From Pseudomonadota bacterium (GTDB lineage: Bacteria; Pseudomonadota; Alphaproteobacteria; RF32; CAG-239), in the NCBI GenBank assembly GCA_918234285.1, contig CAKJXZ020000010.1, forward strand, positions 1-64,000: DNA of 64,000 nucleotides, read 5' to 3'. Position numbers and translations under genes: made by a program. This document shows, piece after piece, positions 1 through 64,000 of the stretch; position 1 is the stretch's first letter; every line of letters starts with the position of its first letter. A model generated the notes under the pieces. The model had not been told where the DNA came from. It did not search any database and saw only the letters and a program-made list of their open reading frames with translations.

Positions 1-374
1 CACCGCAAAAAGTCGGCGGGAATTTCTGGTGCAATAATAATGAACTAACTTCATTGCAAGGAGCACCGCAAAAAGTCGGCGGAGATTTTAGTTGCAGTAA
101 AAATAATGACTTATTATCTTTATTCGGATTGCCTAAAATGCCGGATGATCAGGAAGTGTATTGCGATTTGGTTTTAGCGGAAAAATATAATTGTCCGAAA
201 TCGAAAAATGATGGTATTTATTACCATGATTTGATTGAATGTACGGTTTATAAAAATGAGCTTAAAATAGCAGAGCTCCGGCAGAAAAAACATGAGGAAA
301 ATAAAGTCGCACAAGCTCGGTTGAAGGCCGGCTATGCCGCATTTAAGAAGAAACAGGCCGAGGAGCGGGAATAA
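1..374 (+). CDS. 5'-truncated LRR-like repeat protein (21-aa GAPQKVGGDFxC repeats) with KAGY...ERE C-terminal tag
   Basis: Frame is open from the window edge (PQKVGGNFWCNNNELTSLQGAPQKVGGDFSC...); 63-bp repeat unit; paralog of 10013..11047. Confidence 0.85.
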   Translation, partial: PQKVGGNFWCNNNELTSLQGAPQKVGGDFSCSKNNDLLSLFGLPKMPDDQEVYCDLVLAEKYNCPKSKNDGIYYHDLIECTVYKNELKIAELRQKKHEENKVAQARLKAGYAAFKKKQAEERE

Positions 375-388
375 AGTAATAATAAAAA

Positions 389-412
389 ACTCTGCGCTTT
401 GACGCAGAGCAT
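389..412. terminator. Probable bidirectional hairpin terminator
   Basis: ctctgcg-tttga-type loop-cgcagag hairpin flanked by A-runs between converging genes. Confidence 0.5.
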
Positions 413-432
413 AAAAAATATCAGAGCAAAAG

Positions 433-915
433 TTAATTATTTGCCTGTTGTATCGGGATTTTCTTGAACTTTTGTTTTTCATCCTGCGATTTCGGTACCG
501 TCACGGTTAAAACCCCGTTACTGTATCGTGCGGCGGCATTTTCATAATCCAAATCCCACGGCAACGGCACCGTGCGCTTAAATGCGCCGTAGCTGATTTC
601 CGAGAAAAACGCATCTTTTTCGGAAGTTTCGGTAACGTTTTTCTTTTCTCCGCAAATGGTTAAATAACCGTCGGAAGAAATGCGCAAATCAACATCATCT
701 TCGTTGATACCCGGAAGTTCGGCCGTCACGGTTACGGCATCTTTGGTTTCCGCAATTTGCAAATGCGGTTCCCAATCGCCGACCGCCGTTTCCGCCGTGG
801 CATCCGGATAATTCCAAAAATAATTCATTAAACGATTAAAGTCGCTTGAACGGCTGAACGGCGTCATTTCCTGATTATGGTTGCCGCAAGTACCGCGTGT
901 CATAATGTTTTTCAT
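433..915 (-). CDS. Hsp20/alpha-crystallin small heat shock protein
   Basis: AELPG, LTICGEK, YGAFKRTVPLP, A.YSNGVLTVTVPK motifs and C-terminal IPI motif. Confidence 0.92.
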   Translation of the reverse strand: MKNIMTRGTCGNHNQEMTPFSRSSDFNRLMNYFWNYPDATAETAVGDWEPHLQIAETKDAVTVTAELPGINEDDVDLRISSDGYLTICGEKKNVTETSEKDAFFSEISYGAFKRTVPLPWDLDYENAAARYSNGVLTVTVPKSQDEKQKFKKIPIQQANN

Positions 916-923
916 CTCAACTC

Positions 924-1070
924 CTATTTGCTTACTTCGATTTCGGTTTCTTCAACTTCGTATTCGGCAGGTGCCCCCTGCTTTTTACTGCCGCAACCAC
1001 ATCCGCTTTTGCTGTCGGAACTTGAGGCGGATGAATTACCGCCGTGTAAAGATTTTTTATTGATTTTCAT
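924..1070 (-). CDS. Small 48-aa protein upstream of hsp20 (absent from ORF track)
   Basis: AAGGAG RBS and ATG; MKINKKSLHGGNSSASSSDSKSGCGCGSKKQGAPAEYEVEETEIEVSK; stop overlaps the hsp20 RBS. Confidence 0.7.
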   Translation of the reverse strand: MKINKKSLHGGNSSASSSDSKSGCGCGSKKQGAPAEYEVEETEIEVSK

Positions 1071-1241
1071 ATTTTTTCTCCTTTAATTGTTATATTTATC
1101 AAACAAATAGTCCTTATGCTTAAATAAATGCAAAAGCGGCAAATCAAAGCTGTCCGTTTGGCCAATATATACAATTATTTTGCAAATAAAATAACTTGCA
1201 TTAGCGCGAAAAATTTCCTAAATTATTGCTGAGAGGTCAAC

Positions 1242-1649
1242 GTGAAAAAGTTTTATTGTTTTTATTGTCAAAAAGATGTGCAACCGTTCAAATTGCTAAA
1301 GTGGCGCTTTTGCCCGATGTGTAAACACTATATGAGCGATGACGGTGAGGGTTTTTATAAAATATGTGACCGTTGTGAGGCAAATATGCCGGCCGATGCC
1401 GCGCACTGCTTAAAGTGCGGCTATGCGTTTAAGGGGGATAGTGCTCGCAAAGAATACGGCAATTTACCGGTTAATTTGCCGATTGGTAAAGGATGGGGCG
1501 AAAGCATAATAAGCGCCGTCATCGTTATTTTGAGTATTTTGGCCGGATTTGCGATTTTGTATTTGTCCTTTTATGCGGTTTTATTCATTATTGTTGTCGG
1601 GTTTGTTTGGTTTTTATTGAATATGCTGCGGATAAAAATGCGTTTTTAA
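1242..1649 (+). CDS. Zinc-ribbon protein with C-terminal transmembrane helices
   Basis: Four CxxC pairs and a hydrophobic C-terminus; GAGG RBS before GTG start. Confidence 0.75.
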   Translation: MKKFYCFYCQKDVQPFKLLKWRFCPMCKHYMSDDGEGFYKICDRCEANMPADAAHCLKCGYAFKGDSARKEYGNLPVNLPIGKGWGESIISAVIVILSILAGFAILYLSFYAVLFIIVVGFVWFLLNMLRIKMRF

Positions 1650-1690
1650 CAAATATTCCCGAAAGCCGTCAAAGCGTTTCGGGAATACTG

Positions 1691-1906
1691 TTACTTGTAG
1701 AGTTCTCTGCGCCACCTGAGGTAAGACGCACGAAGTCTGCGCACTGTATCTGAATGTTCTTTAAGGGTTCGGCCACGTGGCTTTTGGGCCTTAATTTCTT
1801 CAATGACACAGTTGACTTTTTTAAGGTACCGCTGCTTTTCTGACCTATCCAGGTTCTTTAACTTCATAAGAGTTTTTCTCGCGGCAATCGAATAATTTTT
1901 TTCCAT
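1691..1906 (-). CDS. Small basic hypothetical protein
   Basis: 71-aa ORF with upstream TTGACT-N16-TAAAAT promoter (1947-1974) and a downstream hairpin (about 1652-1690). Confidence 0.55.
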   Translation of the reverse strand: MEKNYSIAARKTLMKLKNLDRSEKQRYLKKVNCVIEEIKAQKPRGRTLKEHSDTVRRLRASYLRWRRELYK

Positions 1907-1980
1907 AACGCAAGAATAATAGCTAAATCATATATTTACGGTCTTAATTTTATACAAGTGAGCGCAAAAGTCAAGTTGAT

Positions 1981-3093
1981 TTATTTTTCGCCTTTTTCCT
2001 GCAAAATATCGATAACCGCGAAAATGCTGTATAACTGGCTGACGACTTCACGCACTTTGGCATAATCCAGCGCCGGCGTAAACAGCGAAGTGGTTTCAAA
2101 CATATCTTTACGGGTATGTACGGCCAGCATCAGTTTATTATTAAAAAAGCTGAAGTCGATGTGTCTGCCGTGAAAAAGTTTTCTGACGTCGTTTATTTTT
2201 TCCATAAACACCGGGGTCAAAATATAGCGTGCCGCCACCTGATTATCGGTAAGAACCTTCCATTCGCGATTGAACGCTATTTGTTCCAGTTTGACTTTTT
2301 GTGTTGCTCTTTTGTTGTCTTTAAAAAGCTTTAACCAGCCCCAAATTACAAAACTGCCGATTAATATACCCAAATAAATAAACAGCCCGACTTCAAACAA
2401 ATCTTCGGCAAGCATAAAAATCGCCGCAATCACCCCTATCATATTAATCAACAACAGTACCCAAACTATCAAACGCAGATTGTCTTTGAACATCGCCCCA
2501 AAGTTGCCGCGATGTTTTACCACGGTTTTTCCTCTAAATTTTTTGTTGAATTCAAGCAAAATAATCACGCCTTTGAAAATGCTGTAATCGTTTTTACTGC
2601 CCTTAACCAATAACTTTTGCTCGGAAACGCTGATTTTGGTATTTTTGTGTGTTCCTTCAAAAGAATCATCGGTTTCCGTGTTATCAAACTGACTGAACAT
2701 TTCGGATTTTTCGATGTCTTTTGTATTTATCGTTGAAACAAAACTGTATTGAAACGTACCCCAAAACGACAGGATTTTATCCATAACCAGAGATTTGGTT
2801 TCAACACAATAATCAAAAAACGGCACAATACACACATAACCCATGGCAATAAGTATGAACATGAAGAGTTTTAAGAATCCTTCGCTGGTGTACAATTCCT
2901 TGCTGATTGTGCCGTTTATGCATAGAAATATCACAAATAAAACGATGGCCATACAAGTAATAAAACGTCGCCAAAATATATTTAAATATTTTTTTCTTGC
3001 CGGCTCCAACTGTTCGTATTTTTGGCGCAGATTTTTATCGTAGAACAATTTAAAATCCTGCTGCAATTTTGCTAATTCGTAATTTACTTTCAT
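1981..3093 (-). CDS. DUF3137-like membrane protein
   Basis: Two TM pairs; DDSFEG, F.G.T, ARYILTPVFME motifs. Confidence 0.7.
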   Translation of the reverse strand: MKVNYELAKLQQDFKLFYDKNLRQKYEQLEPARKKYLNIFWRRFITCMAIVLFVIFLCINGTISKELYTSEGFLKLFMFILIAMGYVCIVPFFDYCVETKSLVMDKILSFWGTFQYSFVSTINTKDIEKSEMFSQFDNTETDDSFEGTHKNTKISVSEQKLLVKGSKNDYSIFKGVIILLEFNKKFRGKTVVKHRGNFGAMFKDNLRLIVWVLLLINMIGVIAAIFMLAEDLFEVGLFIYLGILIGSFVIWGWLKLFKDNKRATQKVKLEQIAFNREWKVLTDNQVAARYILTPVFMEKINDVRKLFHGRHIDFSFFNNKLMLAVHTRKDMFETTSLFTPALDYAKVREVVSQLYSIFAVIDILQEKGEK

Positions 3094-3096
3094 CTT

Positions 3097-3693
3097 TTAT
3101 TTCCAGTCAATAACGGGATATTTTTGCCAGCCGCTTAAGTTATAATGCCACCATTCGTGGGGAATTGCCTCAAAACCGCAACTTTCCATCAGTGCTTTCA
3201 AAAATGTCCGATTTTCAAGCGCCTCCGCTGAGACTTCCATATAATCGTGTCGCGCTTTTTTAAGATGAGTTTGAAACTCCGTAAAATCGCCGGCGCAAAC
3301 CTGCTGTTGAAATTGCGGCTCATAAGCATCAATTTCGGTCGGATACGGAAGGTTGTTACCGTTTGCATCGGTTAAACACACATCAACCGCGGTGCCGTGA
3401 CAATGGTTGGAGCGTTCCGCTGTTGCCGCAAAAAAGCCTTTAAACGGAATTATTTCCAGCATTTTTTGATGAGCCAGTGGCGGGCGATAAGCATCGCAAA
3501 TTCGCATTTTAAAATTTTTCTCCCGCAAAACAGGCACTGCTCGCAAAAGCGCCGCGGCAGTATCTTTATGCATATACGCTTGGTTAGCGTAGCCGATTTC
3601 CTCATAAACGGCGCGTCCCGTCATATTATTTTGGCGCGCATACATCATATCAATAATAAAAAGCGGGTGTTCAAACTTAACCAGATTTTCCAT
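3097..3693 (-). CDS. ddpX: D-alanyl-D-alanine dipeptidase (M15D, VanX/DdpX family)
   Basis: DAYRP, SNHCHGTAVD, EWWHY motifs; start reassigned to MENLV at 3693 with AAGGAG RBS. Confidence 0.88.
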   Translation of the reverse strand: MENLVKFEHPLFIIDMMYARQNNMTGRAVYEEIGYANQAYMHKDTAAALLRAVPVLREKNFKMRICDAYRPPLAHQKMLEIIPFKGFFAATAERSNHCHGTAVDVCLTDANGNNLPYPTEIDAYEPQFQQQVCAGDFTEFQTHLKKARHDYMEVSAEALENRTFLKALMESCGFEAIPHEWWHYNLSGWQKYPVIDWK

Positions 3694-3769
3694 AATCCAT
3701 ACTCCTTGAAGGGTAATGTAACAAAAAATATTTGCGGTTGCAATAAAATAAAACAAACGCGGTTTTAGA

Positions 3770-3798
3770 TTGACAACCGTGTTTTTATGACGTAACTT
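3770..3798 (+). promoter_or_regulatory. Sigma70-like promoter
   Basis: TTGACA (3770-3775), 17-bp spacer, TAACTT. Confidence 0.55.
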
Positions 3799-3804
3799 TA
3801 TCTT

Positions 3805-3998
3805 GCGTAAGATGATAACTTGCGTGAGGTTTAGAACCCTCTGAATAGTTATCTTGTTTCTGCAAGATGTAAAATTACTTCCTGCGATGTGGCAGGAAGG
3901 TAGTGAATAAGTTGCTTTCTTGCAAAGCGACAAATAGCTACACTATTCTATTCAATAGGTTCTGACTTCCTGCTACTCCTCATCAGGGTAGTTTTTTT
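3805..3998 (+). ncRNA. Candidate structured ncRNA or attenuator leader, family unknown
   Basis: Promoter, long closing stem, three internal hairpins, terminal hairpin plus T-run. Confidence 0.55.
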
Positions 3999-4017
3999 GT
4001 TTTATAAAAGAGAAAAA

Positions 4018-4263
4018 ATGTCACAAGATTGTTTTCTGCCCGACGGAACGGTACGCGTTAGTGAAACCGTTACATACTATCGTTATGTGCCGCAAAAAAT
4101 TTATGAAATTGATATGGCTCTGAATTTTCTGAATGATGATGAACTGATTAAAGTGATGAAATATATATCGCGCATAACCGGCAAACGTTATACTTTCAGA
4201 AGCTTGCAAAAGCCCGTGTCGGCAAAACAACTTTCTCGCGCCATAAACCGCTTAAACAAATAA
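4018..4263 (+). CDS. Hypothetical protein
   Basis: ORF with ATG at 4018 directly after the structured leader. Confidence 0.6.
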   Translation: MSQDCFLPDGTVRVSETVTYYRYVPQKIYEIDMALNFLNDDELIKVMKYISRITGKRYTFRSLQKPVSAKQLSRAINRLNK

Positions 4264-4350
4264 TTTTTTTAATATATCTGTTTCGGCGATTGAAATTTCT
4301 CCGCCGCAAAATATTTATATGGGTGTAAACTTACAGCAGAGGAGAGAAAA

Positions 4351-4587
4351 ATGACACAAGCAAGCGACAATCTTCGCACCCATTCCGCTAAAACCAAAGA
4401 ATTTATCAAGGCCAAAAATACCGGTTTTGTTGAAGATATTTTTGCCCGTTACCATAATAAAATGCGCGATGAAATAGAGTTTTCGGAAGCCGATTTTTAT
4501 GAAGACAATATTTATGATGAGCCGGAATATCAGCGTACTCCGCGTTTTAAAGATTATAATGACAACCGCCACGAAATTCGCCATTAA
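4351..4587 (+). CDS. Small hypothetical protein
   Basis: GAGGAG RBS; 78 aa; followed by hairpin terminator. Confidence 0.7.
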   Translation: MTQASDNLRTHSAKTKEFIKAKNTGFVEDIFARYHNKMRDEIEFSEADFYEDNIYDEPEYQRTPRFKDYNDNRHEIRH

Positions 4588-4617
4588 TCTTTAACTAAAG
4601 CCCTATTTTGCAGGGCT

Positions 4618-5184
4618 TTATTTTTTATAAATTTTACCGTTTTCAAGTGTCAGCCGAATAATTTCGGCATTAGGAATTTTATCCTGGAAGACACCGAGAT
4701 GAATCAATAGCGAACGTATCACTGCCGAATGTGCCGAAATGCCGATATTTTGATAGGGCTCGTTTTGTAAAAAAACAATAAAATCAAGCACGCGATTTAG
4801 GATTTGCCGCTTGCTTTCGCCGCCATCAAAAGCGTAATCCATATCCTTAAAATCGCGCCATCGTTTATATTCTTTTGTAAGTTGCGTTTGAATGTCTGTT
4901 TTAAGCATTCCTTCGGCAATACCGAAATTGCCTTCGATTAAGCGTTCATCGACAATCAGCGGAACTTTTTTTGACTGTGCTACCGCCGCACCGGTTTGAT
5001 ATGCACGCTCTAACGGACTGGTATAAATGACATCAAGCTCTATATCAGCAAATTGAGCCGCCAAAACTTTTGCTTGTGCCAAACCGTCGGCATTCAACGG
5101 CGGGTTATTGCTTTGCCCCTGAAAGCGCCCTTCCTTATTTAAATCGGTCTCCCCGTGGCGAAAAACATAAAGATTTTTAATCAT
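4618..5184 (-). CDS. Histidine phosphatase family protein
   Basis: RHGET, SPLERAYQT, GGES, AH motifs. Confidence 0.9.
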   Translation of the reverse strand: MIKNLYVFRHGETDLNKEGRFQGQSNNPPLNADGLAQAKVLAAQFADIELDVIYTSPLERAYQTGAAVAQSKKVPLIVDERLIEGNFGIAEGMLKTDIQTQLTKEYKRWRDFKDMDYAFDGGESKRQILNRVLDFIVFLQNEPYQNIGISAHSAVIRSLLIHLGVFQDKIPNAEIIRLTLENGKIYKK

Positions 5185-6487
5185 ATTTTTCTCTTTTTAG
5201 GTTTGTTTTTTGCCATCCTTTGGCGGCGAGATTTATCATATCATCATAAACTCGCGACTGTGTTTGCGGTTCGGCCGTAACTCCGCAAATTACCTCTTTT
5301 CCGCTTTGCATAATTTCCGGAATTTCCCAAGCTTTATTTTCTAATTTATAGCGTGCCAAATCGGCAAACAACCGCGCTTCCATCATTTCGCCGAGTACCG
5401 AATACTTGATGCTCGGTTCAACCTTAAAGCGCTGTCTGAACACCGCAAAAGATTTTTGGTGTTCCGGCAAAACAAAGCTCTTTCCCTGTAATAAATCGGC
5501 AAAACTTTTATACACTATCGGATTTTTCCAACCGCCGCCGAATAAAATAAAATGCGGCGGCAGTTCAATGTTTGACGGAGTTAAAGTTAAGGCCTGCACG
5601 GCAATATATGCAGCAAAATATTCCAGTGTATGCACGGCATCGGCAAGCGGCAATTTTGCGGATTCAATCGCAGCAAAAACCTTATCTTTATGATAAAACT
5701 GCGGATCCCCCGATTTTGGCAGCGGCCTTTCGTAGTATCCGCGGCATATATCAAAAAATTCTTGCAACAATTCTGTGTCAAGCTTGCCATTTTTGCCGTA
5801 TTTGCCATCAATATCAAAGCTGTCAGCGGTATGGCTGCGAATAAAATTATCGACATATTCGTTAAACGGGCCGGCATCTCCGGCGATTTGCGCCTTACCT
5901 TGTACAATCCAAGCAAAATTCGATGTATTGCCGCCGTTATAATAACAGCCGTCCCCCTCGGTTGCGGCAATATGCGTATTATGCGGCGGCACCAACGGTG
6001 CACCGTCAAAGCCCGCCATTAACGGCGCCGAGCGAAAATCATATACAACTTTTATACCGGTTAAGTCAGCCAGCATTTTGCCCGAACCGATTTGTAACGT
6101 ATAAGGAAGAGTCCCTTCTGCCCGCGCTTTTGACGGCGGATTATGGTCAAGCGTTTTGCCGTGAAAACCGACGGCATCAATAGTGTTTTTATCAAGGTTA
6201 TTTTGCTCGCACATATCGTTAATTGCCGCGGCTATACCTTTGATATATTCATCATGAACTCGCTTAAAATCCGGCAAAGCAAGGATTTCAGCTTTGGTTT
6301 TGTTTTTAACGGCGGCGCGCAATTTTTCCATATCTTCCTGCATTTGCCGCGAATACGGCCGCGAAAAAGCACAAATATCTGTCATTTTATCGCCGGCAAA
6401 TTCGGTCAGCACCAAATCAATTGCGTCCATACTGTTGCCGGTCATATTTCCGATTATACGATATACCATTTCTTCCCTTATTAGCAT
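5177..6487 (-). CDS. anmK: Anhydro-N-acetylmuramic acid kinase
   Basis: MTGNSMDAID, GFHGKT, LQIG, DFRS, GAPLVP, DAGPFN, PKS, GGG..N motifs. Confidence 0.85.
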   Translation of the reverse strand: MLIREEMVYRIIGNMTGNSMDAIDLVLTEFAGDKMTDICAFSRPYSRQMQEDMEKLRAAVKNKTKAEILALPDFKRVHDEYIKGIAAAINDMCEQNNLDKNTIDAVGFHGKTLDHNPPSKARAEGTLPYTLQIGSGKMLADLTGIKVVYDFRSAPLMAGFDGAPLVPPHNTHIAATEGDGCYYNGGNTSNFAWIVQGKAQIAGDAGPFNEYVDNFIRSHTADSFDIDGKYGKNGKLDTELLQEFFDICRGYYERPLPKSGDPQFYHKDKVFAAIESAKLPLADAVHTLEYFAAYIAVQALTLTPSNIELPPHFILFGGGWKNPIVYKSFADLLQGKSFVLPEHQKSFAVFRQRFKVEPSIKYSVLGEMMEARLFADLARYKLENKAWEIPEIMQSGKEVICGVTAEPQTQSRVYDDMINLAAKGWQKTNLKREKYD

Positions 6488-6600
6488 AAACTTCCCTCTT
6501 TCTATCTATATCATCTCCGCCCATAAATCAAGATTATTAATCTTCTTGTTATATTGGAATCGATTTGCTTGGGTATATTTTAAAAGCGAAAGGAGATAAA

Positions 6601-6870
6601 ATGACAATACAAGAAAAAGGATTTTGGCACAAAACCAAAGAAGTAAGCGGTAATTTATGGGAGGATACCAAAACCGTTACCGAAGATGTGTGGGAGGGCA
6701 CCAAAAACATGGCCGGCGGTATTAAAGATGCTTTTATCGGCGATGATGAGGAAGAACTGCACGAAGAAATGCATTATTCGGCCAATACGGCGGATGATAA
6801 TATTTATGGTGAAGCGGAAATCACGGCTGAAGAAACTTTAAAAACTCCCAGACGACATACAAAGCACTAA
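6601..6870 (+). CDS. Small acidic protein with 11-mer amphipathic repeats
   Basis: AAGGAG RBS; W..TK repeats at 11-aa spacing. Confidence 0.7.
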   Translation: MTIQEKGFWHKTKEVSGNLWEDTKTVTEDVWEGTKNMAGGIKDAFIGDDEEELHEEMHYSANTADDNIYGEAEITAEETLKTPRRHTKH

Positions 6871-6925
6871 AAAAATACGGTCGGCAAACAAAATGCCGAC
6901 CGGACGAACTTTTATATGTATTTTA

Positions 6926-8002
6926 TTATTTATCTTTACCCAAAGTCGCATCGGAAATCTTCTGTTCTACGTATTTAGCAAAATTCGGTATTTTTTTCTT
7001 TTCCAGTTTGGTGTGCAAAATCGAATCCGCGGTATGCGTGACTTTCTTGCGCAGATTAGATAATTTGCTCTGCGTTTGTTTATTGATTAAATGGTCTTTA
7101 TACTGCTTATGGCGCATCCTGATTTTGCTGTATCTGGCCGCTTTTGCATTCGCATCTTCGAAATCGTTATATTTATATAAATATGCTACTTCTTCTTGCG
7201 TTACCGGAACACCGTGACGCATGCACCAATCTTCTATCCCGAAGTGATACGGATTATTACCCGGAGTAGGTAAACTTACTATTTTATCCGGTCCGATAAA
7301 GTTAATATCTTTAACACCGAGTTTTTTCAATACATCGGCAACATTTTTGGCGCAATTATTAGTAAAAATATCGTATCGCTTGCCGCCCTTCTTAATATTG
7401 TGTTTATCTATCGCGCGAATAATATCTTTCGGCTCTATTCCGAGTTGGCTCGGATAAATGAGATAATAATCGGCCAGGTCCTGATATTGCGGATACAGCG
7501 GCTCGGGATTCATAATGAGAACACGATTAATAACCCGATCTTTATATTGCATACAGGCGTGTCCGGTAAGAGAAATCCCCTCCAACGGAATAATACCGAT
7601 AAGAATCGGTTCTTCCGCCATCAAATCGAGTTTGCCGTCTTTATCGCGCGGAATCCTGTCCGTGACATCGCCGTTTTTGCGCAAAACTTTGCCGGTTTTT
7701 TCAAATTCTTCTTGCGGACTGCCGTCAAAATTCACCAAACAACGTACACCGTTTTTATCAACATATTGCCCTAAGCCTTTTTCGCGAGCAATCTCTTGTT
7801 CTTGTTGCGGAGTATCGGCCACGATTTTTTCCAAACCATGATGATAAGGGTTCAAATCGGAATGCTTAATACGATTAAAAAATTTAGAATTTTTAAAATT
7901 AACCCATTGCCGACGCAACCAAACAAATAAGTTGGCCTGGCTGTCAAAAGCCGTCGGGCGGCGATATCTGGTTTCTCTAAACGGTTGACGCGGCATATTC
8001 AT
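6926..8002 (-). CDS. Permuted papain-like (PPPDE/LRAT/DUF4105-like) protein with basic C-terminal tail
   Basis: GHA followed by YDIFTNNCA (His-before-Cys order); AGGAGG RBS. Confidence 0.65.
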   Translation of the reverse strand: MNMPRQPFRETRYRRPTAFDSQANLFVWLRRQWVNFKNSKFFNRIKHSDLNPYHHGLEKIVADTPQQEQEIAREKGLGQYVDKNGVRCLVNFDGSPQEEFEKTGKVLRKNGDVTDRIPRDKDGKLDLMAEEPILIGIIPLEGISLTGHACMQYKDRVINRVLIMNPEPLYPQYQDLADYYLIYPSQLGIEPKDIIRAIDKHNIKKGGKRYDIFTNNCAKNVADVLKKLGVKDINFIGPDKIVSLPTPGNNPYHFGIEDWCMRHGVPVTQEEVAYLYKYNDFEDANAKAARYSKIRMRHKQYKDHLINKQTQSKLSNLRKKVTHTADSILHTKLEKKKIPNFAKYVEQKISDATLGKDK

Positions 8003-8163
8003 CTCCTCCTTGTTATCTTAGCAAAAAACGTGCCAATTGTCAATCACGCTTTTTATTCAATGGTTTACCCGTTTTTATGCTGAAAAAATGGCGTATCATT
8101 TTGTTTGGGATTGACTTATGGCATCTACGGTATTACTTTTGTAAAAAATGTTAAGAGAAAAAA

Positions 8164-8751
8164 ATGCCGCAGATAGAATTCGCCATATTTGACATCGGTC
8201 AGGTTATTTATCCTTATACCTTGGCTCCGCTGGATGATTTAATGAAAAGTCTGGCCGTCGACAAAGACGGGCGGTCAGCATTGGAATATGACTACAATCC
8301 GTATATGCGAGGCGAGCTGACGGCTGAGCGTTTTGCTCAAGAATTGTGTTTGTTTTGCCATGTAAAATATAATAAAAAATTGTTGCCGCCGATTGACGAA
8401 GCTTTGCATCGGGGAAGGGGAAAAGAATATCCGCAAACGCTTGAAGCTATGTGTCAATTTCGAAAAAAAGGTGTAAAAATAGGGGTTTTATCAAATGCAA
8501 TACCGGCACTGAATGACGAATATACGGAACTGGTCGAGCCGGAATTCGTTTTTGTTTCATATAATATGGGGTTGTTGAAACCTGATGTAAAAATATATCA
8601 AACCATGGCGAAAAAATTGAAAACTTCTTACGAAAAAATCCTGTTTATCGACGATAAAGAAATAAATATTCGGGCGGCACAATCGCTCGGAATCAACGGA
8701 ATTATCTTCAAACCGGAAACCATTCTGCAGGAAATCGAACCGTATTTATAG
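8164..8751 (+). CDS. HAD-family hydrolase
   Basis: FDIGQV, LSN, KP, FIDD motifs. Confidence 0.88.
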   Translation: MPQIEFAIFDIGQVIYPYTLAPLDDLMKSLAVDKDGRSALEYDYNPYMRGELTAERFAQELCLFCHVKYNKKLLPPIDEALHRGRGKEYPQTLEAMCQFRKKGVKIGVLSNAIPALNDEYTELVEPEFVFVSYNMGLLKPDVKIYQTMAKKLKTSYEKILFIDDKEINIRAAQSLGINGIIFKPETILQEIEPYL

Positions 8752-8755
8752 AAAT

Positions 8756-10000
8756 TTATTTTTGCTGATTCTGTTCCACAAGAAGTTGATGGATATGTTT
8801 GGCGATTTTTTTACCTTGTTCCGCTCCCGCTTGGCATGCCTGCTCAAAAATTTGCAAATCTTCCCGATAAGTTTTAGTACCGATAACCAATTCCCGCACG
8901 GTAAGCGCCGGCAACAAACTTTGTTGTCCCGATTGTTCTTGCGAGTGCAGAAGGGCATTGGCCAGAGCATTCGTCATCAGCTTAAACATAACTTTGGAAT
9001 CCTCGGTTTCACCGGCACCTGTATTATTATGTTCTCGGCTCTCAATCTCGTTTCTGCTTGGGAAATATACCCCATCCGAGCCCAAGGTCATTATATCGTC
9101 GTAATTGCTTTTTTGTTTGATAACAAATACGTTACCCTGTCTGTCCGGATAAAAAGACAGCTTAAAATCAAACGGTTCATTCTCTGATGTTTGTTTTTGC
9201 AACAAATGAGTATCAACCCAATGCGAACGGTCATCACCCATACGAATTGAGGCATAAACCGCGGCGTTATTATAGTTCTCCTCAAGAGCCGTGTCATTAA
9301 GAGATTTGAACGACACCATATTCATTTTGGAAACACCTAAAGGACAAGCCGGAGCGTAAGCAACTACGGTTATTTGTTGTTGCACTTTGAGAATGTCGCC
9401 CGTATCATAACCTAATTTTTTCATTTTGTCGCGCATGACTTCTTCTAATTTCAGTGCGGTATATGCGCCGTGACAGTGAGCAAAAATAACTACTTCGGCC
9501 ATATTTTTTGCCGCCGTTTCAGCATCTATTTTAACTTTGCCGTTCAAGCGCGAAATGCGCGGAGCGATGATTTTTTCGTATAGCGAATCGATGTATTCCG
9601 GATTTTGTTCTTCTGCCGAAAAGCCGTCTTTTCCGCGACTGACTTCTTCCGACATATTGGTTCTACCGTGTTTTTTATACAGCAAAATGCGGGCATCTTC
9701 ATCACTAAAGTCTTTTGGAGTACTGTAACAGACCACATAAAAAGGAGTTTTTTTAATCATAGCGTCGTCGACATTACCGATTTTGAGGTATTTTTTCAAT
9801 TTTCCGGCCATTTGCAGAACGCCTTTATCGAGCATATATCCCAAATCATGCGGATTAAAGCCGTTGCCCGGAAAAGCAATCATAACCGACCCGTGCGAAA
9901 CTGCCTGTTCGGTTTTGTGCATAACCCCCTGCATTTCGTCATTATCAAACGAAACTTCGTATAAGGTGGCGGCGGTTTTGGCTGAATCGGTATTTGTCAT
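8756..10000 (-). CDS. Hypothetical protein, possible alpha/beta-hydrolase fold
   Basis: FPGNG, AHCHG (nucleophile-elbow-like with Cys), VVAYAPA; last gene of a four-gene operon. Confidence 0.6.
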   Translation of the reverse strand: MTNTDSAKTAATLYEVSFDNDEMQGVMHKTEQAVSHGSVMIAFPGNGFNPHDLGYMLDKGVLQMAGKLKKYLKIGNVDDAMIKKTPFYVVCYSTPKDFSDEDARILLYKKHGRTNMSEEVSRGKDGFSAEEQNPEYIDSLYEKIIAPRISRLNGKVKIDAETAAKNMAEVVIFAHCHGAYTALKLEEVMRDKMKKLGYDTGDILKVQQQITVVAYAPACPLGVSKMNMVSFKSLNDTALEENYNNAAVYASIRMGDDRSHWVDTHLLQKQTSENEPFDFKLSFYPDRQGNVFVIKQKSNYDDIMTLGSDGVYFPSRNEIESREHNNTGAGETEDSKVMFKLMTNALANALLHSQEQSGQQSLLPALTVRELVIGTKTYREDLQIFEQACQAGAEQGKKIAKHIHQLLVEQNQQK

Positions 10001-10012
10001 CTGCTTTTCTCC

Positions 10013-11047
10013 TTATTCGCGTTCTTCTGTCTGTTTCTGTTTTTTAAATGCCGCATAGCCGGCTTTGAATTTAGCCGCTTTCCGCTCTTTTTCCTCATGC
10101 TTTTTTTGGCGGATTTTATGGGCGGATAACTCGCTTTGGTATTTTGCGCTTTTAGTTAAGTTTTTATAATTGATATAATATTCGCCGTCTTCATTAATAA
10201 ATTTCATACAATTGTATTCTTCCATTAATTTCTTATCGCAATATATTTTTTTATTTTTAGATATTTCCGGTATTTCAAACAAAGAGGATAAGGCATCATG
10301 ACCTTTGCACAAAAAATCTCCGCCGACTTTTTGCGGTGCTCCTTTTAATGAAGTCAGTTGATTATAGTCGCAATCAAAATTTCCGCCAACTTCTTGCGGC
10401 GCTCCCTCCAAGGATGTCAGAAGATTTTTGTAGCAATCAAAATTTCTACCGACTTTTTGTGGTGCCCCTTCTAAAGAGGTTAATTTGTTATTACCACAGA
10501 TAAAATCTCCACCAACTTCTTGCGGCGCTCCGACTAAGGTAGTCAGTTTATTGCCGCTGCAATAAAAATTTCCGCCGACTTTTCGCGGTGCACCTTCTAA
10601 GGTGGTCAGTTGATTATAACCGCAGTAAAAAGTTCCCCCGATTTCCTTAGGAGTTCCCACTAGCGACGTCAGTTGATTACAGCTGCAACTAAAATCTCCA
10701 CCAACTTCTTGCGGCGCACCTTGTAAAATAGTCAGCGTATTATAGTCGCATATAAAATCTCCGCCGACTTTTCGCGGTGCACCTTTCAGAGAGGTAAGTT
10801 GATTATGGCTACAATTAAAATCGCCCTCCACTGTAACCTTTGATAAATCCGGCAATTCGGTCAGGTCTTTTTCACTCAAGTCTAAGTTTCCCTTAATCAC
10901 AAAATCGTCCGGTAAATTGGTAAGAATATAATCTTTCCCGCCTTGTGCGAGATGAAATACCCCGTCCACTTTCCGCAGCGTGCATTCTTCCGTTTTTCCG
11001 CCGCCGATTATTTTATCTTTAAATTGCTTTATCAAATTTTTCAGCAT
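10013..11047 (-). CDS. LRR-like repeat protein (8 full 21-aa repeats) with KAGY...ERE tag
   Basis: LTSLxGAPxxVGGxFxCxxN tandem repeats with 63-bp period. Confidence 0.9.
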   Translation of the reverse strand: MLKNLIKQFKDKIIGGGKTEECTLRKVDGVFHLAQGGKDYILTNLPDDFVIKGNLDLSEKDLTELPDLSKVTVEGDFNCSHNQLTSLKGAPRKVGGDFICDYNTLTILQGAPQEVGGDFSCSCNQLTSLVGTPKEIGGTFYCGYNQLTTLEGAPRKVGGNFYCSGNKLTTLVGAPQEVGGDFICGNNKLTSLEGAPQKVGRNFDCYKNLLTSLEGAPQEVGGNFDCDYNQLTSLKGAPQKVGGDFLCKGHDALSSLFEIPEISKNKKIYCDKKLMEEYNCMKFINEDGEYYINYKNLTKSAKYQSELSAHKIRQKKHEEKERKAAKFKAGYAAFKKQKQTEERE

Positions 11048-11059
11048 AATTTAATCTCC

Positions 11060-11620
11060 TCATTCTCGCTCTTGCGGGTGTCGTTTTTTGAATGATTCAT
11101 AGCCGGCTTTTAATTTAGCCTGTCTTTCTTTATCCCTTTTTTCGCGTTCCGAAATTACTTGGCGGAGTTTTTTGATTTTATTTTCGCTTGCCTTATTCAT
11201 AACGGCTGTTTCTTCTTCGGAACGACGAATTAACGCGCCCCAGCGGTTGTCTTTTTTTTCTAACTTCTTATAAAAATCAAAATACTCGTCAATCGTCATA
11301 ACAATTTGTTTGCCTTTATCGTCTGTCCACGGATGGTCATCCCCCCTGAAGCCCATGCCCATATCATAAAATTTTTCAAATTTCATCATTTCAAAACCCA
11401 AAAGCTCGCCGTTTTCCATAATCGGCAGGCCGTAATAAAACTCACGCACATCTCCGCGCCAAGTTACGCTGTAATTGGTTTTTTCGCATCCTTCTTTTTC
11501 AAAGCTGTCGACCAAACGCTGCTTTTCTTCTTCATAATATTCTTTTCTGGCTTCTGCCATTTCTTTATCGCTGAATTCTTCCGACATGGTGTACTCCCGT
11601 TTATAATCGTTATCCGTCAT
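11060..11620 (-). CDS. Hypothetical protein with KAGY...ERE tag
   Basis: 186-aa ORF overlapping the upstream gene; ends LKAGYESFKKRHPQERE. Confidence 0.8.
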   Translation of the reverse strand: MTDNDYKREYTMSEEFSDKEMAEARKEYYEEEKQRLVDSFEKEGCEKTNYSVTWRGDVREFYYGLPIMENGELLGFEMMKFEKFYDMGMGFRGDDHPWTDDKGKQIVMTIDEYFDFYKKLEKKDNRWGALIRRSEEETAVMNKASENKIKKLRQVISEREKRDKERQAKLKAGYESFKKRHPQERE

Positions 11621-13121
11621 TTTGGGTTATTTTGTGCCTTAGAGCGGCAATTTCCAAAGTTGTTTGTTTAACCGGCTCTCGGTTTGTTTTCGGGCTCGGA
11701 GCTTCTTTGGTGCGGTTTTTCAAGTCGTTGATTTTGTTTTGCATTTCTATTTTTGCAATCGCCGGCTCCAAATATTTTGCCGAATATGCTTTGCGAATCT
11801 CCGTCGCTGTTTTCGGGTCATAATCGGCATAAACCCGATTTTCCGACGGCTTTTCGTTCTTTTCTCTGAAACCGAGAACACGCCCTTCGTCAACACCTAA
11901 AGTCAGAGCAACCTCCAGAGCATCTTTTCCGGAGCAATCAATATCCGGCTTATGCCCGACAACCTCGATATTTTCTCCGGTTTTATCCCAATAAGTCAGC
12001 TTGGTAACCGCAACCCGCATTTTGCCGCCCCAAGGGGTGTTGAACGTTCCTTGCGTGTATTGCTGCATTCCGGCCGTGTTTTCACCGATATACCTGACGT
12101 TGGGATGATGATAAAACGACGTATACGCGCTTTCGGCCGACGAACCGACGTCGCGATCAACGAGAATATCCGTTTTTCCCCGATAGCCTGTCGCTTCGTT
12201 AAACGGATAATATACCTCGGTTTCATCAAAAATTACTTTGTGTTCGCCGGAAAAATTTTGCCGCCGGATTAAATCTTCGGCCATTAAACCGACCGGCTCG
12301 TAATTTTGCGATTTATAGGCACCGTGTTTATGCAAAAAATAGTCGGAAAGCGGGGTGTCTTTTATTTCGCAACGTTTATAGGTATTCAGCATATTGCCGT
12401 ACAGGCGTTTGGCGATATGGTCTATCGGCTTATCTTCGCCGCCGCGGTTTCCCCGTACATCGATAATTATGCGTCCTTTATCCCATTTTTCTTTGTTTTC
12501 CAAATATACCTTATCAAATGTATCTATAAAATCCTTCCATCCTTCATACGTATTCGGACGGCACAAATTCGGAATACTGACAATCAAAACGTCTTCATCG
12601 CCGATTTTCATTGTGCCGACAGACCAGGTAGGGATTTTTTGCCCCTCGATTTCGGTGTATCCGTCGGCAACGGACTGATAGCCGTATGCGCCGTAATCCT
12701 TCTTGCGTTTGGCAAAGCTGAAATTGCTGCCGACGCTCGGTTTTTCCTTTGTTCCGCCGCCGTGAAACGTTTCTTTGCCGCTGCTTGCTTCAAAATGTCT
12801 GTCTTCAATATATTCCGCTGTTTTTTCAATCATTTCCCGCAAAAATTCCCCTTGTTTGCGGACGGAACTTATATCGGCATACATCTGCTCGATTGCCGAT
12901 TTAAATTTTGCCTGATTTTCTGCGCTGAAACTCTCAAAACTGACATGCTCACGGGCAGCTCTGGCATAAAAAGCCAAATAAAAACGCTGCTGTTCAGGGG
13001 TCAGCGGACGCAAATCGTTTTCTGCCGCTTGTGCTTTATCGGCGGACTGATACGGCTTCATCATTTCTTCATCGGAAATGCTGGCTGTAATTTGCTCAAA
13101 CGACAAACGCTTACCCGACAT
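11610..13121 (-). CDS. S41-family (C-terminal-processing-like) peptidase without signal peptide
   Basis: IIDVRGNRGG, VGSSAES, IGENTAG, G..PDI motifs. Confidence 0.8.
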   Translation of the reverse strand: MSGKRLSFEQITASISDEEMMKPYQSADKAQAAENDLRPLTPEQQRFYLAFYARAAREHVSFESFSAENQAKFKSAIEQMYADISSVRKQGEFLREMIEKTAEYIEDRHFEASSGKETFHGGGTKEKPSVGSNFSFAKRKKDYGAYGYQSVADGYTEIEGQKIPTWSVGTMKIGDEDVLIVSIPNLCRPNTYEGWKDFIDTFDKVYLENKEKWDKGRIIIDVRGNRGGEDKPIDHIAKRLYGNMLNTYKRCEIKDTPLSDYFLHKHGAYKSQNYEPVGLMAEDLIRRQNFSGEHKVIFDETEVYYPFNEATGYRGKTDILVDRDVGSSAESAYTSFYHHPNVRYIGENTAGMQQYTQGTFNTPWGGKMRVAVTKLTYWDKTGENIEVVGHKPDIDCSGKDALEVALTLGVDEGRVLGFREKNEKPSENRVYADYDPKTATEIRKAYSAKYLEPAIAKIEMQNKINDLKNRTKEAPSPKTNREPVKQTTLEIAALRHKITQNDG

Positions 13122-13434
13122 ACATTAACCCCTTTACGCCTCCGGATTATAACATGGTTTTATTCTATTTTATTTGGCCTATTTTGTCAAGTTTTTTATA
13201 ATATACGAATTCTATCTGTTATTACTGATAAAATGATATTCATTTTTTTAGCAAAAAATCAAACAGGGGGCTTGTGGAAAGCCGTTTGAAAAGTCACCCC
13301 TTCCGTGTTGACATCAGCTTTTATTTACTATAAAACTGTAAATGTTAATAACTCCATAAAAACGTGGAAAATCATTCAAGCACACGGAAAAACAGCATTA
13401 TCTCCATGCTTGATATTTTATAAGAGGACTGCAC

Positions 13435-13734
13435 ATGAAAAAACTTTTAATTTGTATCGGGCTTGCTCTGACGTTGTCTGCTTGCGGTAGCGACCACATT
13501 ATTCGTTTTGATTTTAATCCGCAACAAAATGAAAAAAACGAGCCGGATTATGAAGGCAGAAGTCATTTTTTCTTCTGGGGAATGTGGCAAAAGACGGATT
13601 ATAACATGACAAACGTATGCTATCCGCGAGGGGTCAAATCCATAGAGACCTATTGGACCTTCTATGATTCCTTTATGGGAGGTATGACTATGGGAATTTA
13701 CGCACCGGAAAGCTATTCCATTTATTGCAACTGA
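13435..13734 (+). CDS. Bor/Iss-family lipoprotein
   Basis: Lipobox LSAC; HFFFWG, internal Cys, T.GIY.P....YC pattern. Confidence 0.75.
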   Translation: MKKLLICIGLALTLSACGSDHIIRFDFNPQQNEKNEPDYEGRSHFFFWGMWQKTDYNMTNVCYPRGVKSIETYWTFYDSFMGGMTMGIYAPESYSIYCN

Positions 13735-13829
13735 TTTTGAGGTTTTTGTGGTATAACATCACGTTGTGGCTAAGGACAAAATCGTGCTTCGTTTTATCAA
13801 ATCTTTATTTTTTAAACCCAAAAAAACGC

Positions 13830-14116
13830 AAAAATAGTGTTTCTGTGCGTGATTTTTATAATGAATATGCTGAAAAAGAATTCACCAGAACAACAAAAAA
13901 TGCGGCAAATATGCTAGAATTTCAAACGACGGAGTTTTTTTATAAAAAATATTTGAAAATGGCATGAAAATATTGGATGCAGGCGGCGGACCAGGTCGAT
14001 ACACAATAGATTTAGCAAAACAAGGGTATCACATGACTTTGCTGGATATATCTGATAAAGAACTGGAATTAGCAAAAAGAAAAAATAAGGTTATTGGTGC
14101 AAATGTGTCAGATTAA
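13830..14116 (+). pseudogene. Class I SAM methyltransferase remnant
   Basis: VRDFYNEYAEKEF... frameshifts near 13955 into GMKILDAGGGPGRYTIDLAKQGYHMTLLDIS, then stops early; start coordinate approximate. Confidence 0.75.
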
Positions 14117-14135
14117 GGCCTTAATCTCAATTAAA

Positions 14136-14693
14136 TCAGCTCGAGAATTTCAAGTTCACTCCAGCCTTTAGAGTTTTTAAATCGGAGCGAAATTCGATAA
14201 TGAGAACAACCAGCCAAAACAGGAATATAATCGTTACAATATCATCGCACATGCGACTCTCGATAATGTCCGTAAGCGCAAAAATATAACCTTGTTCGGT
14301 TGTTACGAAAAGCATCGCAATTTCCCACGCAAACATGGAAAATCGCTTATCTATAATCGGAATTAAGCTATTGTTTTCATCATAAACAATCTTGCGAATG
14401 CGCTTTGTTTTGTACGATAGATGTTTTATTATGAAGACAAGGGTACAAATAATTATTTGCAATAAAATATTTACCCAAATCCATTCTTTTTCGCAAATAT
14501 TATTGGGAGTACCGGAAAAATCATAATCGTATTTAATCATGTTCGGAATAGAATCCCAAAACATATAATAAATTGCAATTTCTATAATCAGAACCGAAAA
14601 AACCAAAACGACGGATAAATCGATTCTGAATTTAATTCCCTTTAATGTAGTTCCGGATATAAGTAATTTTAAGAATTGTATAAGTGATGACAT
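14136..14693 (-). CDS. Membrane protein, DUF1648-like
   Basis: Four TM segments; IP..I...YDFSGTPN motif. Confidence 0.6.
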   Translation of the reverse strand: MSSLIQFLKLLISGTTLKGIKFRIDLSVVLVFSVLIIEIAIYYMFWDSIPNMIKYDYDFSGTPNNICEKEWIWVNILLQIIICTLVFIIKHLSYKTKRIRKIVYDENNSLIPIIDKRFSMFAWEIAMLFVTTEQGYIFALTDIIESRMCDDIVTIIFLFWLVVLIIEFRSDLKTLKAGVNLKFSS

Positions 14694-14726
14694 ATTTTCT
14701 CCTGTTTGATAAAATTTATGCGCATA

Positions 14727-15308
14727 CTATTGAAATGGTTTGAAAACGGATTTAAATTCTTCAAAAGTTATAACATTGTCATGGTTAGCGTCAATATTGC
14801 GAAATTGTTCACGACTGCTCGACGGCAAAGAAGTAAAATCAAAATTCAGATATTCGTCTTTTGATATTTTGTTGTCCTTATCCGCATCCATTGCCAGAAC
14901 ATATTTCGGACCGAAATCTTCAATGTAATTTCCCGTGAAAGTGTTTTTATAGTCTTCTGCCGCTAGATATCCGTCGGCGTCGTTATCCAAATACTCAAAA
15001 TATGCCGCCAAGTCTTCTTTATATTTTGCATCGTCAACCACTTCAAAAAACCAGTATTGTTGTTTTGTTAAATTACCGGTTTTTTGCAAAGCCAAACTTT
15101 CATATATATTTGAAAGATGTGCCCGATATCCGGTTTCGCCGTTGCCGATAACAAATTCTTTTTCGGTAATTTTCCCGTCCTGATTAAAATCGTATTGCAT
15201 CATCATCTGCTCGGCCGCGGATTGCGAAGAAGGCGGTAATGTGGTTTGTGCATACACATTTGTTGCAAACAAAAAGACGGCTAACATAAGATTTATCAGA
15301 GCAATCAT
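14727..15308 (-). CDS. Secreted multi-EF-hand protein
   Basis: Signal peptide; DFNQDGKITEKE, DNDADGYLAAED, DADKDNKISKDE, DANHDNVITFEE loops. Confidence 0.85.
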   Translation of the reverse strand: MIALINLMLAVFLFATNVYAQTTLPPSSQSAAEQMMMQYDFNQDGKITEKEFVIGNGETGYRAHLSNIYESLALQKTGNLTKQQYWFFEVVDDAKYKEDLAAYFEYLDNDADGYLAAEDYKNTFTGNYIEDFGPKYVLAMDADKDNKISKDEYLNFDFTSLPSSSREQFRNIDANHDNVITFEEFKSVFKPFQ

Positions 15309-15556
15309 TTTAATCCCTTTTTACGCTTTGCTCCATACAATACGACATAAGTCTTAATTTTCAATAAAATTCCGCTAATTATGGATACAAACGGTTGGGA
15401 TATAAATTTAACCTGCTTGACATAGCCAGATATAAATGCTCTTATGGTAGCCGAGAGGTGTCGCGATTTTTAAAAATCCCGACCATTTGTAAACAGAAGT
15501 AAATGCGCAAATTGCTGAAATTCTTAAATCAGTAATTTTTGTTAAGGAAAAAACAA

Positions 15557-16054
15557 ATGCCGTCATTACAGCAAATTAAGCCAAAACAATCGTCTCAAAC
15601 GTCGATTAAATCGAAAAATTCCAACATAAAGAAATATCTGAAAATAGCAGTAGGAATAGTAATTGCGGGGTTGGCGTATATGTATTATGTATCGGCGAAG
15701 GTTATTAATATTTCTGACGACGTGTATGCCATGCATGAAGAAAGTCATTTCAAAGAGTTATTTAATGATCCGTATAAAAAAGTTATTTGGTTTGGTGCTA
15801 ACTGTCCGGTAAGTCAATATAAAAAAAATGTTATAGATGCAGTGATGAAGCGGGCAGAATTCGATAAATATTATATACATCATCCGTTTTTGCAAGATTC
15901 TTTGCTTATTAAGCCTGCTGATAAATTAGGTTTTTTAATTATGGATAAATGCTCGGGATATATTTGTATTATTGTACCGTCATCGCATAAAATTATTCAA
16001 ACCACAGAAAAACATTTGATGCGAGATTTGGCTAAATATCGAGGTTTGCTCTAG
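15557..16054 (+). CDS. Membrane-anchored hypothetical protein, possibly thioredoxin-like
   Basis: AAGGA RBS; one TM helix; WFGANCP motif. Confidence 0.6.
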   Translation: MPSLQQIKPKQSSQTSIKSKNSNIKKYLKIAVGIVIAGLAYMYYVSAKVINISDDVYAMHEESHFKELFNDPYKKVIWFGANCPVSQYKKNVIDAVMKRAEFDKYYIHHPFLQDSLLIKPADKLGFLIMDKCSGYICIIVPSSHKIIQTTEKHLMRDLAKYRGLL

Positions 16055-16102
16055 GTAACTTACTCATTAGTTTTCTTTGTGAAAATTTATTTACTTTAAT
16101 TT

Positions 16103-16195
16103 ATTCTTACAGCCTCCGATTTAGGGCTTATCATCTATAAGAAAATTGGCTTTAAACCGATGGAAACTTTTTATGAATATAATATGAAGGTTTGA
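16103..16195 (+). pseudogene. GNAT acetyltransferase C-terminal remnant
   Basis: ILTASDLGLIIYKKIGFKPMETFYEY; no upstream start. Confidence 0.55.
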
Positions 16196-16301
16196 TGATG
16201 CGTTCCAATCATTAGGTTCCAAAGCGATGTCGGGATTTAAAAATTAAAACGCAAATAATGAAAAATGTTGTTTTTCCGGGTTATACAACTCATTGTTTTA
16301 T

Positions 16302-16408
16302 CGTCATACTGAGGGCAAAGCCCGATGTATCCAGTTGTTCCGGTAGAACGAACAACACCATGGTGTTGTTGGATTTTTCGTTTCGTTAGCACTTCATTCA
16401 GAATGACG
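16302..16408. repeat. CGTC-tagged palindromic REP-like element
   Basis: Ends cgtcatactga...tcagaatgacg form an imperfect inverted repeat with internal hairpins. Confidence 0.55.
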
Positions 16409-16437
16409 CACAGCTTTTTGTTTTACACAGGTCAAAT

Positions 16438-16468
16438 AAAAAAGGCCGGCATCAACCGGTCTTTTTTA
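16438..16468. terminator. Terminator hairpin, identical to 19639-19669
   Basis: aaaaaaggccggcatcaaccggtctttttta present at both sites. Confidence 0.75.
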
Positions 16469-16532
16469 ATTAATAGTGAGGAACAGTTTGCAAATATCGG
16501 ATTAATTTTTCTGATATTTTTATCTTACGGCT

Positions 16533-18131
16533 TTAGCGTCCTTCATTATGAATTTTAGCTGTTTCTGCAGCTGTTACGTTTGTTTTTTCTTTGTTTTCGG
16601 TTTTTCCCATAGCCGACTTTTCATTTCCGGATTTCGTTTCGTCAGATTTTTTTAATCTCTCTTTTATTTCATCCACTTTCTTATCTAAATTAACGGCGTC
16701 ATTATACGAGTTGCGATAAGTTGCCAGAGTTTGAAGCTTATCTTGACTGAACATATAGCCGCGTTGGTAATACATTGCGTTAATGATGGGAACTATCTTT
16801 ATATCAATAAATTCAGGTTTATTTTTACCTATTGTTACAAAAATATTTTCAATTGCCCGAACTTCTTTTTCTTCCATTCTTCTGGTGCTTAAAACAGATA
16901 ATAAACCATCTAAAACATCTTTTGCAAGATTTGGATTTTTTTCAACCATTTCATTAATTGTTTTCAAATACTTTTCGCCCGGAGCATTTACCTTGGGAGC
17001 CGTACGCTTGGCACCGGCAAACACTCCTTCCAGAATAATACCCATATGTTGCGGTTGAAGTTTTAAAACGGCATCTTGATAATTACCGAAAATGAACGGA
17101 TCTTTGCCGTCTTTCAAATCATTATTAAGCATTTCATTCAGAACAGTGGCAATATCTTTTGTTGCTTCTGGCTTCGTATCCAAATATTTATTAATTTTTT
17201 CCAAAACATTCCATTCGTTTCCGTTGCCGAAACGGGAAATATCTTTCAGTTCTTCTTTCATTGCGTCAAAGGCCGGCTTGACCAGGCTCGGTTTAATTTC
17301 TATGATGCTTTCATACAACTGTCCGCAAGAACTTACAACCGCAGTTTTATCGCCAACACCGTACGGATCATTTTCTTTCAGTTCATAAGTCGGGATATTT
17401 CCGGCACAAGATATAATTTTATCAGCCAAATCCGGCCTTGATGATAAAATTACTTTAAGACTAAAATATGCCCTTGGTATAGCCCAAGAATCGTTATTAG
17501 GCAACTTGAGTGCTTTATCAAAAATTTCGATGATTTTTTCAGAGGCAGCGGGATTATGTTTAGCAATATCTGCAAGCAACATATAACAAAACCTCAAACT
17601 TCTGTCATTGTCTTGTCCTTTTTGCACGCATTTTTCAATTAAATCCAAAAGTTCGGGATCTTTTGCTAAGGCAGGTTTGTCTTTTATAGAAGAGCTCAAA
17701 CCATAAAGATATAAGGTTTCAAGCGAAAAACCATCATTTTTTTCTGACTTTAAGCCGTCTTTCAAAATTGCAAAAGTGTCGTCAGTACAAAACGGCCATT
17801 TCTGTTTTAAGGAGTTACATGAAGAATAGATAGAGTGCAGTGTATATGGAGTATTATCAGGCGAAGCGACTTCATTTTTATAAATATTGCATATCTTTCT
17901 GACGGTATTTTCATCAAATGAAGATAAACCAAAACTAAAGCCAAAAAATTTTCCCGACTTTCTCCCTGCTTCTAAAGTAAGCGGTACAACTTTATCTATC
18001 ATATCAGGATAGGTATCAATAATTGTTTGCAGAGAAGTACTGTCAAAATTATGGTCTTCTTTAGATTGTCCGTTAATAAAAAGATTTTCAAATTTTTCGA
18101 TTTTTTTAAGAGCTTCCTGGCGTGTCATCAT
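16533..18131 (-). CDS. Alpha-helical (HEAT/ARM-like) repeat hypothetical protein
   Basis: Roughly 40-aa repeats (ND..SL...Y..L..I....P); charged tail ending NEGR. Confidence 0.7.
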   Translation of the reverse strand: MMTRQEALKKIEKFENLFINGQSKEDHNFDSTSLQTIIDTYPDMIDKVVPLTLEAGRKSGKFFGFSFGLSSFDENTVRKICNIYKNEVASPDNTPYTLHSIYSSCNSLKQKWPFCTDDTFAILKDGLKSEKNDGFSLETLYLYGLSSSIKDKPALAKDPELLDLIEKCVQKGQDNDRSLRFCYMLLADIAKHNPAASEKIIEIFDKALKLPNNDSWAIPRAYFSLKVILSSRPDLADKIISCAGNIPTYELKENDPYGVGDKTAVVSSCGQLYESIIEIKPSLVKPAFDAMKEELKDISRFGNGNEWNVLEKINKYLDTKPEATKDIATVLNEMLNNDLKDGKDPFIFGNYQDAVLKLQPQHMGIILEGVFAGAKRTAPKVNAPGEKYLKTINEMVEKNPNLAKDVLDGLLSVLSTRRMEEKEVRAIENIFVTIGKNKPEFIDIKIVPIINAMYYQRGYMFSQDKLQTLATYRNSYNDAVNLDKKVDEIKERLKKSDETKSGNEKSAMGKTENKEKTNVTAAETAKIHNEGR

Positions 18132-18159
18132 ATCAAAAATTCTCCTATAAAGAATTATA

Positions 18160-19161
18160 TTATCTTACTTTTCCCGTGTGGGATCTGTCGGTTAATGCTT
18201 TTACTGTACCATATATTTTATCCTGCGGAACTTCATTCCATTTATCATCATGTTTCAAATACAAGCGTCTACCATGATATTCGTTTAATTGCTTAATATT
18301 ATAAACGGTAGGATTGCTATGATTATAATGTTCTAAAATATATTCTCCGGCATCATGAATACGAGCAATAGATAATGGATCTTCAATATCAGATGCCAAG
18401 AATGTCGGCTTGTTAATTTTCAAAACAGATACATCGGAAGGCTCGTTATTATTTGAATAAATTGCGTTTTTAGGATCATTAGGATCTAAACGACTGTCTA
18501 TCAGCAGCGCTTTAGTTTGAAGCTGAGCATTATCATCTACTTGTTCGATTTCGCTTTTTCCGGTCATTCCGTGTTTAATTTTTGCCTCAACCGCAGGATT
18601 TGTCGCCATCATAATGCAATTGTGCTCGGTCGGCAGGTAATGATGCAAGTGCGCACCTGAACTCATTGCTTGGATTAATTCTAAAGAATATTGCCCCCGT
18701 AAATTCGGAATATTTACGTTAACCCTGATTTTACCGTTTTGATCAATTAAATCACGCAATCTGGAACTAAAACCATCCATGTCTTTCAATGCAGCAGATC
18801 GCCAAAAAGAATCTTTAGATTTTTCAGCTGTTTGAGCCGCTTTTAGTGTATTTTTTAAAACAGAAGTTAAAAGAGTTTCTCCGGTTACCGGTGAAGGTGT
18901 ATTGATTGTGCGATTAAATTGTTCTTCTGAAATAATCCCTTCATCACGGTATTTACAAAGAGCATCAACAACACGGAATGCGAGATTGTATGAATCGGGA
19001 GACGGTATACTGCCGGTAACATCGGGAGATATGGTTGTTGCCATTTCCTTTGTATTTAAAATTTCAGGATTTTCTTTTAAAATCTCAATACTGTGATTTT
19101 CTGCGTTCCATGTTAAAGCAACCAAAAAATCTTCAGCTAATTTTTCATAATCTTTATCCAT
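18160..19161 (-). CDS. Hypothetical protein with degenerate ankyrin-like motifs
   Basis: INTPSPVTGETLLTSVL and VNVNIPNLRGQYSLEL; ends GKVR. Confidence 0.6.
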   Translation of the reverse strand: MDKDYEKLAEDFLVALTWNAENHSIEILKENPEILNTKEMATTISPDVTGSIPSPDSYNLAFRVVDALCKYRDEGIISEEQFNRTINTPSPVTGETLLTSVLKNTLKAAQTAEKSKDSFWRSAALKDMDGFSSRLRDLIDQNGKIRVNVNIPNLRGQYSLELIQAMSSGAHLHHYLPTEHNCIMMATNPAVEAKIKHGMTGKSEIEQVDDNAQLQTKALLIDSRLDPNDPKNAIYSNNNEPSDVSVLKINKPTFLASDIEDPLSIARIHDAGEYILEHYNHSNPTVYNIKQLNEYHGRRLYLKHDDKWNEVPQDKIYGTVKALTDRSHTGKVR

Positions 19162-19451
19162 CTCCTGTCTCCCCGTTAGAATCGTTAACTATAATTTTAT
19201 TCTACCCCCCTTATAGACAAAAGTAAAGCATTTTTTGCAAAAAAAATAAAGTCATGCCTATTTTTTCGCAGTATGCGGAAAAATTCAAGGCATCTACCGC
19301 TTTTTTTATAAAATTTGAAGATCCTCTGAATTTTTTGCTTTCAGCAAAAAATAGGGGTGACATTATTGAAAAAAGTCCGATAGAAAATGAAAAAATGCTA
19401 TCTTTGGGAACTAAACAATCGGACTTCGCGAGAAACAACCCTAACAATGCA

Positions 19452-19862
19452 AAAACCGTTCCTCTCGGAACGGTTTTATAAAATGGTGCCGCTGAATACG
19501 AATGTCCTTCGGCGATAAAATCGCCTCACGACACGTCGGCTGTGGCGCTCTAATGCGCGCCACCACCTCCGCTCCGCACTTTCGTATTGCTGGCGCAATC
19601 ATCGAAAGTCCGTTTCTCCCCGACGATACATTTAAAACAAAAAAGGCCGGCATCAACCGGTCTTTTTTATTTTAATGGTGCCGCTGAACGAATGTCCCCT
19701 TCGCTAAAGCTACGGCGACACGTCGGCTGTGGCGCTCTAATGCGCGCCACCACCTCCGCTCCGCACTTTCGGATTGCTAACGCAATCTCGTCGAAAGTCC
19801 GCTTCTCTCTGTGATACGAATTAATAAAAAAAGACACCCTCTCGGGTGCCTTTTTTTATTAA
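19452..19862 (-). repeat. tRNA-linked tandem repeats (two units of about 190 bp)
   Basis: tRNA 3' end tggtgccgctgaa at 19484, 19676 and 19863; shared core of about 55 bp; a terminator-like hairpin after each. Confidence 0.85.
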
Positions 19863-19937
19863 TGGTGCCGCTGAAAAGAATCGGACTTTCGACCCCGTCA
19901 TTACCAATGACGTGCTCTACCACTGAGCTACAACGGC
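19863..19937 (-). tRNA. tRNA-Thr(GGT)
   Basis: gccgttgtagctcagtggtagagca...cgtca-ttGGTaa-tgacg...cagcggcacca cloverleaf. Confidence 0.93.
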
Positions 19938-20102
19938 ATAATCTCTATCCGCGCATCTTAGGCGCAACAATTACAAAATACATAGAACTTTTTAAAAATC
20001 AATCACTTTTTTTATATTTTTGCAAAATTTATGTAAAATTTTTACTTTTAAGCCTTAAAATGGCAAAAAAATTAGTGTCTGAACAACATATAGAGGTCTG
20101 AT

Positions 20103-22193
20103 ATGTCGGCAAAAAATTCAAAAAATAAGGCAAATAACACCATTGTTATGGTAGAAGAAGAAAACGAAAGCTGGTTTACCAACGGATTACACCGTTTTAT
20201 CATTGTTTTCAGCGTAATGTGGTTTGCGATTGTGGCTGTGTATATTTCCAAATTTTTCGGTTGGGATAAGCTGTTTTCCATGTTGCCGAACGAATTCAGC
20301 GGATTTATGGCCGGAATTACTTTGCCGCTCGCCATTGTTTGGGTGATTATGGCCTATATCGACCGTGGCAGCAACTTCAAAAACGAAACACGGATGTTGC
20401 GCGACTCGCTTAGTCAGGTGATTTTTCCGGATTCCAACGGCAACGAAGCCAGCAAATTGATTGCCGCCGCCATCAAAGAGCAAGTTTCGGACCTCAAAGA
20501 AACGACTCGTGATGTTTGCGCGCAAAGCGATGTGATTAAACGCGAACTCACCGAAAGAGTGGCGGAAATGCGCTCGTTAACCGAGGCTTTGGATAAGTAT
20601 TCGTCGCAAACTTTGTTGGAACTCAACGACGAAATCAAAAAGCTGATAGAAAACTTTAATCTGGTGGCAGATAAAGCTTCTTCCACCATGGCAGATTTTC
20701 GGGTAAACACCATACAGATGCGTGAAGACGGCGAAAAAATCGTCGGTTTGCTTACTCCGATGGTCAATGAAATGGTTACTGCCGCCGAGCGGGTCAAAGA
20801 GGTGGTTAACGTTAATAACGAAAATATTGCCAAAGCACAAGAACAGCTCAATCAATATTCCGAAACCAGCCAATCGTCCATCAGCAAAATGATAGAATCG
20901 TGGGCGGCAAAAGGCGAAAATTTGGAACAAACATATCTGCGGGCTTCCGAAAACTGCGAAGAACTGTTCCGGCGTCTGGATTCCGGCATTTCGCACATTG
21001 AAAACAGCATAAAAGAACAAAAACAGGTGGTGGAAACTCAATCCGGTATGATTGATAAAAACTCGGCCTATCTCGACAACAAGCTCGGCGAATACGGCCG
21101 CTTAATCAGTATGGAAGTTGCGGCGATGGTCGAGCGTTCCGGCACTTTGGAGCAAAATATTCAAAATCATATCAAGAGTATTAAAGAAACCTCAGACCAA
21201 GTGGCGGAAGCCTTCGGTTCGCTCGGCGACGAAGTTGCGGCAAAGCGCAAGTTGCTGGAAAGCGAAAGTTTGCAGGTTGTCAATAATATCAATATGACGG
21301 TAAACCGTTTGGGCGAAGAATTAAATCGCCTGCAGGATTTTTACGGCGCCACCCAAAGCAAAAACAGCGAATTCAATCAGGTGTTTGACAATGTAGCGCA
21401 TAATTTGCACACCATCAGTGACGATTTAAATAAAAACGTTGAGAACTTCAGTGCACAAACCGGAGATATTTTCATTAAGTTTAACGAAATCAACAACGAA
21501 GTGGGTAATAATATCACCAAACTCAACGAAAGCGCCGAAAATATCACAAAACAAAGCAAAACCAATTCCGAATTGCTTTTAGAACAGGATGCGTTTGTCA
21601 ATAAATCGATGGACGGCTTGAAGCAAATTACCGGTAATATCGCCGCGCTCAACAAAGAGCTGGTAAAAACCGGCACTGCCGTTGGTACAACCTTAAGCAA
21701 ATACGAAACCAAAATGAACGGGTTTGAAAAACTCATCGGCACCCATTTGGATAATCTGCGCGCCGGTTATGAAAAAACCGAAAAACAGGTAGATACGCTC
21801 AATAAAAAACTCAAAGCGGCAAGTATCGATACATTTATGCGCAATTCGGCCGATTTAATCAACGAGTTAGAGGCTATTTCTATTGATATTAATGCTATTT
21901 TCCATAAGGCTGACGAGGATTTGTGGAAAAAATATTATGACGGCGATCACGGTGTGTTTGTGCGTTATCTTTCCAAGAATATGACCAAAAAACAGGTGGC
22001 GGCAATCCAAAATGATTATGCCGATAAAAGTGATTTTCGGATTTTAGCGGATAAATATATCGAAGATTTCAATAATTTGGTAGCGGTAGCACGGGAAAGT
22101 GAGCGCGCCGGCACATTGCTCGCACTTATTTCCGGCTCCGATATCGGAAAAGTTTATTACATTTTAGCAAGGGCGTTGGGTAAAGTAAGTTAA
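20103..22193 (+). CDS. Membrane-anchored coiled-coil protein, TipN/GPR-like polar landmark
   Basis: Two N-terminal TMs, long coiled coil, C-terminal LW..Y..G...VF...F......YI..F...SD.GKVY..LA.A motif. Confidence 0.6.
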   Translation: MSAKNSKNKANNTIVMVEEENESWFTNGLHRFIIVFSVMWFAIVAVYISKFFGWDKLFSMLPNEFSGFMAGITLPLAIVWVIMAYIDRGSNFKNETRMLRDSLSQVIFPDSNGNEASKLIAAAIKEQVSDLKETTRDVCAQSDVIKRELTERVAEMRSLTEALDKYSSQTLLELNDEIKKLIENFNLVADKASSTMADFRVNTIQMREDGEKIVGLLTPMVNEMVTAAERVKEVVNVNNENIAKAQEQLNQYSETSQSSISKMIESWAAKGENLEQTYLRASENCEELFRRLDSGISHIENSIKEQKQVVETQSGMIDKNSAYLDNKLGEYGRLISMEVAAMVERSGTLEQNIQNHIKSIKETSDQVAEAFGSLGDEVAAKRKLLESESLQVVNNINMTVNRLGEELNRLQDFYGATQSKNSEFNQVFDNVAHNLHTISDDLNKNVENFSAQTGDIFIKFNEINNEVGNNITKLNESAENITKQSKTNSELLLEQDAFVNKSMDGLKQITGNIAALNKELVKTGTAVGTTLSKYETKMNGFEKLIGTHLDNLRAGYEKTEKQVDTLNKKLKAASIDTFMRNSADLINELEAISIDINAIFHKADEDLWKKYYDGDHGVFVRYLSKNMTKKQVAAIQNDYADKSDFRILADKYIEDFNNLVAVARESERAGTLLALISGSDIGKVYYILARALGKVS

Positions 22194-23155
22194 TGACGTT
22201 TTTGAATTTTGACAGCAAGGTTTTTATGGCGCCGATGGCCGGAATTACCGATGCTCCGATGCGAACGATTTTAGCATCTTGCGGCGGCGGCAATCTGATT
22301 TCGGAAATGGCGGCGATAAATGCTATTCAGCGCAAAAATCCCAAGAGCTGGCAAATTGCAAACGTCAAAGATGAGCCGTATCCGGTGGTAGTGCAATTGG
22401 TCGGCAACAGTCCGGAATTATTCACCGATGCGGCAAAATTGATAGCTGACTTGGGAGCACGCTCCATTGATATAAATATGGGCTGTCCGGTCAAAAAAAT
22501 CATCAATAACGATTCCGGCTCAGCCTTGATGCGTGATTTGCCGCGGGCGGCGAAAATTATTGAAGCAACGGTTAAAGCAACCCCGCTTAAAGTAAGTGTA
22601 AAATTTCGCAAAGGCTGGGATAACGAACACGTTAACGCGGTGGAATTCGCAAAAATGTGCGAACAAAGCGGTGCATCATATATTACCGTACACGGACGTA
22701 CGCGAGCACAAGGCTACAGCGGTGTTGCCGATTGGGAAATAATCGGTGCGGTTAAAAATGCAGTCAAGATACCGGTTATCGGTAACGGTGACATCGACTC
22801 GCCGCAAAAAGCCAAGCAAATGTTGCAAAAATACGGAGTTGACGGTATTATGGTAGGGCGTGCCGTTTTGGGAAATCCGTGGCTTTTGAATCGCATTCAT
22901 CACTATTTACAGACCGGTAAAATTCTTGCCGAACCGAGTACTGCGCAAATTAAAGAAATGATGTTGAAACATTTGCGGCTGTTAGTGGAATATTACGGTG
23001 AGCGCGGCGGTGTGGCGATTTCGCGCAAACACGTCAGTTGGTATGTAAAAAGTTTGTATGATGCCAAAAGATTTCGCGAGCAATATACCAAACTGAACAC
23101 CTTGCAAGAAGCGGAAGATTTAATTAATCAGTATTTTTTGAGGATAGAACCATGA
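22193..23155 (+). CDS. dusB: tRNA-dihydrouridine synthase B
   Basis: APMAGITD, IDINMGCP, HGRTR, GNGDI motifs. Confidence 0.93.
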   Translation: MTFLNFDSKVFMAPMAGITDAPMRTILASCGGGNLISEMAAINAIQRKNPKSWQIANVKDEPYPVVVQLVGNSPELFTDAAKLIADLGARSIDINMGCPVKKIINNDSGSALMRDLPRAAKIIEATVKATPLKVSVKFRKGWDNEHVNAVEFAKMCEQSGASYITVHGRTRAQGYSGVADWEIIGAVKNAVKIPVIGNGDIDSPQKAKQMLQKYGVDGIMVGRAVLGNPWLLNRIHHYLQTGKILAEPSTAQIKEMMLKHLRLLVEYYGERGGVAISRKHVSWYVKSLYDAKRFREQYTKLNTLQEAEDLINQYFLRIEP

Positions 23156-24522
23156 AAATCGTAGTCGGAGGCGCCGGAGGCGTCGGAAAAAGCATTGTCG
23201 GATACTTGAGCTTAGGTAACAACGATATTATTGTTGTTGACGAGAATCCCGAAAACCTGAACGAAGTGGCAAAAGAATATGATGTGCAACCGGTTTTGGG
23301 TTCCATTTCGCGGCCGGATATTCAAGAAAATATCGGTATGAAAAATATCGATATGCTGATTGCGGTAACCGAAAGCGACGAAGTAAATATGGTAGCGTGT
23401 CAGGTGGCCTATTCTTTGTTCAACGTGCCGCGCAAAATTGCCCGTGTTGATTCGGAATATTTTTTGAATCCGCTATGGAATACGCTGTATAACGAAAAAA
23501 GTCTGCCTATTGATTTAATCATAACTCCGGATATCGAAATTGCCAAATTCATCGACAGTTTGCTTAATTTTCCGGGAAGTACGGGGGTTTTTCCGTTTTT
23601 GAATGACACGGTAAACATTTTTTCTTTCCGGCTGCAAACCACGGAATTTCCGTTCATAAAATTTTCGATTAATCACATAAATCAAAAACTCCATGAGTTA
23701 TCCGCCCATATTGTGCTTATTGTTCGCGGTAATCGCCGAATTTTACCTAACAGCAGCGAAGATATCAGATTACAACGTAACGATATTATCTATATCAGTT
23801 GTTTTTCGGAACAAAATACCGAGATTATGCGTTTGTTCGGTGTAGACCATAATCCATACGAAAAAATCGTTATTTTCGGCGGCAATTCTATTTCGTATTA
23901 TTTGGCTACGCAAATTGAAAAAAATGACAATATTACCAACTGTCGTATTATTGAAGATGATGCTCAAGTTGCGGCAAAACTGGCAGAACGTCTTAACTCT
24001 ACCGCGGTTATAACCGGAGAAATGATGAGTGATATTATTTTGCAAGATTCCGGATTTGCCACTGCCGATGTCAGTATTGCCGTTACCGAACACGATAAAG
24101 ACAATATGCTGTTGGCACTGCTTGCTTCACGTAATAAGGATACGCAAGCAATCTCTCTGGTTAATTCCAAAGACTATAACTTGTTATCGGCAAACCTGCG
24201 CGACAATGTTATAATCGACCGTTCGGTTATTACAATTTCGGCCATTTTGAAATATCTGCGCAAGGCGCGAATCCGTGAAGCTTATTCCATCGGCAAGGGT
24301 ATGGGTGAAATTTGGGAAATCAGGCTCGGCGAGGACAGTATAAACTTAGGCAAAAGCATTGCCGAATTAAAAATTCCGGGAAACAGCGAAGTTATGCTAA
24401 TCGCCCGCGATGACGAATTGATTTATGACTTTGCGGAAATCAGGCTGCAAGCCGATGATAAACTTTTGGTTTATGTAACTCCGGATAATATCCGCCGCAT
24501 TGAGCAGATTTTTTATTTATAA
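23152..24522 (+). CDS. trkA: Trk potassium uptake regulatory subunit
   Basis: Two RCK domains; GAGGVG, AVTESDEVNMVAC. Confidence 0.92.
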   Translation: MKIVVGGAGGVGKSIVGYLSLGNNDIIVVDENPENLNEVAKEYDVQPVLGSISRPDIQENIGMKNIDMLIAVTESDEVNMVACQVAYSLFNVPRKIARVDSEYFLNPLWNTLYNEKSLPIDLIITPDIEIAKFIDSLLNFPGSTGVFPFLNDTVNIFSFRLQTTEFPFIKFSINHINQKLHELSAHIVLIVRGNRRILPNSSEDIRLQRNDIIYISCFSEQNTEIMRLFGVDHNPYEKIVIFGGNSISYYLATQIEKNDNITNCRIIEDDAQVAAKLAERLNSTAVITGEMMSDIILQDSGFATADVSIAVTEHDKDNMLLALLASRNKDTQAISLVNSKDYNLLSANLRDNVIIDRSVITISAILKYLRKARIREAYSIGKGMGEIWEIRLGEDSINLGKSIAELKIPGNSEVMLIARDDELIYDFAEIRLQADDKLLVYVTPDNIRRIEQIFYL

Positions 24523-24540
24523 TCTTTAAGTTATTGTTTC

Positions 24541-24576
24541 AAAGGTGTTTTTCAATGTTGGGGAACACCTTTTTTT
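24541..24576 (+). terminator. Intrinsic terminator
   Basis: aaaggtgtt...aacaccttt followed by T-run. Confidence 0.65.
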
Positions 24577-24659
24577 ATGAATTAATTGCGATGTTTACCA
24601 AAACTTAAATTTTAGCCGATATACTGCAACGGTAGTACTACCAGGAAAGGATTTTTACA

Positions 24660-27600
24660 GTGTTTAAAAACACACTATTTTCAAGAGCAGTAGGACTTTT
24701 AACGCTATATGCGTTTTCGTCTGCCGTGTTGCCGCATCCCGCTCGTGCCGAGAGGGGGTTGGCGCCGATTTCTTTTGACGAGATGTATTCTCTGGCTGAA
24801 AATGGTGAGGTTGAAGCACTGCGAGCCTCAAATTTCCGCGGATTAAACATCGATTCATTAAATTCAGACGGTGACACCGGTTTGTGTATTGCCGCCAGAA
24901 GACATGATGTATACACTTACAATTCTTTCCGTGCAGCAGGAGCCAATCCGCGACATCCTTGCACACAAAAGATATCCGATTACAATGATTTTTTGGAAAA
25001 AAGCAAAGTTGTCGGCTTAGAAGGCACTTCACGTGAAGCTCTTTCTGCCATGGGCAACAAAGAAACATACAAGGTCGGTTCCAGTTTATGGTGGTGGTTA
25101 GGCGGTGCAGTCGTAGCCGGCGGCGCTCTTTGGCTTATTTTGAGCCATCATCACGGTGGCAGTCATGATGATTCCGGTTCCGGCGGCGGCAATATAGATC
25201 CTGACTACAACAGTTTGGGAGCCAACGCATATTCGCACGGCGGTGCCTTGTACACGACTTACGGATCTGCCAAAAACAAGTCAAATCTCAGTTTCGATAA
25301 TACCGAAATGAAGAATCTCGATACCATTGACTTACGGCGAAATGCTTTGAAAAATACCGACTATATCAAATCAATATTATATGCAGAAAGCGGTGGTTCT
25401 TATGTTAATGACGTTGATACTTTGCTCAATGTCGGTGTTGGCACCATAGGTATGAATGCCGTGAAAAAAAGCACCATCAATAATGACGGATATATAAAAG
25501 TTGACAGTGTTAACGCCAGTGTTGGTATGGTAGCAAGTGAAGGTTCTTCGGCAGAAAACCATGGTTCGGGTATTATTACCAGAGTTGCGAATCCGAACGG
25601 TATCAATATGAACTTTTCCGGATATTCCGAAGATGCGACCATTGTCGGTATGTATGCCGATACCAAATCAAACATAGCTAACTATGGTGATATTTACGGC
25701 AGAGCTATCAAATCAGCCAAAAAAGAGAGCACCGATGAAGATAAATCGGATACAAATACGGGTGCATCATCGCAAGATACTGTCCCTATATTGTTTACCG
25801 ATGCAGTCGATAATTTAATCACCCTTGATGATGGTGATGATCAAGAAAAACCATCTCAGGTTACCTCAAGCATAGGTACGCTTATAGGTATGGAAGCGAT
25901 GATTTTAAACGTGGGCAGCAGTCTTAAAAATGATAAAATAACCGTAATAAATGCCGCAAACGGAAACATTTATCTCTCGGCCGGTGACAGCGGTACGACA
26001 GAAGAATCCATAACCGTAGAACTTATCGGTATGGGCAGTTATTTGGATGATGCTTTTCTAAACGGCTCTTATATTTTAAGCCGAGCCGAAAGCGTTGTTC
26101 TCTTAAATGAAGGCACGATTAACCTGAGTTATTCCGGTAATTACACCGCTTCGTCAAATACGGCTTTGCGTAAAGGTTTGGGCGGCATTGTCGGTATTCG
26201 TGCCGATGCTAATGCCGAGGCGGAAAACAAGGGTATTGTTAAAATTGTTTTACAGGACGAATTCCAAAACGAAGGTGTTAATGTAGCGGCAGGTATGCAA
26301 TCGGTTCACGGCAGCAATTTAACCAACAGCGGCGAAATCACTATTTTTACCCCGTCTGAAAACAAGCGTATAAACTACGGTATGTTGGCGGTTGAAGGTT
26401 CCGGTACCAATTCCAGCCTTTATGCCAACCTTCATCCGATATTGACAAACACCGGAACCATCAGCACACAGGTCAGTAATAGTTTCGGTATGGCATCGTT
26501 TGTCGGCGGTAAAGTCATCAACGAAGGTCGAATTATTGTCGGCGGTGAAGAAACCCGTTTTAACAGTAATATTGCGATGTACGGATATGGTAGCACCGAA
26601 AAGGCCTTTTTGGATAATTTGGGCACCATTGATTTATATTCTTATAATTCTATCGCCATGCAAAACGATTATGCCGGCGGCACCGACTTAATTAATAACG
26701 GCTTGATAAACGTTTATGAAAGTGCGGTTGATTCCTATGCTTTCGGCGGGGCATACAGTAATTTGTATAACAACGGTACTATTGATTATCGTGCCACTTC
26801 AAGCAAACAAGAGGATACTGCCGGCACAGGCATAGCTTATAATCCTTTTGCAAATTACGTAATTTCCATCGGTACTTCGATTATGAGCAGTAAATCACGC
26901 TCGGTCAAGGAAGATACCGTTGATTATAAATCGTCCACCACCGAAGCGCTTTATAACAACAGCGACCATTTAATTGTTATGCGCGGTTCTTCTTATGTTT
27001 CGGCGATGTCGGTTGAAAAGAATGATAATGCCGAAAGTACACAAGCCAAGGCCTATAACAACGGCACCATACAGATTGAGGACAGATTAACTTTTAACGC
27101 AACCAATGCCGTCGGTATGTATATAGGCAACGGTTCGTTAAATAATGCCGGAATTTATAACAATTCCATAATTACCACTAACTCGCTTTTTTCGGCGGCA
27201 ATGGCCAGTAATTCCACTAAAAATGCCGATGTAATCAATAACGGTACCATTACAACCCGAAAAGAAAATTCTTTGGGTATATATATTTCCGATGTAAGTA
27301 ACGTTATTAACAATAAATATATCAACATACTCGGCAATAACAGTGTCGGTATGCAAGCCGGTTACTCCTCGGGGAGCGCACAGACGAAAGATTATGTGTA
27401 TCCGTATATTACCAACGCTAAAGACGGTATAATAACTGTGGGCGGAGTTTTGGAAGAAGAACATGTGGAAAATAGTTTCGGAATTTATGCCGATATCGGA
27501 GCAAAAGAAAGCTATACTTCTCTGGCGGCACAAATCAAAAACGACGGATGTATCTTTTTATATACCAAAAATATCGGTGCTGCTATTTATTCCGGTAGTA

Positions 27601-30600
27601 ACGGCTCCAACATTACCAATAACAATTCTATTAAAGTATTCGGCGATGATGCTTACGGAATTTATGCTTCCGACGTTGATTCAATAATTATCAACAGCAA
27701 AAATGCCGTCATTGATGTGGGCAATACCGAAATAGGAGAAGAAGGCAGGGTAAGAAACAGTTATGCTATTCATCACGGTGGTAGCGGCGAGCTCGCCAAT
27801 TACGGTACTATAAATATGTATACGGAAGGTGATTCCATAGCCATTGATTCAACCGGCACGGCACACGTTATCAGCGGCGGCATAATTAACCTGATGGGCG
27901 AAGATCTGACGGCTATCCGCGCTACCGGCGGAAAAGTAACCAATAAAACAGATATTCTGTTATTAAACCACAATAATACCGGTGTGGAATTGTCCGGCGA
28001 TGCCGAGCTTATTAACGAAGAGGGGGTAGAAATCAATGTCGGCAATGAAGAAAAAGAACTCAACAGCAGTTATGGTATAAAAACCGTGGCAGCCAACGGC
28101 GTTAATATTACCAATAAAGGATTTATAAACTTATACAACAAAAACTACAGTTATGCCATTCTGGCCGACGGAACCGTCAATATAAATAATACTCTTACCG
28201 GAGAAATCAGCTCGCATACCAATAATTCCACGGCGATATTGGCTACCGGTAATGTTTATTTAGGTAATGCCGGAAAAATCATTGTTCCGGGTGATAATGC
28301 TTATGGTATTAAAGGTGAAGGACAATCAAGCGTTGTGAGTGTAAACAACAGTGGCAGTTTTTCTGTCGGTGGCGGTTTTGCTTTGGCAAACGACAAAGGT
28401 GCGGCCATTTATGCTCCGACTGCCGGAAACATTATAAACAGCGGAAATATTACCTTTTATAACGGCAACGGCTATGGTATTTATGCCGATGCCGGTGACT
28501 CAATTTCCAACAGCGGCTTTTTGGAAGTTATGCGCAGCAGCGATGTAGCAATTTACGGCGGTGCGGTCAGTTCTGTTTCCAACAGCGGCACTATCAAGAC
28601 AAATTATGAAAACAGCAAAGGTATTGAAGCGTCCAATGGCAGTACCAATATAACCAACAGCGGCAGTATTAATATTGTTAACGGTAACAACGGTTATGGT
28701 ATTTATTCTATGGGTAGCGGAAAAATCAGTAATACCTCGGGAGCAACAATAACTGTCAGTAATGCAAACAGAAGAGATGAGGCAACAGGTGAATATATCG
28801 ATGAAATCGGTAACGGTATTTTTGCACCGAATACTTCAGGGATAAATAACGGAGGATCAATTTATTTATATGCTTCCCGCGGCGGTGCGATAGAAGGCAA
28901 CGGAGAAATCGTTAACTCAGGATTTATCGGTGCTTATTCCACCAGTAACTTCGGTATTTATTCCTCCAGCAACGCCAGTGTGCGAAATTTAGGAACTATC
29001 GCTATTACCGACGGTTTCGGTATTTCTACCTTAGGTAACGTTACCAATGATTCCAGCGGTTCCATTAATACACCTAACGGTATTTCCGTTAAGAACGCCT
29101 CATCTTTAACCAACTCCGGCGAAATAATAGCGAACTCGTCATCGGCTACCGTGGTTGACGTTACGACTATTATCAATAATCAAGACAGTTTGATTAAAAA
29201 CACTCACCCGACCGGTTATGCCATTCAAGATGCCACAACCATTACCAATTACGGCACCATCATGGCGGAAGATGTGGCTATAAAGAATTCTACCACTTTG
29301 AACAACTCGGGTTTAATTACATCCGATGCAACCTCTGCAACACTAGTAAATGTTGATTCCGTAACCAATAATTCCAGCGGTTCAATTATTAACTCTTCCT
29401 TTGCGGGATATGCCATTCAAAACGCACATACGATTATTAACAGCGGCACAATCAACAGTAGCAGTCACGCTATCCATTTTGACGTATCCGGTTCCTTGAA
29501 AATTGAAAACTACGGAACCATAACCGGCGGAAATACCGCTATTCATGCCGATCTTAAGTTTGCCAATTCGGCTTCCATTCTTAACCGAGGAATTATTAAT
29601 GCTTCGACTTACGGTATGTATATATGGGTTCCGAACAACACAATGTCGGTATCAATTGTTAATGACGGCACCATAAATGCCCCGATCAATATTTACATAT
29701 ATAAGAATTATCACTTCACTCCGGTTTATGATGCTGAAGGTAAAATTACCGGATATACTCCGGATAGAGACGGAACCACCGTCACGGCCGGAAGTGCCAA
29801 TGTTTTGATTGATTGTACCGGCGGTATTTGCGAACTTCCGAAGGAAAATCCGTCCACAACTTCTGACGACGACCCGGTTGCACCTGTTTTCGCTTCTTCT
29901 TTAGTTGCCACCAACGATCCTTTATCTTTAAGCAACGTCAGATTGGTTAACCGTGGTGTTATTGCCACATCGGGTAATGTTGATTTCGGTACGCAAAGCG
30001 AAGGCGATGCGCAAATTTCCATCGGTTCAGGTGGTTCATATCAAGCCGAATCATTTACCGGTACCATTCAAGCCGATGCCGATATTGTCGAAGGCGGTTT
30101 TGAAACGACTTATGTTAACGAAAATTCTTTTGTCGGTGAAAACAACGGGATTGAGGTGGTTTCACAATCATATATGTTTGATGCTTCAACTCAGGAAAAC
30201 GAAGACGGTAATACAGACGTTGTTATGACTATGAAGCCGTTTAGCGAGGTTGTTGATGATAACGGTATTTCCGAATATTTGTCCCGTAACTACGAAGAAC
30301 AAAACAGTGAAGAGGTATTCAACACCTTAAAATCAGCCGCCGACGAAAAGAACTTTATTTCTTATCTTAATAAAGAACTCGGTCTTGATTTTATCCCGAA
30401 TCTAACCAAACAAAGCTTTGATGACGAGCGTAACATTTCCACCGAAATTAATAGTAATTTGTTGGCTTTGCAGGATAAAGATGTTCGTAATGTTATTAAT
30501 TTGACTGTTTATAACAATGATGCAAAATCCAAAAACGCAACCGCAGGATATAAAGAAAAAGTGATGGCTGTTCATGGTTTCAGCGATAAGGCCGTCGGTG

Positions 30601-31277
30601 ATAATCTGCGCGCAGGTATCGGTTTGAGTATTGCCCGCTCCGACAGTGATTATGACGGTAATTCTTCTCGTTATAACAATACCGTTTCAGCTTTTGTACC
30701 GATAATTTTCGATGAAGACTATCTGACCGCTTTAATTAAACCTAAGGCAGGAATGTCGCGCGGACATTACCGTCGTGACGGTGTGAATAATGTTTATAAA
30801 GCCAAAACCAAAGAATATTTCTACGGCGCCGATATTGCGGCAAACAAGAAAATCTCTTTTGATTCCTTTAGTCTTACGCCGGTTGTCGGAATTGATATAA
30901 CCGAGTTGCATGCAGGTGAAATCAACGAAGGAAACGGCGGTCTGAAAATCAAGAAAGAAAATACCTTATCCGCTCGCTCCGTATTGGGTATTGATGCCGA
31001 TAAAAAATTTGCCTTAAACGGTCATTCCGCAATTGTGTTTACTGTTGGCGCGAAGTATTTCCACGAGTTTGGCGATAAATATAAAAATTATGCACAGTTG
31101 GAAGAAACTTCCGGATATTTCCGCATTGACAACAATCGTTTTGAACGTGACTTCGGGTTGTTTAAATTCAAAGCCGGTTATAACTGGAAAGATGTGGATA
31201 TGGATGCCGCGGTAATCGTACCGATTGAACATAAATACAATCCTTATTATATGTTCAATGTTAAATATAACTTTTAA
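24660..31277 (+). CDS. Large autotransporter/adhesin (2205 aa) with N-terminal ankyrin-like repeat
   Basis: Signal peptide, NIDSLNSDGDTGLCIAA, WWWLGG TM segment, many NxGxI beta-helix repeats, C-terminal barrel ending YNF. Confidence 0.8.
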   Translation: MFKNTLFSRAVGLLTLYAFSSAVLPHPARAERGLAPISFDEMYSLAENGEVEALRASNFRGLNIDSLNSDGDTGLCIAARRHDVYTYNSFRAAGANPRHPCTQKISDYNDFLEKSKVVGLEGTSREALSAMGNKETYKVGSSLWWWLGGAVVAGGALWLILSHHHGGSHDDSGSGGGNIDPDYNSLGANAYSHGGALYTTYGSAKNKSNLSFDNTEMKNLDTIDLRRNALKNTDYIKSILYAESGGSYVNDVDTLLNVGVGTIGMNAVKKSTINNDGYIKVDSVNASVGMVASEGSSAENHGSGIITRVANPNGINMNFSGYSEDATIVGMYADTKSNIANYGDIYGRAIKSAKKESTDEDKSDTNTGASSQDTVPILFTDAVDNLITLDDGDDQEKPSQVTSSIGTLIGMEAMILNVGSSLKNDKITVINAANGNIYLSAGDSGTTEESITVELIGMGSYLDDAFLNGSYILSRAESVVLLNEGTINLSYSGNYTASSNTALRKGLGGIVGIRADANAEAENKGIVKIVLQDEFQNEGVNVAAGMQSVHGSNLTNSGEITIFTPSENKRINYGMLAVEGSGTNSSLYANLHPILTNTGTISTQVSNSFGMASFVGGKVINEGRIIVGGEETRFNSNIAMYGYGSTEKAFLDNLGTIDLYSYNSIAMQNDYAGGTDLINNGLINVYESAVDSYAFGGAYSNLYNNGTIDYRATSSKQEDTAGTGIAYNPFANYVISIGTSIMSSKSRSVKEDTVDYKSSTTEALYNNSDHLIVMRGSSYVSAMSVEKNDNAESTQAKAYNNGTIQIEDRLTFNATNAVGMYIGNGSLNNAGIYNNSIITTNSLFSAAMASNSTKNADVINNGTITTRKENSLGIYISDVSNVINNKYINILGNNSVGMQAGYSSGSAQTKDYVYPYITNAKDGIITVGGVLEEEHVENSFGIYADIGAKESYTSLAAQIKNDGCIFLYTKNIGAAIYSGSNGSNITNNNSIKVFGDDAYGIYASDVDSIIINSKNAVIDVGNTEIGEEGRVRNSYAIHHGGSGELANYGTINMYTEGDSIAIDSTGTAHVISGGIINLMGEDLTAIRATGGKVTNKTDILLLNHNNTGVELSGDAELINEEGVEINVGNEEKELNSSYGIKTVAANGVNITNKGFINLYNKNYSYAILADGTVNINNTLTGEISSHTNNSTAILATGNVYLGNAGKIIVPGDNAYGIKGEGQSSVVSVNNSGSFSVGGGFALANDKGAAIYAPTAGNIINSGNITFYNGNGYGIYADAGDSISNSGFLEVMRSSDVAIYGGAVSSVSNSGTIKTNYENSKGIEASNGSTNITNSGSINIVNGNNGYGIYSMGSGKISNTSGATITVSNANRRDEATGEYIDEIGNGIFAPNTSGINNGGSIYLYASRGGAIEGNGEIVNSGFIGAYSTSNFGIYSSSNASVRNLGTIAITDGFGISTLGNVTNDSSGSINTPNGISVKNASSLTNSGEIIANSSSATVVDVTTIINNQDSLIKNTHPTGYAIQDATTITNYGTIMAEDVAIKNSTTLNNSGLITSDATSATLVNVDSVTNNSSGSIINSSFAGYAIQNAHTIINSGTINSSSHAIHFDVSGSLKIENYGTITGGNTAIHADLKFANSASILNRGIINASTYGMYIWVPNNTMSVSIVNDGTINAPINIYIYKNYHFTPVYDAEGKITGYTPDRDGTTVTAGSANVLIDCTGGICELPKENPSTTSDDDPVAPVFASSLVATNDPLSLSNVRLVNRGVIATSGNVDFGTQSEGDAQISIGSGGSYQAESFTGTIQADADIVEGGFETTYVNENSFVGENNGIEVVSQSYMFDASTQENEDGNTDVVMTMKPFSEVVDDNGISEYLSRNYEEQNSEEVFNTLKSAADEKNFISYLNKELGLDFIPNLTKQSFDDERNISTEINSNLLALQDKDVRNVINLTVYNNDAKSKNATAGYKEKVMAVHGFSDKAVGDNLRAGIGLSIARSDSDYDGNSSRYNNTVSAFVPIIFDEDYLTALIKPKAGMSRGHYRRDGVNNVYKAKTKEYFYGADIAANKKISFDSFSLTPVVGIDITELHAGEINEGNGGLKIKKENTLSARSVLGIDADKKFALNGHSAIVFTVGAKYFHEFGDKYKNYAQLEETSGYFRIDNNRFERDFGLFKFKAGYNWKDVDMDAAVIVPIEHKYNPYYMFNVKYNF

Positions 31278-31286
31278 GAATGGCAT

Positions 31287-31314
31287 AAAAAAACCTCCGT
31301 AAAGGAGGTTTTTT
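31287..31314. terminator. Bidirectional terminator
   Basis: A-run, acctcc-gtaaa-ggaggt hairpin, T-run. Confidence 0.75.
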
Positions 31315-31401
31315 TGGTGCGCTAGGCCGGACTTGAACCGGCACGGGATAAATCCCAACAGATTTTAAGTCTGCAGCGTCTACCTGTTCCGCCACAAGCG
31401 C
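31315..31401 (-). tRNA. tRNA-Leu(TAA)
   Basis: gcgcttgtggcggaacaggtagacgc...ctTAAaa, long variable arm, ggttcaagtcc, CCA end. Confidence 0.92.
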
Positions 31402-31569
31402 ATTGACTGTTATGCTTTATACATAAAAATTTTTTATTTTGCAACATAAAACTTGTTTTTTTTTATAAAATATGCTTAATTATTTTTGGAAAGAGGAAGA
31501 ACTTTCCTCTAGTTAACTTATGAACACGACAGAAACAGCGTTTCGGTGTTCTTCGAGGAGTAGACTTAA

Positions 31570-32277
31570 ATGAAACCGGCAAAAAATTCTCTTCATACTT
31601 TTATTTTTCCTAACTTAAATGAAGACGGGTGGAAATTTGTCAGCACGGCAGCTCTTGTTTCCGTTGTTTTTGCCTTAATTTGGTTTCCTTTAGGTTGTCT
31701 GTCTTTTGTTTTTACAATAGGGTGTTTTTATTGTTTCCGCGATGCACCGCGGGTTACTCCGGTTTTATCCGGTGCGGTGATTGCGCCGGCCGATGGCTGT
31801 ATTGTTTCCATAAACAAAGAAAAAGGGCCGGATGCACTCGGTTTACAAAACAAAAATTTCACACGCATATCAATCTACAGTAGCATGTTTGATCAACACA
31901 TCAATCGTATTCCCATAAAATCAAAAGTTTATAAAACTTTTTATGATGCCGGTAAAAACTTTACCGGAAATTTCAAAAGAGAAAATATGGGTAATGAAAG
32001 AATGTTGATTTGCCTGCGTCATAGTGAGGGTAAGGAGATTGTTTTGCAACAAACCGCCATTTTTTGCAATAAAAGAATCAAAGATAAAGTTAAATATGCT
32101 CAGGAATTTAATGCCGGAGAACGTTTCGGTTTTATGCGGTTCGGCGGATATACCGATATTTTTCTGCCGGAAAAAACCGAACCTCAAGTTTGCGTGGGGC
32201 AAACCATGATTGCCGGAGAAACAATTATGGCGGACATTAAGTCAGACGCACCTCGTATTGAAGGAGAAATAAGATAA
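31570..32277 (+). CDS. psd: Phosphatidylserine decarboxylase homolog lacking the cleavage-site Ser
   Basis: FRD.PR, APADG, HINRIP, NER motifs; RFGGY instead of RFGS; adjacent to pssA. Confidence 0.8.
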   Translation: MKPAKNSLHTFIFPNLNEDGWKFVSTAALVSVVFALIWFPLGCLSFVFTIGCFYCFRDAPRVTPVLSGAVIAPADGCIVSINKEKGPDALGLQNKNFTRISIYSSMFDQHINRIPIKSKVYKTFYDAGKNFTGNFKRENMGNERMLICLRHSEGKEIVLQQTAIFCNKRIKDKVKYAQEFNAGERFGFMRFGGYTDIFLPEKTEPQVCVGQTMIAGETIMADIKSDAPRIEGEIR

Positions 32278-33101
32278 TGATAAAAAAAATAAAAACAGGA
32301 ACAAAATCTGTTTTGCAGACAAAGACCGAAATAAAGAAAAAAGCTATCGGTAAGTTAAAAGAAGTGCCGTTTAGAAAAATGGCACCGAATATTGTTACAC
32401 TGATGGCTTTGTGCGCCGGTATTACTACCATTCGGTTCGCTATTATGGGAAAATGGACTTATGCTATTTTATGTATTTTCTTTGCCTGTATTTTTGACGG
32501 ATTGGACGGCCGCGTTGCCCGCAAATTAAAAGCATCATCAAAGTTCGGAGCAGAGCTTGATTCCTTATCTGATTTTGTGAGTTTCGGTGTGGCACCGGCT
32601 ATTTTGATGTATCAATGGTCGCTCCATGCCTTACCGCATTGGGGTTGGATTCTTACTCTGGTTTTTTCGGCAGCGATGTCTATGCGTTTGGCTCGGTTCA
32701 ACACAATGCTCGAAAACACATCAATTCCGGAATATTGGTCACACTATTTTGTAGGTGTGCCAGCACCGATGGCAGCAGCAATCGGAGTTATGCCGCTTCT
32801 GATTTGGTTTGATAACAAAGAGTTGGAATTTATTTTGCGTAATCCGTATTTTTGCGGTTTTATAATGTTTTTGGTGGCCTTTTTGATGGTCAGCCGAATT
32901 CCGACGCTTTCTTTGAAAAAAACCAAAATCAGCAGCGATTGGTTTGTACCGTTAATGGTTTTGTTTGCGTTGTTTGTAAGTTGCTTAATAACAAAACCTT
33001 GGTTGACACTGGGCGTTTTCACCTTGTGTTATGTTTTGACCATACCGCTGACGGTTATGCGCTTTATAAAAGAAAAAAGAGTAGCGGAAAAAGCCGAATA
33101 A
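32277..33101 (+). CDS. pssA: CDP-diacylglycerol--serine O-phosphatidyltransferase
   Basis: DGLDGRVAR...FGAELDSLSDFVSFGVAPA, RLARFN. Confidence 0.93.
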   Translation: MIKKIKTGTKSVLQTKTEIKKKAIGKLKEVPFRKMAPNIVTLMALCAGITTIRFAIMGKWTYAILCIFFACIFDGLDGRVARKLKASSKFGAELDSLSDFVSFGVAPAILMYQWSLHALPHWGWILTLVFSAAMSMRLARFNTMLENTSIPEYWSHYFVGVPAPMAAAIGVMPLLIWFDNKELEFILRNPYFCGFIMFLVAFLMVSRIPTLSLKKTKISSDWFVPLMVLFALFVSCLITKPWLTLGVFTLCYVLTIPLTVMRFIKEKRVAEKAE

Positions 33102-33135
33102 AATTAAAAAAGTTCCCTTTTTCTGGGAACTTTTT

Positions 33136-33414
33136 TTATATTAAACCTCCGGTATGAAGGCAATAATTTTGGCTCTTGAGGTTATAGTGTTTAAATACTT
33201 CGCAAGTGGCGCATAAACACCCGTTTGCTTCTAAAATACAGTCACTTTTTTCATATGCGCAGAACATTTTTTCATAATGCCCCGTATTATCAAAATTTTT
33301 CATCAGTTTGATGAAATTTTGCGGGGCATTTTTCATTTTACAATGATTAGTATACGACGGGCATTTCATGCATAGACACTTACTTAAATTTTCCAGATTT
33401 TTTTCAACTTTCAT
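33136..33414 (-). CDS. Cys-rich small protein, DUF2769-like
   Basis: CLCxxCPSY...FC...C...GCLCxxC...YC; start at MKVEK with GAGGAG RBS. Confidence 0.7.
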   Translation of the reverse strand: MKVEKNLENLSKCLCMKCPSYTNHCKMKNAPQNFIKLMKNFDNTGHYEKMFCAYEKSDCILEANGCLCATCEVFKHYNLKSQNYCLHTGGLI

Positions 33415-33521
33415 CTTTTTTTCTCCTCGGCAAATAGATATTATGCGCCGAGCTTTTTTCAAGTCGTAAAAAATCAAATATTGTATTTTTTTGTATTTGT
33501 ATGTTCCGCTTTTTTATTAGA

Positions 33522-33806
33522 TTATATGCGTTTAAATACACCGTTTTCCACCGGTGGAAGATATATTTTAAGTTCCGGAGTTTCTTCTATTTTATCAACA
33601 CGACCGAACAGCGGTCCCTTATATAAGTAGGTTTGCATTTTATTGATTTTTTCTTCTTCTCCCGACATTAAAACCAAAACGTCGCCATCAGGAAGATTGC
33701 AGGCATAACCGGAAATATCACCGATAGAACGAGCCAAACGAACGGCCCAAAAACGAAAACCGACACCTTGTACCCGACCACTGATTTTTAAGCACCGTTC
33801 ACTCAA
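33522..33806 (-). CDS. acyP: Acylphosphatase
   Basis: GRVQGVGFR, NLPDGDV motifs. Confidence 0.92.
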   Translation of the reverse strand: MSERCLKISGRVQGVGFRFWAVRLARSIGDISGYACNLPDGDVLVLMSGEEEKINKMQTYLYKGPLFGRVDKIEETPELKIYLPPVENGVFKRI

Positions 33807-34291
33807 CTTTGCAAATACCTTTCTATTTCTTCCAAATCTTCTTTTACCAACCGGCGCAAATTCAATGCTGCCACATCCTCACCCCATTTTTGGTTTTGAT
33901 AAAACTCCTCCAAAAAAGAGGCATACAAAGCATCTGTAGCGCCGATTTTTTGCTTTACCAACAACAACCCCAGCAACACGGATTTCATTTTTGATGCAGC
34001 CAAAAAACAAGCCGTAAGTTCTTTATCTGACATATTATTCAGATGACGCGCAAATTCTTGCTTTAAATCGGCATCTTCTTTCAAATATAAGCCGGTTGTT
34101 GTTTTTACGTTCAATTTAAATACACTGTTCAGCTTATCTAAAAGCGGTTGCCAATGCTTTTTTTGAAAGGCTTGTAAATCAGGATTATCACTCCAAAAAA
34201 GTAACGTATCCGCCGACAAAAAACGGCAAAGATCATTAATAACCTCCGTTCTTTTCGGCGCTATACTTTTTTGATATTCGACGAGATTCAT
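33803..34291 (-). CDS. ATP12 family chaperone (shortened)
   Basis: DTLLF, Q..HWQPLL, S.LLGL, EE.YQ..KWGED motifs. Confidence 0.75.
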   Translation of the reverse strand: MNLVEYQKSIAPKRTEVINDLCRFLSADTLLFWSDNPDLQAFQKKHWQPLLDKLNSVFKLNVKTTTGLYLKEDADLKQEFARHLNNMSDKELTACFLAASKMKSVLLGLLLVKQKIGATDALYASFLEEFYQNQKWGEDVAALNLRRLVKEDLEEIERYLQS

Positions 34292-36441
34292 TATTTGAAC
34301 AATCCTTTAAGTTGTTTACCGATTTCTTTGATTTGTTTGCCGGCATCTTTAATTGTTTCTTTGGTATTGGTATATCCTTTGGATACAGCTCCGGTTGCCG
34401 ACTTGTCTTCCGGAAAATAATCTGCATAAACCGTACCCGTTAACGCCGTATGACAAGGTGCGCTGTCTGCCGAAAGAACCATATCACCAACATTATATGC
34501 GCCGCCAGAAGCAAGAATACCTATAACGTTTTTGGCCGTAGATGTTTGATTTATGCCGAGTTTAGGATTTTTAATCGTACCGGTAATTTTAACCAGTCCA
34601 CCCAATACGTTGGAAATATTAACATCGGTAATTTTACCGGAAAATGGTTGTAAATTCAAATTTATTTTATCGTTTTGCATATTGACTTTACCATCTGCAA
34701 CCAAATAAAAATCATTGGCATCGACCGCAATACCTTTCGGAAATTTCACCACACCGCCGGAAATATCGCCGCGCACAACAGCACATTTGAGTTTGGTGTT
34801 TTTGTTGTTGACATTGATATTAATCATATTCAGTAATTGCACCAAAACATTACCTTGCAGCTTTTCCAAACTCTTTATTTGTAAAACCGATTTATCAACC
34901 AAACCTATTATCTGTCCGTTCATATTGGCAAGATATTGGTCGGTATTGCTACCGGAAGTATTTATTTTTACCAAAATATTTGACTTTCCGCCTTCTTTAA
35001 TTAAAACTTCATTATTGGCAGTGCTCAACGGCTTATAAAACTGCTGCAATATGATATTTTTACCGGTAATATCGGCACTCATGGTTTGATTGGTACCGTT
35101 TAAACCGATATTACCGCTAATGGTTCCGCTGCCGGCGGTAATATTTTGAATAGCAACATTTAAAACACTCTTTTTAAGCGTAGCGTTCAACCTGACATCA
35201 TTGAGCGCCATATCATTGTTTAGTGTAAGTTTTTTCAAATTTGCGCTTATGTCGGCATTGGCCATTTTTAGGTATTGATAAGGTATGACCGTATTAGCCA
35301 TCAGTTCAGATGCTTGCGCCGAACCGATAAACCAATTTCCTAAATCGACTTTTTTATCTTCAGATTTTTTTACTTCATTTTTTTTTTGAAAATCCATTAA
35401 ATTAAAACCTTCACCTTTTATATTCAACTTTATATAAGGCAAGGCTTTAGGGGAGGTTATTTCCACATTTCCGGATATGGTGTTGTTTTTGAACACGGTG
35501 TTTTTGACATTAGCTTTAAATACACCGTTCTTGACCGAGGCGTCGCCTTTAACATTGGTCAAAACAATATCATTATCCACTACGATTTTTTTAACATCTA
35601 TATCGATATCGGCATTGACCATTTTCAGATAATCGTATGGAATTTGCGTATTCGGAATATAATCCGCCGCCGCAGCCGATTTAATAAACCATCCGCCGCC
35701 GAGAGCAGCCTGCTTTTGCCCCGTAAAGTCTTTAATGCTGATTTTTTCGCTGTCGGCATTTAATTTAATATAAGGTGTTTCATTTTCCAAACTTGCATTA
35801 ATATTGCCGGATATTTTGTTGCTTTTATAAGTTATTTCATACTTTCCGTCAGCTTTTATTTTTTCTTTAAGACCATCAATATTTCCGCTAAAATCAAGCA
35901 TATATCCCATAGCATTGATAACCGTATCAAGATCAATCGTATTAAAAGCGGAATCCTTTATTTTATTGATTGAAGATATCTTGCCGTTACCGGTAATATT
36001 TACATTTGCCACCGTGGTATCAAAATCAAAACTTATCGGCGTGTCGGAGCTTTCCATACCGGTATTCAGATGATTAATTAAAACACTGTCTTTTTCGCCG
36101 TAAAAAATTTCCGTATTGCCGGTTTCAACCCTGTCGACCACGATTTCTTTATGCAATAACGGCATAATGGAAATTTGCACCAACGCGTTTCCGATACGAG
36201 CCAGCTTTTTTTCTTCGCGATTTACGGTAACGTCGCTTAGTTCCAAACTCGGTTTTAAGGACACGCCTATATCAATATCTCCGGCTATTTTTACATCCAA
36301 ACCGGTATATTTATGGGCCATTTCCTCAATTTGCGGCTTGTATTTATTCAAATCGGCAAACTTCAAAAATCCGATAACTCCGCCGACTAAAATAATAGGA
36401 ATTAAAACAATAACACAAATTATCCATATAAATTTTTTCAT
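34291..36441 (-). CDS. AsmA family protein
   Basis: N-terminal anchor, DLNKYKPQIE...TG, C-terminal CAV...G..NP motifs; internal duplication. Confidence 0.8.
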   Translation of the reverse strand: MKKFIWIICVIVLIPIILVGGVIGFLKFADLNKYKPQIEEMAHKYTGLDVKIAGDIDIGVSLKPSLELSDVTVNREEKKLARIGNALVQISIMPLLHKEIVVDRVETGNTEIFYGEKDSVLINHLNTGMESSDTPISFDFDTTVANVNITGNGKISSINKIKDSAFNTIDLDTVINAMGYMLDFSGNIDGLKEKIKADGKYEITYKSNKISGNINASLENETPYIKLNADSEKISIKDFTGQKQAALGGGWFIKSAAAADYIPNTQIPYDYLKMVNADIDIDVKKIVVDNDIVLTNVKGDASVKNGVFKANVKNTVFKNNTISGNVEITSPKALPYIKLNIKGEGFNLMDFQKKNEVKKSEDKKVDLGNWFIGSAQASELMANTVIPYQYLKMANADISANLKKLTLNNDMALNDVRLNATLKKSVLNVAIQNITAGSGTISGNIGLNGTNQTMSADITGKNIILQQFYKPLSTANNEVLIKEGGKSNILVKINTSGSNTDQYLANMNGQIIGLVDKSVLQIKSLEKLQGNVLVQLLNMININVNNKNTKLKCAVVRGDISGGVVKFPKGIAVDANDFYLVADGKVNMQNDKINLNLQPFSGKITDVNISNVLGGLVKITGTIKNPKLGINQTSTAKNVIGILASGGAYNVGDMVLSADSAPCHTALTGTVYADYFPEDKSATGAVSKGYTNTKETIKDAGKQIKEIGKQLKGLFK

Positions 36442-37367
36442 TTTTTAATCTCCAATCCGAAAAATTTACAAGCTTCCGCAAAATGCTGCGGCAATGTTGC
36501 TTTAATAATGGTTTTCTTGCCGTAAACCGCCGTTAAATCTATTTCATAAGCGTGCAAATAGAGTTTATCGGCAACTTCTTTCAGGCGCAATCTTTCTTTC
36601 CCGAAATATTTGTCATCACCCAAAATCGGTGTGCCGATGCTTTCCAGATGCACCCTGATTTGATGGGTGCGGCCGGTCAGCGGTTTTGCTTCCACCAATG
36701 CGTACTTTTTACCGATATTATCCAACACCTTAATTTCCGTCAATGCTTTTTGACCGTCTTCAACAATCTGCATGCGTTCACCTATTTTTTCCAGTGCAAA
36801 ATTAATTACACCTTCGCGCGGTTCCGGACACCCTCTGACCAATGCCAAATAAGTTTTTTGCAGGCTGTGTTCACGAAAAGCTTTGGTTAAAATATCGGCA
36901 TATTGGCGATTACGCGCCAACAACAGCAATCCGCTGGTATCTTTATCAATGCGGTGCACCAGCTTCGGTCGCTCGTTATTTTCAAACATCAACGCATCAA
37001 GCAAACCGTCAATGTGCCGTGTGGTATTGGTTCCACCCTGCACGGCAAGTCCTGACGGTTTATTCAAAACAATGATGTTTTTATCCTTAAAAATAACCAT
37101 TGATTGGATGTATTCAATATCTTTGTCGCTCAATTTTTTATCATCAATCACTGCTTTTTCATTATCAAGCGGGGGCAACCGCAATTCCTGTCCGGCCGCC
37201 AGACGGGTAGAGGTTTCGGCTTTTTTACCGTCAACCTTTATTTGTTTGGTGCGCAATAGTTTTTGCAATCGACTCAAACTCAAAGAAGGATATTCGCGTA
37301 AAAACCAGCGATTTAAGCGGATTCCATCGTCTTCCGGCTTTATTTTTACAATACTGACACCGCCCAT
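36438..37367 (-). CDS. rluC: RluA-family pseudouridine synthase (RluC-like)
   Basis: S4 domain, NKPSGLAVQGG, HRIDKDTSG, TGRTHQIRVH. Confidence 0.88.
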   Translation of the reverse strand: MGGVSIVKIKPEDDGIRLNRWFLREYPSLSLSRLQKLLRTKQIKVDGKKAETSTRLAAGQELRLPPLDNEKAVIDDKKLSDKDIEYIQSMVIFKDKNIIVLNKPSGLAVQGGTNTTRHIDGLLDALMFENNERPKLVHRIDKDTSGLLLLARNRQYADILTKAFREHSLQKTYLALVRGCPEPREGVINFALEKIGERMQIVEDGQKALTEIKVLDNIGKKYALVEAKPLTGRTHQIRVHLESIGTPILGDDKYFGKERLRLKEVADKLYLHAYEIDLTAVYGKKTIIKATLPQHFAEACKFFGLEIKK

Positions 37368-37368
37368 T

Positions 37369-37785
37369 TTAACGACCTCCTTTTTTCTTGGTATTTACAG
37401 CGCCGATTTTCAGCGGAATACTGCGTTTCAAACGTTTTCTTTCGGCTTTTTTATAAAACTTTTCCTGTTTTTTTTCATCAATTAACACCGGCTTTTCACT
37501 GGGAAATAAATCTTTTTCATCAATTAACACCGGCTTTTCACTGGGAAATAAATCTTTTTTATCATACATCCGCACCTTTACCGGCTGAATATCGGTTATA
37601 ACAAATCCTTCAAGTCGTTGTTTTTCGTGTTCGTTTAAGTGTTCACGTTGCTCTTTTGAGATATACACACGCCATTCCACCTGTTTTTCGGCCAACATTT
37701 TAAGACGGCGTTCTTCCGACATAGTTTTGAAAAAATCATACTCCAGAATTACCGCAAATATTTTATTATTATTCATTTCCGTCAT
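37369..37785 (-). CDS. Hypothetical protein with internal 14-aa duplication
   Basis: Coupled between rarA and rluC; ends KKKGGR. Confidence 0.65.
   Translation of the reverse strand: MTEMNNNKIFAVILEYDFFKTMSEERRLKMLAEKQVEWRVYISKEQREHLNEHEKQRLEGFVITDIQPVKVRMYDKKDLFPSEKPVLIDEKDLFPSEKPVLIDEKKQEKFYKKAERKRLKRSIPLKIGAVNTKKKGGR
37471..37554. repeat. Perfect 42-bp tandem duplication
   Basis: tttttcatcaattaacaccggcttttcactgggaaataaatc occurs twice. Confidence 0.9.
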
Positions 37786-39100
37786 CCGTATGTTTTTTCA
37801 TTTGTTTTTGTTTTTCGGCGCGCAGTTTATCAAAATATTCTATGCGTTTTTTAATTTCGCGCTCAAACCCGCGGTCTACCGGATAATAAAATTTGCGCCG
37901 TGCCATACCGTCCGGAAAATAATTTTGCCCCGAAAAACCATCATCCAAATCCTGATCATAAATATAGCCGTCGTGATATCCCAAATCTTTCATCAACTTG
38001 GTCGGGGCATTCAAAATATGTTTTGGCGGCATTAAAGAACCGGTTTGTTTTGCGGCATCATAAACTTTATACATAGCCTTATAAACACCGGCTGATTTCG
38101 GCGCGGTTGCCAAATATGCGGTAAGTTGCAAAATTGCCAAATCTCCCTCAGGCGAACCCAGGCGCTCATAAGTTTCAGAACAAGCTATGGCTTGTGTTAT
38201 TGCATTCGGATCTGCCAATGATACGTCTTCTATCGAAAAACGTAACAAACGCCGCAAAATATAGCGCGGATCTTCTCCCGCAACCAACATACGCCCCACC
38301 CAATAAAGCGCCGCATCAACATCGGAACCGCGCAAAGATTTATGTACTGCAGATATCAGATTATAATGTCCGTCGTTGCCTTTATCATAAATCGGTGCCC
38401 TCGAGCGAATTATGTTTATTATTTGGTCTTTTGTAAAAATTTCGCCTTTTTGTGCATACGACCATATATTTTCGGCAATATTCAAAATATATCGCCCATC
38501 ACCGTCGGCAATATTTTTTATGAATTCGCGTGCTTCGTCATCAATCGGTAATTTTTCGCCTTCTTCTTTTTCCGCCCGCTGTAATAATTCTTCAAAATTA
38601 TCCGGCGTTAAACGATTAAGTACAAATACCTGACAACGCGAAAGTAAAGCGGAATTAAGCTCAAACGACGGATTTTCGGTAGTAGCACCGACTAAAATTA
38701 CCGTTCCGTCCTCAACATATGGTAAAAACCCGTCCTGTTGCGATTTATTGAATCTGTGAATTTCATCAACAAACAACAACGTTCCTTTCCCTTGACCGTT
38801 GCGACGCTCTTTGGCATATTGAAAAACTCTTTTTAAATCGGCCACACCGGAAAAAACAGCGGAAATTTGTTCAAAATAAAGGTTTGTATATTCGGCAATC
38901 AATCGTGCAATTGTAGTTTTGCCGCAACCGGGAGGACCCCATAAAATAAACGAAGTTATTTTGCCGGATTTAAGCATTCTGCCGATAGGAGCATCATCCC
39001 CCGTCAGATGATTTTGACCGACAACCTCTTCCAGCTTACGCGGGCGTAATCTGTCAGCTAAAGGACGTTTAACATCTTCGGAAAAAAGCGTATCTTCCAT
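37769..39100 (-). CDS. rarA: Replication-associated recombination protein A
   Basis: PLADRLRP, GPPGCGKT, DEIHRFNK, ATTENPSF, SAVHKSLRGSD. Confidence 0.95.
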   Translation of the reverse strand: MEDTLFSEDVKRPLADRLRPRKLEEVVGQNHLTGDDAPIGRMLKSGKITSFILWGPPGCGKTTIARLIAEYTNLYFEQISAVFSGVADLKRVFQYAKERRNGQGKGTLLFVDEIHRFNKSQQDGFLPYVEDGTVILVGATTENPSFELNSALLSRCQVFVLNRLTPDNFEELLQRAEKEEGEKLPIDDEAREFIKNIADGDGRYILNIAENIWSYAQKGEIFTKDQIINIIRSRAPIYDKGNDGHYNLISAVHKSLRGSDVDAALYWVGRMLVAGEDPRYILRRLLRFSIEDVSLADPNAITQAIACSETYERLGSPEGDLAILQLTAYLATAPKSAGVYKAMYKVYDAAKQTGSLMPPKHILNAPTKLMKDLGYHDGYIYDQDLDDGFSGQNYFPDGMARRKFYYPVDRGFEREIKKRIEYFDKLRAEKQKQMKKHTDDGNE

Positions 39101-39102
39101 TG

Positions 39103-40173
39103 TTATCTTTCGTTTCCTTTATTAGTATTAACAATTATGGAGTTTTCTTTATTTTTATTTATGCGTTCTTCTTGCCGCTTTTCCAAAACTTCACGCTTAT
39201 ATTGCTCAATAGATTTTCTCAGTTCTTCGTTACTGTTTTCTTTTGGTTCTTTTATTTCTTTTTGTTCCCGTTTTTTATTATAATTTTCAATTATTTTTTC
39301 ATCAGAATCCGGTTTTTTGAATTTGTTTGCCAGTTCTTTTCCTTTTTTAACGATGGTAGAAACATTTACACTGGCTTTAGTGGCGTCAAAATCAAGGCTA
39401 CCGTTGCCGCCGCGGAAAAGTTGTTCCAAATCTATTCCGTTCATTTTACTTTTAGATTTTTTCTTTTTAGGTGCCATTAATTTTTTCATTTCTTCCATTG
39501 TCGGAACATGCCCGATTGCCTGTTCTATTTGCGCCGGAGAAATTATACATTCACTTAAATCGAGTTCATAAATATTTACACCGAAAAAATTACAGCCGGT
39601 AAAATCAACACCTCTTAAATTTACTTTACGAAGATCAATCCGTTTTAAATCAAGCATGGTTAAATTCAAGCGACTCAGATTTAATTTATGCGGATAATAT
39701 GTTGCTAAATATTCCACCAGTTCCTGCAATTCTTCTAAAGATAAGTTGTCTAAGTCGGCATCAAGTAAAATAGCATCTTGTAAATCGGCATTTTTAAGAG
39801 TTACGCCATGCATATGGGCGCCGGTAAAATTGGTTCCTATCAGTTTTGCGCCGATAAATATGGCACCGTCAAGCATAGCACCGCTTAAATCCGCCCCGCT
39901 TAAGTCCGCACCGGTAAAATTAACATCACGCAAATTAGCATTAGTTAAAATTATTTCCTGCATATTACTTCCGGAAAAATCGGCACCTTCGAGATTTTCG
40001 CCGCTGAAATTACCGCCTTGAAGAATTCTGCCGGTAAATATCAGGTTTTTATTAACTTCTTTTTCTTCAGTTTCTTCCGACAATTTAGCAATAGCACGCC
40101 ACGACTCACTTGTTTGTATCGAAGCAGGTATTTTATCTTTATTTTTTTGATGTTTATTGCCGTAATCAGTCAT
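39103..40173 (-). CDS. Pentapeptide repeat protein with charged C-terminal tail
   Basis: A(D/N)LxG repeats; ends KGNER; start chosen at MTDY. Confidence 0.85.
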   Translation of the reverse strand: MTDYGNKHQKNKDKIPASIQTSESWRAIAKLSEETEEKEVNKNLIFTGRILQGGNFSGENLEGADFSGSNMQEIILTNANLRDVNFTGADLSGADLSGAMLDGAIFIGAKLIGTNFTGAHMHGVTLKNADLQDAILLDADLDNLSLEELQELVEYLATYYPHKLNLSRLNLTMLDLKRIDLRKVNLRGVDFTGCNFFGVNIYELDLSECIISPAQIEQAIGHVPTMEEMKKLMAPKKKKSKSKMNGIDLEQLFRGGNGSLDFDATKASVNVSTIVKKGKELANKFKKPDSDEKIIENYNKKREQKEIKEPKENSNEELRKSIEQYKREVLEKRQEERINKNKENSIIVNTNKGNER

Positions 40174-40237
40174 TATCCGAATCTTTCTTTCAAACAACAA
40201 CTGTATTTTATATTATATTTTTTTAATTTACAATTAT

Positions 40238-41497
40238 TTATTTTTTGTTTTTTATACAAAAACATATTATAATTAAGCTAGGTACGCTCATACAGGCAGA
40301 TATTATAAAAAATATCTTCCATCCGACATAAGCGGCAACCACACCGCTGGTTGATGAAAAAATATCGCGGGAAGCACCCATTACCGACGATAAAAGTGCA
40401 TATTGAGTCGCTGTATATGATTTATTACATAAAGAAGAAATATAAGCCACCAAAGCCGTCGTTGCTAAACCGGAAATAAAATTTTCCACCGTTACCACAA
40501 TTATAAACAGAGGCATATTATGTCCGTACATGGCTTGTAAAGAAAAAAGCATTGTTGATAAACATTGTAATATTCCAAAATATAACAAACCATTTTTAAG
40601 ACCTATTTTATTTATAATCAATCCGCCGATAATACCGCCGCTGATGGCTGCAATCATACCATAAAGTTTCATTACGTTGGCTATTTCTATTTTGGTAAAT
40701 CCCATATCATCATAAAAAGGATTTATAACCGGATTAAAATAAGCATTACTTAAATGATACGTAAAAATAAGCAATAAAATCCAACCCCAATTTTGGTTTT
40801 GAATAAAGTTTTTCAACGGTTCCATTACCGAATCATTAAAAAATTCGGCTATACTTCTTTTTTGTTTTCTGTAAGTATATTCAACAGCTTCCGATGTATA
40901 TAAAATTGCTGCCAAACCTATAAAAATACCACATGCCATAAATTTATATGCGGTATTCCAATCAAAAAGAGCCGCCAAATAAAGCGCACCGGCACCTGAA
41001 TAAATCAACCCCAAGCGATATCCCAATACAAATATTGCTACTCCGTTTGCCTGTCTATCCGGATTTTTTTCAAAACATTCTACACGATATGCATCAAGAA
41101 CTATATCTTGTGAAGCCGATAAAAAAGCGGTAATAAAAGCCAAAAAAGCCATTAGACCGGTGTTTTTTGCCGGATTTATACATGACATCATAAAAATAGC
41201 AGAAAATAAGCATATTTGAATTATCAAAGCCCAAGAACGGCGTCTACCCATTTTATATATATATGGTAATTTTGTGTTATCAATAAACGGTGACCATAAC
41301 CATTTTACGGAATAAGGTATTTTTACTAAAGAATATCCGCCGATTAAAGCTAAAGCTATACCTGCTTGTTTTAACCATAATGTAAGAGTACCGAAAACCA
41401 ATAAAAAAGGAAAACCGCTGGAAAACCCCAGAGCCAATAATATAAGCATTTGTTTATTTATATATATATCTTTTATTTTTTGTAAGTATTTAAGCAT
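40238..41497 (-). CDS. ampG: AmpG muropeptide MFS permease
   Basis: LGFSSGFP, KWLWSP, GRRRSW, SASQDIVLDAYR, ATQYALLSS. Confidence 0.92.
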   Translation of the reverse strand: MLKYLQKIKDIYINKQMLILLALGFSSGFPFLLVFGTLTLWLKQAGIALALIGGYSLVKIPYSVKWLWSPFIDNTKLPYIYKMGRRRSWALIIQICLFSAIFMMSCINPAKNTGLMAFLAFITAFLSASQDIVLDAYRVECFEKNPDRQANGVAIFVLGYRLGLIYSGAGALYLAALFDWNTAYKFMACGIFIGLAAILYTSEAVEYTYRKQKRSIAEFFNDSVMEPLKNFIQNQNWGWILLLIFTYHLSNAYFNPVINPFYDDMGFTKIEIANVMKLYGMIAAISGGIIGGLIINKIGLKNGLLYFGILQCLSTMLFSLQAMYGHNMPLFIIVVTVENFISGLATTALVAYISSLCNKSYTATQYALLSSVMGASRDIFSSTSGVVAAYVGWKIFFIISACMSVPSLIIICFCIKNKK

Positions 41498-42194
41498 CTT
41501 TTTTTATTTCATCATTTAACCATAGCGGATTTTTTATATTTTTTTCCAAAAACGCTCGATGTTCAGCTATTTCCTCGGCCGATAAATCAAAATGTCTTTC
41601 AATTATATTTACCTTTGAATTTGTTTTTATTTTATTAATTTTTATATTATTTTCCATGGTAAATAATCCGGAACTTTCATCGCCGTATAATAACTTATAA
41701 TACACTTCATATAATAACTGTGCATCAAGTAAAGCACCGTGAAAAGTACGCGCCGAATCATCTACACCAAACCTCTTACATAAATCTTCCAATCTATTAT
41801 GTTGCCCCGGAAATTTTTTACGTGCTATAGCTAAAGTATCTATAATTCTGTCGCTGTCCTCATACGTTTTAAAACCGCATTTTTTCAGTTCCATATTAAT
41901 AAAATTCATATCAAAAGACGCATTATGAGCTACAAAAATACCGTCATCACCCACAAAATCCACCCATTTTTGCGCAATTTCATAAAATTTAGGCTTATTA
42001 ATCAATTCTTCATTGGTAATACCGTGAATAGCTATAACTTCTTCCGACATTTCTCTTTCCGGATTTATATATTCGTGAAAAGTTTTTCCCGTCGGAATGT
42101 GATCTATAAGTTCAAGTGCACCTATTTCAACTATTCTGTCTCCGTGTTCCGGAAATCTGCCGGTGGTTTCGGTATCAAAGCATATTTCTCTCAT
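41490..42194 (-). CDS. dnaQ: DNA polymerase III epsilon subunit
   Basis: DTETTG, AHNASFD, HGALLDA. Confidence 0.95.
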   Translation of the reverse strand: MREICFDTETTGRFPEHGDRIVEIGALELIDHIPTGKTFHEYINPEREMSEEVIAIHGITNEELINKPKFYEIAQKWVDFVGDDGIFVAHNASFDMNFINMELKKCGFKTYEDSDRIIDTLAIARKKFPGQHNRLEDLCKRFGVDDSARTFHGALLDAQLLYEVYYKLLYGDESSGLFTMENNIKINKIKTNSKVNIIERHFDLSAEEIAEHRAFLEKNIKNPLWLNDEIKKDA

Positions 42195-42772
42195 TATAAT
42201 ATCTCATCCATAAATTGCATTATCTGTACTTTATTTATATTTTCCGGTTCACCGGTATTTATTATTATATCAGCCATTTCTCTTTTTTCAGTTTGAGAAA
42301 TTTGTACTTTTATTATTTTATAAAAATCTTCTTCCGATATATTATCTCTTTTCATAACTCTTTGTTTTTGTGTTTCTTCATCTATATCTGCAATTATTAT
42401 ATAATCACAATAAATATCCCAGTTTTTTTCAAAAAGTAAAGCAGCATCAAAAAATATAACATCGGTATTACGACTGAATTTATTAATAACGGTTTTTATT
42501 TTCTTTTTTAAAAACGGATGCACTATCTGTTCTAATTTTTGCAGTTGATATTTATTATTAAATACCAAATTACGTAGACTTCTTTTATTAAAAACACCGT
42601 TTTCGAAGGTTGTCGGAAAATTTTGTTTTATTATATTTAAAAATTCGGATTTTTTATAAAAGTCACGTACCCATTTATCGGGATTATATACAACGAATCC
42701 CATCTTTTTTATTATATTAGCTAAATAAGTTTTGCCGCAGCCGATGGAGCCGGTTATACCTATTATTATCAT
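42194..42772 (-). CDS. coaE: Dephospho-CoA kinase
   Basis: GITGSIGCGKT, LEQIVHP, LLFE motifs. Confidence 0.92.
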   Translation of the reverse strand: MIIIGITGSIGCGKTYLANIIKKMGFVVYNPDKWVRDFYKKSEFLNIIKQNFPTTFENGVFNKRSLRNLVFNNKYQLQKLEQIVHPFLKKKIKTVINKFSRNTDVIFFDAALLFEKNWDIYCDYIIIADIDEETQKQRVMKRDNISEEDFYKIIKVQISQTEKREMADIIINTGEPENINKVQIMQFMDEIL

Positions 42773-43205
42773 TTTTTTCCTTTAATCATAAAGTTATGTA
42801 TTTTATACACATATACACCATAAAATGTGTATAAAAAAAGCGCTTAAAAAATTTCTAGCAAATTGTATACATATTGTAAAAAAATTAAGAACAGTTATTC
42901 ACATGTTCATAAAAATTTACACATATTGTTAATTATGTTTATATTTTTATTAACTATTTTTTAACTTATTGAATCATTAAAAATTTATTAATAAAAAAAC
43001 ATATCAGATATAAACATATTAATAACTATATTTTTTAATTAACAAAAATAACAAGGTTATATAATCAATCAAAAATAATTTTTAAATATTTATTTGGGAA
43101 AAATTTTTGTGCAAAATATATTGACTTTTTGTTTTTTATTAAATATAAAACACTCAATGAATTTTCAATATTCATTTCTTTTTTAACAATCATAAAAAGG
43201 TTATC
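42773..43205. other. Probable chromosomal replication origin (oriC)
   Basis: AT-rich; DnaA boxes TTATACACA 42803-42811, TGTGTATAA 42826-42834, TTATTCACA 42895-42903; lies between coaE-dnaQ and rho as in alphaproteobacterial origins. Confidence 0.7.
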
Positions 43206-44459
43206 ATGCATTTAAGAGAATTAAAAGATAAGTCTCCGACTGAGCTTTTGACTCAGGCTGAGGATATGGGAATTGAAGATGCATCTTCCATGCGTGTTCA
43301 GGATTTGGTTTTTGCTATTATGAAAAAACTGGCCGAAGATGATACTGTTATTTGCGGTGACGGTGTTATAGAGGTTATGCAAGACGGTTTTGGTTTTTTA
43401 CGCTCGGTAAAATCTAATTTTTTAGCCAGTGCCGATGATATATATGTATCACCGCAACAGGTTAAAAAATTTGCACTTCGCACCGGTGATTCGGTTGAAG
43501 GTGAAATTCGTGCTCCAAAAGAAAATGAGCGTTATTTTGCCTTAACTAAAATAAATACCATAAATTTTGATGATCCTGAAAAATCTAAAATGCGGGTTAA
43601 CTTTGATAACCTTACACCGCTTTATCCGACAGAAAAGCTTAATTTTGATATTATATGCGGCGATAAAGATTATACCACCAGAGTTATTGATTTAATATCT
43701 CCGCAAGGTAAAGGTCAACGCGGATTAATTGTAGCACCGCCGCGTACCGGTAAAACTGTAATGCTGCAAAATATTGCACATGCGATTGCGATGAATCATC
43801 CGGAAGTATATTTAATGGTACTTTTAATTGATGAGCGTCCGGAAGAAGTTACGGATATGACGCGCTCGGTTAAAGGTGAAGTTATTTCTTCTACATTTGA
43901 TGAACCGGCAACTCGCCATGTTCAGGTCGCGGAAATGTGTATTGAAAAAGCCAAACGTTTGGTGGAAACTAAAAAAGATGTAGTAATTCTTTTGGATTCC
44001 ATAACTCGTTTAGGTCGTGCTTATAATGCGGTTGTACCTTCTTCCGGTAAGGTTTTAACAGGTGGTGTTGATGCTAATGCTTTACAACGTCCGAAACGTT
44101 TGTTAGGTGCGGCGCGTAACGTGGAAGAAGGCGGTTCTTTAACTATTATTGCCACAGCATTGATTGATACCGGCTCGCGTATGGATGAAGTTATTTTTGA
44201 AGAGTTTAAAGGTACAGGTAATTCGGAAATTATATTGGATAGAAAATTAACCGATAAGCGTTTGTTCCCTACTATTGATATAACTCGTTCCGGCACACGT
44301 AAAGAAGAACTTTTGGTGGATAAAGCCACTCTTACCAAAATGTGGGTGTTACGTCGCGTACTGATGCAAATGGGTATGACCGACGGTATGGAATTTTTAT
44401 TAGATAAACTCAGAAATTCTAAAGATAATAATGACTTTTTCCAAAATATGAACTCATAA
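43206..44459 (+). CDS. rho: Transcription termination factor Rho
   Basis: [37 protein letters not shown]. Confidence 0.98.
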
Positions 44460-44461
44460 TT

Positions 44462-44995
44462 TTATAAGTCTTTATTGCGGCGTAAAAGTATATATAAAGC
44501 GCCTTGACCGCCGTGTCTTTCCGACGGATTTTTAAAAACCAATATCATTGAACGAATCCGAGGCATATTAAGCCATTGCGGAGTTTGTCGCTTTAAAACT
44601 CCTTTCGGTGCGTAAATATCATCATTTTGATGTATATTGCCTTTTCCTGTGATCACAACTACGCAGCGTTTACCTTGATTATAGCACGAAGTGATGAAAT
44701 CCTCGACTTTTTCAAAAGCATCATCTTCCTTATAACCGTGCAGATCAAGGACGGCTTCTATCGGAAATTCTTCTTTTTTAAATTTATTGAGAGTATTTTT
44801 ATCTATGCCACCTAACTCCATATCTTCTAAATTTTTAGAATAAGTGGAAAACTCTTGTTTGACGGCGTATTGACGATGATTTCTTATTTTTATCTCCGGT
44901 TGAGGTTTATTTTCAACCGTATTTATAATAGGAGATGGATTAATATCTTTAATTGTTTCAAGCCAAAACAATTCATCTTCTTTATCGGGTAACAT
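44462..44995 (-). CDS. Smr domain protein
   Basis: LDLHG, VITGKG, HGGQGALYILL. Confidence 0.9.
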   Translation of the reverse strand: MLPDKEDELFWLETIKDINPSPIINTVENKPQPEIKIRNHRQYAVKQEFSTYSKNLEDMELGGIDKNTLNKFKKEEFPIEAVLDLHGYKEDDAFEKVEDFITSCYNQGKRCVVVITGKGNIHQNDDIYAPKGVLKRQTPQWLNMPRIRSMILVFKNPSERHGGQGALYILLRRNKDL

Positions 44996-44997
44996 TT

Positions 44998-46200
44998 TTA
45001 ATTAACCTTCACTGAAGATTCTTTAGGTAAAATAATGAAATATTTTCCGACAGAATTCATACGACCGGCATATTTAAGCGCCTCCTCGCCGTGTCCCCAA
45101 AAATAATCGCCGCGTACCACGCCTTTAATGGCACTACCTATATCTTGCGCAAATACAATTTTATTTATATTACGTTTATCCGGACTTAAAGTATCAAGCC
45201 AAAGCATGGAGCTGAGAGGAATATAGCGTGTATCAACCGCCAAACTGCGACCGGCAGTTAAAGAAACACCATAGGCACCGAGCGGTCCGTCGGCGGTATT
45301 TATTTTTTGAAAAATAAATCTTTCATTTTCCGCCATTAAATCTTGTGCTTTATCCGGATTTTTGCGCAACCATTCGCGAATTTTAGGCATAGAAGAATCT
45401 TCTGGTTTTATCAGACCTTTGTTTATCAATATACTACCTATACCCTTAAATTTATGTCCGTTGTTGTCGGCATATCCGATTCTGATTTCGCTGCCGTCAT
45501 CCATTTTAGCCACAGCCGAACCCTGAATCTGCATAAAATGAATGTCAACCAAATCATCACCCCAAACAATTACCGGTGCAGAAATACCGTTGTTTTCAAT
45601 GTCGCGACGATTATAATAAGGCACAAATTTGTTATTAACCACACGTCCGACTAAACGAGTATTAGGTAAATCTTTATCAAAATCATGTAAATTAAGCTCA
45701 ATTAAATCGTTCGGTTTTCCATAAACCGGATATTTGTATCTGTTGCTTTTGGTATAAGATGCATTTATAACCGCTTCGTAATAAGAGGTAAATTTTCCTT
45801 CAGCTTTACCATTGTCGGTAACGGCATAAGGTATGAATTCAGACTCGATAAAACTTTTCATCTCAGCCGAGGTTTTAATGTTTTTATTATTGAATTTATT
45901 ACACTTGTTTTGTAAATCTGCCGCAGGTATTTTTAAGTTTTCGCTGCTGATGTAGGTATTTTTACTTTTAAGTATTTGAGTACAGTTCTTTTTAAAAACC
46001 GGAATAACTTCGCTGAAATTTTCGCTGTTCCAGCCGGATAAATCGGAAAAAGCTACTTTTTTTATCTGCATATCACCGGATATATCCGTGATAGCGGATT
46101 TTTTAGAACAACCGTTAATATTACATATAATAAGTGCGACAGCAGCAAGATTAAGCGCTTTTTTTGGTTGAAACCAATGTCCAATTTTTATTTTTTGCAT
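44998..46200 (-). CDS. mltA: Lytic murein transglycosylase A
   Basis: FTSYYE, QIQGS, SLAVD, QDIGSAIKG..R.D.FWG; start uncertain. Confidence 0.9.
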   Translation of the reverse strand: MQKIKIGHWFQPKKALNLAAVALIICNINGCSKKSAITDISGDMQIKKVAFSDLSGWNSENFSEVIPVFKKNCTQILKSKNTYISSENLKIPAADLQNKCNKFNNKNIKTSAEMKSFIESEFIPYAVTDNGKAEGKFTSYYEAVINASYTKSNRYKYPVYGKPNDLIELNLHDFDKDLPNTRLVGRVVNNKFVPYYNRRDIENNGISAPVIVWGDDLVDIHFMQIQGSAVAKMDDGSEIRIGYADNNGHKFKGIGSILINKGLIKPEDSSMPKIREWLRKNPDKAQDLMAENERFIFQKINTADGPLGAYGVSLTAGRSLAVDTRYIPLSSMLWLDTLSPDKRNINKIVFAQDIGSAIKGVVRGDYFWGHGEEALKYAGRMNSVGKYFIILPKESSVKVN

Positions 46201-46804
46201 TGAAAAGTCTTTCAAAAGTCCATACATCGGTGATATTTTGCACAAAGTTTTCATCACCTTCAATGATTTTTCCGGTAGCATCTTTTAAGATATTTATTTG
46301 TTCGCTTTCAAACTCCACAATAACTTTAACACTGTTTTTCAAGAGTTTTATATCTTTTATTTCACTTTTTTTAAAGCAGATAAAATCAACTTCAGAAGTT
46401 ATATTGTTTTCTTTTCTGAACAGCAGAACTTTATTAAAAGCGTCCCAAATTTTTTTACTGACCAATCCTTTTATATTTTCGATATTACCGGTGCTGAAAG
46501 ATTGTAATACCATTTCAAAAACCCGGCAAGCTCCCTGTAAAAATTTATCTTTATTAAAATCGCCGATTTTATCGGTATTATAGCTTTTATCGTTTGCACT
46601 ATCAATAGTTATGATTGTATCTTTTTTATTTTCTTTGATTATTTGTTTTATATTTTCCATAACATCTTTATCCGTATTATCAATAGGTTTTATAATAACG
46701 CGGATATTTTTTTCGTTACCGTGCGAACCGAATGCCGCGTATAAACGAGAAATAATAAAAACAACGAGAATCATTAAAAAGATTATATCAATAAAAGACA
46801 CCAT
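46151..46804 (-). CDS. Tim44/TimA-like protein
   Basis: FLQGA, DVWTFER, W.LV motifs; synteny with mltA and secB. Confidence 0.85.
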   Translation of the reverse strand: MVSFIDIIFLMILVVFIISRLYAAFGSHGNEKNIRVIIKPIDNTDKDVMENIKQIIKENKKDTIITIDSANDKSYNTDKIGDFNKDKFLQGACRVFEMVLQSFSTGNIENIKGLVSKKIWDAFNKVLLFRKENNITSEVDFICFKKSEIKDIKLLKNSVKVIVEFESEQINILKDATGKIIEGDENFVQNITDVWTFERLFNAKNKNWTLVSTKKSA

Positions 46805-46934
46805 TTTATTTATCCTAAATTTAGTTCTGCTACAAATATAATAACAAAAAATTTTTTAATCAACATAAAATATTTGACGTATTTAAATTTTAGTATTATT
46901 TGTATAGAAAATTTTGCAAGAAAAGGAGAAAAAA

Positions 46935-47423
46935 ATGGCAAAAGAAGAAAAAAAGGAAAATACCGTTAACGTTGAACAACCTGAAGGTATTATGATTCAC
47001 AGTCAATATGTTAAAGATATGTCTTTAGAAATTCCGTTTGCACCGGAAATTTTCAAAGAGATGAATCAAAATCCGAATGTGCATATTGATATCAGCTTAG
47101 CTAACAGATCCATCGAAAAAGATATTTTCGAAGTTGCTTTGACCGCAAAAATCAATGCTGATTTGGGCGAAAAGAAACTCTTTATTTTGGAATTGACTTA
47201 TGCTTGCTTGGCAACAGTAAGAGTTCCGGCCGAACATTTGGAACCGATATTGTTTGTAGAATTACCGCGCATGTTGTTCCCGTTCGTTCGCTCGATTATT
47301 GCCAACAATATGTCGGAAGCCGGATTGCCGGCAATGCTTATCAGCCCGATAGACTTTATTGCTCTTTATAATGCAAAAAAAGCTAAAGAAGCTGAAAAAG
47401 CCGAAAAAGACGAGAAAAAATAA
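46935..47423 (+). CDS. secB: Protein-export chaperone SecB
   Basis: QYVKDMSLE, PRMLFPFVR, PIDFIALY. Confidence 0.93.
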   Translation: MAKEEKKENTVNVEQPEGIMIHSQYVKDMSLEIPFAPEIFKEMNQNPNVHIDISLANRSIEKDIFEVALTAKINADLGEKKLFILELTYACLATVRVPAEHLEPILFVELPRMLFPFVRSIIANNMSEAGLPAMLISPIDFIALYNAKKAKEAEKAEKDEKK

Positions 47424-47438
47424 GAAGAATTTCCGACG

Positions 47439-47909
47439 ATGCGTTTAGCATTATATCAACCGGATATTCCGCAAAATACAGGCACGCTCCTTCGTTTGGG
47501 AGCGTGTTTGGATTTGGCGGTGGATATTATAGAACCATGCGGATTTTTATTTAATGAAAAAGCCATGCGCCGCGCCGGAATGGACTATTTGGAATTTGTA
47601 AAATATCGTCGCCACGATTCTTGGGAGGATTTTTTGGCTTATCGCCGGGGGAATCCGCAAGAATACGGGCGAATTATATTATTAACCACCAAAGGAAATA
47701 TTTCTTTTTTGGATTTTGAATTTAAGCCTAATGATATTATTTTAATGGGGCGCGAGAGTGCCGGTGTGCCGGAAAATGTGCATAATTTGGCCGATGCTCA
47801 ACTGCTTATTCCGATGAATCCGCAGGCACGCTCGATTAATATGGCGGTTTCCGCAGCCATGGCCGTAACCGAGGGTTTGCGGCAAATCGGCGGTTTTCCC
47901 AAAATATAA
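47439..47909 (+). CDS. trmL: tRNA (cytidine/uridine-34-2'-O)-methyltransferase
   Basis: QPDIPQNTG, IEPCGF, RRAGMDY, GRESAGVP, RSINMA. Confidence 0.92.
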   Translation: MRLALYQPDIPQNTGTLLRLGACLDLAVDIIEPCGFLFNEKAMRRAGMDYLEFVKYRRHDSWEDFLAYRRGNPQEYGRIILLTTKGNISFLDFEFKPNDIILMGRESAGVPENVHNLADAQLLIPMNPQARSINMAVSAAMAVTEGLRQIGGFPKI

Positions 47910-47936
47910 CAAATCGGTGGTTTTCCCAAAATATAA
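47883..47936 (+). repeat. 27-bp tandem duplication of the trmL 3' end
   Basis: caaatcgg(c/t)ggttttcccaaaatataa twice, one mismatch. Confidence 0.85.
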
Positions 47937-47993
47937 AAAATAATTGAACAGTTTTGCTTTTTGTGGTATATTCCCCACAAAGGGATAAAGAAG

Positions 47994-49040
47994 ATGATTG
48001 ATTATATTTATTCGCCGCGTTTGGTAATTGCTGCAAAACGCGATTATGCGGTTGAAGGAAATCTGTTAAATGCCGCATTTATGAGTGCCGTTATGCATGA
48101 CGGCGATGCCGTGCGCAAGTTGGTACATAATGCCAGAATGGAAGGGCCGGATATTATGCGTTCGCTTTATCGTTATTATGCCGAGCATCGTGATAAAGAA
48201 ATTTTGTGGAACGAAATTAATAAAATAAATGAAAAATCGGTAAATTACGGTGAATGCGGTATTTATGCCGATACGGATAAAAACGGCAATAAAATAATTT
48301 ATGATTACGGTTGCAGTTTGCGCGGCGGGGAATCGTTTTGGGCTGATTTATCTTATTATGATAAAAGACATAATGTGTATAGCGGCAACAACGAGCAAAA
48401 AAACGTCAGTGTGGCCGAAGTTTTAAAAGATACAATCAACTTTAAGACTTATGTGCAAAACAGGCAGCCAAAAACTCCGAACGAAAAACTTAATTTGCTG
48501 TTGCAAAATCTGTTTTATGCCAAATATTACGGCGAAAAGGAGTTCAACGAAGCGACTTATCATAAGGCGTTGCAACTGCTGAACAATGATTTGGAAAATG
48601 CTTTTGCTGCAAAACAAAAACTAAAATCCAAAGATTATATGCCGGCGATAATTTTTTTAGATGAAAAATCGACGCAGGTTTTTGATAAAGTTGATTATTC
48701 AAGGCAACGTGTTTTTTATAAAACCCAAATCGGACAGGAAATTTTGCGTTTCGGTTATTTGACCGCGCTCGGTATTTATGAATTTGAGAAAGAGCCGATG
48801 CACGAGTTTTTGGATGAGGTAAAGTCGCAAGATTTATGGCAGGTGGCACAAAGTGTCATTACCCGAAAATTTGCGCATTGGGGATATCGCAAAAGCGTGG
48901 CGGCGAATCGGTTGTTGGAGTTGAATATAATAAAACCGCAACCACGGGAAAGGCTTTATAAACCTTATTATCAAGCCGATACGGAGCGGGCGGAATATAT
49001 TAATTTATATCTTTACACTAAAACAGCTGAAAAAGAATAA
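47994..49040 (+). CDS. Hypothetical protein
   Basis: Long ORF, no recognised motif. Confidence 0.7.
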   Translation: MIDYIYSPRLVIAAKRDYAVEGNLLNAAFMSAVMHDGDAVRKLVHNARMEGPDIMRSLYRYYAEHRDKEILWNEINKINEKSVNYGECGIYADTDKNGNKIIYDYGCSLRGGESFWADLSYYDKRHNVYSGNNEQKNVSVAEVLKDTINFKTYVQNRQPKTPNEKLNLLLQNLFYAKYYGEKEFNEATYHKALQLLNNDLENAFAAKQKLKSKDYMPAIIFLDEKSTQVFDKVDYSRQRVFYKTQIGQEILRFGYLTALGIYEFEKEPMHEFLDEVKSQDLWQVAQSVITRKFAHWGYRKSVAANRLLELNIIKPQPRERLYKPYYQADTERAEYINLYLYTKTAEKE

Positions 49041-49383
49041 TCGCGGCAACAACAAAGAAGTGTACGAAAGCCATTAAAACCAGCAGACTGCCTATATCTT
49101 TGGCTTTTTTGGAAAGCGGGTGAAATTCTTCGCCGATGCGGTCGATGACGGTTTCAATCGCCGTGTTGATTAATTCCATAAATAAAATCAAAAAAAGTGA
49201 GAAAAACAGAAAAGCCAAAGCCACGCCGGAAAGTGGTAAAAAACAAAGAACGAATCCGCACAACGTGCAAAAAAGCAAATCCTGACGAAAAGCGGCTTCA
49301 CTTAAAAAAACCGCGACAAAGCCGTCAAAAGAATATTGAAAAGCCTTTAAGATACGCTTGATTCCGGTGTATTCAGATTTCAT
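49018..49383 (-). CDS. dgkA: Diacylglycerol kinase
   Basis: EAAFRQ, ELINTAIETVID, AKDIGS. Confidence 0.92.
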   Translation of the reverse strand: MKSEYTGIKRILKAFQYSFDGFVAVFLSEAAFRQDLLFCTLCGFVLCFLPLSGVALAFLFFSLFLILFMELINTAIETVIDRIGEEFHPLSKKAKDIGSLLVLMAFVHFFVVAAIILFQLF

Positions 49384-49544
49384 TTTCTTCTCCGTTTTTT
49401 ATGAGTATATAAAGCTGTTTGCCGCAGTCAAGAAAAATTTGCGGTTTAGAAAATATATCTTGCTTGACAAATGAAATAATACGTTATATCAATGCGCCGT
49501 TATTTTTATTTTTTATAAATTTTGAAGATTATAATTTTAAATAT

Positions 49545-49925
49545 ATGGAAAAACAAAAATTGAATGTCGGCGACATCGTGTTGCGTAACAACGAGTTTTC
49601 ATCGCCGAAAATGCCGATTAAAGCCAAGGGAATTGTGCTGAATCAAAAGTTTTACGTTGATTTGGATTCGCTGATTAAAACTCCGATATCCAAGGAGGAA
49701 GCGTTGGTTTACGGTCGCAAAATGAATATTCTGTTGCCTACCGAAAGGCAAATGAATGTGATAAAGCGCAATATTAACGTGATAAATGAAAGCTTGCTCG
49801 GAATCGGCCGCGGCGATTGTCTGTTGTTTTATGACCATATTCAGGACGAATTTTGGACCAGGCGCAGTGAAGAAACCGGCAGTGAGAGGCGACGCGTTTT
49901 GTTTATTGCCCCGATAAGAAAATAA
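49545..49925 (+). CDS. Hypothetical protein
   Basis: Upstream TTGACA (49464) and downstream terminator (49924-49962). Confidence 0.7.
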   Translation: MEKQKLNVGDIVLRNNEFSSPKMPIKAKGIVLNQKFYVDLDSLIKTPISKEEALVYGRKMNILLPTERQMNVIKRNINVINESLLGIGRGDCLLFYDHIQDEFWTRRSEETGSERRRVLFIAPIRK

Positions 49926-49986
49926 AAAAAATCGTATCCGGTTTAAGGATACGATTTTTTTTGTTCGCAGTATATGTAGCAGCTTT

Positions 49987-50124
49987 TTACCAGCGCTGCA
50001 TATAATTAGCATCTTTCCACCACTCGGGGTCGAAGATTTTGCATCCGAACAACTTCTTCCCTGCCATCTGACCAAGAATGCCGGCAATCACGCCAAGCAA
50101 CATAAAAATAATACCTTTTTTCAT
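49987..50124 (-). CDS. 45-aa membrane peptide (absent from ORF track)
   Basis: MKKGIIFMLLGVIAGILGQMAGKKLFGCKIFDPEWWKDANYMQRW; TTGACT-N17-TATTAT promoter at 50210-50238; shared terminator. Confidence 0.6.
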   Translation of the reverse strand: MKKGIIFMLLGVIAGILGQMAGKKLFGCKIFDPEWWKDANYMQRW

Positions 50125-50340
50125 ATATATATGGATAATTTGAAATTTTGTATCGTTTCAACAGTACCCAAGGGTACAATAATTTATAAAATATAATAAA
50201 CTGAGAGAGATAATAGGGCAAAAAGCAAAAATAGTCAATAGCAAAAATAAAAAAATTGACAAATGAAAAAATATCGTCTATTTTATAATAAATTTGTATT
50301 ATTTTTTAGAACCCCTGAAAAGGCAGGGTACACAGTTATT

Positions 50341-50694
50341 ATGGCAAAAAGAGCAATTATTGTAGGCAACGTTGAGCGTCTGGCCAAGTTGATTGCGCCG
50401 GAGCGTGTGCAAATCACAGTGAATGCAAACACCACCACGATTGATGGTAAGACCATTAACGTCCGTGAGTTAATCACCTTTGAGGTGGAGACTTTTTCCT
50501 TTGAAAAACTTCCTTTTATGGAAACTCTCTGTAATTTGTCAATCGGCGACAGAGTGACGGTAACGTTTATCGAAAACGACAAGAACTGGGAAGTTTTCGA
50601 TATTGTTCACGAGCCACATCTCGGTCGATCCCCTGATGATTGGTTCAGAGATGCCCTGGAAGACATGAAATTTTGGGATAACAGAACAAAGTAA
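50341..50694 (+). CDS. Hypothetical protein, possibly OB-fold-like
   Basis: Upstream TTGACA (50256), LSIGDRVTVTF motif, terminator at about 50695-50735. Confidence 0.7.
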   Translation: MAKRAIIVGNVERLAKLIAPERVQITVNANTTTIDGKTINVRELITFEVETFSFEKLPFMETLCNLSIGDRVTVTFIENDKNWEVFDIVHEPHLGRSPDDWFRDALEDMKFWDNRTK

Positions 50695-50735
50695 AAAATA
50701 TCTGTCAGACTTAGCGGTCTGACAGATATTTTTTT

Positions 50736-50810
50736 TGGTAGTCCCGAGCAGAGTTGAACTGCTGACCCATCCATGTGAAGGATATGTGATAACCGTTTCA
50801 CCACGGAACT
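50736..50810 (-). tRNA. tRNA-Val(CAC)
   Basis: agttccgtggtgaaacggttatcac-a-tatcc-ttCACat-ggatg...gggactacca. Confidence 0.88.
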
Positions 50811-50829
50811 GTATAAAAAAGGGAAGTAT

Positions 50830-50904
50830 TGGTAGTCCCGAGCAGAGTTGAACTGCTGACTCATCCATGTCAAGGATACGTGATAACCGTTTCACCACGG
50901 AACT
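50830..50904 (-). tRNA. tRNA-Val(GAC)
   Basis: Same body with anticodon loop ttGACat. Confidence 0.9.
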
Positions 50905-50968
50905 GTAATACGCACATAATATACATTTTATTGATAATGTCAAAATATTTTTTAATATTTTTTATAAA

Positions 50969-51088
50969 TCAAAACCCGCCAAACATTAACATATGTCCGA
51001 CAGTCAGCAGGTGTATTTTATGCAATAAAGCAAATAGGGTAATAAAAGAGAGCGACGCGAATATTAAGTTATTGTAATTTGTTTGCAT
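50969..51088 (-). CDS. 39-aa hydrophobic peptide (absent from ORF track)
   Basis: GGAG RBS; MQTNYNNLIFASLSFITLFALLHKIHLLTVGHMLMFGGF. Confidence 0.5.
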   Translation of the reverse strand: MQTNYNNLIFASLSFITLFALLHKIHLLTVGHMLMFGGF

Positions 51089-51344
51089 TTTAGACTCCAA
51101 TATATAAAATGTTATATACTTGTAAAACAAAAAAATTAAAAAATCAACTAAATATTTATAAAAAAATAAAAATAAATACTTTTAGTAGGTTTTTTTAAAC
51201 GTGTAAAATATTTTTTAACAATACTAAAAATTTGTTTTTACGAAAAAAATATGCAAAAACCAATTAAAACTTGTATTAAAAAATTGACAAGCTAAATTGC
51301 AAAATTTATATATGAATATAGTGACTACAATTACGAGGTGAATA

Positions 51345-51848
51345 ATGAAAAAGAAAAAATCCATACGCGGCAGAATAGACGATAACGCGCCTAATCCGGT
51401 AGATGTGCATGTTGGAAAGCGAATCCGTTTAAGACGCACGATTTTGCATATTACGCAACAGCAGATGGCGGATATGTTGGGGTTAACATTCCAACAGGTT
51501 CAAAAATATGAAAAAGGAATGAACAGGGTTGGTGCCAGTCGTTTATGGGATATAAGCCGTGTTTTAGAAGTGCCGATGGGTTTCTTTTTTGAAGATATGG
51601 ATGATGTTGTGGCTGCACAAAGTCCGCGTATGCTTAATATTGAGCCGGATTCCATGAGTGTTTCGGAAAAACACTTACAGTTTGATGAAGATCCGATGAA
51701 ACGCGCTGAGACATTGGAATTGATTAGAGCTTATTATAAAATAACGAATCGTGCCATAGCAAAACAAATGTTTGATTTAATGATTGCTTTATCAAAATCG
51801 ACGGCCGGTTTAATGCGTATTGATGATAAACCGAAAAATGATAAATAA
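51345..51848 (+). CDS. XRE-family HTH transcriptional regulator
   Basis: PNPVDVHVGKRIRLRR...LTFQQVQKYEKGMNRVGASRL. Confidence 0.92.
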   Translation: MKKKKSIRGRIDDNAPNPVDVHVGKRIRLRRTILHITQQQMADMLGLTFQQVQKYEKGMNRVGASRLWDISRVLEVPMGFFFEDMDDVVAAQSPRMLNIEPDSMSVSEKHLQFDEDPMKRAETLELIRAYYKITNRAIAKQMFDLMIALSKSTAGLMRIDDKPKNDK

Positions 51849-52575
51849 GCAAAATGAAAAACCGAAGTTTTTCGGCAGACGCCAGGGGCGGGTAATTCAC
51901 AGAGCCAAAAGTTTTCTTTTAGATAATTTTTTGCCGCGAATCCGAATTGACAGTGATAAAAAAGCGAATTTGGAACAGTGTTTCGGTTCTAAAAAAGATG
52001 CTTATGCCTTGGAGATAGGTTTTGGTGACGGCGACCATTTGGCGACTCTATCGGCAAGAAAGCCGAACATCGGTTTTATCGGGGTGGAAGTTTACCGTAA
52101 CGGGGTGGCAAATCTGCTTTCTTTGATTACCGGTTTGAAAGACGGGCGCGACGAAGATTTGGCCAAAGAAATAAAATTGCTTCCGGATAGAGCTGATAAT
52201 GTCAGAATTTATGATGACGACGTTAGATTATTGTTTGCGGCGCTACCGGATGGTTGTTTTGATAAAATATATCTGCTGTTTCCGGACCCGTGGCCGAAAA
52301 GCCGTCATGCCAACCGGCGTTTTATCAACCCGGATAATTTGCGGGAATTGGCGCGATTATTGAAAAAGGGCGGTATATTGCAAGTAGCGACCGATCACCC
52401 GATTTATAAAAAATGGACATTGGAGACGATGCATAAAAACAGCGATTTCAGATGGACGGCAAAAACCTCTGATGATTGGCGGAATCCGCCGGCTGATTGG
52501 GCGGAAACCAAATATCAGCACAAGGCCGTGAGAGAGGGGCGTCGGCCGGTGTTTTTCGAGTTTGAAAGAATATAA
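51838..52575 (+). CDS. trmB: tRNA (guanine-N7)-methyltransferase
   Basis: LEIGFGDG, FPDPWPKSRH, ATD, TKY motifs. Confidence 0.93.
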   Translation: MINKQNEKPKFFGRRQGRVIHRAKSFLLDNFLPRIRIDSDKKANLEQCFGSKKDAYALEIGFGDGDHLATLSARKPNIGFIGVEVYRNGVANLLSLITGLKDGRDEDLAKEIKLLPDRADNVRIYDDDVRLLFAALPDGCFDKIYLLFPDPWPKSRHANRRFINPDNLRELARLLKKGGILQVATDHPIYKKWTLETMHKNSDFRWTAKTSDDWRNPPADWAETKYQHKAVREGRRPVFFEFERI

Positions 52576-52579
52576 AAAA

Positions 52580-52855
52580 TCAAAGTAACTCTTTTAAGGT
52601 TTCTTCGACCGAATCGGCATATTTATGCGGTTGCGGCTTGCTCTTTAGATAATAATAACTCAGCGAAAAAAGACGGATGGCCGGTGTCATACCAAGGCAG
52701 GAATTATGATTATCCTTGATTTTTTCAAATAAAGTTTTCCTTTTGAGTTTTTCACGATAACATATTTCATCAATAATTTTCCACTCGGTATTGGTCAGTC
52801 GCATGCAGGTTTTTTTATCAAAAACGGAAATAACTTTATTTACATGTTTAAGCAT
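52580..52855 (-). CDS. Ribbon-helix-helix domain protein (RHH_4-like)
   Basis: T.MRL...EW..I.EI...AIRLF...YY pattern. Confidence 0.7.
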   Translation of the reverse strand: MLKHVNKVISVFDKKTCMRLTNTEWKIIDEICYREKLKRKTLFEKIKDNHNSCLGMTPAIRLFSLSYYYLKSKPQPHKYADSVEETLKELL

Positions 52856-53258
52856 AATATCCTCTCAAGTTGTTTTTTTACAGAATATAAATCATTAAAT
52901 GTATTGTTTCAATTAAAAATATAAAAAATAAACAAACTAAACCTGTAATTATTAAAAAACACGGCGGTTGAAGTTGTGGAAAACAGAATCTTTGCTCTTA
53001 TTTTTGACTCAAATTTGACTCATTGAAAATTTCGGCATTTTTTTAAAATTTTTTTAATTTTTTGCTTGCATTTGCGTTTTTGTTATGTTATAAGCGCGCT
53101 ACAACAATTGTTTTGAGAGGGTTTACCTCGCAGCGAAGCAAATATAAAATATAGCGCAAACCTTTGTTGCGAAAGCGTTTGCAAAGATTAACAAATTTTA
53201 GATAGCAGGGAATTCCTTGTTGGTTTTTTTTGCTGTTTAGTTATAGGAAAAGTATAAA

Positions 53259-53567
53259 ATGGAAACACAAAATATACGAATTCGCCTTAAGGCTTTTGAT
53301 CACAGATTGCTCGACCTTTCTACCACGGAAATCGTGCATACTGCCAAAAGAACGGGCGCAAGCGTCAGAGGTCCGATACCTCTGCCTAACAAAATCGAAA
53401 AGTTTACGGTAAATCGTTCGCCGCACGTTGATAAAAAGTCTCGTGAACAGTTCGAAATCCGTACACACAAAAGACTTTTGGATATTGTTAACCCGACACC
53501 GCAAACCGTTGATGCTTTGATGAAGCTTGATTTGGCTGCCGGTGTAAATGTTGAAATAAAATTGTAA
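53259..53567 (+). CDS. rpsJ: 30S ribosomal protein S10
   Basis: [10 protein letters not shown]...[14 protein letters not shown]. Confidence 0.98.
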
Positions 53568-53622
53568 TTAATGTTGGCGCCTTATAAGGGTTGTCAACCT
53601 ATTAAGAAAAGGAAAAATAATA

Positions 53623-54345
53623 ATGCGTACTGGTCTAATCGCAAAAAAATTAGGAATGTCCCGCATTTTTCAGGCCGACGGAACTCATGTTCCTGTAACG
53701 GTTTTGAGTGTTGAAGGTTTGCAGGTAGTTAATGTAAAGACTGCCGAAAAAGACGGATACAACGCCGTACAATTGGGTACCGGCGCCGTAAAAGCCAAAA
53801 ATGTAAGCAAACCGCTTAAGGGATATTTCGCTAAGGCTAAAATTGAACCGAAAAAGAAATTGTGGGAATTCAGAGTTTCTGATGACTGCTTATTGAATGT
53901 CGGTTCGGAATTGTCGGTTGAACACTTCGTTCCGGGACAATATGTTGACGTATGCGCCACCTCAAACGGTAAAGGCTTTGCCGGCGTAATGAAGCGTTAC
54001 AATTTTGCCGGTTTGGAAGCAAGTCACGGTGTATCTATTTCTCACCGTTCGCACGGTTCTACCGGTCAAAGACAAGATCCGGGTAAAGTTTTCAAAGGTA
54101 AGAAAATGGCCGGACACATGGGTGCTGAACGCGTTACCGTTCAAAATCTCAAGGTTGTTTCGGTTGATTCTGCCAGAGGCTTGATTATGGTTAAAGGCGG
54201 CGTTCCGGGTTGCGAAAACGCATGGGTAAGAATTACCGATGCCGTTAAGAAGCCGGCTACTGTTGCTTTGCCGATGCCTGCCGGATTGAAAAAAGTTGAT
54301 GAACCTGTTGTGACAGCTGAAGTTTCGGCTGAGAATGCAGAATAG
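53623..54345 (+). CDS. rplC: 50S ribosomal protein L3
   Basis: [31 protein letters not shown]. Confidence 0.98.
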
Positions 54346-54360
54346 TTTAAGGATAAAGAA

Positions 54361-54984
54361 ATGAAACAGGACATCTTAAATTTAGAAAATAAAAATGTCG
54401 GTTCCATCGAACTGAACGACTCGATTTACGGTTTGGAAGTTCGTTCCGATATTTTACAACGCGTTGTAACTTGGCAGTTAGCGAGATTACAAAGCGGCAA
54501 TCACGCTACCAAAGGTCGCTCCGATGTAGCTTTGACGCCGTCCAAGCCGTTCAGACAGAAAGGTTCGGGTAACGCACGTCAAGGCTCCAGAAAAGGTGCT
54601 CAATTCCGTAAGGGTGGTGTGGTATTTGGTCCGATTGTAAGAGATCACTCTTTTGATTTGACCAAGAAATTCAGAAAACTCGGTCTGAAGACCGCTCTTT
54701 CCGCGAAAGCGAAAGAAGGTAATCTTATCGTTATTGATGAAGCAAAGTTGTCGGCTCCTAAAACAAGTGATTTGAAAGCAAAATTAAGTGCTTGCGGACT
54801 GACAAACTGCCTTATTATTGACGGTAAGGATGTAGATGTTAATTTTGCTTTGGCAAGCCGCAATATCGAAGGAATCGATATTCTTCCGACAATCGGTGCC
54901 AATGTATACGACATCTTAAAGAAGGACAAATTGGTATTAACAAAAGATGCAGTAAGTTGCTTAGAGGAGAGATTAAATGGCTAA
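54361..54984 (+). CDS. rplD: 50S ribosomal protein L4
   Basis: [14 protein letters not shown]. Confidence 0.98.
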
Positions 54985-55291
54985 GAACAAATCAAACAAT
55001 GTAACTGCAGCAATGTATGATACATTGGTTCGTCCGGTAATTACCGAAAAATCTATGGTTTCATCGGAAGCTGGAAAAGTGGTATTCGAAGTACCTTTAT
55101 CAGCTACCAAAGAAAGCGTTAAAGCTGCAGTTGAAGCAATTTTTAACGTAAAAGTTACCAAGGTAAATACCATTAAACAGTTTGGTAAGGCTAAGAGCTT
55201 CAGAGGTCATATCGGTCATCGTTCTGACTTCAAAAAAGCTATCATTACCCTTGCCGATGGTCAAAACATTGATGTTACAACAGGAATTTAA
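54977..55291 (+). CDS. rplW: 50S ribosomal protein L23
   Basis: PVITEKS, KKAIITL. Confidence 0.97.
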
Positions 55292-55293
55292 TC

Positions 55294-56127
55294 ATGGCTT
55301 TGAATACATATAAGCCCACATCTGCAGGACGTCGCCAACTGATTCTCGTTGATAAGAGCGAGTTATACAAGGGCAAGCCTGAAAAGAGTTTAACGAAAGG
55401 TATTTCGAAAACAGGTGGGCGTGATAACTACGGACACGTTACAAGTCGTCGTATCGGTGGCGGTCATAAACGCAGCTATCGTATGATTGACTTTAAACGT
55501 AATAAATTTGATTGTGAGGCAACAGTCGAGAGAATCGAGTATGATCCGAATCGTACGGCATTTATCGCTTTAATCAGCTACAGTGACGGCGAAAAGGCTT
55601 ATATTTTGGCTCCGCAAAGACTGAAATCCGGCGATAAAGTAATTTCTGCTTCTAAGGCAGATATTAAGCCGGGTAATGCAATGCCTTTAAAGAATATGCC
55701 GGTTGGTACGATTGTACACAACATTGAGCTGAAGGCGGGCAAAGGCGGCCAGTTGGTACGTTCTGCCGGTTGTTATGCGCAAGTTGTTGGTAAAGACGCC
55801 GGTTATGTTCAATTGAAGTTGAATTCCGGCGAACTGCGTATGGTTCGTGAGGAATGTTTGGCAACGGTTGGTGCCGTTTCCAATCCGGATAACCAAAATA
55901 TATCTCTTGGTAAGGCCGGTCGTAATCGTTGGCTCGGAAACCGTCCGGTTTCCCGCGGTGTAGCGATGAACCCGGTTGATCACCCTCTCGGTGGTGGTGA
56001 AGGCCGTACATCCGGTGGTCGCCATCCGGTTACTCCGTGGGGTAAACCGACTAAGGGTGCCAAGACTCGTTCTAACAAGAAGACAGATCGCTTTATTATG
56101 AGATCTCGTCATGATAACAAGAATTAA
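55294..56127 (+). CDS. rplB: 50S ribosomal protein L2
   Basis: [22 protein letters not shown]. Confidence 0.98.
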
Positions 56128-56142
56128 TAAGGAGAAAAGCTA

Positions 56143-56418
56143 ATGACTCGTTCTGTATGGAAAGGACCTTTTGTTGATGGCTATCTCTTGAAGAAAGCTG
56201 ACGCTGCTAGAAATTCTAGCCGTAATGAAGTGATTAAAATTTGGTCTCGTCGTTCTACCATGTTACCGCAATTTGTCGGTTTAACATTTGGTGTTCACAA
56301 CGGTCACAAATTTATTCCGGTATTGGTTACCGAAGATATGGTTGGTCACAAATTCGGTGAATTTGCTCCGACTCGTACCTTCTACGGTCATACCAAAGAA
56401 ACTGCGAAGAGAGGTTAA
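56143..56418 (+). CDS. rpsS: 30S ribosomal protein S19
   Basis: [19 protein letters not shown]. Confidence 0.98.
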
Positions 56419-56420
56419 TT

Positions 56421-56777
56421 ATGGCTGAGAATAGTATTAAACAAGCAAAGGCAGTTTGCCGTTCAATCAGAACCAGTTCACGCAAGTTGAACTTGGTAGC
56501 GCAAACCATTCGCGGTTTGAAGGCTGAAAAAGCGGTTGCCGAATTAAGCTTCTCTAAGAAGAGAATCGCAAAAGTGGCTCTGGAATTGTTGCAATCTGCA
56601 ATTTCCAATGCCGAAAATAACCACAACCTTAACATTGATAAGCTCGTTGTAAGCGAAGCTTATGTAGGTAAAGGTATTGTAATGAAAAGAATGAATGCGC
56701 GTGGTCGCGGCAGAAGCGCTCGTATTTTGAAGCCGTTTTCTTCCATGACCATCGTTGTTTCGGAGCGTGGGGAGTAA
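56421..56777 (+). CDS. rplV: 50S ribosomal protein L22
   Basis: SAISNAENN motif and operon order. Confidence 0.97.
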
Positions 56778-56781
56778 ATAA

Positions 56782-57453
56782 ATGGGACAGAAAGTTAATC
56801 CTACCAGTCTTCGTTTAGGTGTAAATCGCACTTGGGACTCTCGTTGGTATGCTGAAAATGATAAGTTTACCGACTATCTCCACGAAGATCTGAAAATTAA
56901 AAAATTCTTGAATGAAAAGTTGGCTCAAGCCGGCATCAGCCAAATCGTTATCGAACGTTCGGCTAAAAAAGCAAGAGTTACAATTCATTCGGCCAGACCG
57001 GGTGTTGTAATTGGCAAGAAGGGTCAGGATATCGAGAATGTAAGAAAAGACATTCAAAAATTGACCGACTCCGAAGTTCAATTGAACATCGTTGAAGTAA
57101 GAAAACCGGAGCTGGATGCCAAGTTGGTTGCTGATTCTGTGGCTCAACAGTTGGAACGCCGTGTGGCTTTCCGTCGCGCCATGAAGAGAGTTATGCAGTC
57201 TGCTTTGCGTTTGGGTGCTGAAGGTATTAAAGTTAGCTGCAGCGGTCGTTTGGGTGGCGCAGAAATTGCTCGTACCGAATACTACCGTGAAGGCCGCGTG
57301 CCTTTGCACACATTGCGTGCGGATATTGACTATGCAACCTCAACAGCTCATACAACTTATGGTGCTTGCGGCGTAAAAGTATGGATCTACAAGGGCGAAA
57401 TCATGAGCCACGATCCGATGGCGCAAGACAAGAAGTTGACTGAACAAAAGTAA
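56782..57453 (+). CDS. rpsC: 30S ribosomal protein S3
   Basis: [19 protein letters not shown]. Confidence 0.98.
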
Positions 57454-57471
57454 TAACGCGAGGTTAGAGAA

Positions 57472-57906
57472 ATGTTAAGTCCAAAACGTTTGAAATTCCA
57501 CAAGCAGCATAAAGGTCGTATTCACGGCATGGCTAAAGGTGGTTCAGAATTAAATTTCGGTTTATACGGTTTGAAGGCTCTGACTCCTGACCGTGTGACG
57601 GCACGTCAAATCGAGGCAGCTCGTCGTGCAATCACACGTCAGATGCAGAGAGCAGGAAAACTGTGGATCAGAATTTTCCCGGATGTACCGGTATCGGATA
57701 AACCGGCCGAAGTACGTATGGGTAAAGGTAAGGGTGCTATCGAATTTTGGGTAGCCAGAGTTAAACCGGGTCGCATTATGTTTGAAATTACGGGTGTTTC
57801 GGAAGAAATCGCTCGCAGAGCTTTTGAACTGGGCGCCGCAAAATTGCCGGTTAAGTGCAAATTTGTAAAGCGTTTGAACTCTGATATCGTTAAAGGAGAC
57901 GCATAA
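57472..57906 (+). CDS. rplP: 50S ribosomal protein L16
   Basis: RMGKGKG, WIRIFPD. Confidence 0.98.
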
Positions 57907-58103
57907 TGGTTAAAACAAAAGATTTACGCGCTATGACGATTGATGAATTGGAAAGCAAGTTAGTAGAATGCAAAAAAGAGCAGGCTAATTTGCGTATTCA
58001 ACAATCAACCGGTCAACTTGAGAATGTTTCCAACATTCGCAAAGTTCGCCGTGATGTAGCCAAAATCAACACGCTCATTACTGAGCGCAAGAAGAATAGT
58101 TAG
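57906..58103 (+). CDS. rpmC: 50S ribosomal protein L29
   Basis: Size, sequence and operon order. Confidence 0.95.
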
Positions 58104-58113
58104 GAGAAAGAAT

Positions 58114-58353
58114 ATGCCTAAGAGAATTCTTCAAGGTGTTGTTGTTAGTGATAAACAGGATAAAACTGTCGTGGTCAGTGTAGAGCGTCAGGTTATGCAT
58201 CCGGTTTACAAAAAATTCGTGAAGAAGAGTAAAAAATTTGCCGCTCACGATGAAAACAATCAGTACAAGGTTGGAGATCAGGTTTCTATTGAAGAATGCC
58301 GTCCGATTTCCAAGAACAAATCTTGGACTGTGATTTCGTCTGATAACGCCTAA
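58114..58353 (+). CDS. rpsQ: 30S ribosomal protein S17
   Basis: [21 protein letters not shown]. Confidence 0.97.
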
Positions 58354-58372
58354 GATATGAAGGAATAAAAAA

Positions 58373-58741
58373 ATGATACAAATGCAAACCAACCTCGATG
58401 TTGCTGATAATTCAGGCGCACGTCAGGTGCAGTGCATCAAGGTTCTTGGTGGTTCCAAGAGAAAAACGGCTTCTGTGGGTGATGTCATTGTTGTAGCAAT
58501 ACAAGATGCGTTGCCGAGAGGACACGTTAAAAAGGGCGATGTATATAAAGCTGTTATCGTGAGAACGGCCAGCGATATTCGTCGCAAAGACGGAAGTGTA
58601 ATCCGTTTTGACAGTAATGCCGCAGTTTTAATCAATAAAGACGGTGAGCCGATCGGTACTCGTATCTTCGGCCCTGTTACGAGAGAATTGCGTGCAAAGA
58701 AATTTATGAAAATCATTTCATTAGCACCGGAGGTATTGTAA
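58373..58741 (+). CDS. rplN: 50S ribosomal protein L14
   Basis: [14 protein letters not shown]. Confidence 0.98.
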
Positions 58742-59049
58742 TGCCTAAAATGAAAATTAAAAAGAACGATACGGTTATCATTTTGTCGGGCGACGACAAG
58801 GGTAAAACCGGCGTTGTAAAAAAAGCACTTCCGAGAGAAAGCAAGGTTGTTGTTGAAGGTTTGAATATGGTAAAGCGCCACACCAAACCGTCGCAAACAA
58901 CTCCGGGCGGAATTATCTCGAAAGAAGCAGCAATTCACGTTTCCAATGTTGCCATTGTTAAAGAAGGCAAGGCAACCAAAGTCGGCTACAAAACCGTAGA
59001 CGGCAGAAAGGTTCGTGTTGCTCGCAAAACCGGTGATGTAATCGATTAA
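58741..59049 (+). CDS. rplX: 50S ribosomal protein L24
   Basis: [13 protein letters not shown]. Confidence 0.97.
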
Positions 59050-59603
59050 TGGGAGAAAATTTTATGACAAACTATGAAAATTTATATAACAACGTCATAA
59101 AGAAATCTCTTGTGGAAAAATTCGGTTACAAAAATCCACATGAGGTTCCGAAGCTGACGAAAATCGTTTTGAATATGGGTGTCGGCGATGCCGTTACCGA
59201 TAAGAAAAAAGTAACATCCGCTATGGAAGAATTGGCGGCTATTTCCGGTCAACAGCCGGTTATGACCAAGGCTCGCAAATCTATCGCTACCTTCAAAGTA
59301 CGTGAAGGTATGCCGATCGGTTGCAAGGTTACTCTGCGTTCTGCCAGAATGTATGAGTTCTTGGAAAGACTGGTTAATATGGCCTTGCCGCGAATCCGTG
59401 ACTTCCACGGTATTACCGGTAAAAACTTCGATGGCAAAGGTAACTTCGCTTTCGGTATTAAGGAACAAATCATTTTCCCTGAAATTAACTACGAAAAGGT
59501 AGATGAAGTCAGAGGTCTTGATATTGTTATTTGTACAACAGCTAAGACAGACGAAGAAGCAAAGTTTCTGCTGACATCGTTTAACTTGCCTTACAAGAAA
59601 TAA
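59049..59603 (+). CDS. rplE: 50S ribosomal protein L5
   Basis: [17 protein letters not shown]. Confidence 0.98.
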
Positions 59604-59617
59604 GCGGAGATTTTACT

Positions 59618-59923
59618 ATGTCAAAAACAAGTTCGGTATATAGAAACTTGAAAAGAGTTAAGATGGCTGCTAAGTATTCGAACCGCCGTCAAAAACAAAA
59701 AGCAATCATGATGGATAAGAATGCTTCTCCGGAAGAGAGAATGCAGGCTCAGTTTGCTTTGCAAAAATTCCCGAAGAATTCTGCAAAATGCCGTATTCGC
59801 AATCGTTGCAGAATTACGGGACGTTCACGTAGTTATTACAGAAAGTTCGGTTTAAGCCGTGTTGAATTGAGAGATTTGGCAAGCTTTGGCGAAATTCCTG
59901 GTTTAGTAAAATCAAGCTGGTAA
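59618..59923 (+). CDS. rpsN: 30S ribosomal protein S14 (long form)
   Basis: [18 protein letters not shown]. Confidence 0.97.
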
Positions 59924-59937
59924 GGAGGGAAGATATC

Positions 59938-60336
59938 ATGTCTATGAGTGATCCTTTGGGCGATATGCTCACACGCATCAGAAACGCACAAAGAGCGAAA
60001 AAGAGTGACGTTGTATCACCTGCTTCTCGCTTGCGTGAAAGTGTGTTGGAAGTTTTGAAGCGCGAAGGCTACATTGAAGGCTTTGAAAAGAACAATGTAC
60101 GTCCGGGTGTTGATGAACTTCGTATTCAATTAAAGTACCATGAAGGTGCTGCAGTTATTACAAAAATTTACCGCGTTTCGACTCCGGGCCGTCGCGTTTA
60201 TTCAAGCGTGAAGGATTTGCCGAGAGTTTACAACGGCTTGGGTATTTCCATCATTTCTACTCCGCAAGGTGTTATGAGTGATAATGAAGCCCGCAAGGCT
60301 AATGTTGGCGGCGAAGTTTTGTGCCAAGTGTTCTAA
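59938..60336 (+). CDS. rpsH: 30S ribosomal protein S8
   Basis: [15 protein letters not shown]. Confidence 0.98.
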
Positions 60337-60347
60337 GGAGGTAAGGA

Positions 60348-60884
60348 ATGTCAAGAGTTGGTAAATATCCAGTTGTTGTTCCTGCCGGTGTAGAACTGAG
60401 CATCAATAACAATACGGTTGTGGCAAAAGGTAAGTTGGGCGAATTGTCCTATTCTTTTGATGACAGCCACGTTGCAACAAAATTTGAAGACGGTAAAGTG
60501 ACGGTTTCACCGTTGTCTCAAAGTAATGCAGCCAGAGCTTTGTGGGGTACAACCCGCGCTCGCATTAATGAGATGATTAAAGGTGTAAGCGAAGGCTTTA
60601 CAAAAGATATGGAATTGGTCGGCGTCGGTTATAAGGCGCGTGTTGAAGGTAAGAACCTGATTTTGTCTTTGGGTTTTTCGCATGAAGTTACTTTTCCGGC
60701 TCCGGAAGGTATTAAAATTTCCTGCGCATCTCCGACACAAATTTCAATCTTTGGTGCAGACAAACAAAAAGTTGGCCAAGTTGCGGCAGAAATTCGTAAA
60801 TATAGAAAACCTGAACCGTATAAAGGTAAGGGCGTAAAATATACCAACGAATATGTACGTCGTAAAGAAGGCAAGAAGAAATAA
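60348..60884 (+). CDS. rplF: 50S ribosomal protein L6
   Basis: [14 protein letters not shown]. Confidence 0.98.
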
Positions 60885-60895
60885 GGAATAAGTCG

Positions 60896-61258
60896 ATGAA
60901 TACACCAAAAAAATTGTTTGAAAGAAGACAAGCTCGTGTAAGATACGCTTTGAAAAACGCCGCCAACGGCAAATTAAGATTGTCGGTTTTCCGCAGCGGT
61001 AAGCATATCTATGCACAAATCATTGACGATGTAAAAGGTTTGACAGTTGCTTCTGCATCTACCTTGGATAAGGAAATCAGAGGACAAATTAAAAAATCTT
61101 CTACGGTTGAAGCCGCTGGCTTCATTGGTAAAGTAATTGCTGAAAGAGCTACAAAATCCGGTATTTCCGAAGTGGTATTTGACCGCGGCGGTTATATCTA
61201 TCACGGTCGGGTTAAGGCCTTGGCTGAAGCAGCTCGCGAAGCCGGTTTGAAATTCTAG
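60896..61258 (+). CDS. rplR: 50S ribosomal protein L18
   Basis: [16 protein letters not shown]. Confidence 0.98.
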
Positions 61259-61261
61259 GAG

Positions 61262-61828
61262 ATGAAGATGGTACAATCTACAGATCGTCATAACAAAAAA
61301 GAAGTGAAAGATGAGTTGGTCGAAAGACTGGTTCACGTTAACCGTGTAGCTAAAACCGTTAAAGGCGGACGCACCATGAGTTTCGCCGCGGTTGTGGTTG
61401 TGGGTGACCAAAAGGGTCGTATCGGTTTGGGTACCGGTAAGGCTGCGGAAGTTCCGGAAGCAATCACCAAGGCTACAAACGAAGCAAGAAAGAATATGAT
61501 TCGTATTCCGTTGCGCGAAGGCAGAACTCTGCACCACGATATTTCCGGTCGTTTCGGCGCCGGTAAGGTGGTTTTGAGAACAGCTCCTGCCGGTACCGGT
61601 GTTATTGCCGGCGGCCCGATGCGTGCTGTTTTTGAAGTTCTGGGTGTGCAAGATGTGGTTGCCAAATCATTGGGTTCCAATAACCCGTACAATATGATTA
61701 AAGCAACTTTCGATGCTTTAAAGGGTATTAACTCACCGAGAATGGTTGCAGCTAAACGCGGCAAGAAAGTCGGTGATATTGTCAGCCGCCGTGAAGGTAT
61801 GGCCAAAGACGTTAAAGAGGAGGCTTAA
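61262..61828 (+). CDS. rpsE: 30S ribosomal protein S5
   Basis: [19 protein letters not shown]. Confidence 0.98.
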
Positions 61829-61830
61829 TC

Positions 61831-62019
61831 ATGGCAACTAAAAAGAAGACAATAAAAGTTACCAGAACTGGTAGCACAATCGGACGCCCGACTTATCAGG
61901 AAACTAACCTGAGAGGTTTGGGTTTAACCAAAACCGGTCGTACCGTTGAGTTGGAGGATACTCCTTCGGTTCGCGGAATGATTAAGAAGGTGGCCCACTT
62001 AGTCAAGGTTGAAGAATAA
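61831..62019 (+). CDS. rpmD: 50S ribosomal protein L30
   Basis: LRGLGL...DTPSVRGMI. Confidence 0.96.
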
Positions 62020-62145
62020 AACTTGGGGAGAGTGCTAAGAGATTATCATACTTGCAAATTTCTTCCTTGTGTACCGTTTTGTACACGGCGTCAGAAATTA
62101 ACTGCGTAGCATAGTCTCTTATCCCTCTCTTAAAAGATTTATTTT
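62014..62145. repeat. Long imperfect hairpin with GTAC-N6-GTAC apex
   Basis: Arms taagagattat/atagtctctta and aatttct/agaaatt; apex gtgtac-cgtttt-gtacac. Confidence 0.75.
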
Positions 62146-62171
62146 AAGACTTGCAGAGAATTTGAAAAAAG

Positions 62172-62633
62172 GTGAAAGAAATGAAACTTAACGAATTAAA
62201 AGACAACGAAGGCGCTACCAAAAATCGTAAACGCGTAGGTCGCGGTATCGGTTGCGGCAAGGGCAAGACTTGCGGCCTTGGTCACAAAGGTCAAAAGGCT
62301 CGTGCCGGTGGTGCTAAAATGGGATTTGAAGGCGGTCAAATGCCGCTGTATCGTCAGTTGCCGAAGCATGGTTTTAAAAATCCGTTTGCAAAGACTTATG
62401 CCGTTGTAAACTTGGATACCATTCAAAAAGCTATTGACGGCGGCAAGTTGGATGCCAAGTCAATCAATGTTGAATCATTGCTCAGCTCTAACGTGATTTC
62501 TAAGAAGCTGGACGGCATTCGTTTGCTCGCACGCGGTGCAGTGACCAGCAAGATTGAAATCACCGTTAATTCGGCTTCTAAAGCGGCTGTAGAGGCCGTT
62601 GAAAAAGCCGGCGGCAAAGTAAATCTCATCTAG
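62172..62633 (+). CDS. rplO: 50S ribosomal protein L15
   Basis: [16 protein letters not shown]; true start may be 62181. Confidence 0.97.
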
Positions 62634-62745
62634 TTGGCAGCTAATACAAAAATTACGGGTCGGAAGTGTCCTCACGTACCTCTATGTACGCTCCGGTACT
62701 TCCGCCCTTATTTTTTATTATTTGCGCATACTATCTGAGATTTAC
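62619..62745. repeat. Long imperfect hairpin with GTAC-N6-GTAC apex
   Basis: gtaaatctca/tgagatttac ends, cggaagt/acttccg arms, apex cgtac-ctctat-gtacg. Confidence 0.75.
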
Positions 62746-62756
62746 ATGGAGATATT

Positions 62757-62788
62757 AAAAGGGAGGTGCGATAAACACCTCCTTTTTT
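62757..62788 (+). terminator. Terminator ending the S10-spc transcript
   Basis: ggaggtg...cacctcc followed by T-run. Confidence 0.75.
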
Positions 62789-62845
62789 AATAACATAATA
62801 AAGTAAAAAAACGGTCGGATATTCCGACAGTTTAAGATTTTATCG

Positions 62846-63634
62846 CTAACCGTTTTGTTTTTTATTGGCTTTTATTTGGGCTAAATTTCTGCCCGGCAAC
62901 GCATCACGGCTGACCGTACGTTTTGGTGCTTTTGGTTTTTTAGGAAGCTGTTTATCTTGTTCCATATTTTCATCCGATGGTAATTCGGAAGAAAAAGTAT
63001 AAGTTTCATATCCAAATTCAATTTTTTTACTGCCGTCATTATATATAGCTTGTTCATGTTTTGCTTCAGCATCTTTTGATGTAACGCTCCAAAAACCATC
63101 TTTTTCAATATTTTTAAAGTCTCTGTCGAATTCTTCATATTCAAAATTCTGGGTTGTTTGTTCGTGCGCTTTTGGTTCTTTACGCAGTAATTCTTCTATT
63201 TTTTTATGATTGTCTGTATGATTGTCTTCGTTTGTTGAGCTTAAGAGTGAATCAATTTTTGCTTTAATAGCATTTCTTTCTGCTTGTTCTTCAGTGCTCA
63301 TAACGAATTTTGTTTCCTCTTTACCCAGTCGGACGGTATTCGGCTTCTTTGAGCCTATTTCTTTATACTCAGGATTTGAATAAATCTCACTATGAGTCCA
63401 CATATCGTGAGTTTTGTTCACCGAGGTCAGAACGGAATCCGGAGCACCTTCGGCGCCTTCTTTAAAAACAGAAATGCCTTGTGCACTCATATCTTTAACC
63501 ACTTGCTCGGTTTTACTTTCTTTTTTCTTATTGCTGTCTTCTTCCAACCATTTGTTGATAAAATAGGCTCCGGCGCTGCTTAATACGACTGCGGTCGCAA
63601 CACCGGCGCATAGTTGTTTCAGATTTTTGGCCAT
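62846..63634 (-). CDS. Orphan protein with N-terminal TM/signal segment and basic tail
   Basis: AAGGAG RBS; hydrophobic N-terminus; ends NLAQIKANKKQNG. Confidence 0.8.
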   Translation of the reverse strand: MAKNLKQLCAGVATAVVLSSAGAYFINKWLEEDSNKKKESKTEQVVKDMSAQGISVFKEGAEGAPDSVLTSVNKTHDMWTHSEIYSNPEYKEIGSKKPNTVRLGKEETKFVMSTEEQAERNAIKAKIDSLLSSTNEDNHTDNHKKIEELLRKEPKAHEQTTQNFEYEEFDRDFKNIEKDGFWSVTSKDAEAKHEQAIYNDGSKKIEFGYETYTFSSELPSDENMEQDKQLPKKPKAPKRTVSRDALPGRNLAQIKANKKQNG

Positions 63635-63782
63635 GGCGATTCTCCTTTGTAAAATACCTCTATTGATTAAAGAATAGAGGTAAAAATAAGTTTTGTCAAT
63701 ATATTTTTACAGAGGTAATACAAGCGGATTTATACGCAATTAGCGAGCTGGCGCAGTGTAATTTCGGCGGTGTAGAATATAT

Positions 63783-63891
63783 AAAAATACGGATAATGTG
63801 ATAAATACGACGAAAGCCTTTTCTCGAGGTGTACAACAATGGTACATAAGAGAAAAGGCTTTCAGGTAGTTATCCGTTATACGGATTTTTT
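63783..63891. repeat. Long imperfect hairpin with GTAC-N7-GTAC apex
   Basis: gaaagccttttctc/gagaaaaggctttc arms; apex tgtac-aacaatg-gtaca. Confidence 0.75.
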
Positions 63892-64000
63892 AGAATTGAT
63901 CTGAGGTACGTTTAATCAAATCCTCAATATTCTCCGGCGGCCAACCCGGTGTATCCATACCTAAGTGGATACCCATCTTAGCCAACACTTCTTTGATTTC
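63890..64000 (-). CDS. rpoA: RNA polymerase alpha subunit, C-terminal end (partial; absent from ORF track)
   Basis: [36 protein letters not shown]-stop matches the alphaproteobacterial RpoA tail. Confidence 0.92.

Follow-up and report, generated by a model that had tools for sequence, protein, structure and literature searches.

In Orientia and in poxviruses, families of ankyrin-repeat proteins carry an F-box-like PRANC domain at the C-terminus. The LRR family described here resembles these families in that a variable repeat recognition domain is joined to a C-terminal element that stays constant across dozens of paralogues. However, PRANC is a recognised domain, whereas the constant element of the LRR family is a short helix, and homology is not implied. 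The LRR part itself was similar to Listeria InlJ, with repeats of 21-22 residues and a cysteine in the ladder position (3bz5 match, E 1.2e-12). SspH2 was matched by sequence as well (E 1.3e-9), and the top Foldseek matches were YopM (Yersinia), SspH1 (Salmonella), and IpaH (Shigella). No Pfam match to the LRR proteins was found at E 0.01 or better. Internalins carry a signal peptide and a cell-wall anchor, whereas the proteins of this family have neither and end in a charged helix. InlJ-class identity was therefore rejected in spite of the fitting cysteine ladder, as the score of the NCBIfam InlJ model (38 bits, E 5e-10) was also far below its cut-off of 1700. Identity with the IpaH/SspH LRR-NEL effectors was rejected because the NEL E3 ligase domain is absent and, in the family proteins, the LRR is followed by no more than a cap and a helix.

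Two groups of type IV secretion signals are also close to the C-terminal element, hereafter the tail. In antibacterial type IV effectors of the Xanthomonas type, the C-terminal domain that binds VirD4 is XVIPCD (PMC8740702). The tail shares with it a conserved sequence at the C-terminus of leaderless proteins, in a genome with apparently chromosomal VirB/VirD4 genes. XVIPCD is longer, at about 120 residues, contains several conserved motifs, and has a Gln-rich tail, whereas the LRR-family tail has about 45, forms a single predicted helix, ends in ERE, and belongs to one family, and identity of the two was rejected. Positive C-terminal signals of VirB/D4 substrates include those of Agrobacterium VirF and VirE2 and the Bartonella Bep tails with BID, to which the Legionella E-block can be added (PMC10025392). 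Like these, the tail lies at the extreme C-terminus and has terminal glutamates, and it is net positive over its last 46 residues. The known signals are degenerate in sequence or, in the case of BID, a larger folded domain, whereas the tail has a near-invariant core of nine residues, draws its basic charge mostly from Lys without an Arg motif, and is found in one family.

Tail-bearing genes of the window

The window, a stretch of 64,000 nucleotides from an uncultured alphaproteobacterium, contains three ORFs that end in the tail. They and their neighbors are as follows.

3..374, + strand: 3' part of an LRR-family gene whose 5' end is lost at the contig start (ORF list); it encodes a C-cap (..VYCDLVLAEKYNCPK..) after the last LRR repeats, and then the tail
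~243..371, + strand: tail of ORF 3..374 (tail profile match), followed by the stop codon at 372..374
8756..10000, - strand: 414-aa orphan gene, whose start lies 12 nt past the stop of the LRR gene, behind GGAG
10013..11047, - strand: whole LRR-family gene of 344 aa (ORF, tail profile, and model), with an N-cap (DGKDYILTNLPDDFVIKG), about nine 22-aa cysteine-ladder repeats, a C-cap, and the predicted tail helix 301-343
10016..10150, - strand: tail-coding segment of the 344-aa LRR gene, with KAGY codons at 10055..10066
11060..11620, - strand: 186-aa gene, read as a chimera of an orphan alpha/beta N-domain (residues ~1-140) and the LRR-family tail
11063..11188, - strand: tail-coding segment of the 186-aa gene, with KAGY codons at 11099..11110
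11610..13121, - strand: S41-like peptidase gene without a leader, overlapping the start of the 186-aa gene

The minus-strand genes probably form an operon in the order S41, 186 aa, LRR, and 414 aa, with the S41-like peptidase gene first. Chromosomal housekeeping genes (ribosomal proteins, rho, and secB) were also seen in the window. The ORF list and translations bore out the original prediction in that the three tail-bearing ORFs were present with exactly the C-terminal peptides it had quoted, and their last three codons differed synonymously (gagcgggaa, gaacgcgaa, and gagcgagaa). The shared C-terminal module is real, but its size is about 45 aa instead of the roughly 35 aa first proposed, and it begins right after the LRR C-cap (..Y.SEL..). 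ORFs 3..374 and 10013..11047 are paralogous, so that only the 186-aa protein bears on whether the tail is independent of the N-terminal domain.

Distribution of the tail and the 186-aa chimera

A tail HMM built from 16 strict regex matches in the genome retrieved 36 ORFs from its 2.0 Mb, with E values from 9e-25 to 5e-5, and the next ORF had an E value of 0.92, so that the resemblance is well outside what chance would give. In all 36, the match ended 0-2 residues short of the stop, as expected for the strictly C-terminal element that had been proposed. No other genome ORF of at least 90 aa ended in ERE, EREE, ERED, or EREG, and the aromatic motif of the tail was absent from every other genome ORF of at least 120 aa. 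An analysis of the carriers revealed that 35 of the 36 were paralogues of one cysteine-ladder LRR family. The 36 carriers amounted to about 2% of the genes, as the genome has some 1,790 ORFs that are 100 aa or longer. Most of the LRR-family genes were placed in tandem head-to-tail arrays with stop-GGAG-ATG junctions, often at contig ends, and the 21 full-length genes, trimmed to the start codon, encoded proteins of 198-467 aa. Over 200 repeats, four positions of the 22-aa repeat (G-x-F-x-C-x-x-N) were hypervariable (9, 11, 13, and 14, with entropies of 3.2-3.6 bits), while the framework residues F10, C12, N15, L17, and L20 had entropies of at most 0.3 bits and the cysteine at position 12 was present in 98%. 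Both ends of the protein, the N-cap and the tail, were constant across the family.

The tail profile matched 17 of 1.84 billion representative proteins, and 16 of these matches were both C-terminal (0-1 residues from the end) and in members of the LRR family; this library search can miss carriers on other domains, because the cluster of the 186-aa protein itself was missing from the matches. The tail was present in 3 of 50 genus genomes. In G003, a diverged tail (..[KR]FAAWQA.Q.QKDG.EK) ended five of the six LRR ORFs inspected, and remoter related LRR proteins ended in ..AEFSQWLK.. or ..AAFEAWLKQ... Tails were closer within one genome than between genomes (G000, the genome of the window, and G001 versus G003), and some tails in G000 had identical core DNA. 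The likeness within a genome also fits an expansion that is recent and lineage-specific, or a degree of gene conversion.

The 186-aa protein was the sole non-LRR carrier found. Its homologue in G003 (35% identity over the alignment and 42% over residues 20-163) had an unrelated C-terminus. In G001, the sequence of the corresponding gene agreed with that of the 186-aa gene as far as the KAGY codons, continued with the tail of the LRR gene, and then ran into the 414-aa gene, which thus lay directly after the 186-aa homologue. The 1,044 nt that separate the two sets of KAGY codons (186-aa gene and LRR gene) were missing, and a single clean crossover within these codons, by which the LRR cassette was gained or lost, sets G000 apart from G001. 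From these alignments, the 186-aa protein is a recombination chimera with the adjoining LRR gene, and it carries the tail because of this recombination; the tail was kept in both genomes. The third protein indeed had no LRR repeats, as the original prediction stated, but the independent travel of the tag that was concluded from it did not stand. The premise of unrelated proteins was also lost, and the expected spread over diverse domains was not seen, as all carriers in the genome but the chimera, and all C-terminal matches in the library, were LRR-family members. A free module on unrelated proteins was rejected: judged from the sequences, the tail is that of one greatly multiplied small-LRR family in this alphaproteobacterium, and a neighboring gene has acquired it once as a copy.

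Sequence, selection, and predicted structure of the tail

The tail consisted of four parts: a Y.SEL start near the cap, a charged stalk of varying length, the core K-A-G-[YF]-A-A-F-K-K, and an acidic end ERE(E). In the alignment of 34 tails, the G and F of the core were invariant, the A, K, K, E, R, and E were conserved in at least 90%, and indels of 4-6 residues were confined to the charged middle. Basic residues were mostly Lys, and no R-x-R pattern was seen in the alignment. Among the 21 full-length genes, the last 46 aa had a net charge of +2 to +11, and the last 20 aa alone had one of 0 to +6. The bodies were acidic or neutral, and no hydrophobic segment was present. A hydrophobic leader was not found in these genes, where the maximum 15-residue hydropathy was at most 1.21, in agreement with the earlier observation that the two complete proteins lack a signal peptide. 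Across all pairs of the 36 tails, the nine core codons gave a pS of 0.69 and a pN of 0.096, and the N-cap gave a pS of 0.72 and a pN of 0.156 (21 genes). The substitution pattern indicates that the nine-residue core is kept by strong purifying selection on the protein, as had been predicted from the synonymous codon differences.

AlphaFold predicted the tail of the 344-aa LRR protein as one helix, with block-mean pLDDT values of 92-95 over residues 301-340, although pLDDT may be high in long helices from helical propensity alone. In the model of the 186-aa protein, the corresponding helix spanned residues 127-180, and a second long helix was located at residues 18-43. The tail helix displayed an aromatic stripe, [FL]-x3-[YF]-x2-F, with Gly/Ala and Lys flanks. 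Nine internal repeats (..RAGFEAFRR..) of the 2,897-aa repeat protein P0133 also matched the tail profile, in matches that are short, compositionally biased, and possibly due to chance. The F..W repeats of P0133 resemble the centrin-binding Sfi1 repeats, which is a hint only.

Type IV machinery and interpretation of the tail

A VirB/VirD4 system was located elsewhere in the genome, where the original prediction had placed a secretion or sorting system. VirB2 (two copies), VirB4, VirB8 (two copies), VirB9, and VirB11 were encoded on contig C17, and VirD4 was encoded on C24. Type I secretion also relies on an uncleaved C-terminal signal, with a dedicated ABC transporter, a membrane fusion protein, and TolC; TolC-like genes were present in the genome, and an ABC exporter was encoded on C17. 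Searches of the genome yielded no relaxase of PF03432 or PF08751 and no sheath of the T6SS or phage type. The VirB/VirD4 system looks like a chromosomal, non-conjugative one. The tail and the machinery occurred together in G000 and G001; however, VirB4 and VirD4 were each present in 48 of the 50 genus genomes, against three for the tail, so that the co-occurrence that the original prediction proposed as a check is uninformative for export.

The tail is the constant C-terminal element, about 45 aa long and predicted as one helix, of one amplified leaderless LRR family, and it probably serves as the docking handle of a variable binder repertoire, a role suggested by its conservation and shape. 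Through this common handle, each member with its own variable binder would dock to one shared partner, and the docking surface would be the aromatic stripe held out on the charged helix. Among single candidates for this partner, the VirB/VirD4 coupling protein, whose system is found almost throughout the genus, would come first, with export as the outcome; a factor or a membrane of the target cell, or self-association, would be the alternatives. It is possible, but doubtful, that the tail acts as a C-terminal translocation signal, defined by its sequence, with which the VirD4 coupling protein sends the LRR repertoire and the chimera through VirB/VirD4 into a target cell. This is consistent with its strictly C-terminal position and its net positive charge over 46 aa, the absence of a Sec leader from its carriers, the retention of VirB4 and VirD4 in nearly the whole genus, the failure to find a relaxase or a sheath of the kinds named above in this genome, and the chimera that keeps the tail in two genomes. 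The nearest LRR domains are those of injected effectors and InlJ, and positive C-terminal signals and conserved C-terminal recognition domains are known for type IV systems of this sort (PMC10025392 and PMC8740702). Tentatively, the tail could then be a portable VirB/VirD4 recognition signal, comparable to XVIPCD or BID but made of a single helix of 45 residues, by which at least 36 hypervariable LRR binders are injected into another cell. However, diverse substrates would be expected of such a signal and only one family plus one chimera was seen, the machinery is far more widespread than the tail, and VirB4, VirB9, and VirD4 were not found in G003 (83% complete), which has the diverged tail. 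The Arg motif of the Agrobacterium type is also absent, and the tail was predicted to be a rigid helix instead of a disordered segment.

A role of the helix after delivery or in the producer, in which it would be basic and amphipathic, appears unlikely. The target cell, eukaryotic or bacterial, would be bound through its membrane or through one of its conserved factors, and the choice of target would fall to the variable LRR face. The aromatic stripe with its Gly/Ala and Lys flanks on a basic helix agrees with it, the repeat analysis established that these proteins combine a variable binder and a constant end, and the P0133 repeats may hint at it, with the reservation that they may match by chance; the acidic ERE end, however, is ill-suited to a plain membrane anchor. 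The helix may also pack on the LRR body in a purely structural role, as its very high pLDDT and its continuity with the C-cap in the model would allow. Packing on its own solenoid or C-cap for stability, or self-pairing into dimers or higher oligomers, would suit the small-residue face A-G-x-A-A, which fits close helix packing, and the second long helix of the 186-aa model would be available as a partner. We regard this as quite unlikely, since the 4-6-residue indels in mid-helix shift the register and reach of the core, which is hard to square with packing at one set place on the LRR body, and the tail functions, or at least persists, on a non-LRR body. That the conservation lies mainly in the DNA, with the tail segment as a recombination handle homogenised by gene conversion and shuffling LRR cassettes, is highly improbable. 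The clean crossover in the KAGY codons, the identical core DNA in subsets of the tails, and the tandem gene arrays agree with such a handle, but in the core, synonymous change is close to saturation and non-synonymous change is about sevenfold rarer. The core is thus conserved as protein, and recombination would be a consequence of the conserved ends and not their main cause.

If the tail is only the constant end of its own family, the case is an ordinary one that is striking in scale. If the tail proves to be a handle that links the repertoire with an export machine or with a factor of the target cell, it would provide a short sequence marker for such cargo in uncultured Alphaproteobacteria and a compact natural tag for delivery experiments, and, were export true, the chimera would represent a signal moved to new cargo by one crossover. 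The crossover inside the tail, seen in natural genomes, shows how constant ends allow the gain or loss of whole binder cassettes or their grafting onto a different gene.

A constant C-terminal helix on one LRR family

The tail is a family-specific constant C-terminal helix, spread via tandem duplication. The three open reading frames (ORFs) behind the original prediction carried the quoted peptides exactly at their ends, and the synonymous differences in their last codons were present as quoted.

Tail ORFs in the window (64 kb at the start of contig C10)
3..374, + strand: tail ORF, 5' part cut by the contig start
10013..11047, - strand: tail ORF, ending in the quoted tail peptide
11060..11620, - strand: tail ORF (186-residue protein), ending in the quoted tail peptide

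The strict pattern KAGY..FKK was found in 16 ORFs of the assembly (2.0 Mb, 71 contigs), always 7-9 residues before the stop codon. A hidden Markov model built from these ORFs, which match by construction, detected 36 ORFs (E 9e-25 to 5e-5; next ORF E 0.92), the other 20 being independent finds. All 36 matches ended 0-2 residues before the stop, so the expected strictly C-terminal position was confirmed. The tail had also been said to sit on unrelated proteins, which was not the case: 35 of the 36 carriers shared the architecture of one LRR family, or were 3' remnants of it where a contig end or stop interrupted the gene, and the 186-residue protein was the only exception.

Architecture of the LRR family
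N-cap: ..FEFEQDGKTYNLYDLPDGFVIKG..LTELPDLSKV..
Repeats: 22 residues, GAPQxVGGxFxCxxNxLTSLx, number per protein variable
C-cap: ..SLFGLP.M....IYCD..L.EKY.C.., then the tail

The repeats combine a constant scaffold and a hypervariable face: across 200 repeats the framework was F10 95%, C12 98%, N15 100%, L17 100%, and L20 99%, and positions 9, 11, 13, and 14 had entropies of 3.2-3.6 bits. A Pfam search of the LRR proteins gave nothing at E 0.01 or better, NCBIfam returned the internalin J model alone, below its threshold, and neither database had a model that covers the tail. In sequence comparisons with solved structures, InlJ ranked best (E 1.2e-12), followed by SspH2 (E 1.3e-9). With the AlphaFold model of an LRR protein (mean pLDDT 93.3), the LRR domains of YopM, SspH1, and IpaH took the top Foldseek ranks. 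The LRR proteins lacked a signal peptide, having no hydrophobic segment fit for a leader or anchor; their bodies were acidic to neutral and the tail was basic.

Most of the genes formed head-to-tail arrays, and because these often sit at contig ends, the true gene number is probably higher than counted; eight more fragments of the family ran off contig ends. In most arrays the stop was followed by GGAG or a similar purine-rich motif, with the next gene within a few bases. A role of the terminal GAGGAA (EE codons) in ribosome binding for the following gene was considered and rejected in favor of this motif after the stop.

Lineage range and cassette crossover

A profile of 34 aligned tails was searched against 1.84 billion representative proteins at a cut-off of E 0.001. 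Sixteen of the 17 matches ended 0-1 residues before the C-terminus (13 with LRR repeats and three short cap-plus-tail fragments). The other, P0133 in the library, is an F..W-rich repeat protein of 2,897 residues with nine internal ..LRAGFEAFRRN.. stretches; this short, biased similarity may be fortuitous or may hint at mimicry, as the F..W repeats resemble the centrin-binding Sfi1 repeats. The search did not list the 186-residue protein's own cluster and so can miss tail carriers. The LRR repeat itself was very widespread, matching 7,478 of 8,000 scored candidates. The 120 matches listed were mostly 430-600 residues long and carried a different N-terminal domain (PcfJ in some); in most of them the C-terminus directly followed the last repeat. 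Among the LRR proteins examined, the tail was restricted to a small LRR-only subfamily. The best ESM Atlas look-alikes of cap plus tail scored 0.81-0.84, under the meaningful level, and the available excerpts of the articles listed on LRR proteins with PcfJ or on type IV C-terminal signals in Alphaproteobacteria held no description of the tail.

Within the genus, the tail profile matched three of 50 genomes: the one under study (36 matches), G001 (36), and G003 (five, weak). The LRR family occurred in 14 of the 50 and was expanded in these three only. Five of six inspected LRR ORFs of G003 ended in ..ADIKARFAAWQAQQAQKDGPEK, and these tails are clearly homologous though drifted. Farther metagenomic relatives ended in ..NAEFSQWLKDN.. 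or ..AAFEAWLKQN... Across the diverged tails, a stripe of small and aromatic residues, [FY]-x-x-[FW], was retained toward the end of a long charged helix. A second tail type was also found on LRR proteins; therefore each LRR subfamily has its own constant C-terminal extension.

Second LRR tail type
C71:23549-24253, - strand: ..EKSKELRRK.MRTIAAENVSPEKGV...KQILDGIGKSIEK

This type was common to the genome under study, G007, and G054 (L051 and L052 among its entries), and a related form with a different ending was present in G047 (L047).

For the 186-residue protein, 48 candidates yielded its own cluster and one that was 88% identical, longer or shorter forms lying outside the word-index search. 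Foldseek with its model gave no match at E 0.001 or better, and its N-domain is an orphan. A homologue in G003 (35% identity aligned, 42% over residues 20-163) kept the N-domain and had an unrelated C-terminal end; therefore the tail was added to, or lost from, the 186-residue body. The DNA of G001 matched the 186-residue gene as far as the KAGY codons (11099..11110) and from there continued as the LRR-gene tail from 10055..10066, via the stop and GGAG, into the 414-residue gene. Thus, one crossover within the tail adds or removes a 1,044-nt LRR cassette. The family is recombinogenic through its constant ends, and recombination with the adjacent LRR gene is the simplest route by which the 186-residue gene, a chimera, got its tail in a single graft.

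Neighboring genes and a second modular family

In a search for a dedicated partner, no family recurred from array to array among the 77 neighbors within 4 kb of LRR arrays. Sizeable ORFs matching no Pfam family surrounded the LRR genes, amid ordinary housekeeping genes.

Other ORFs of the window
1981..3093, - strand: DUF3137 protein close to the LRR remnant that opens the window, 45% identical to a paralogue (C17:47886-49022) that ends the C17 type IV locus
6926..8002, - strand: no Pfam or NCBIfam family
8756..10000, - strand: 414-residue gene, no Pfam or NCBIfam family
14730..15320, - strand: 197-residue EF-hand protein, clear N-terminal signal peptide
16536..19188, - strand: no Pfam family
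20094..22190, + strand: no Pfam family
24636..31274, + strand: 2,213-residue ORF, sole Pfam match a BigA-like beta-sandwich around residue 1800; may be a giant surface protein

Lying 3 kb away, the EF-hand protein was considered as a cytoplasmic partner and ruled out by its signal peptide, which marks it as a calcium-binding protein that is secreted or periplasmic. A further modular family was found outside the window, at C36:1-5947, C50:6891-9318, C24:74385-76859, C12:48570-49667, and C10:104467-105156, several members lying beside LRR arrays. Common modules of about 30-105 residues, mostly 75-97% identical (..LFDNPDAIKQQNGQPSPVMQAIYRYL.. and ..PVPSENSPNPFA.EIQNYLYEHDDYNYKQLYGNTPPP..), occupied a Q/P/S/T-rich front part, followed by differing C-terminal domains, some of which looked by eye like peptidoglycan hydrolases (SLT-like, lysozyme-like). 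This architecture is polymorphic-toxin-like.

Secretion machinery and the role of the tail

A VirB-type locus (C17:8320-49022) contained two VirB2, VirB4, two VirB8, VirB9, and VirB11, adjoined a type IVb pilus cluster (PilO-like, secretin, TcpQ), and included ORFs of 1,793, 1,412, and 1,404 residues, the last two with beta-flower domains. VirD4 was encoded elsewhere.

Unlinked coupling-protein gene
C24:33036-35252: VirD4

Searches of the genome revealed neither a relaxase of two common families nor a sheath of the T6SS or phage type; TolC-like genes were present. The tail could in principle be a C-terminal export signal for this VirB/VirD4 system, which is probably non-conjugative. Its position, the leaderless carriers, and the presence of this system fit, its charge may fit as well, and it resembles known conserved C-terminal recognition elements (PMC8740702; PMC10025392). 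However, the carriers failed to show the diverse cargo expected of such a signal. Tail and virB/virD4 do occur together in this genome, as proposed, but VirB4 and VirD4 were each present in 48 of 50 genus genomes (VirD4 in 35 of 35 of good quality) and the tail in three, so co-occurrence is uninformative and cannot support the signal. VirB4, VirB9, and VirD4 were not found in G003, which has the drifted tail; across the genus, VirB4 and VirD4 were found in 47-48 of 50 genomes, and VirB9 was found in the three other genomes tested. This absence is weak evidence against export because G003 is only 83% complete. Complex prediction of VirD4 residues 126-737 with the tail alignment scored 0.00, which, in a run without controls, speaks neither for nor against binding. 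On balance, an export signal is less likely than not.

The remaining weight is shared by binding of the tail to a target-cell factor or membrane and by a structural or oligomerizing role; DNA-level homogenization keeping the tails alike is the least likely explanation. When all 36 tails were compared pairwise, the nine core codons had pS 0.69 (near saturation) and pN 0.096, similar to the N-cap in 21 genes (pS 0.72, pN 0.156). The tail is under purifying selection, and the protein-level selection read from the codon differences was upheld. In the alignment, G and F were invariant, A, K, K, and the final E-R-E were at least 90% conserved, and indels of 4-6 residues were confined to the charged middle. 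AlphaFold predicted one helix for the tail in both the LRR protein and the 186-residue protein. Because the middle varies in length, the core apparently has no fixed contact point on the LRR body and resembles a motif held out by a charged stalk.

Repeat-protein families that have expanded and have constant ends are already familiar; what is new here is the motif of the tail, its restriction to a narrow lineage, and the cassette crossover seen in natural genomes. The tail is probably the shared handle of a variable LRR binder repertoire, through which every binder would dock to one common partner.
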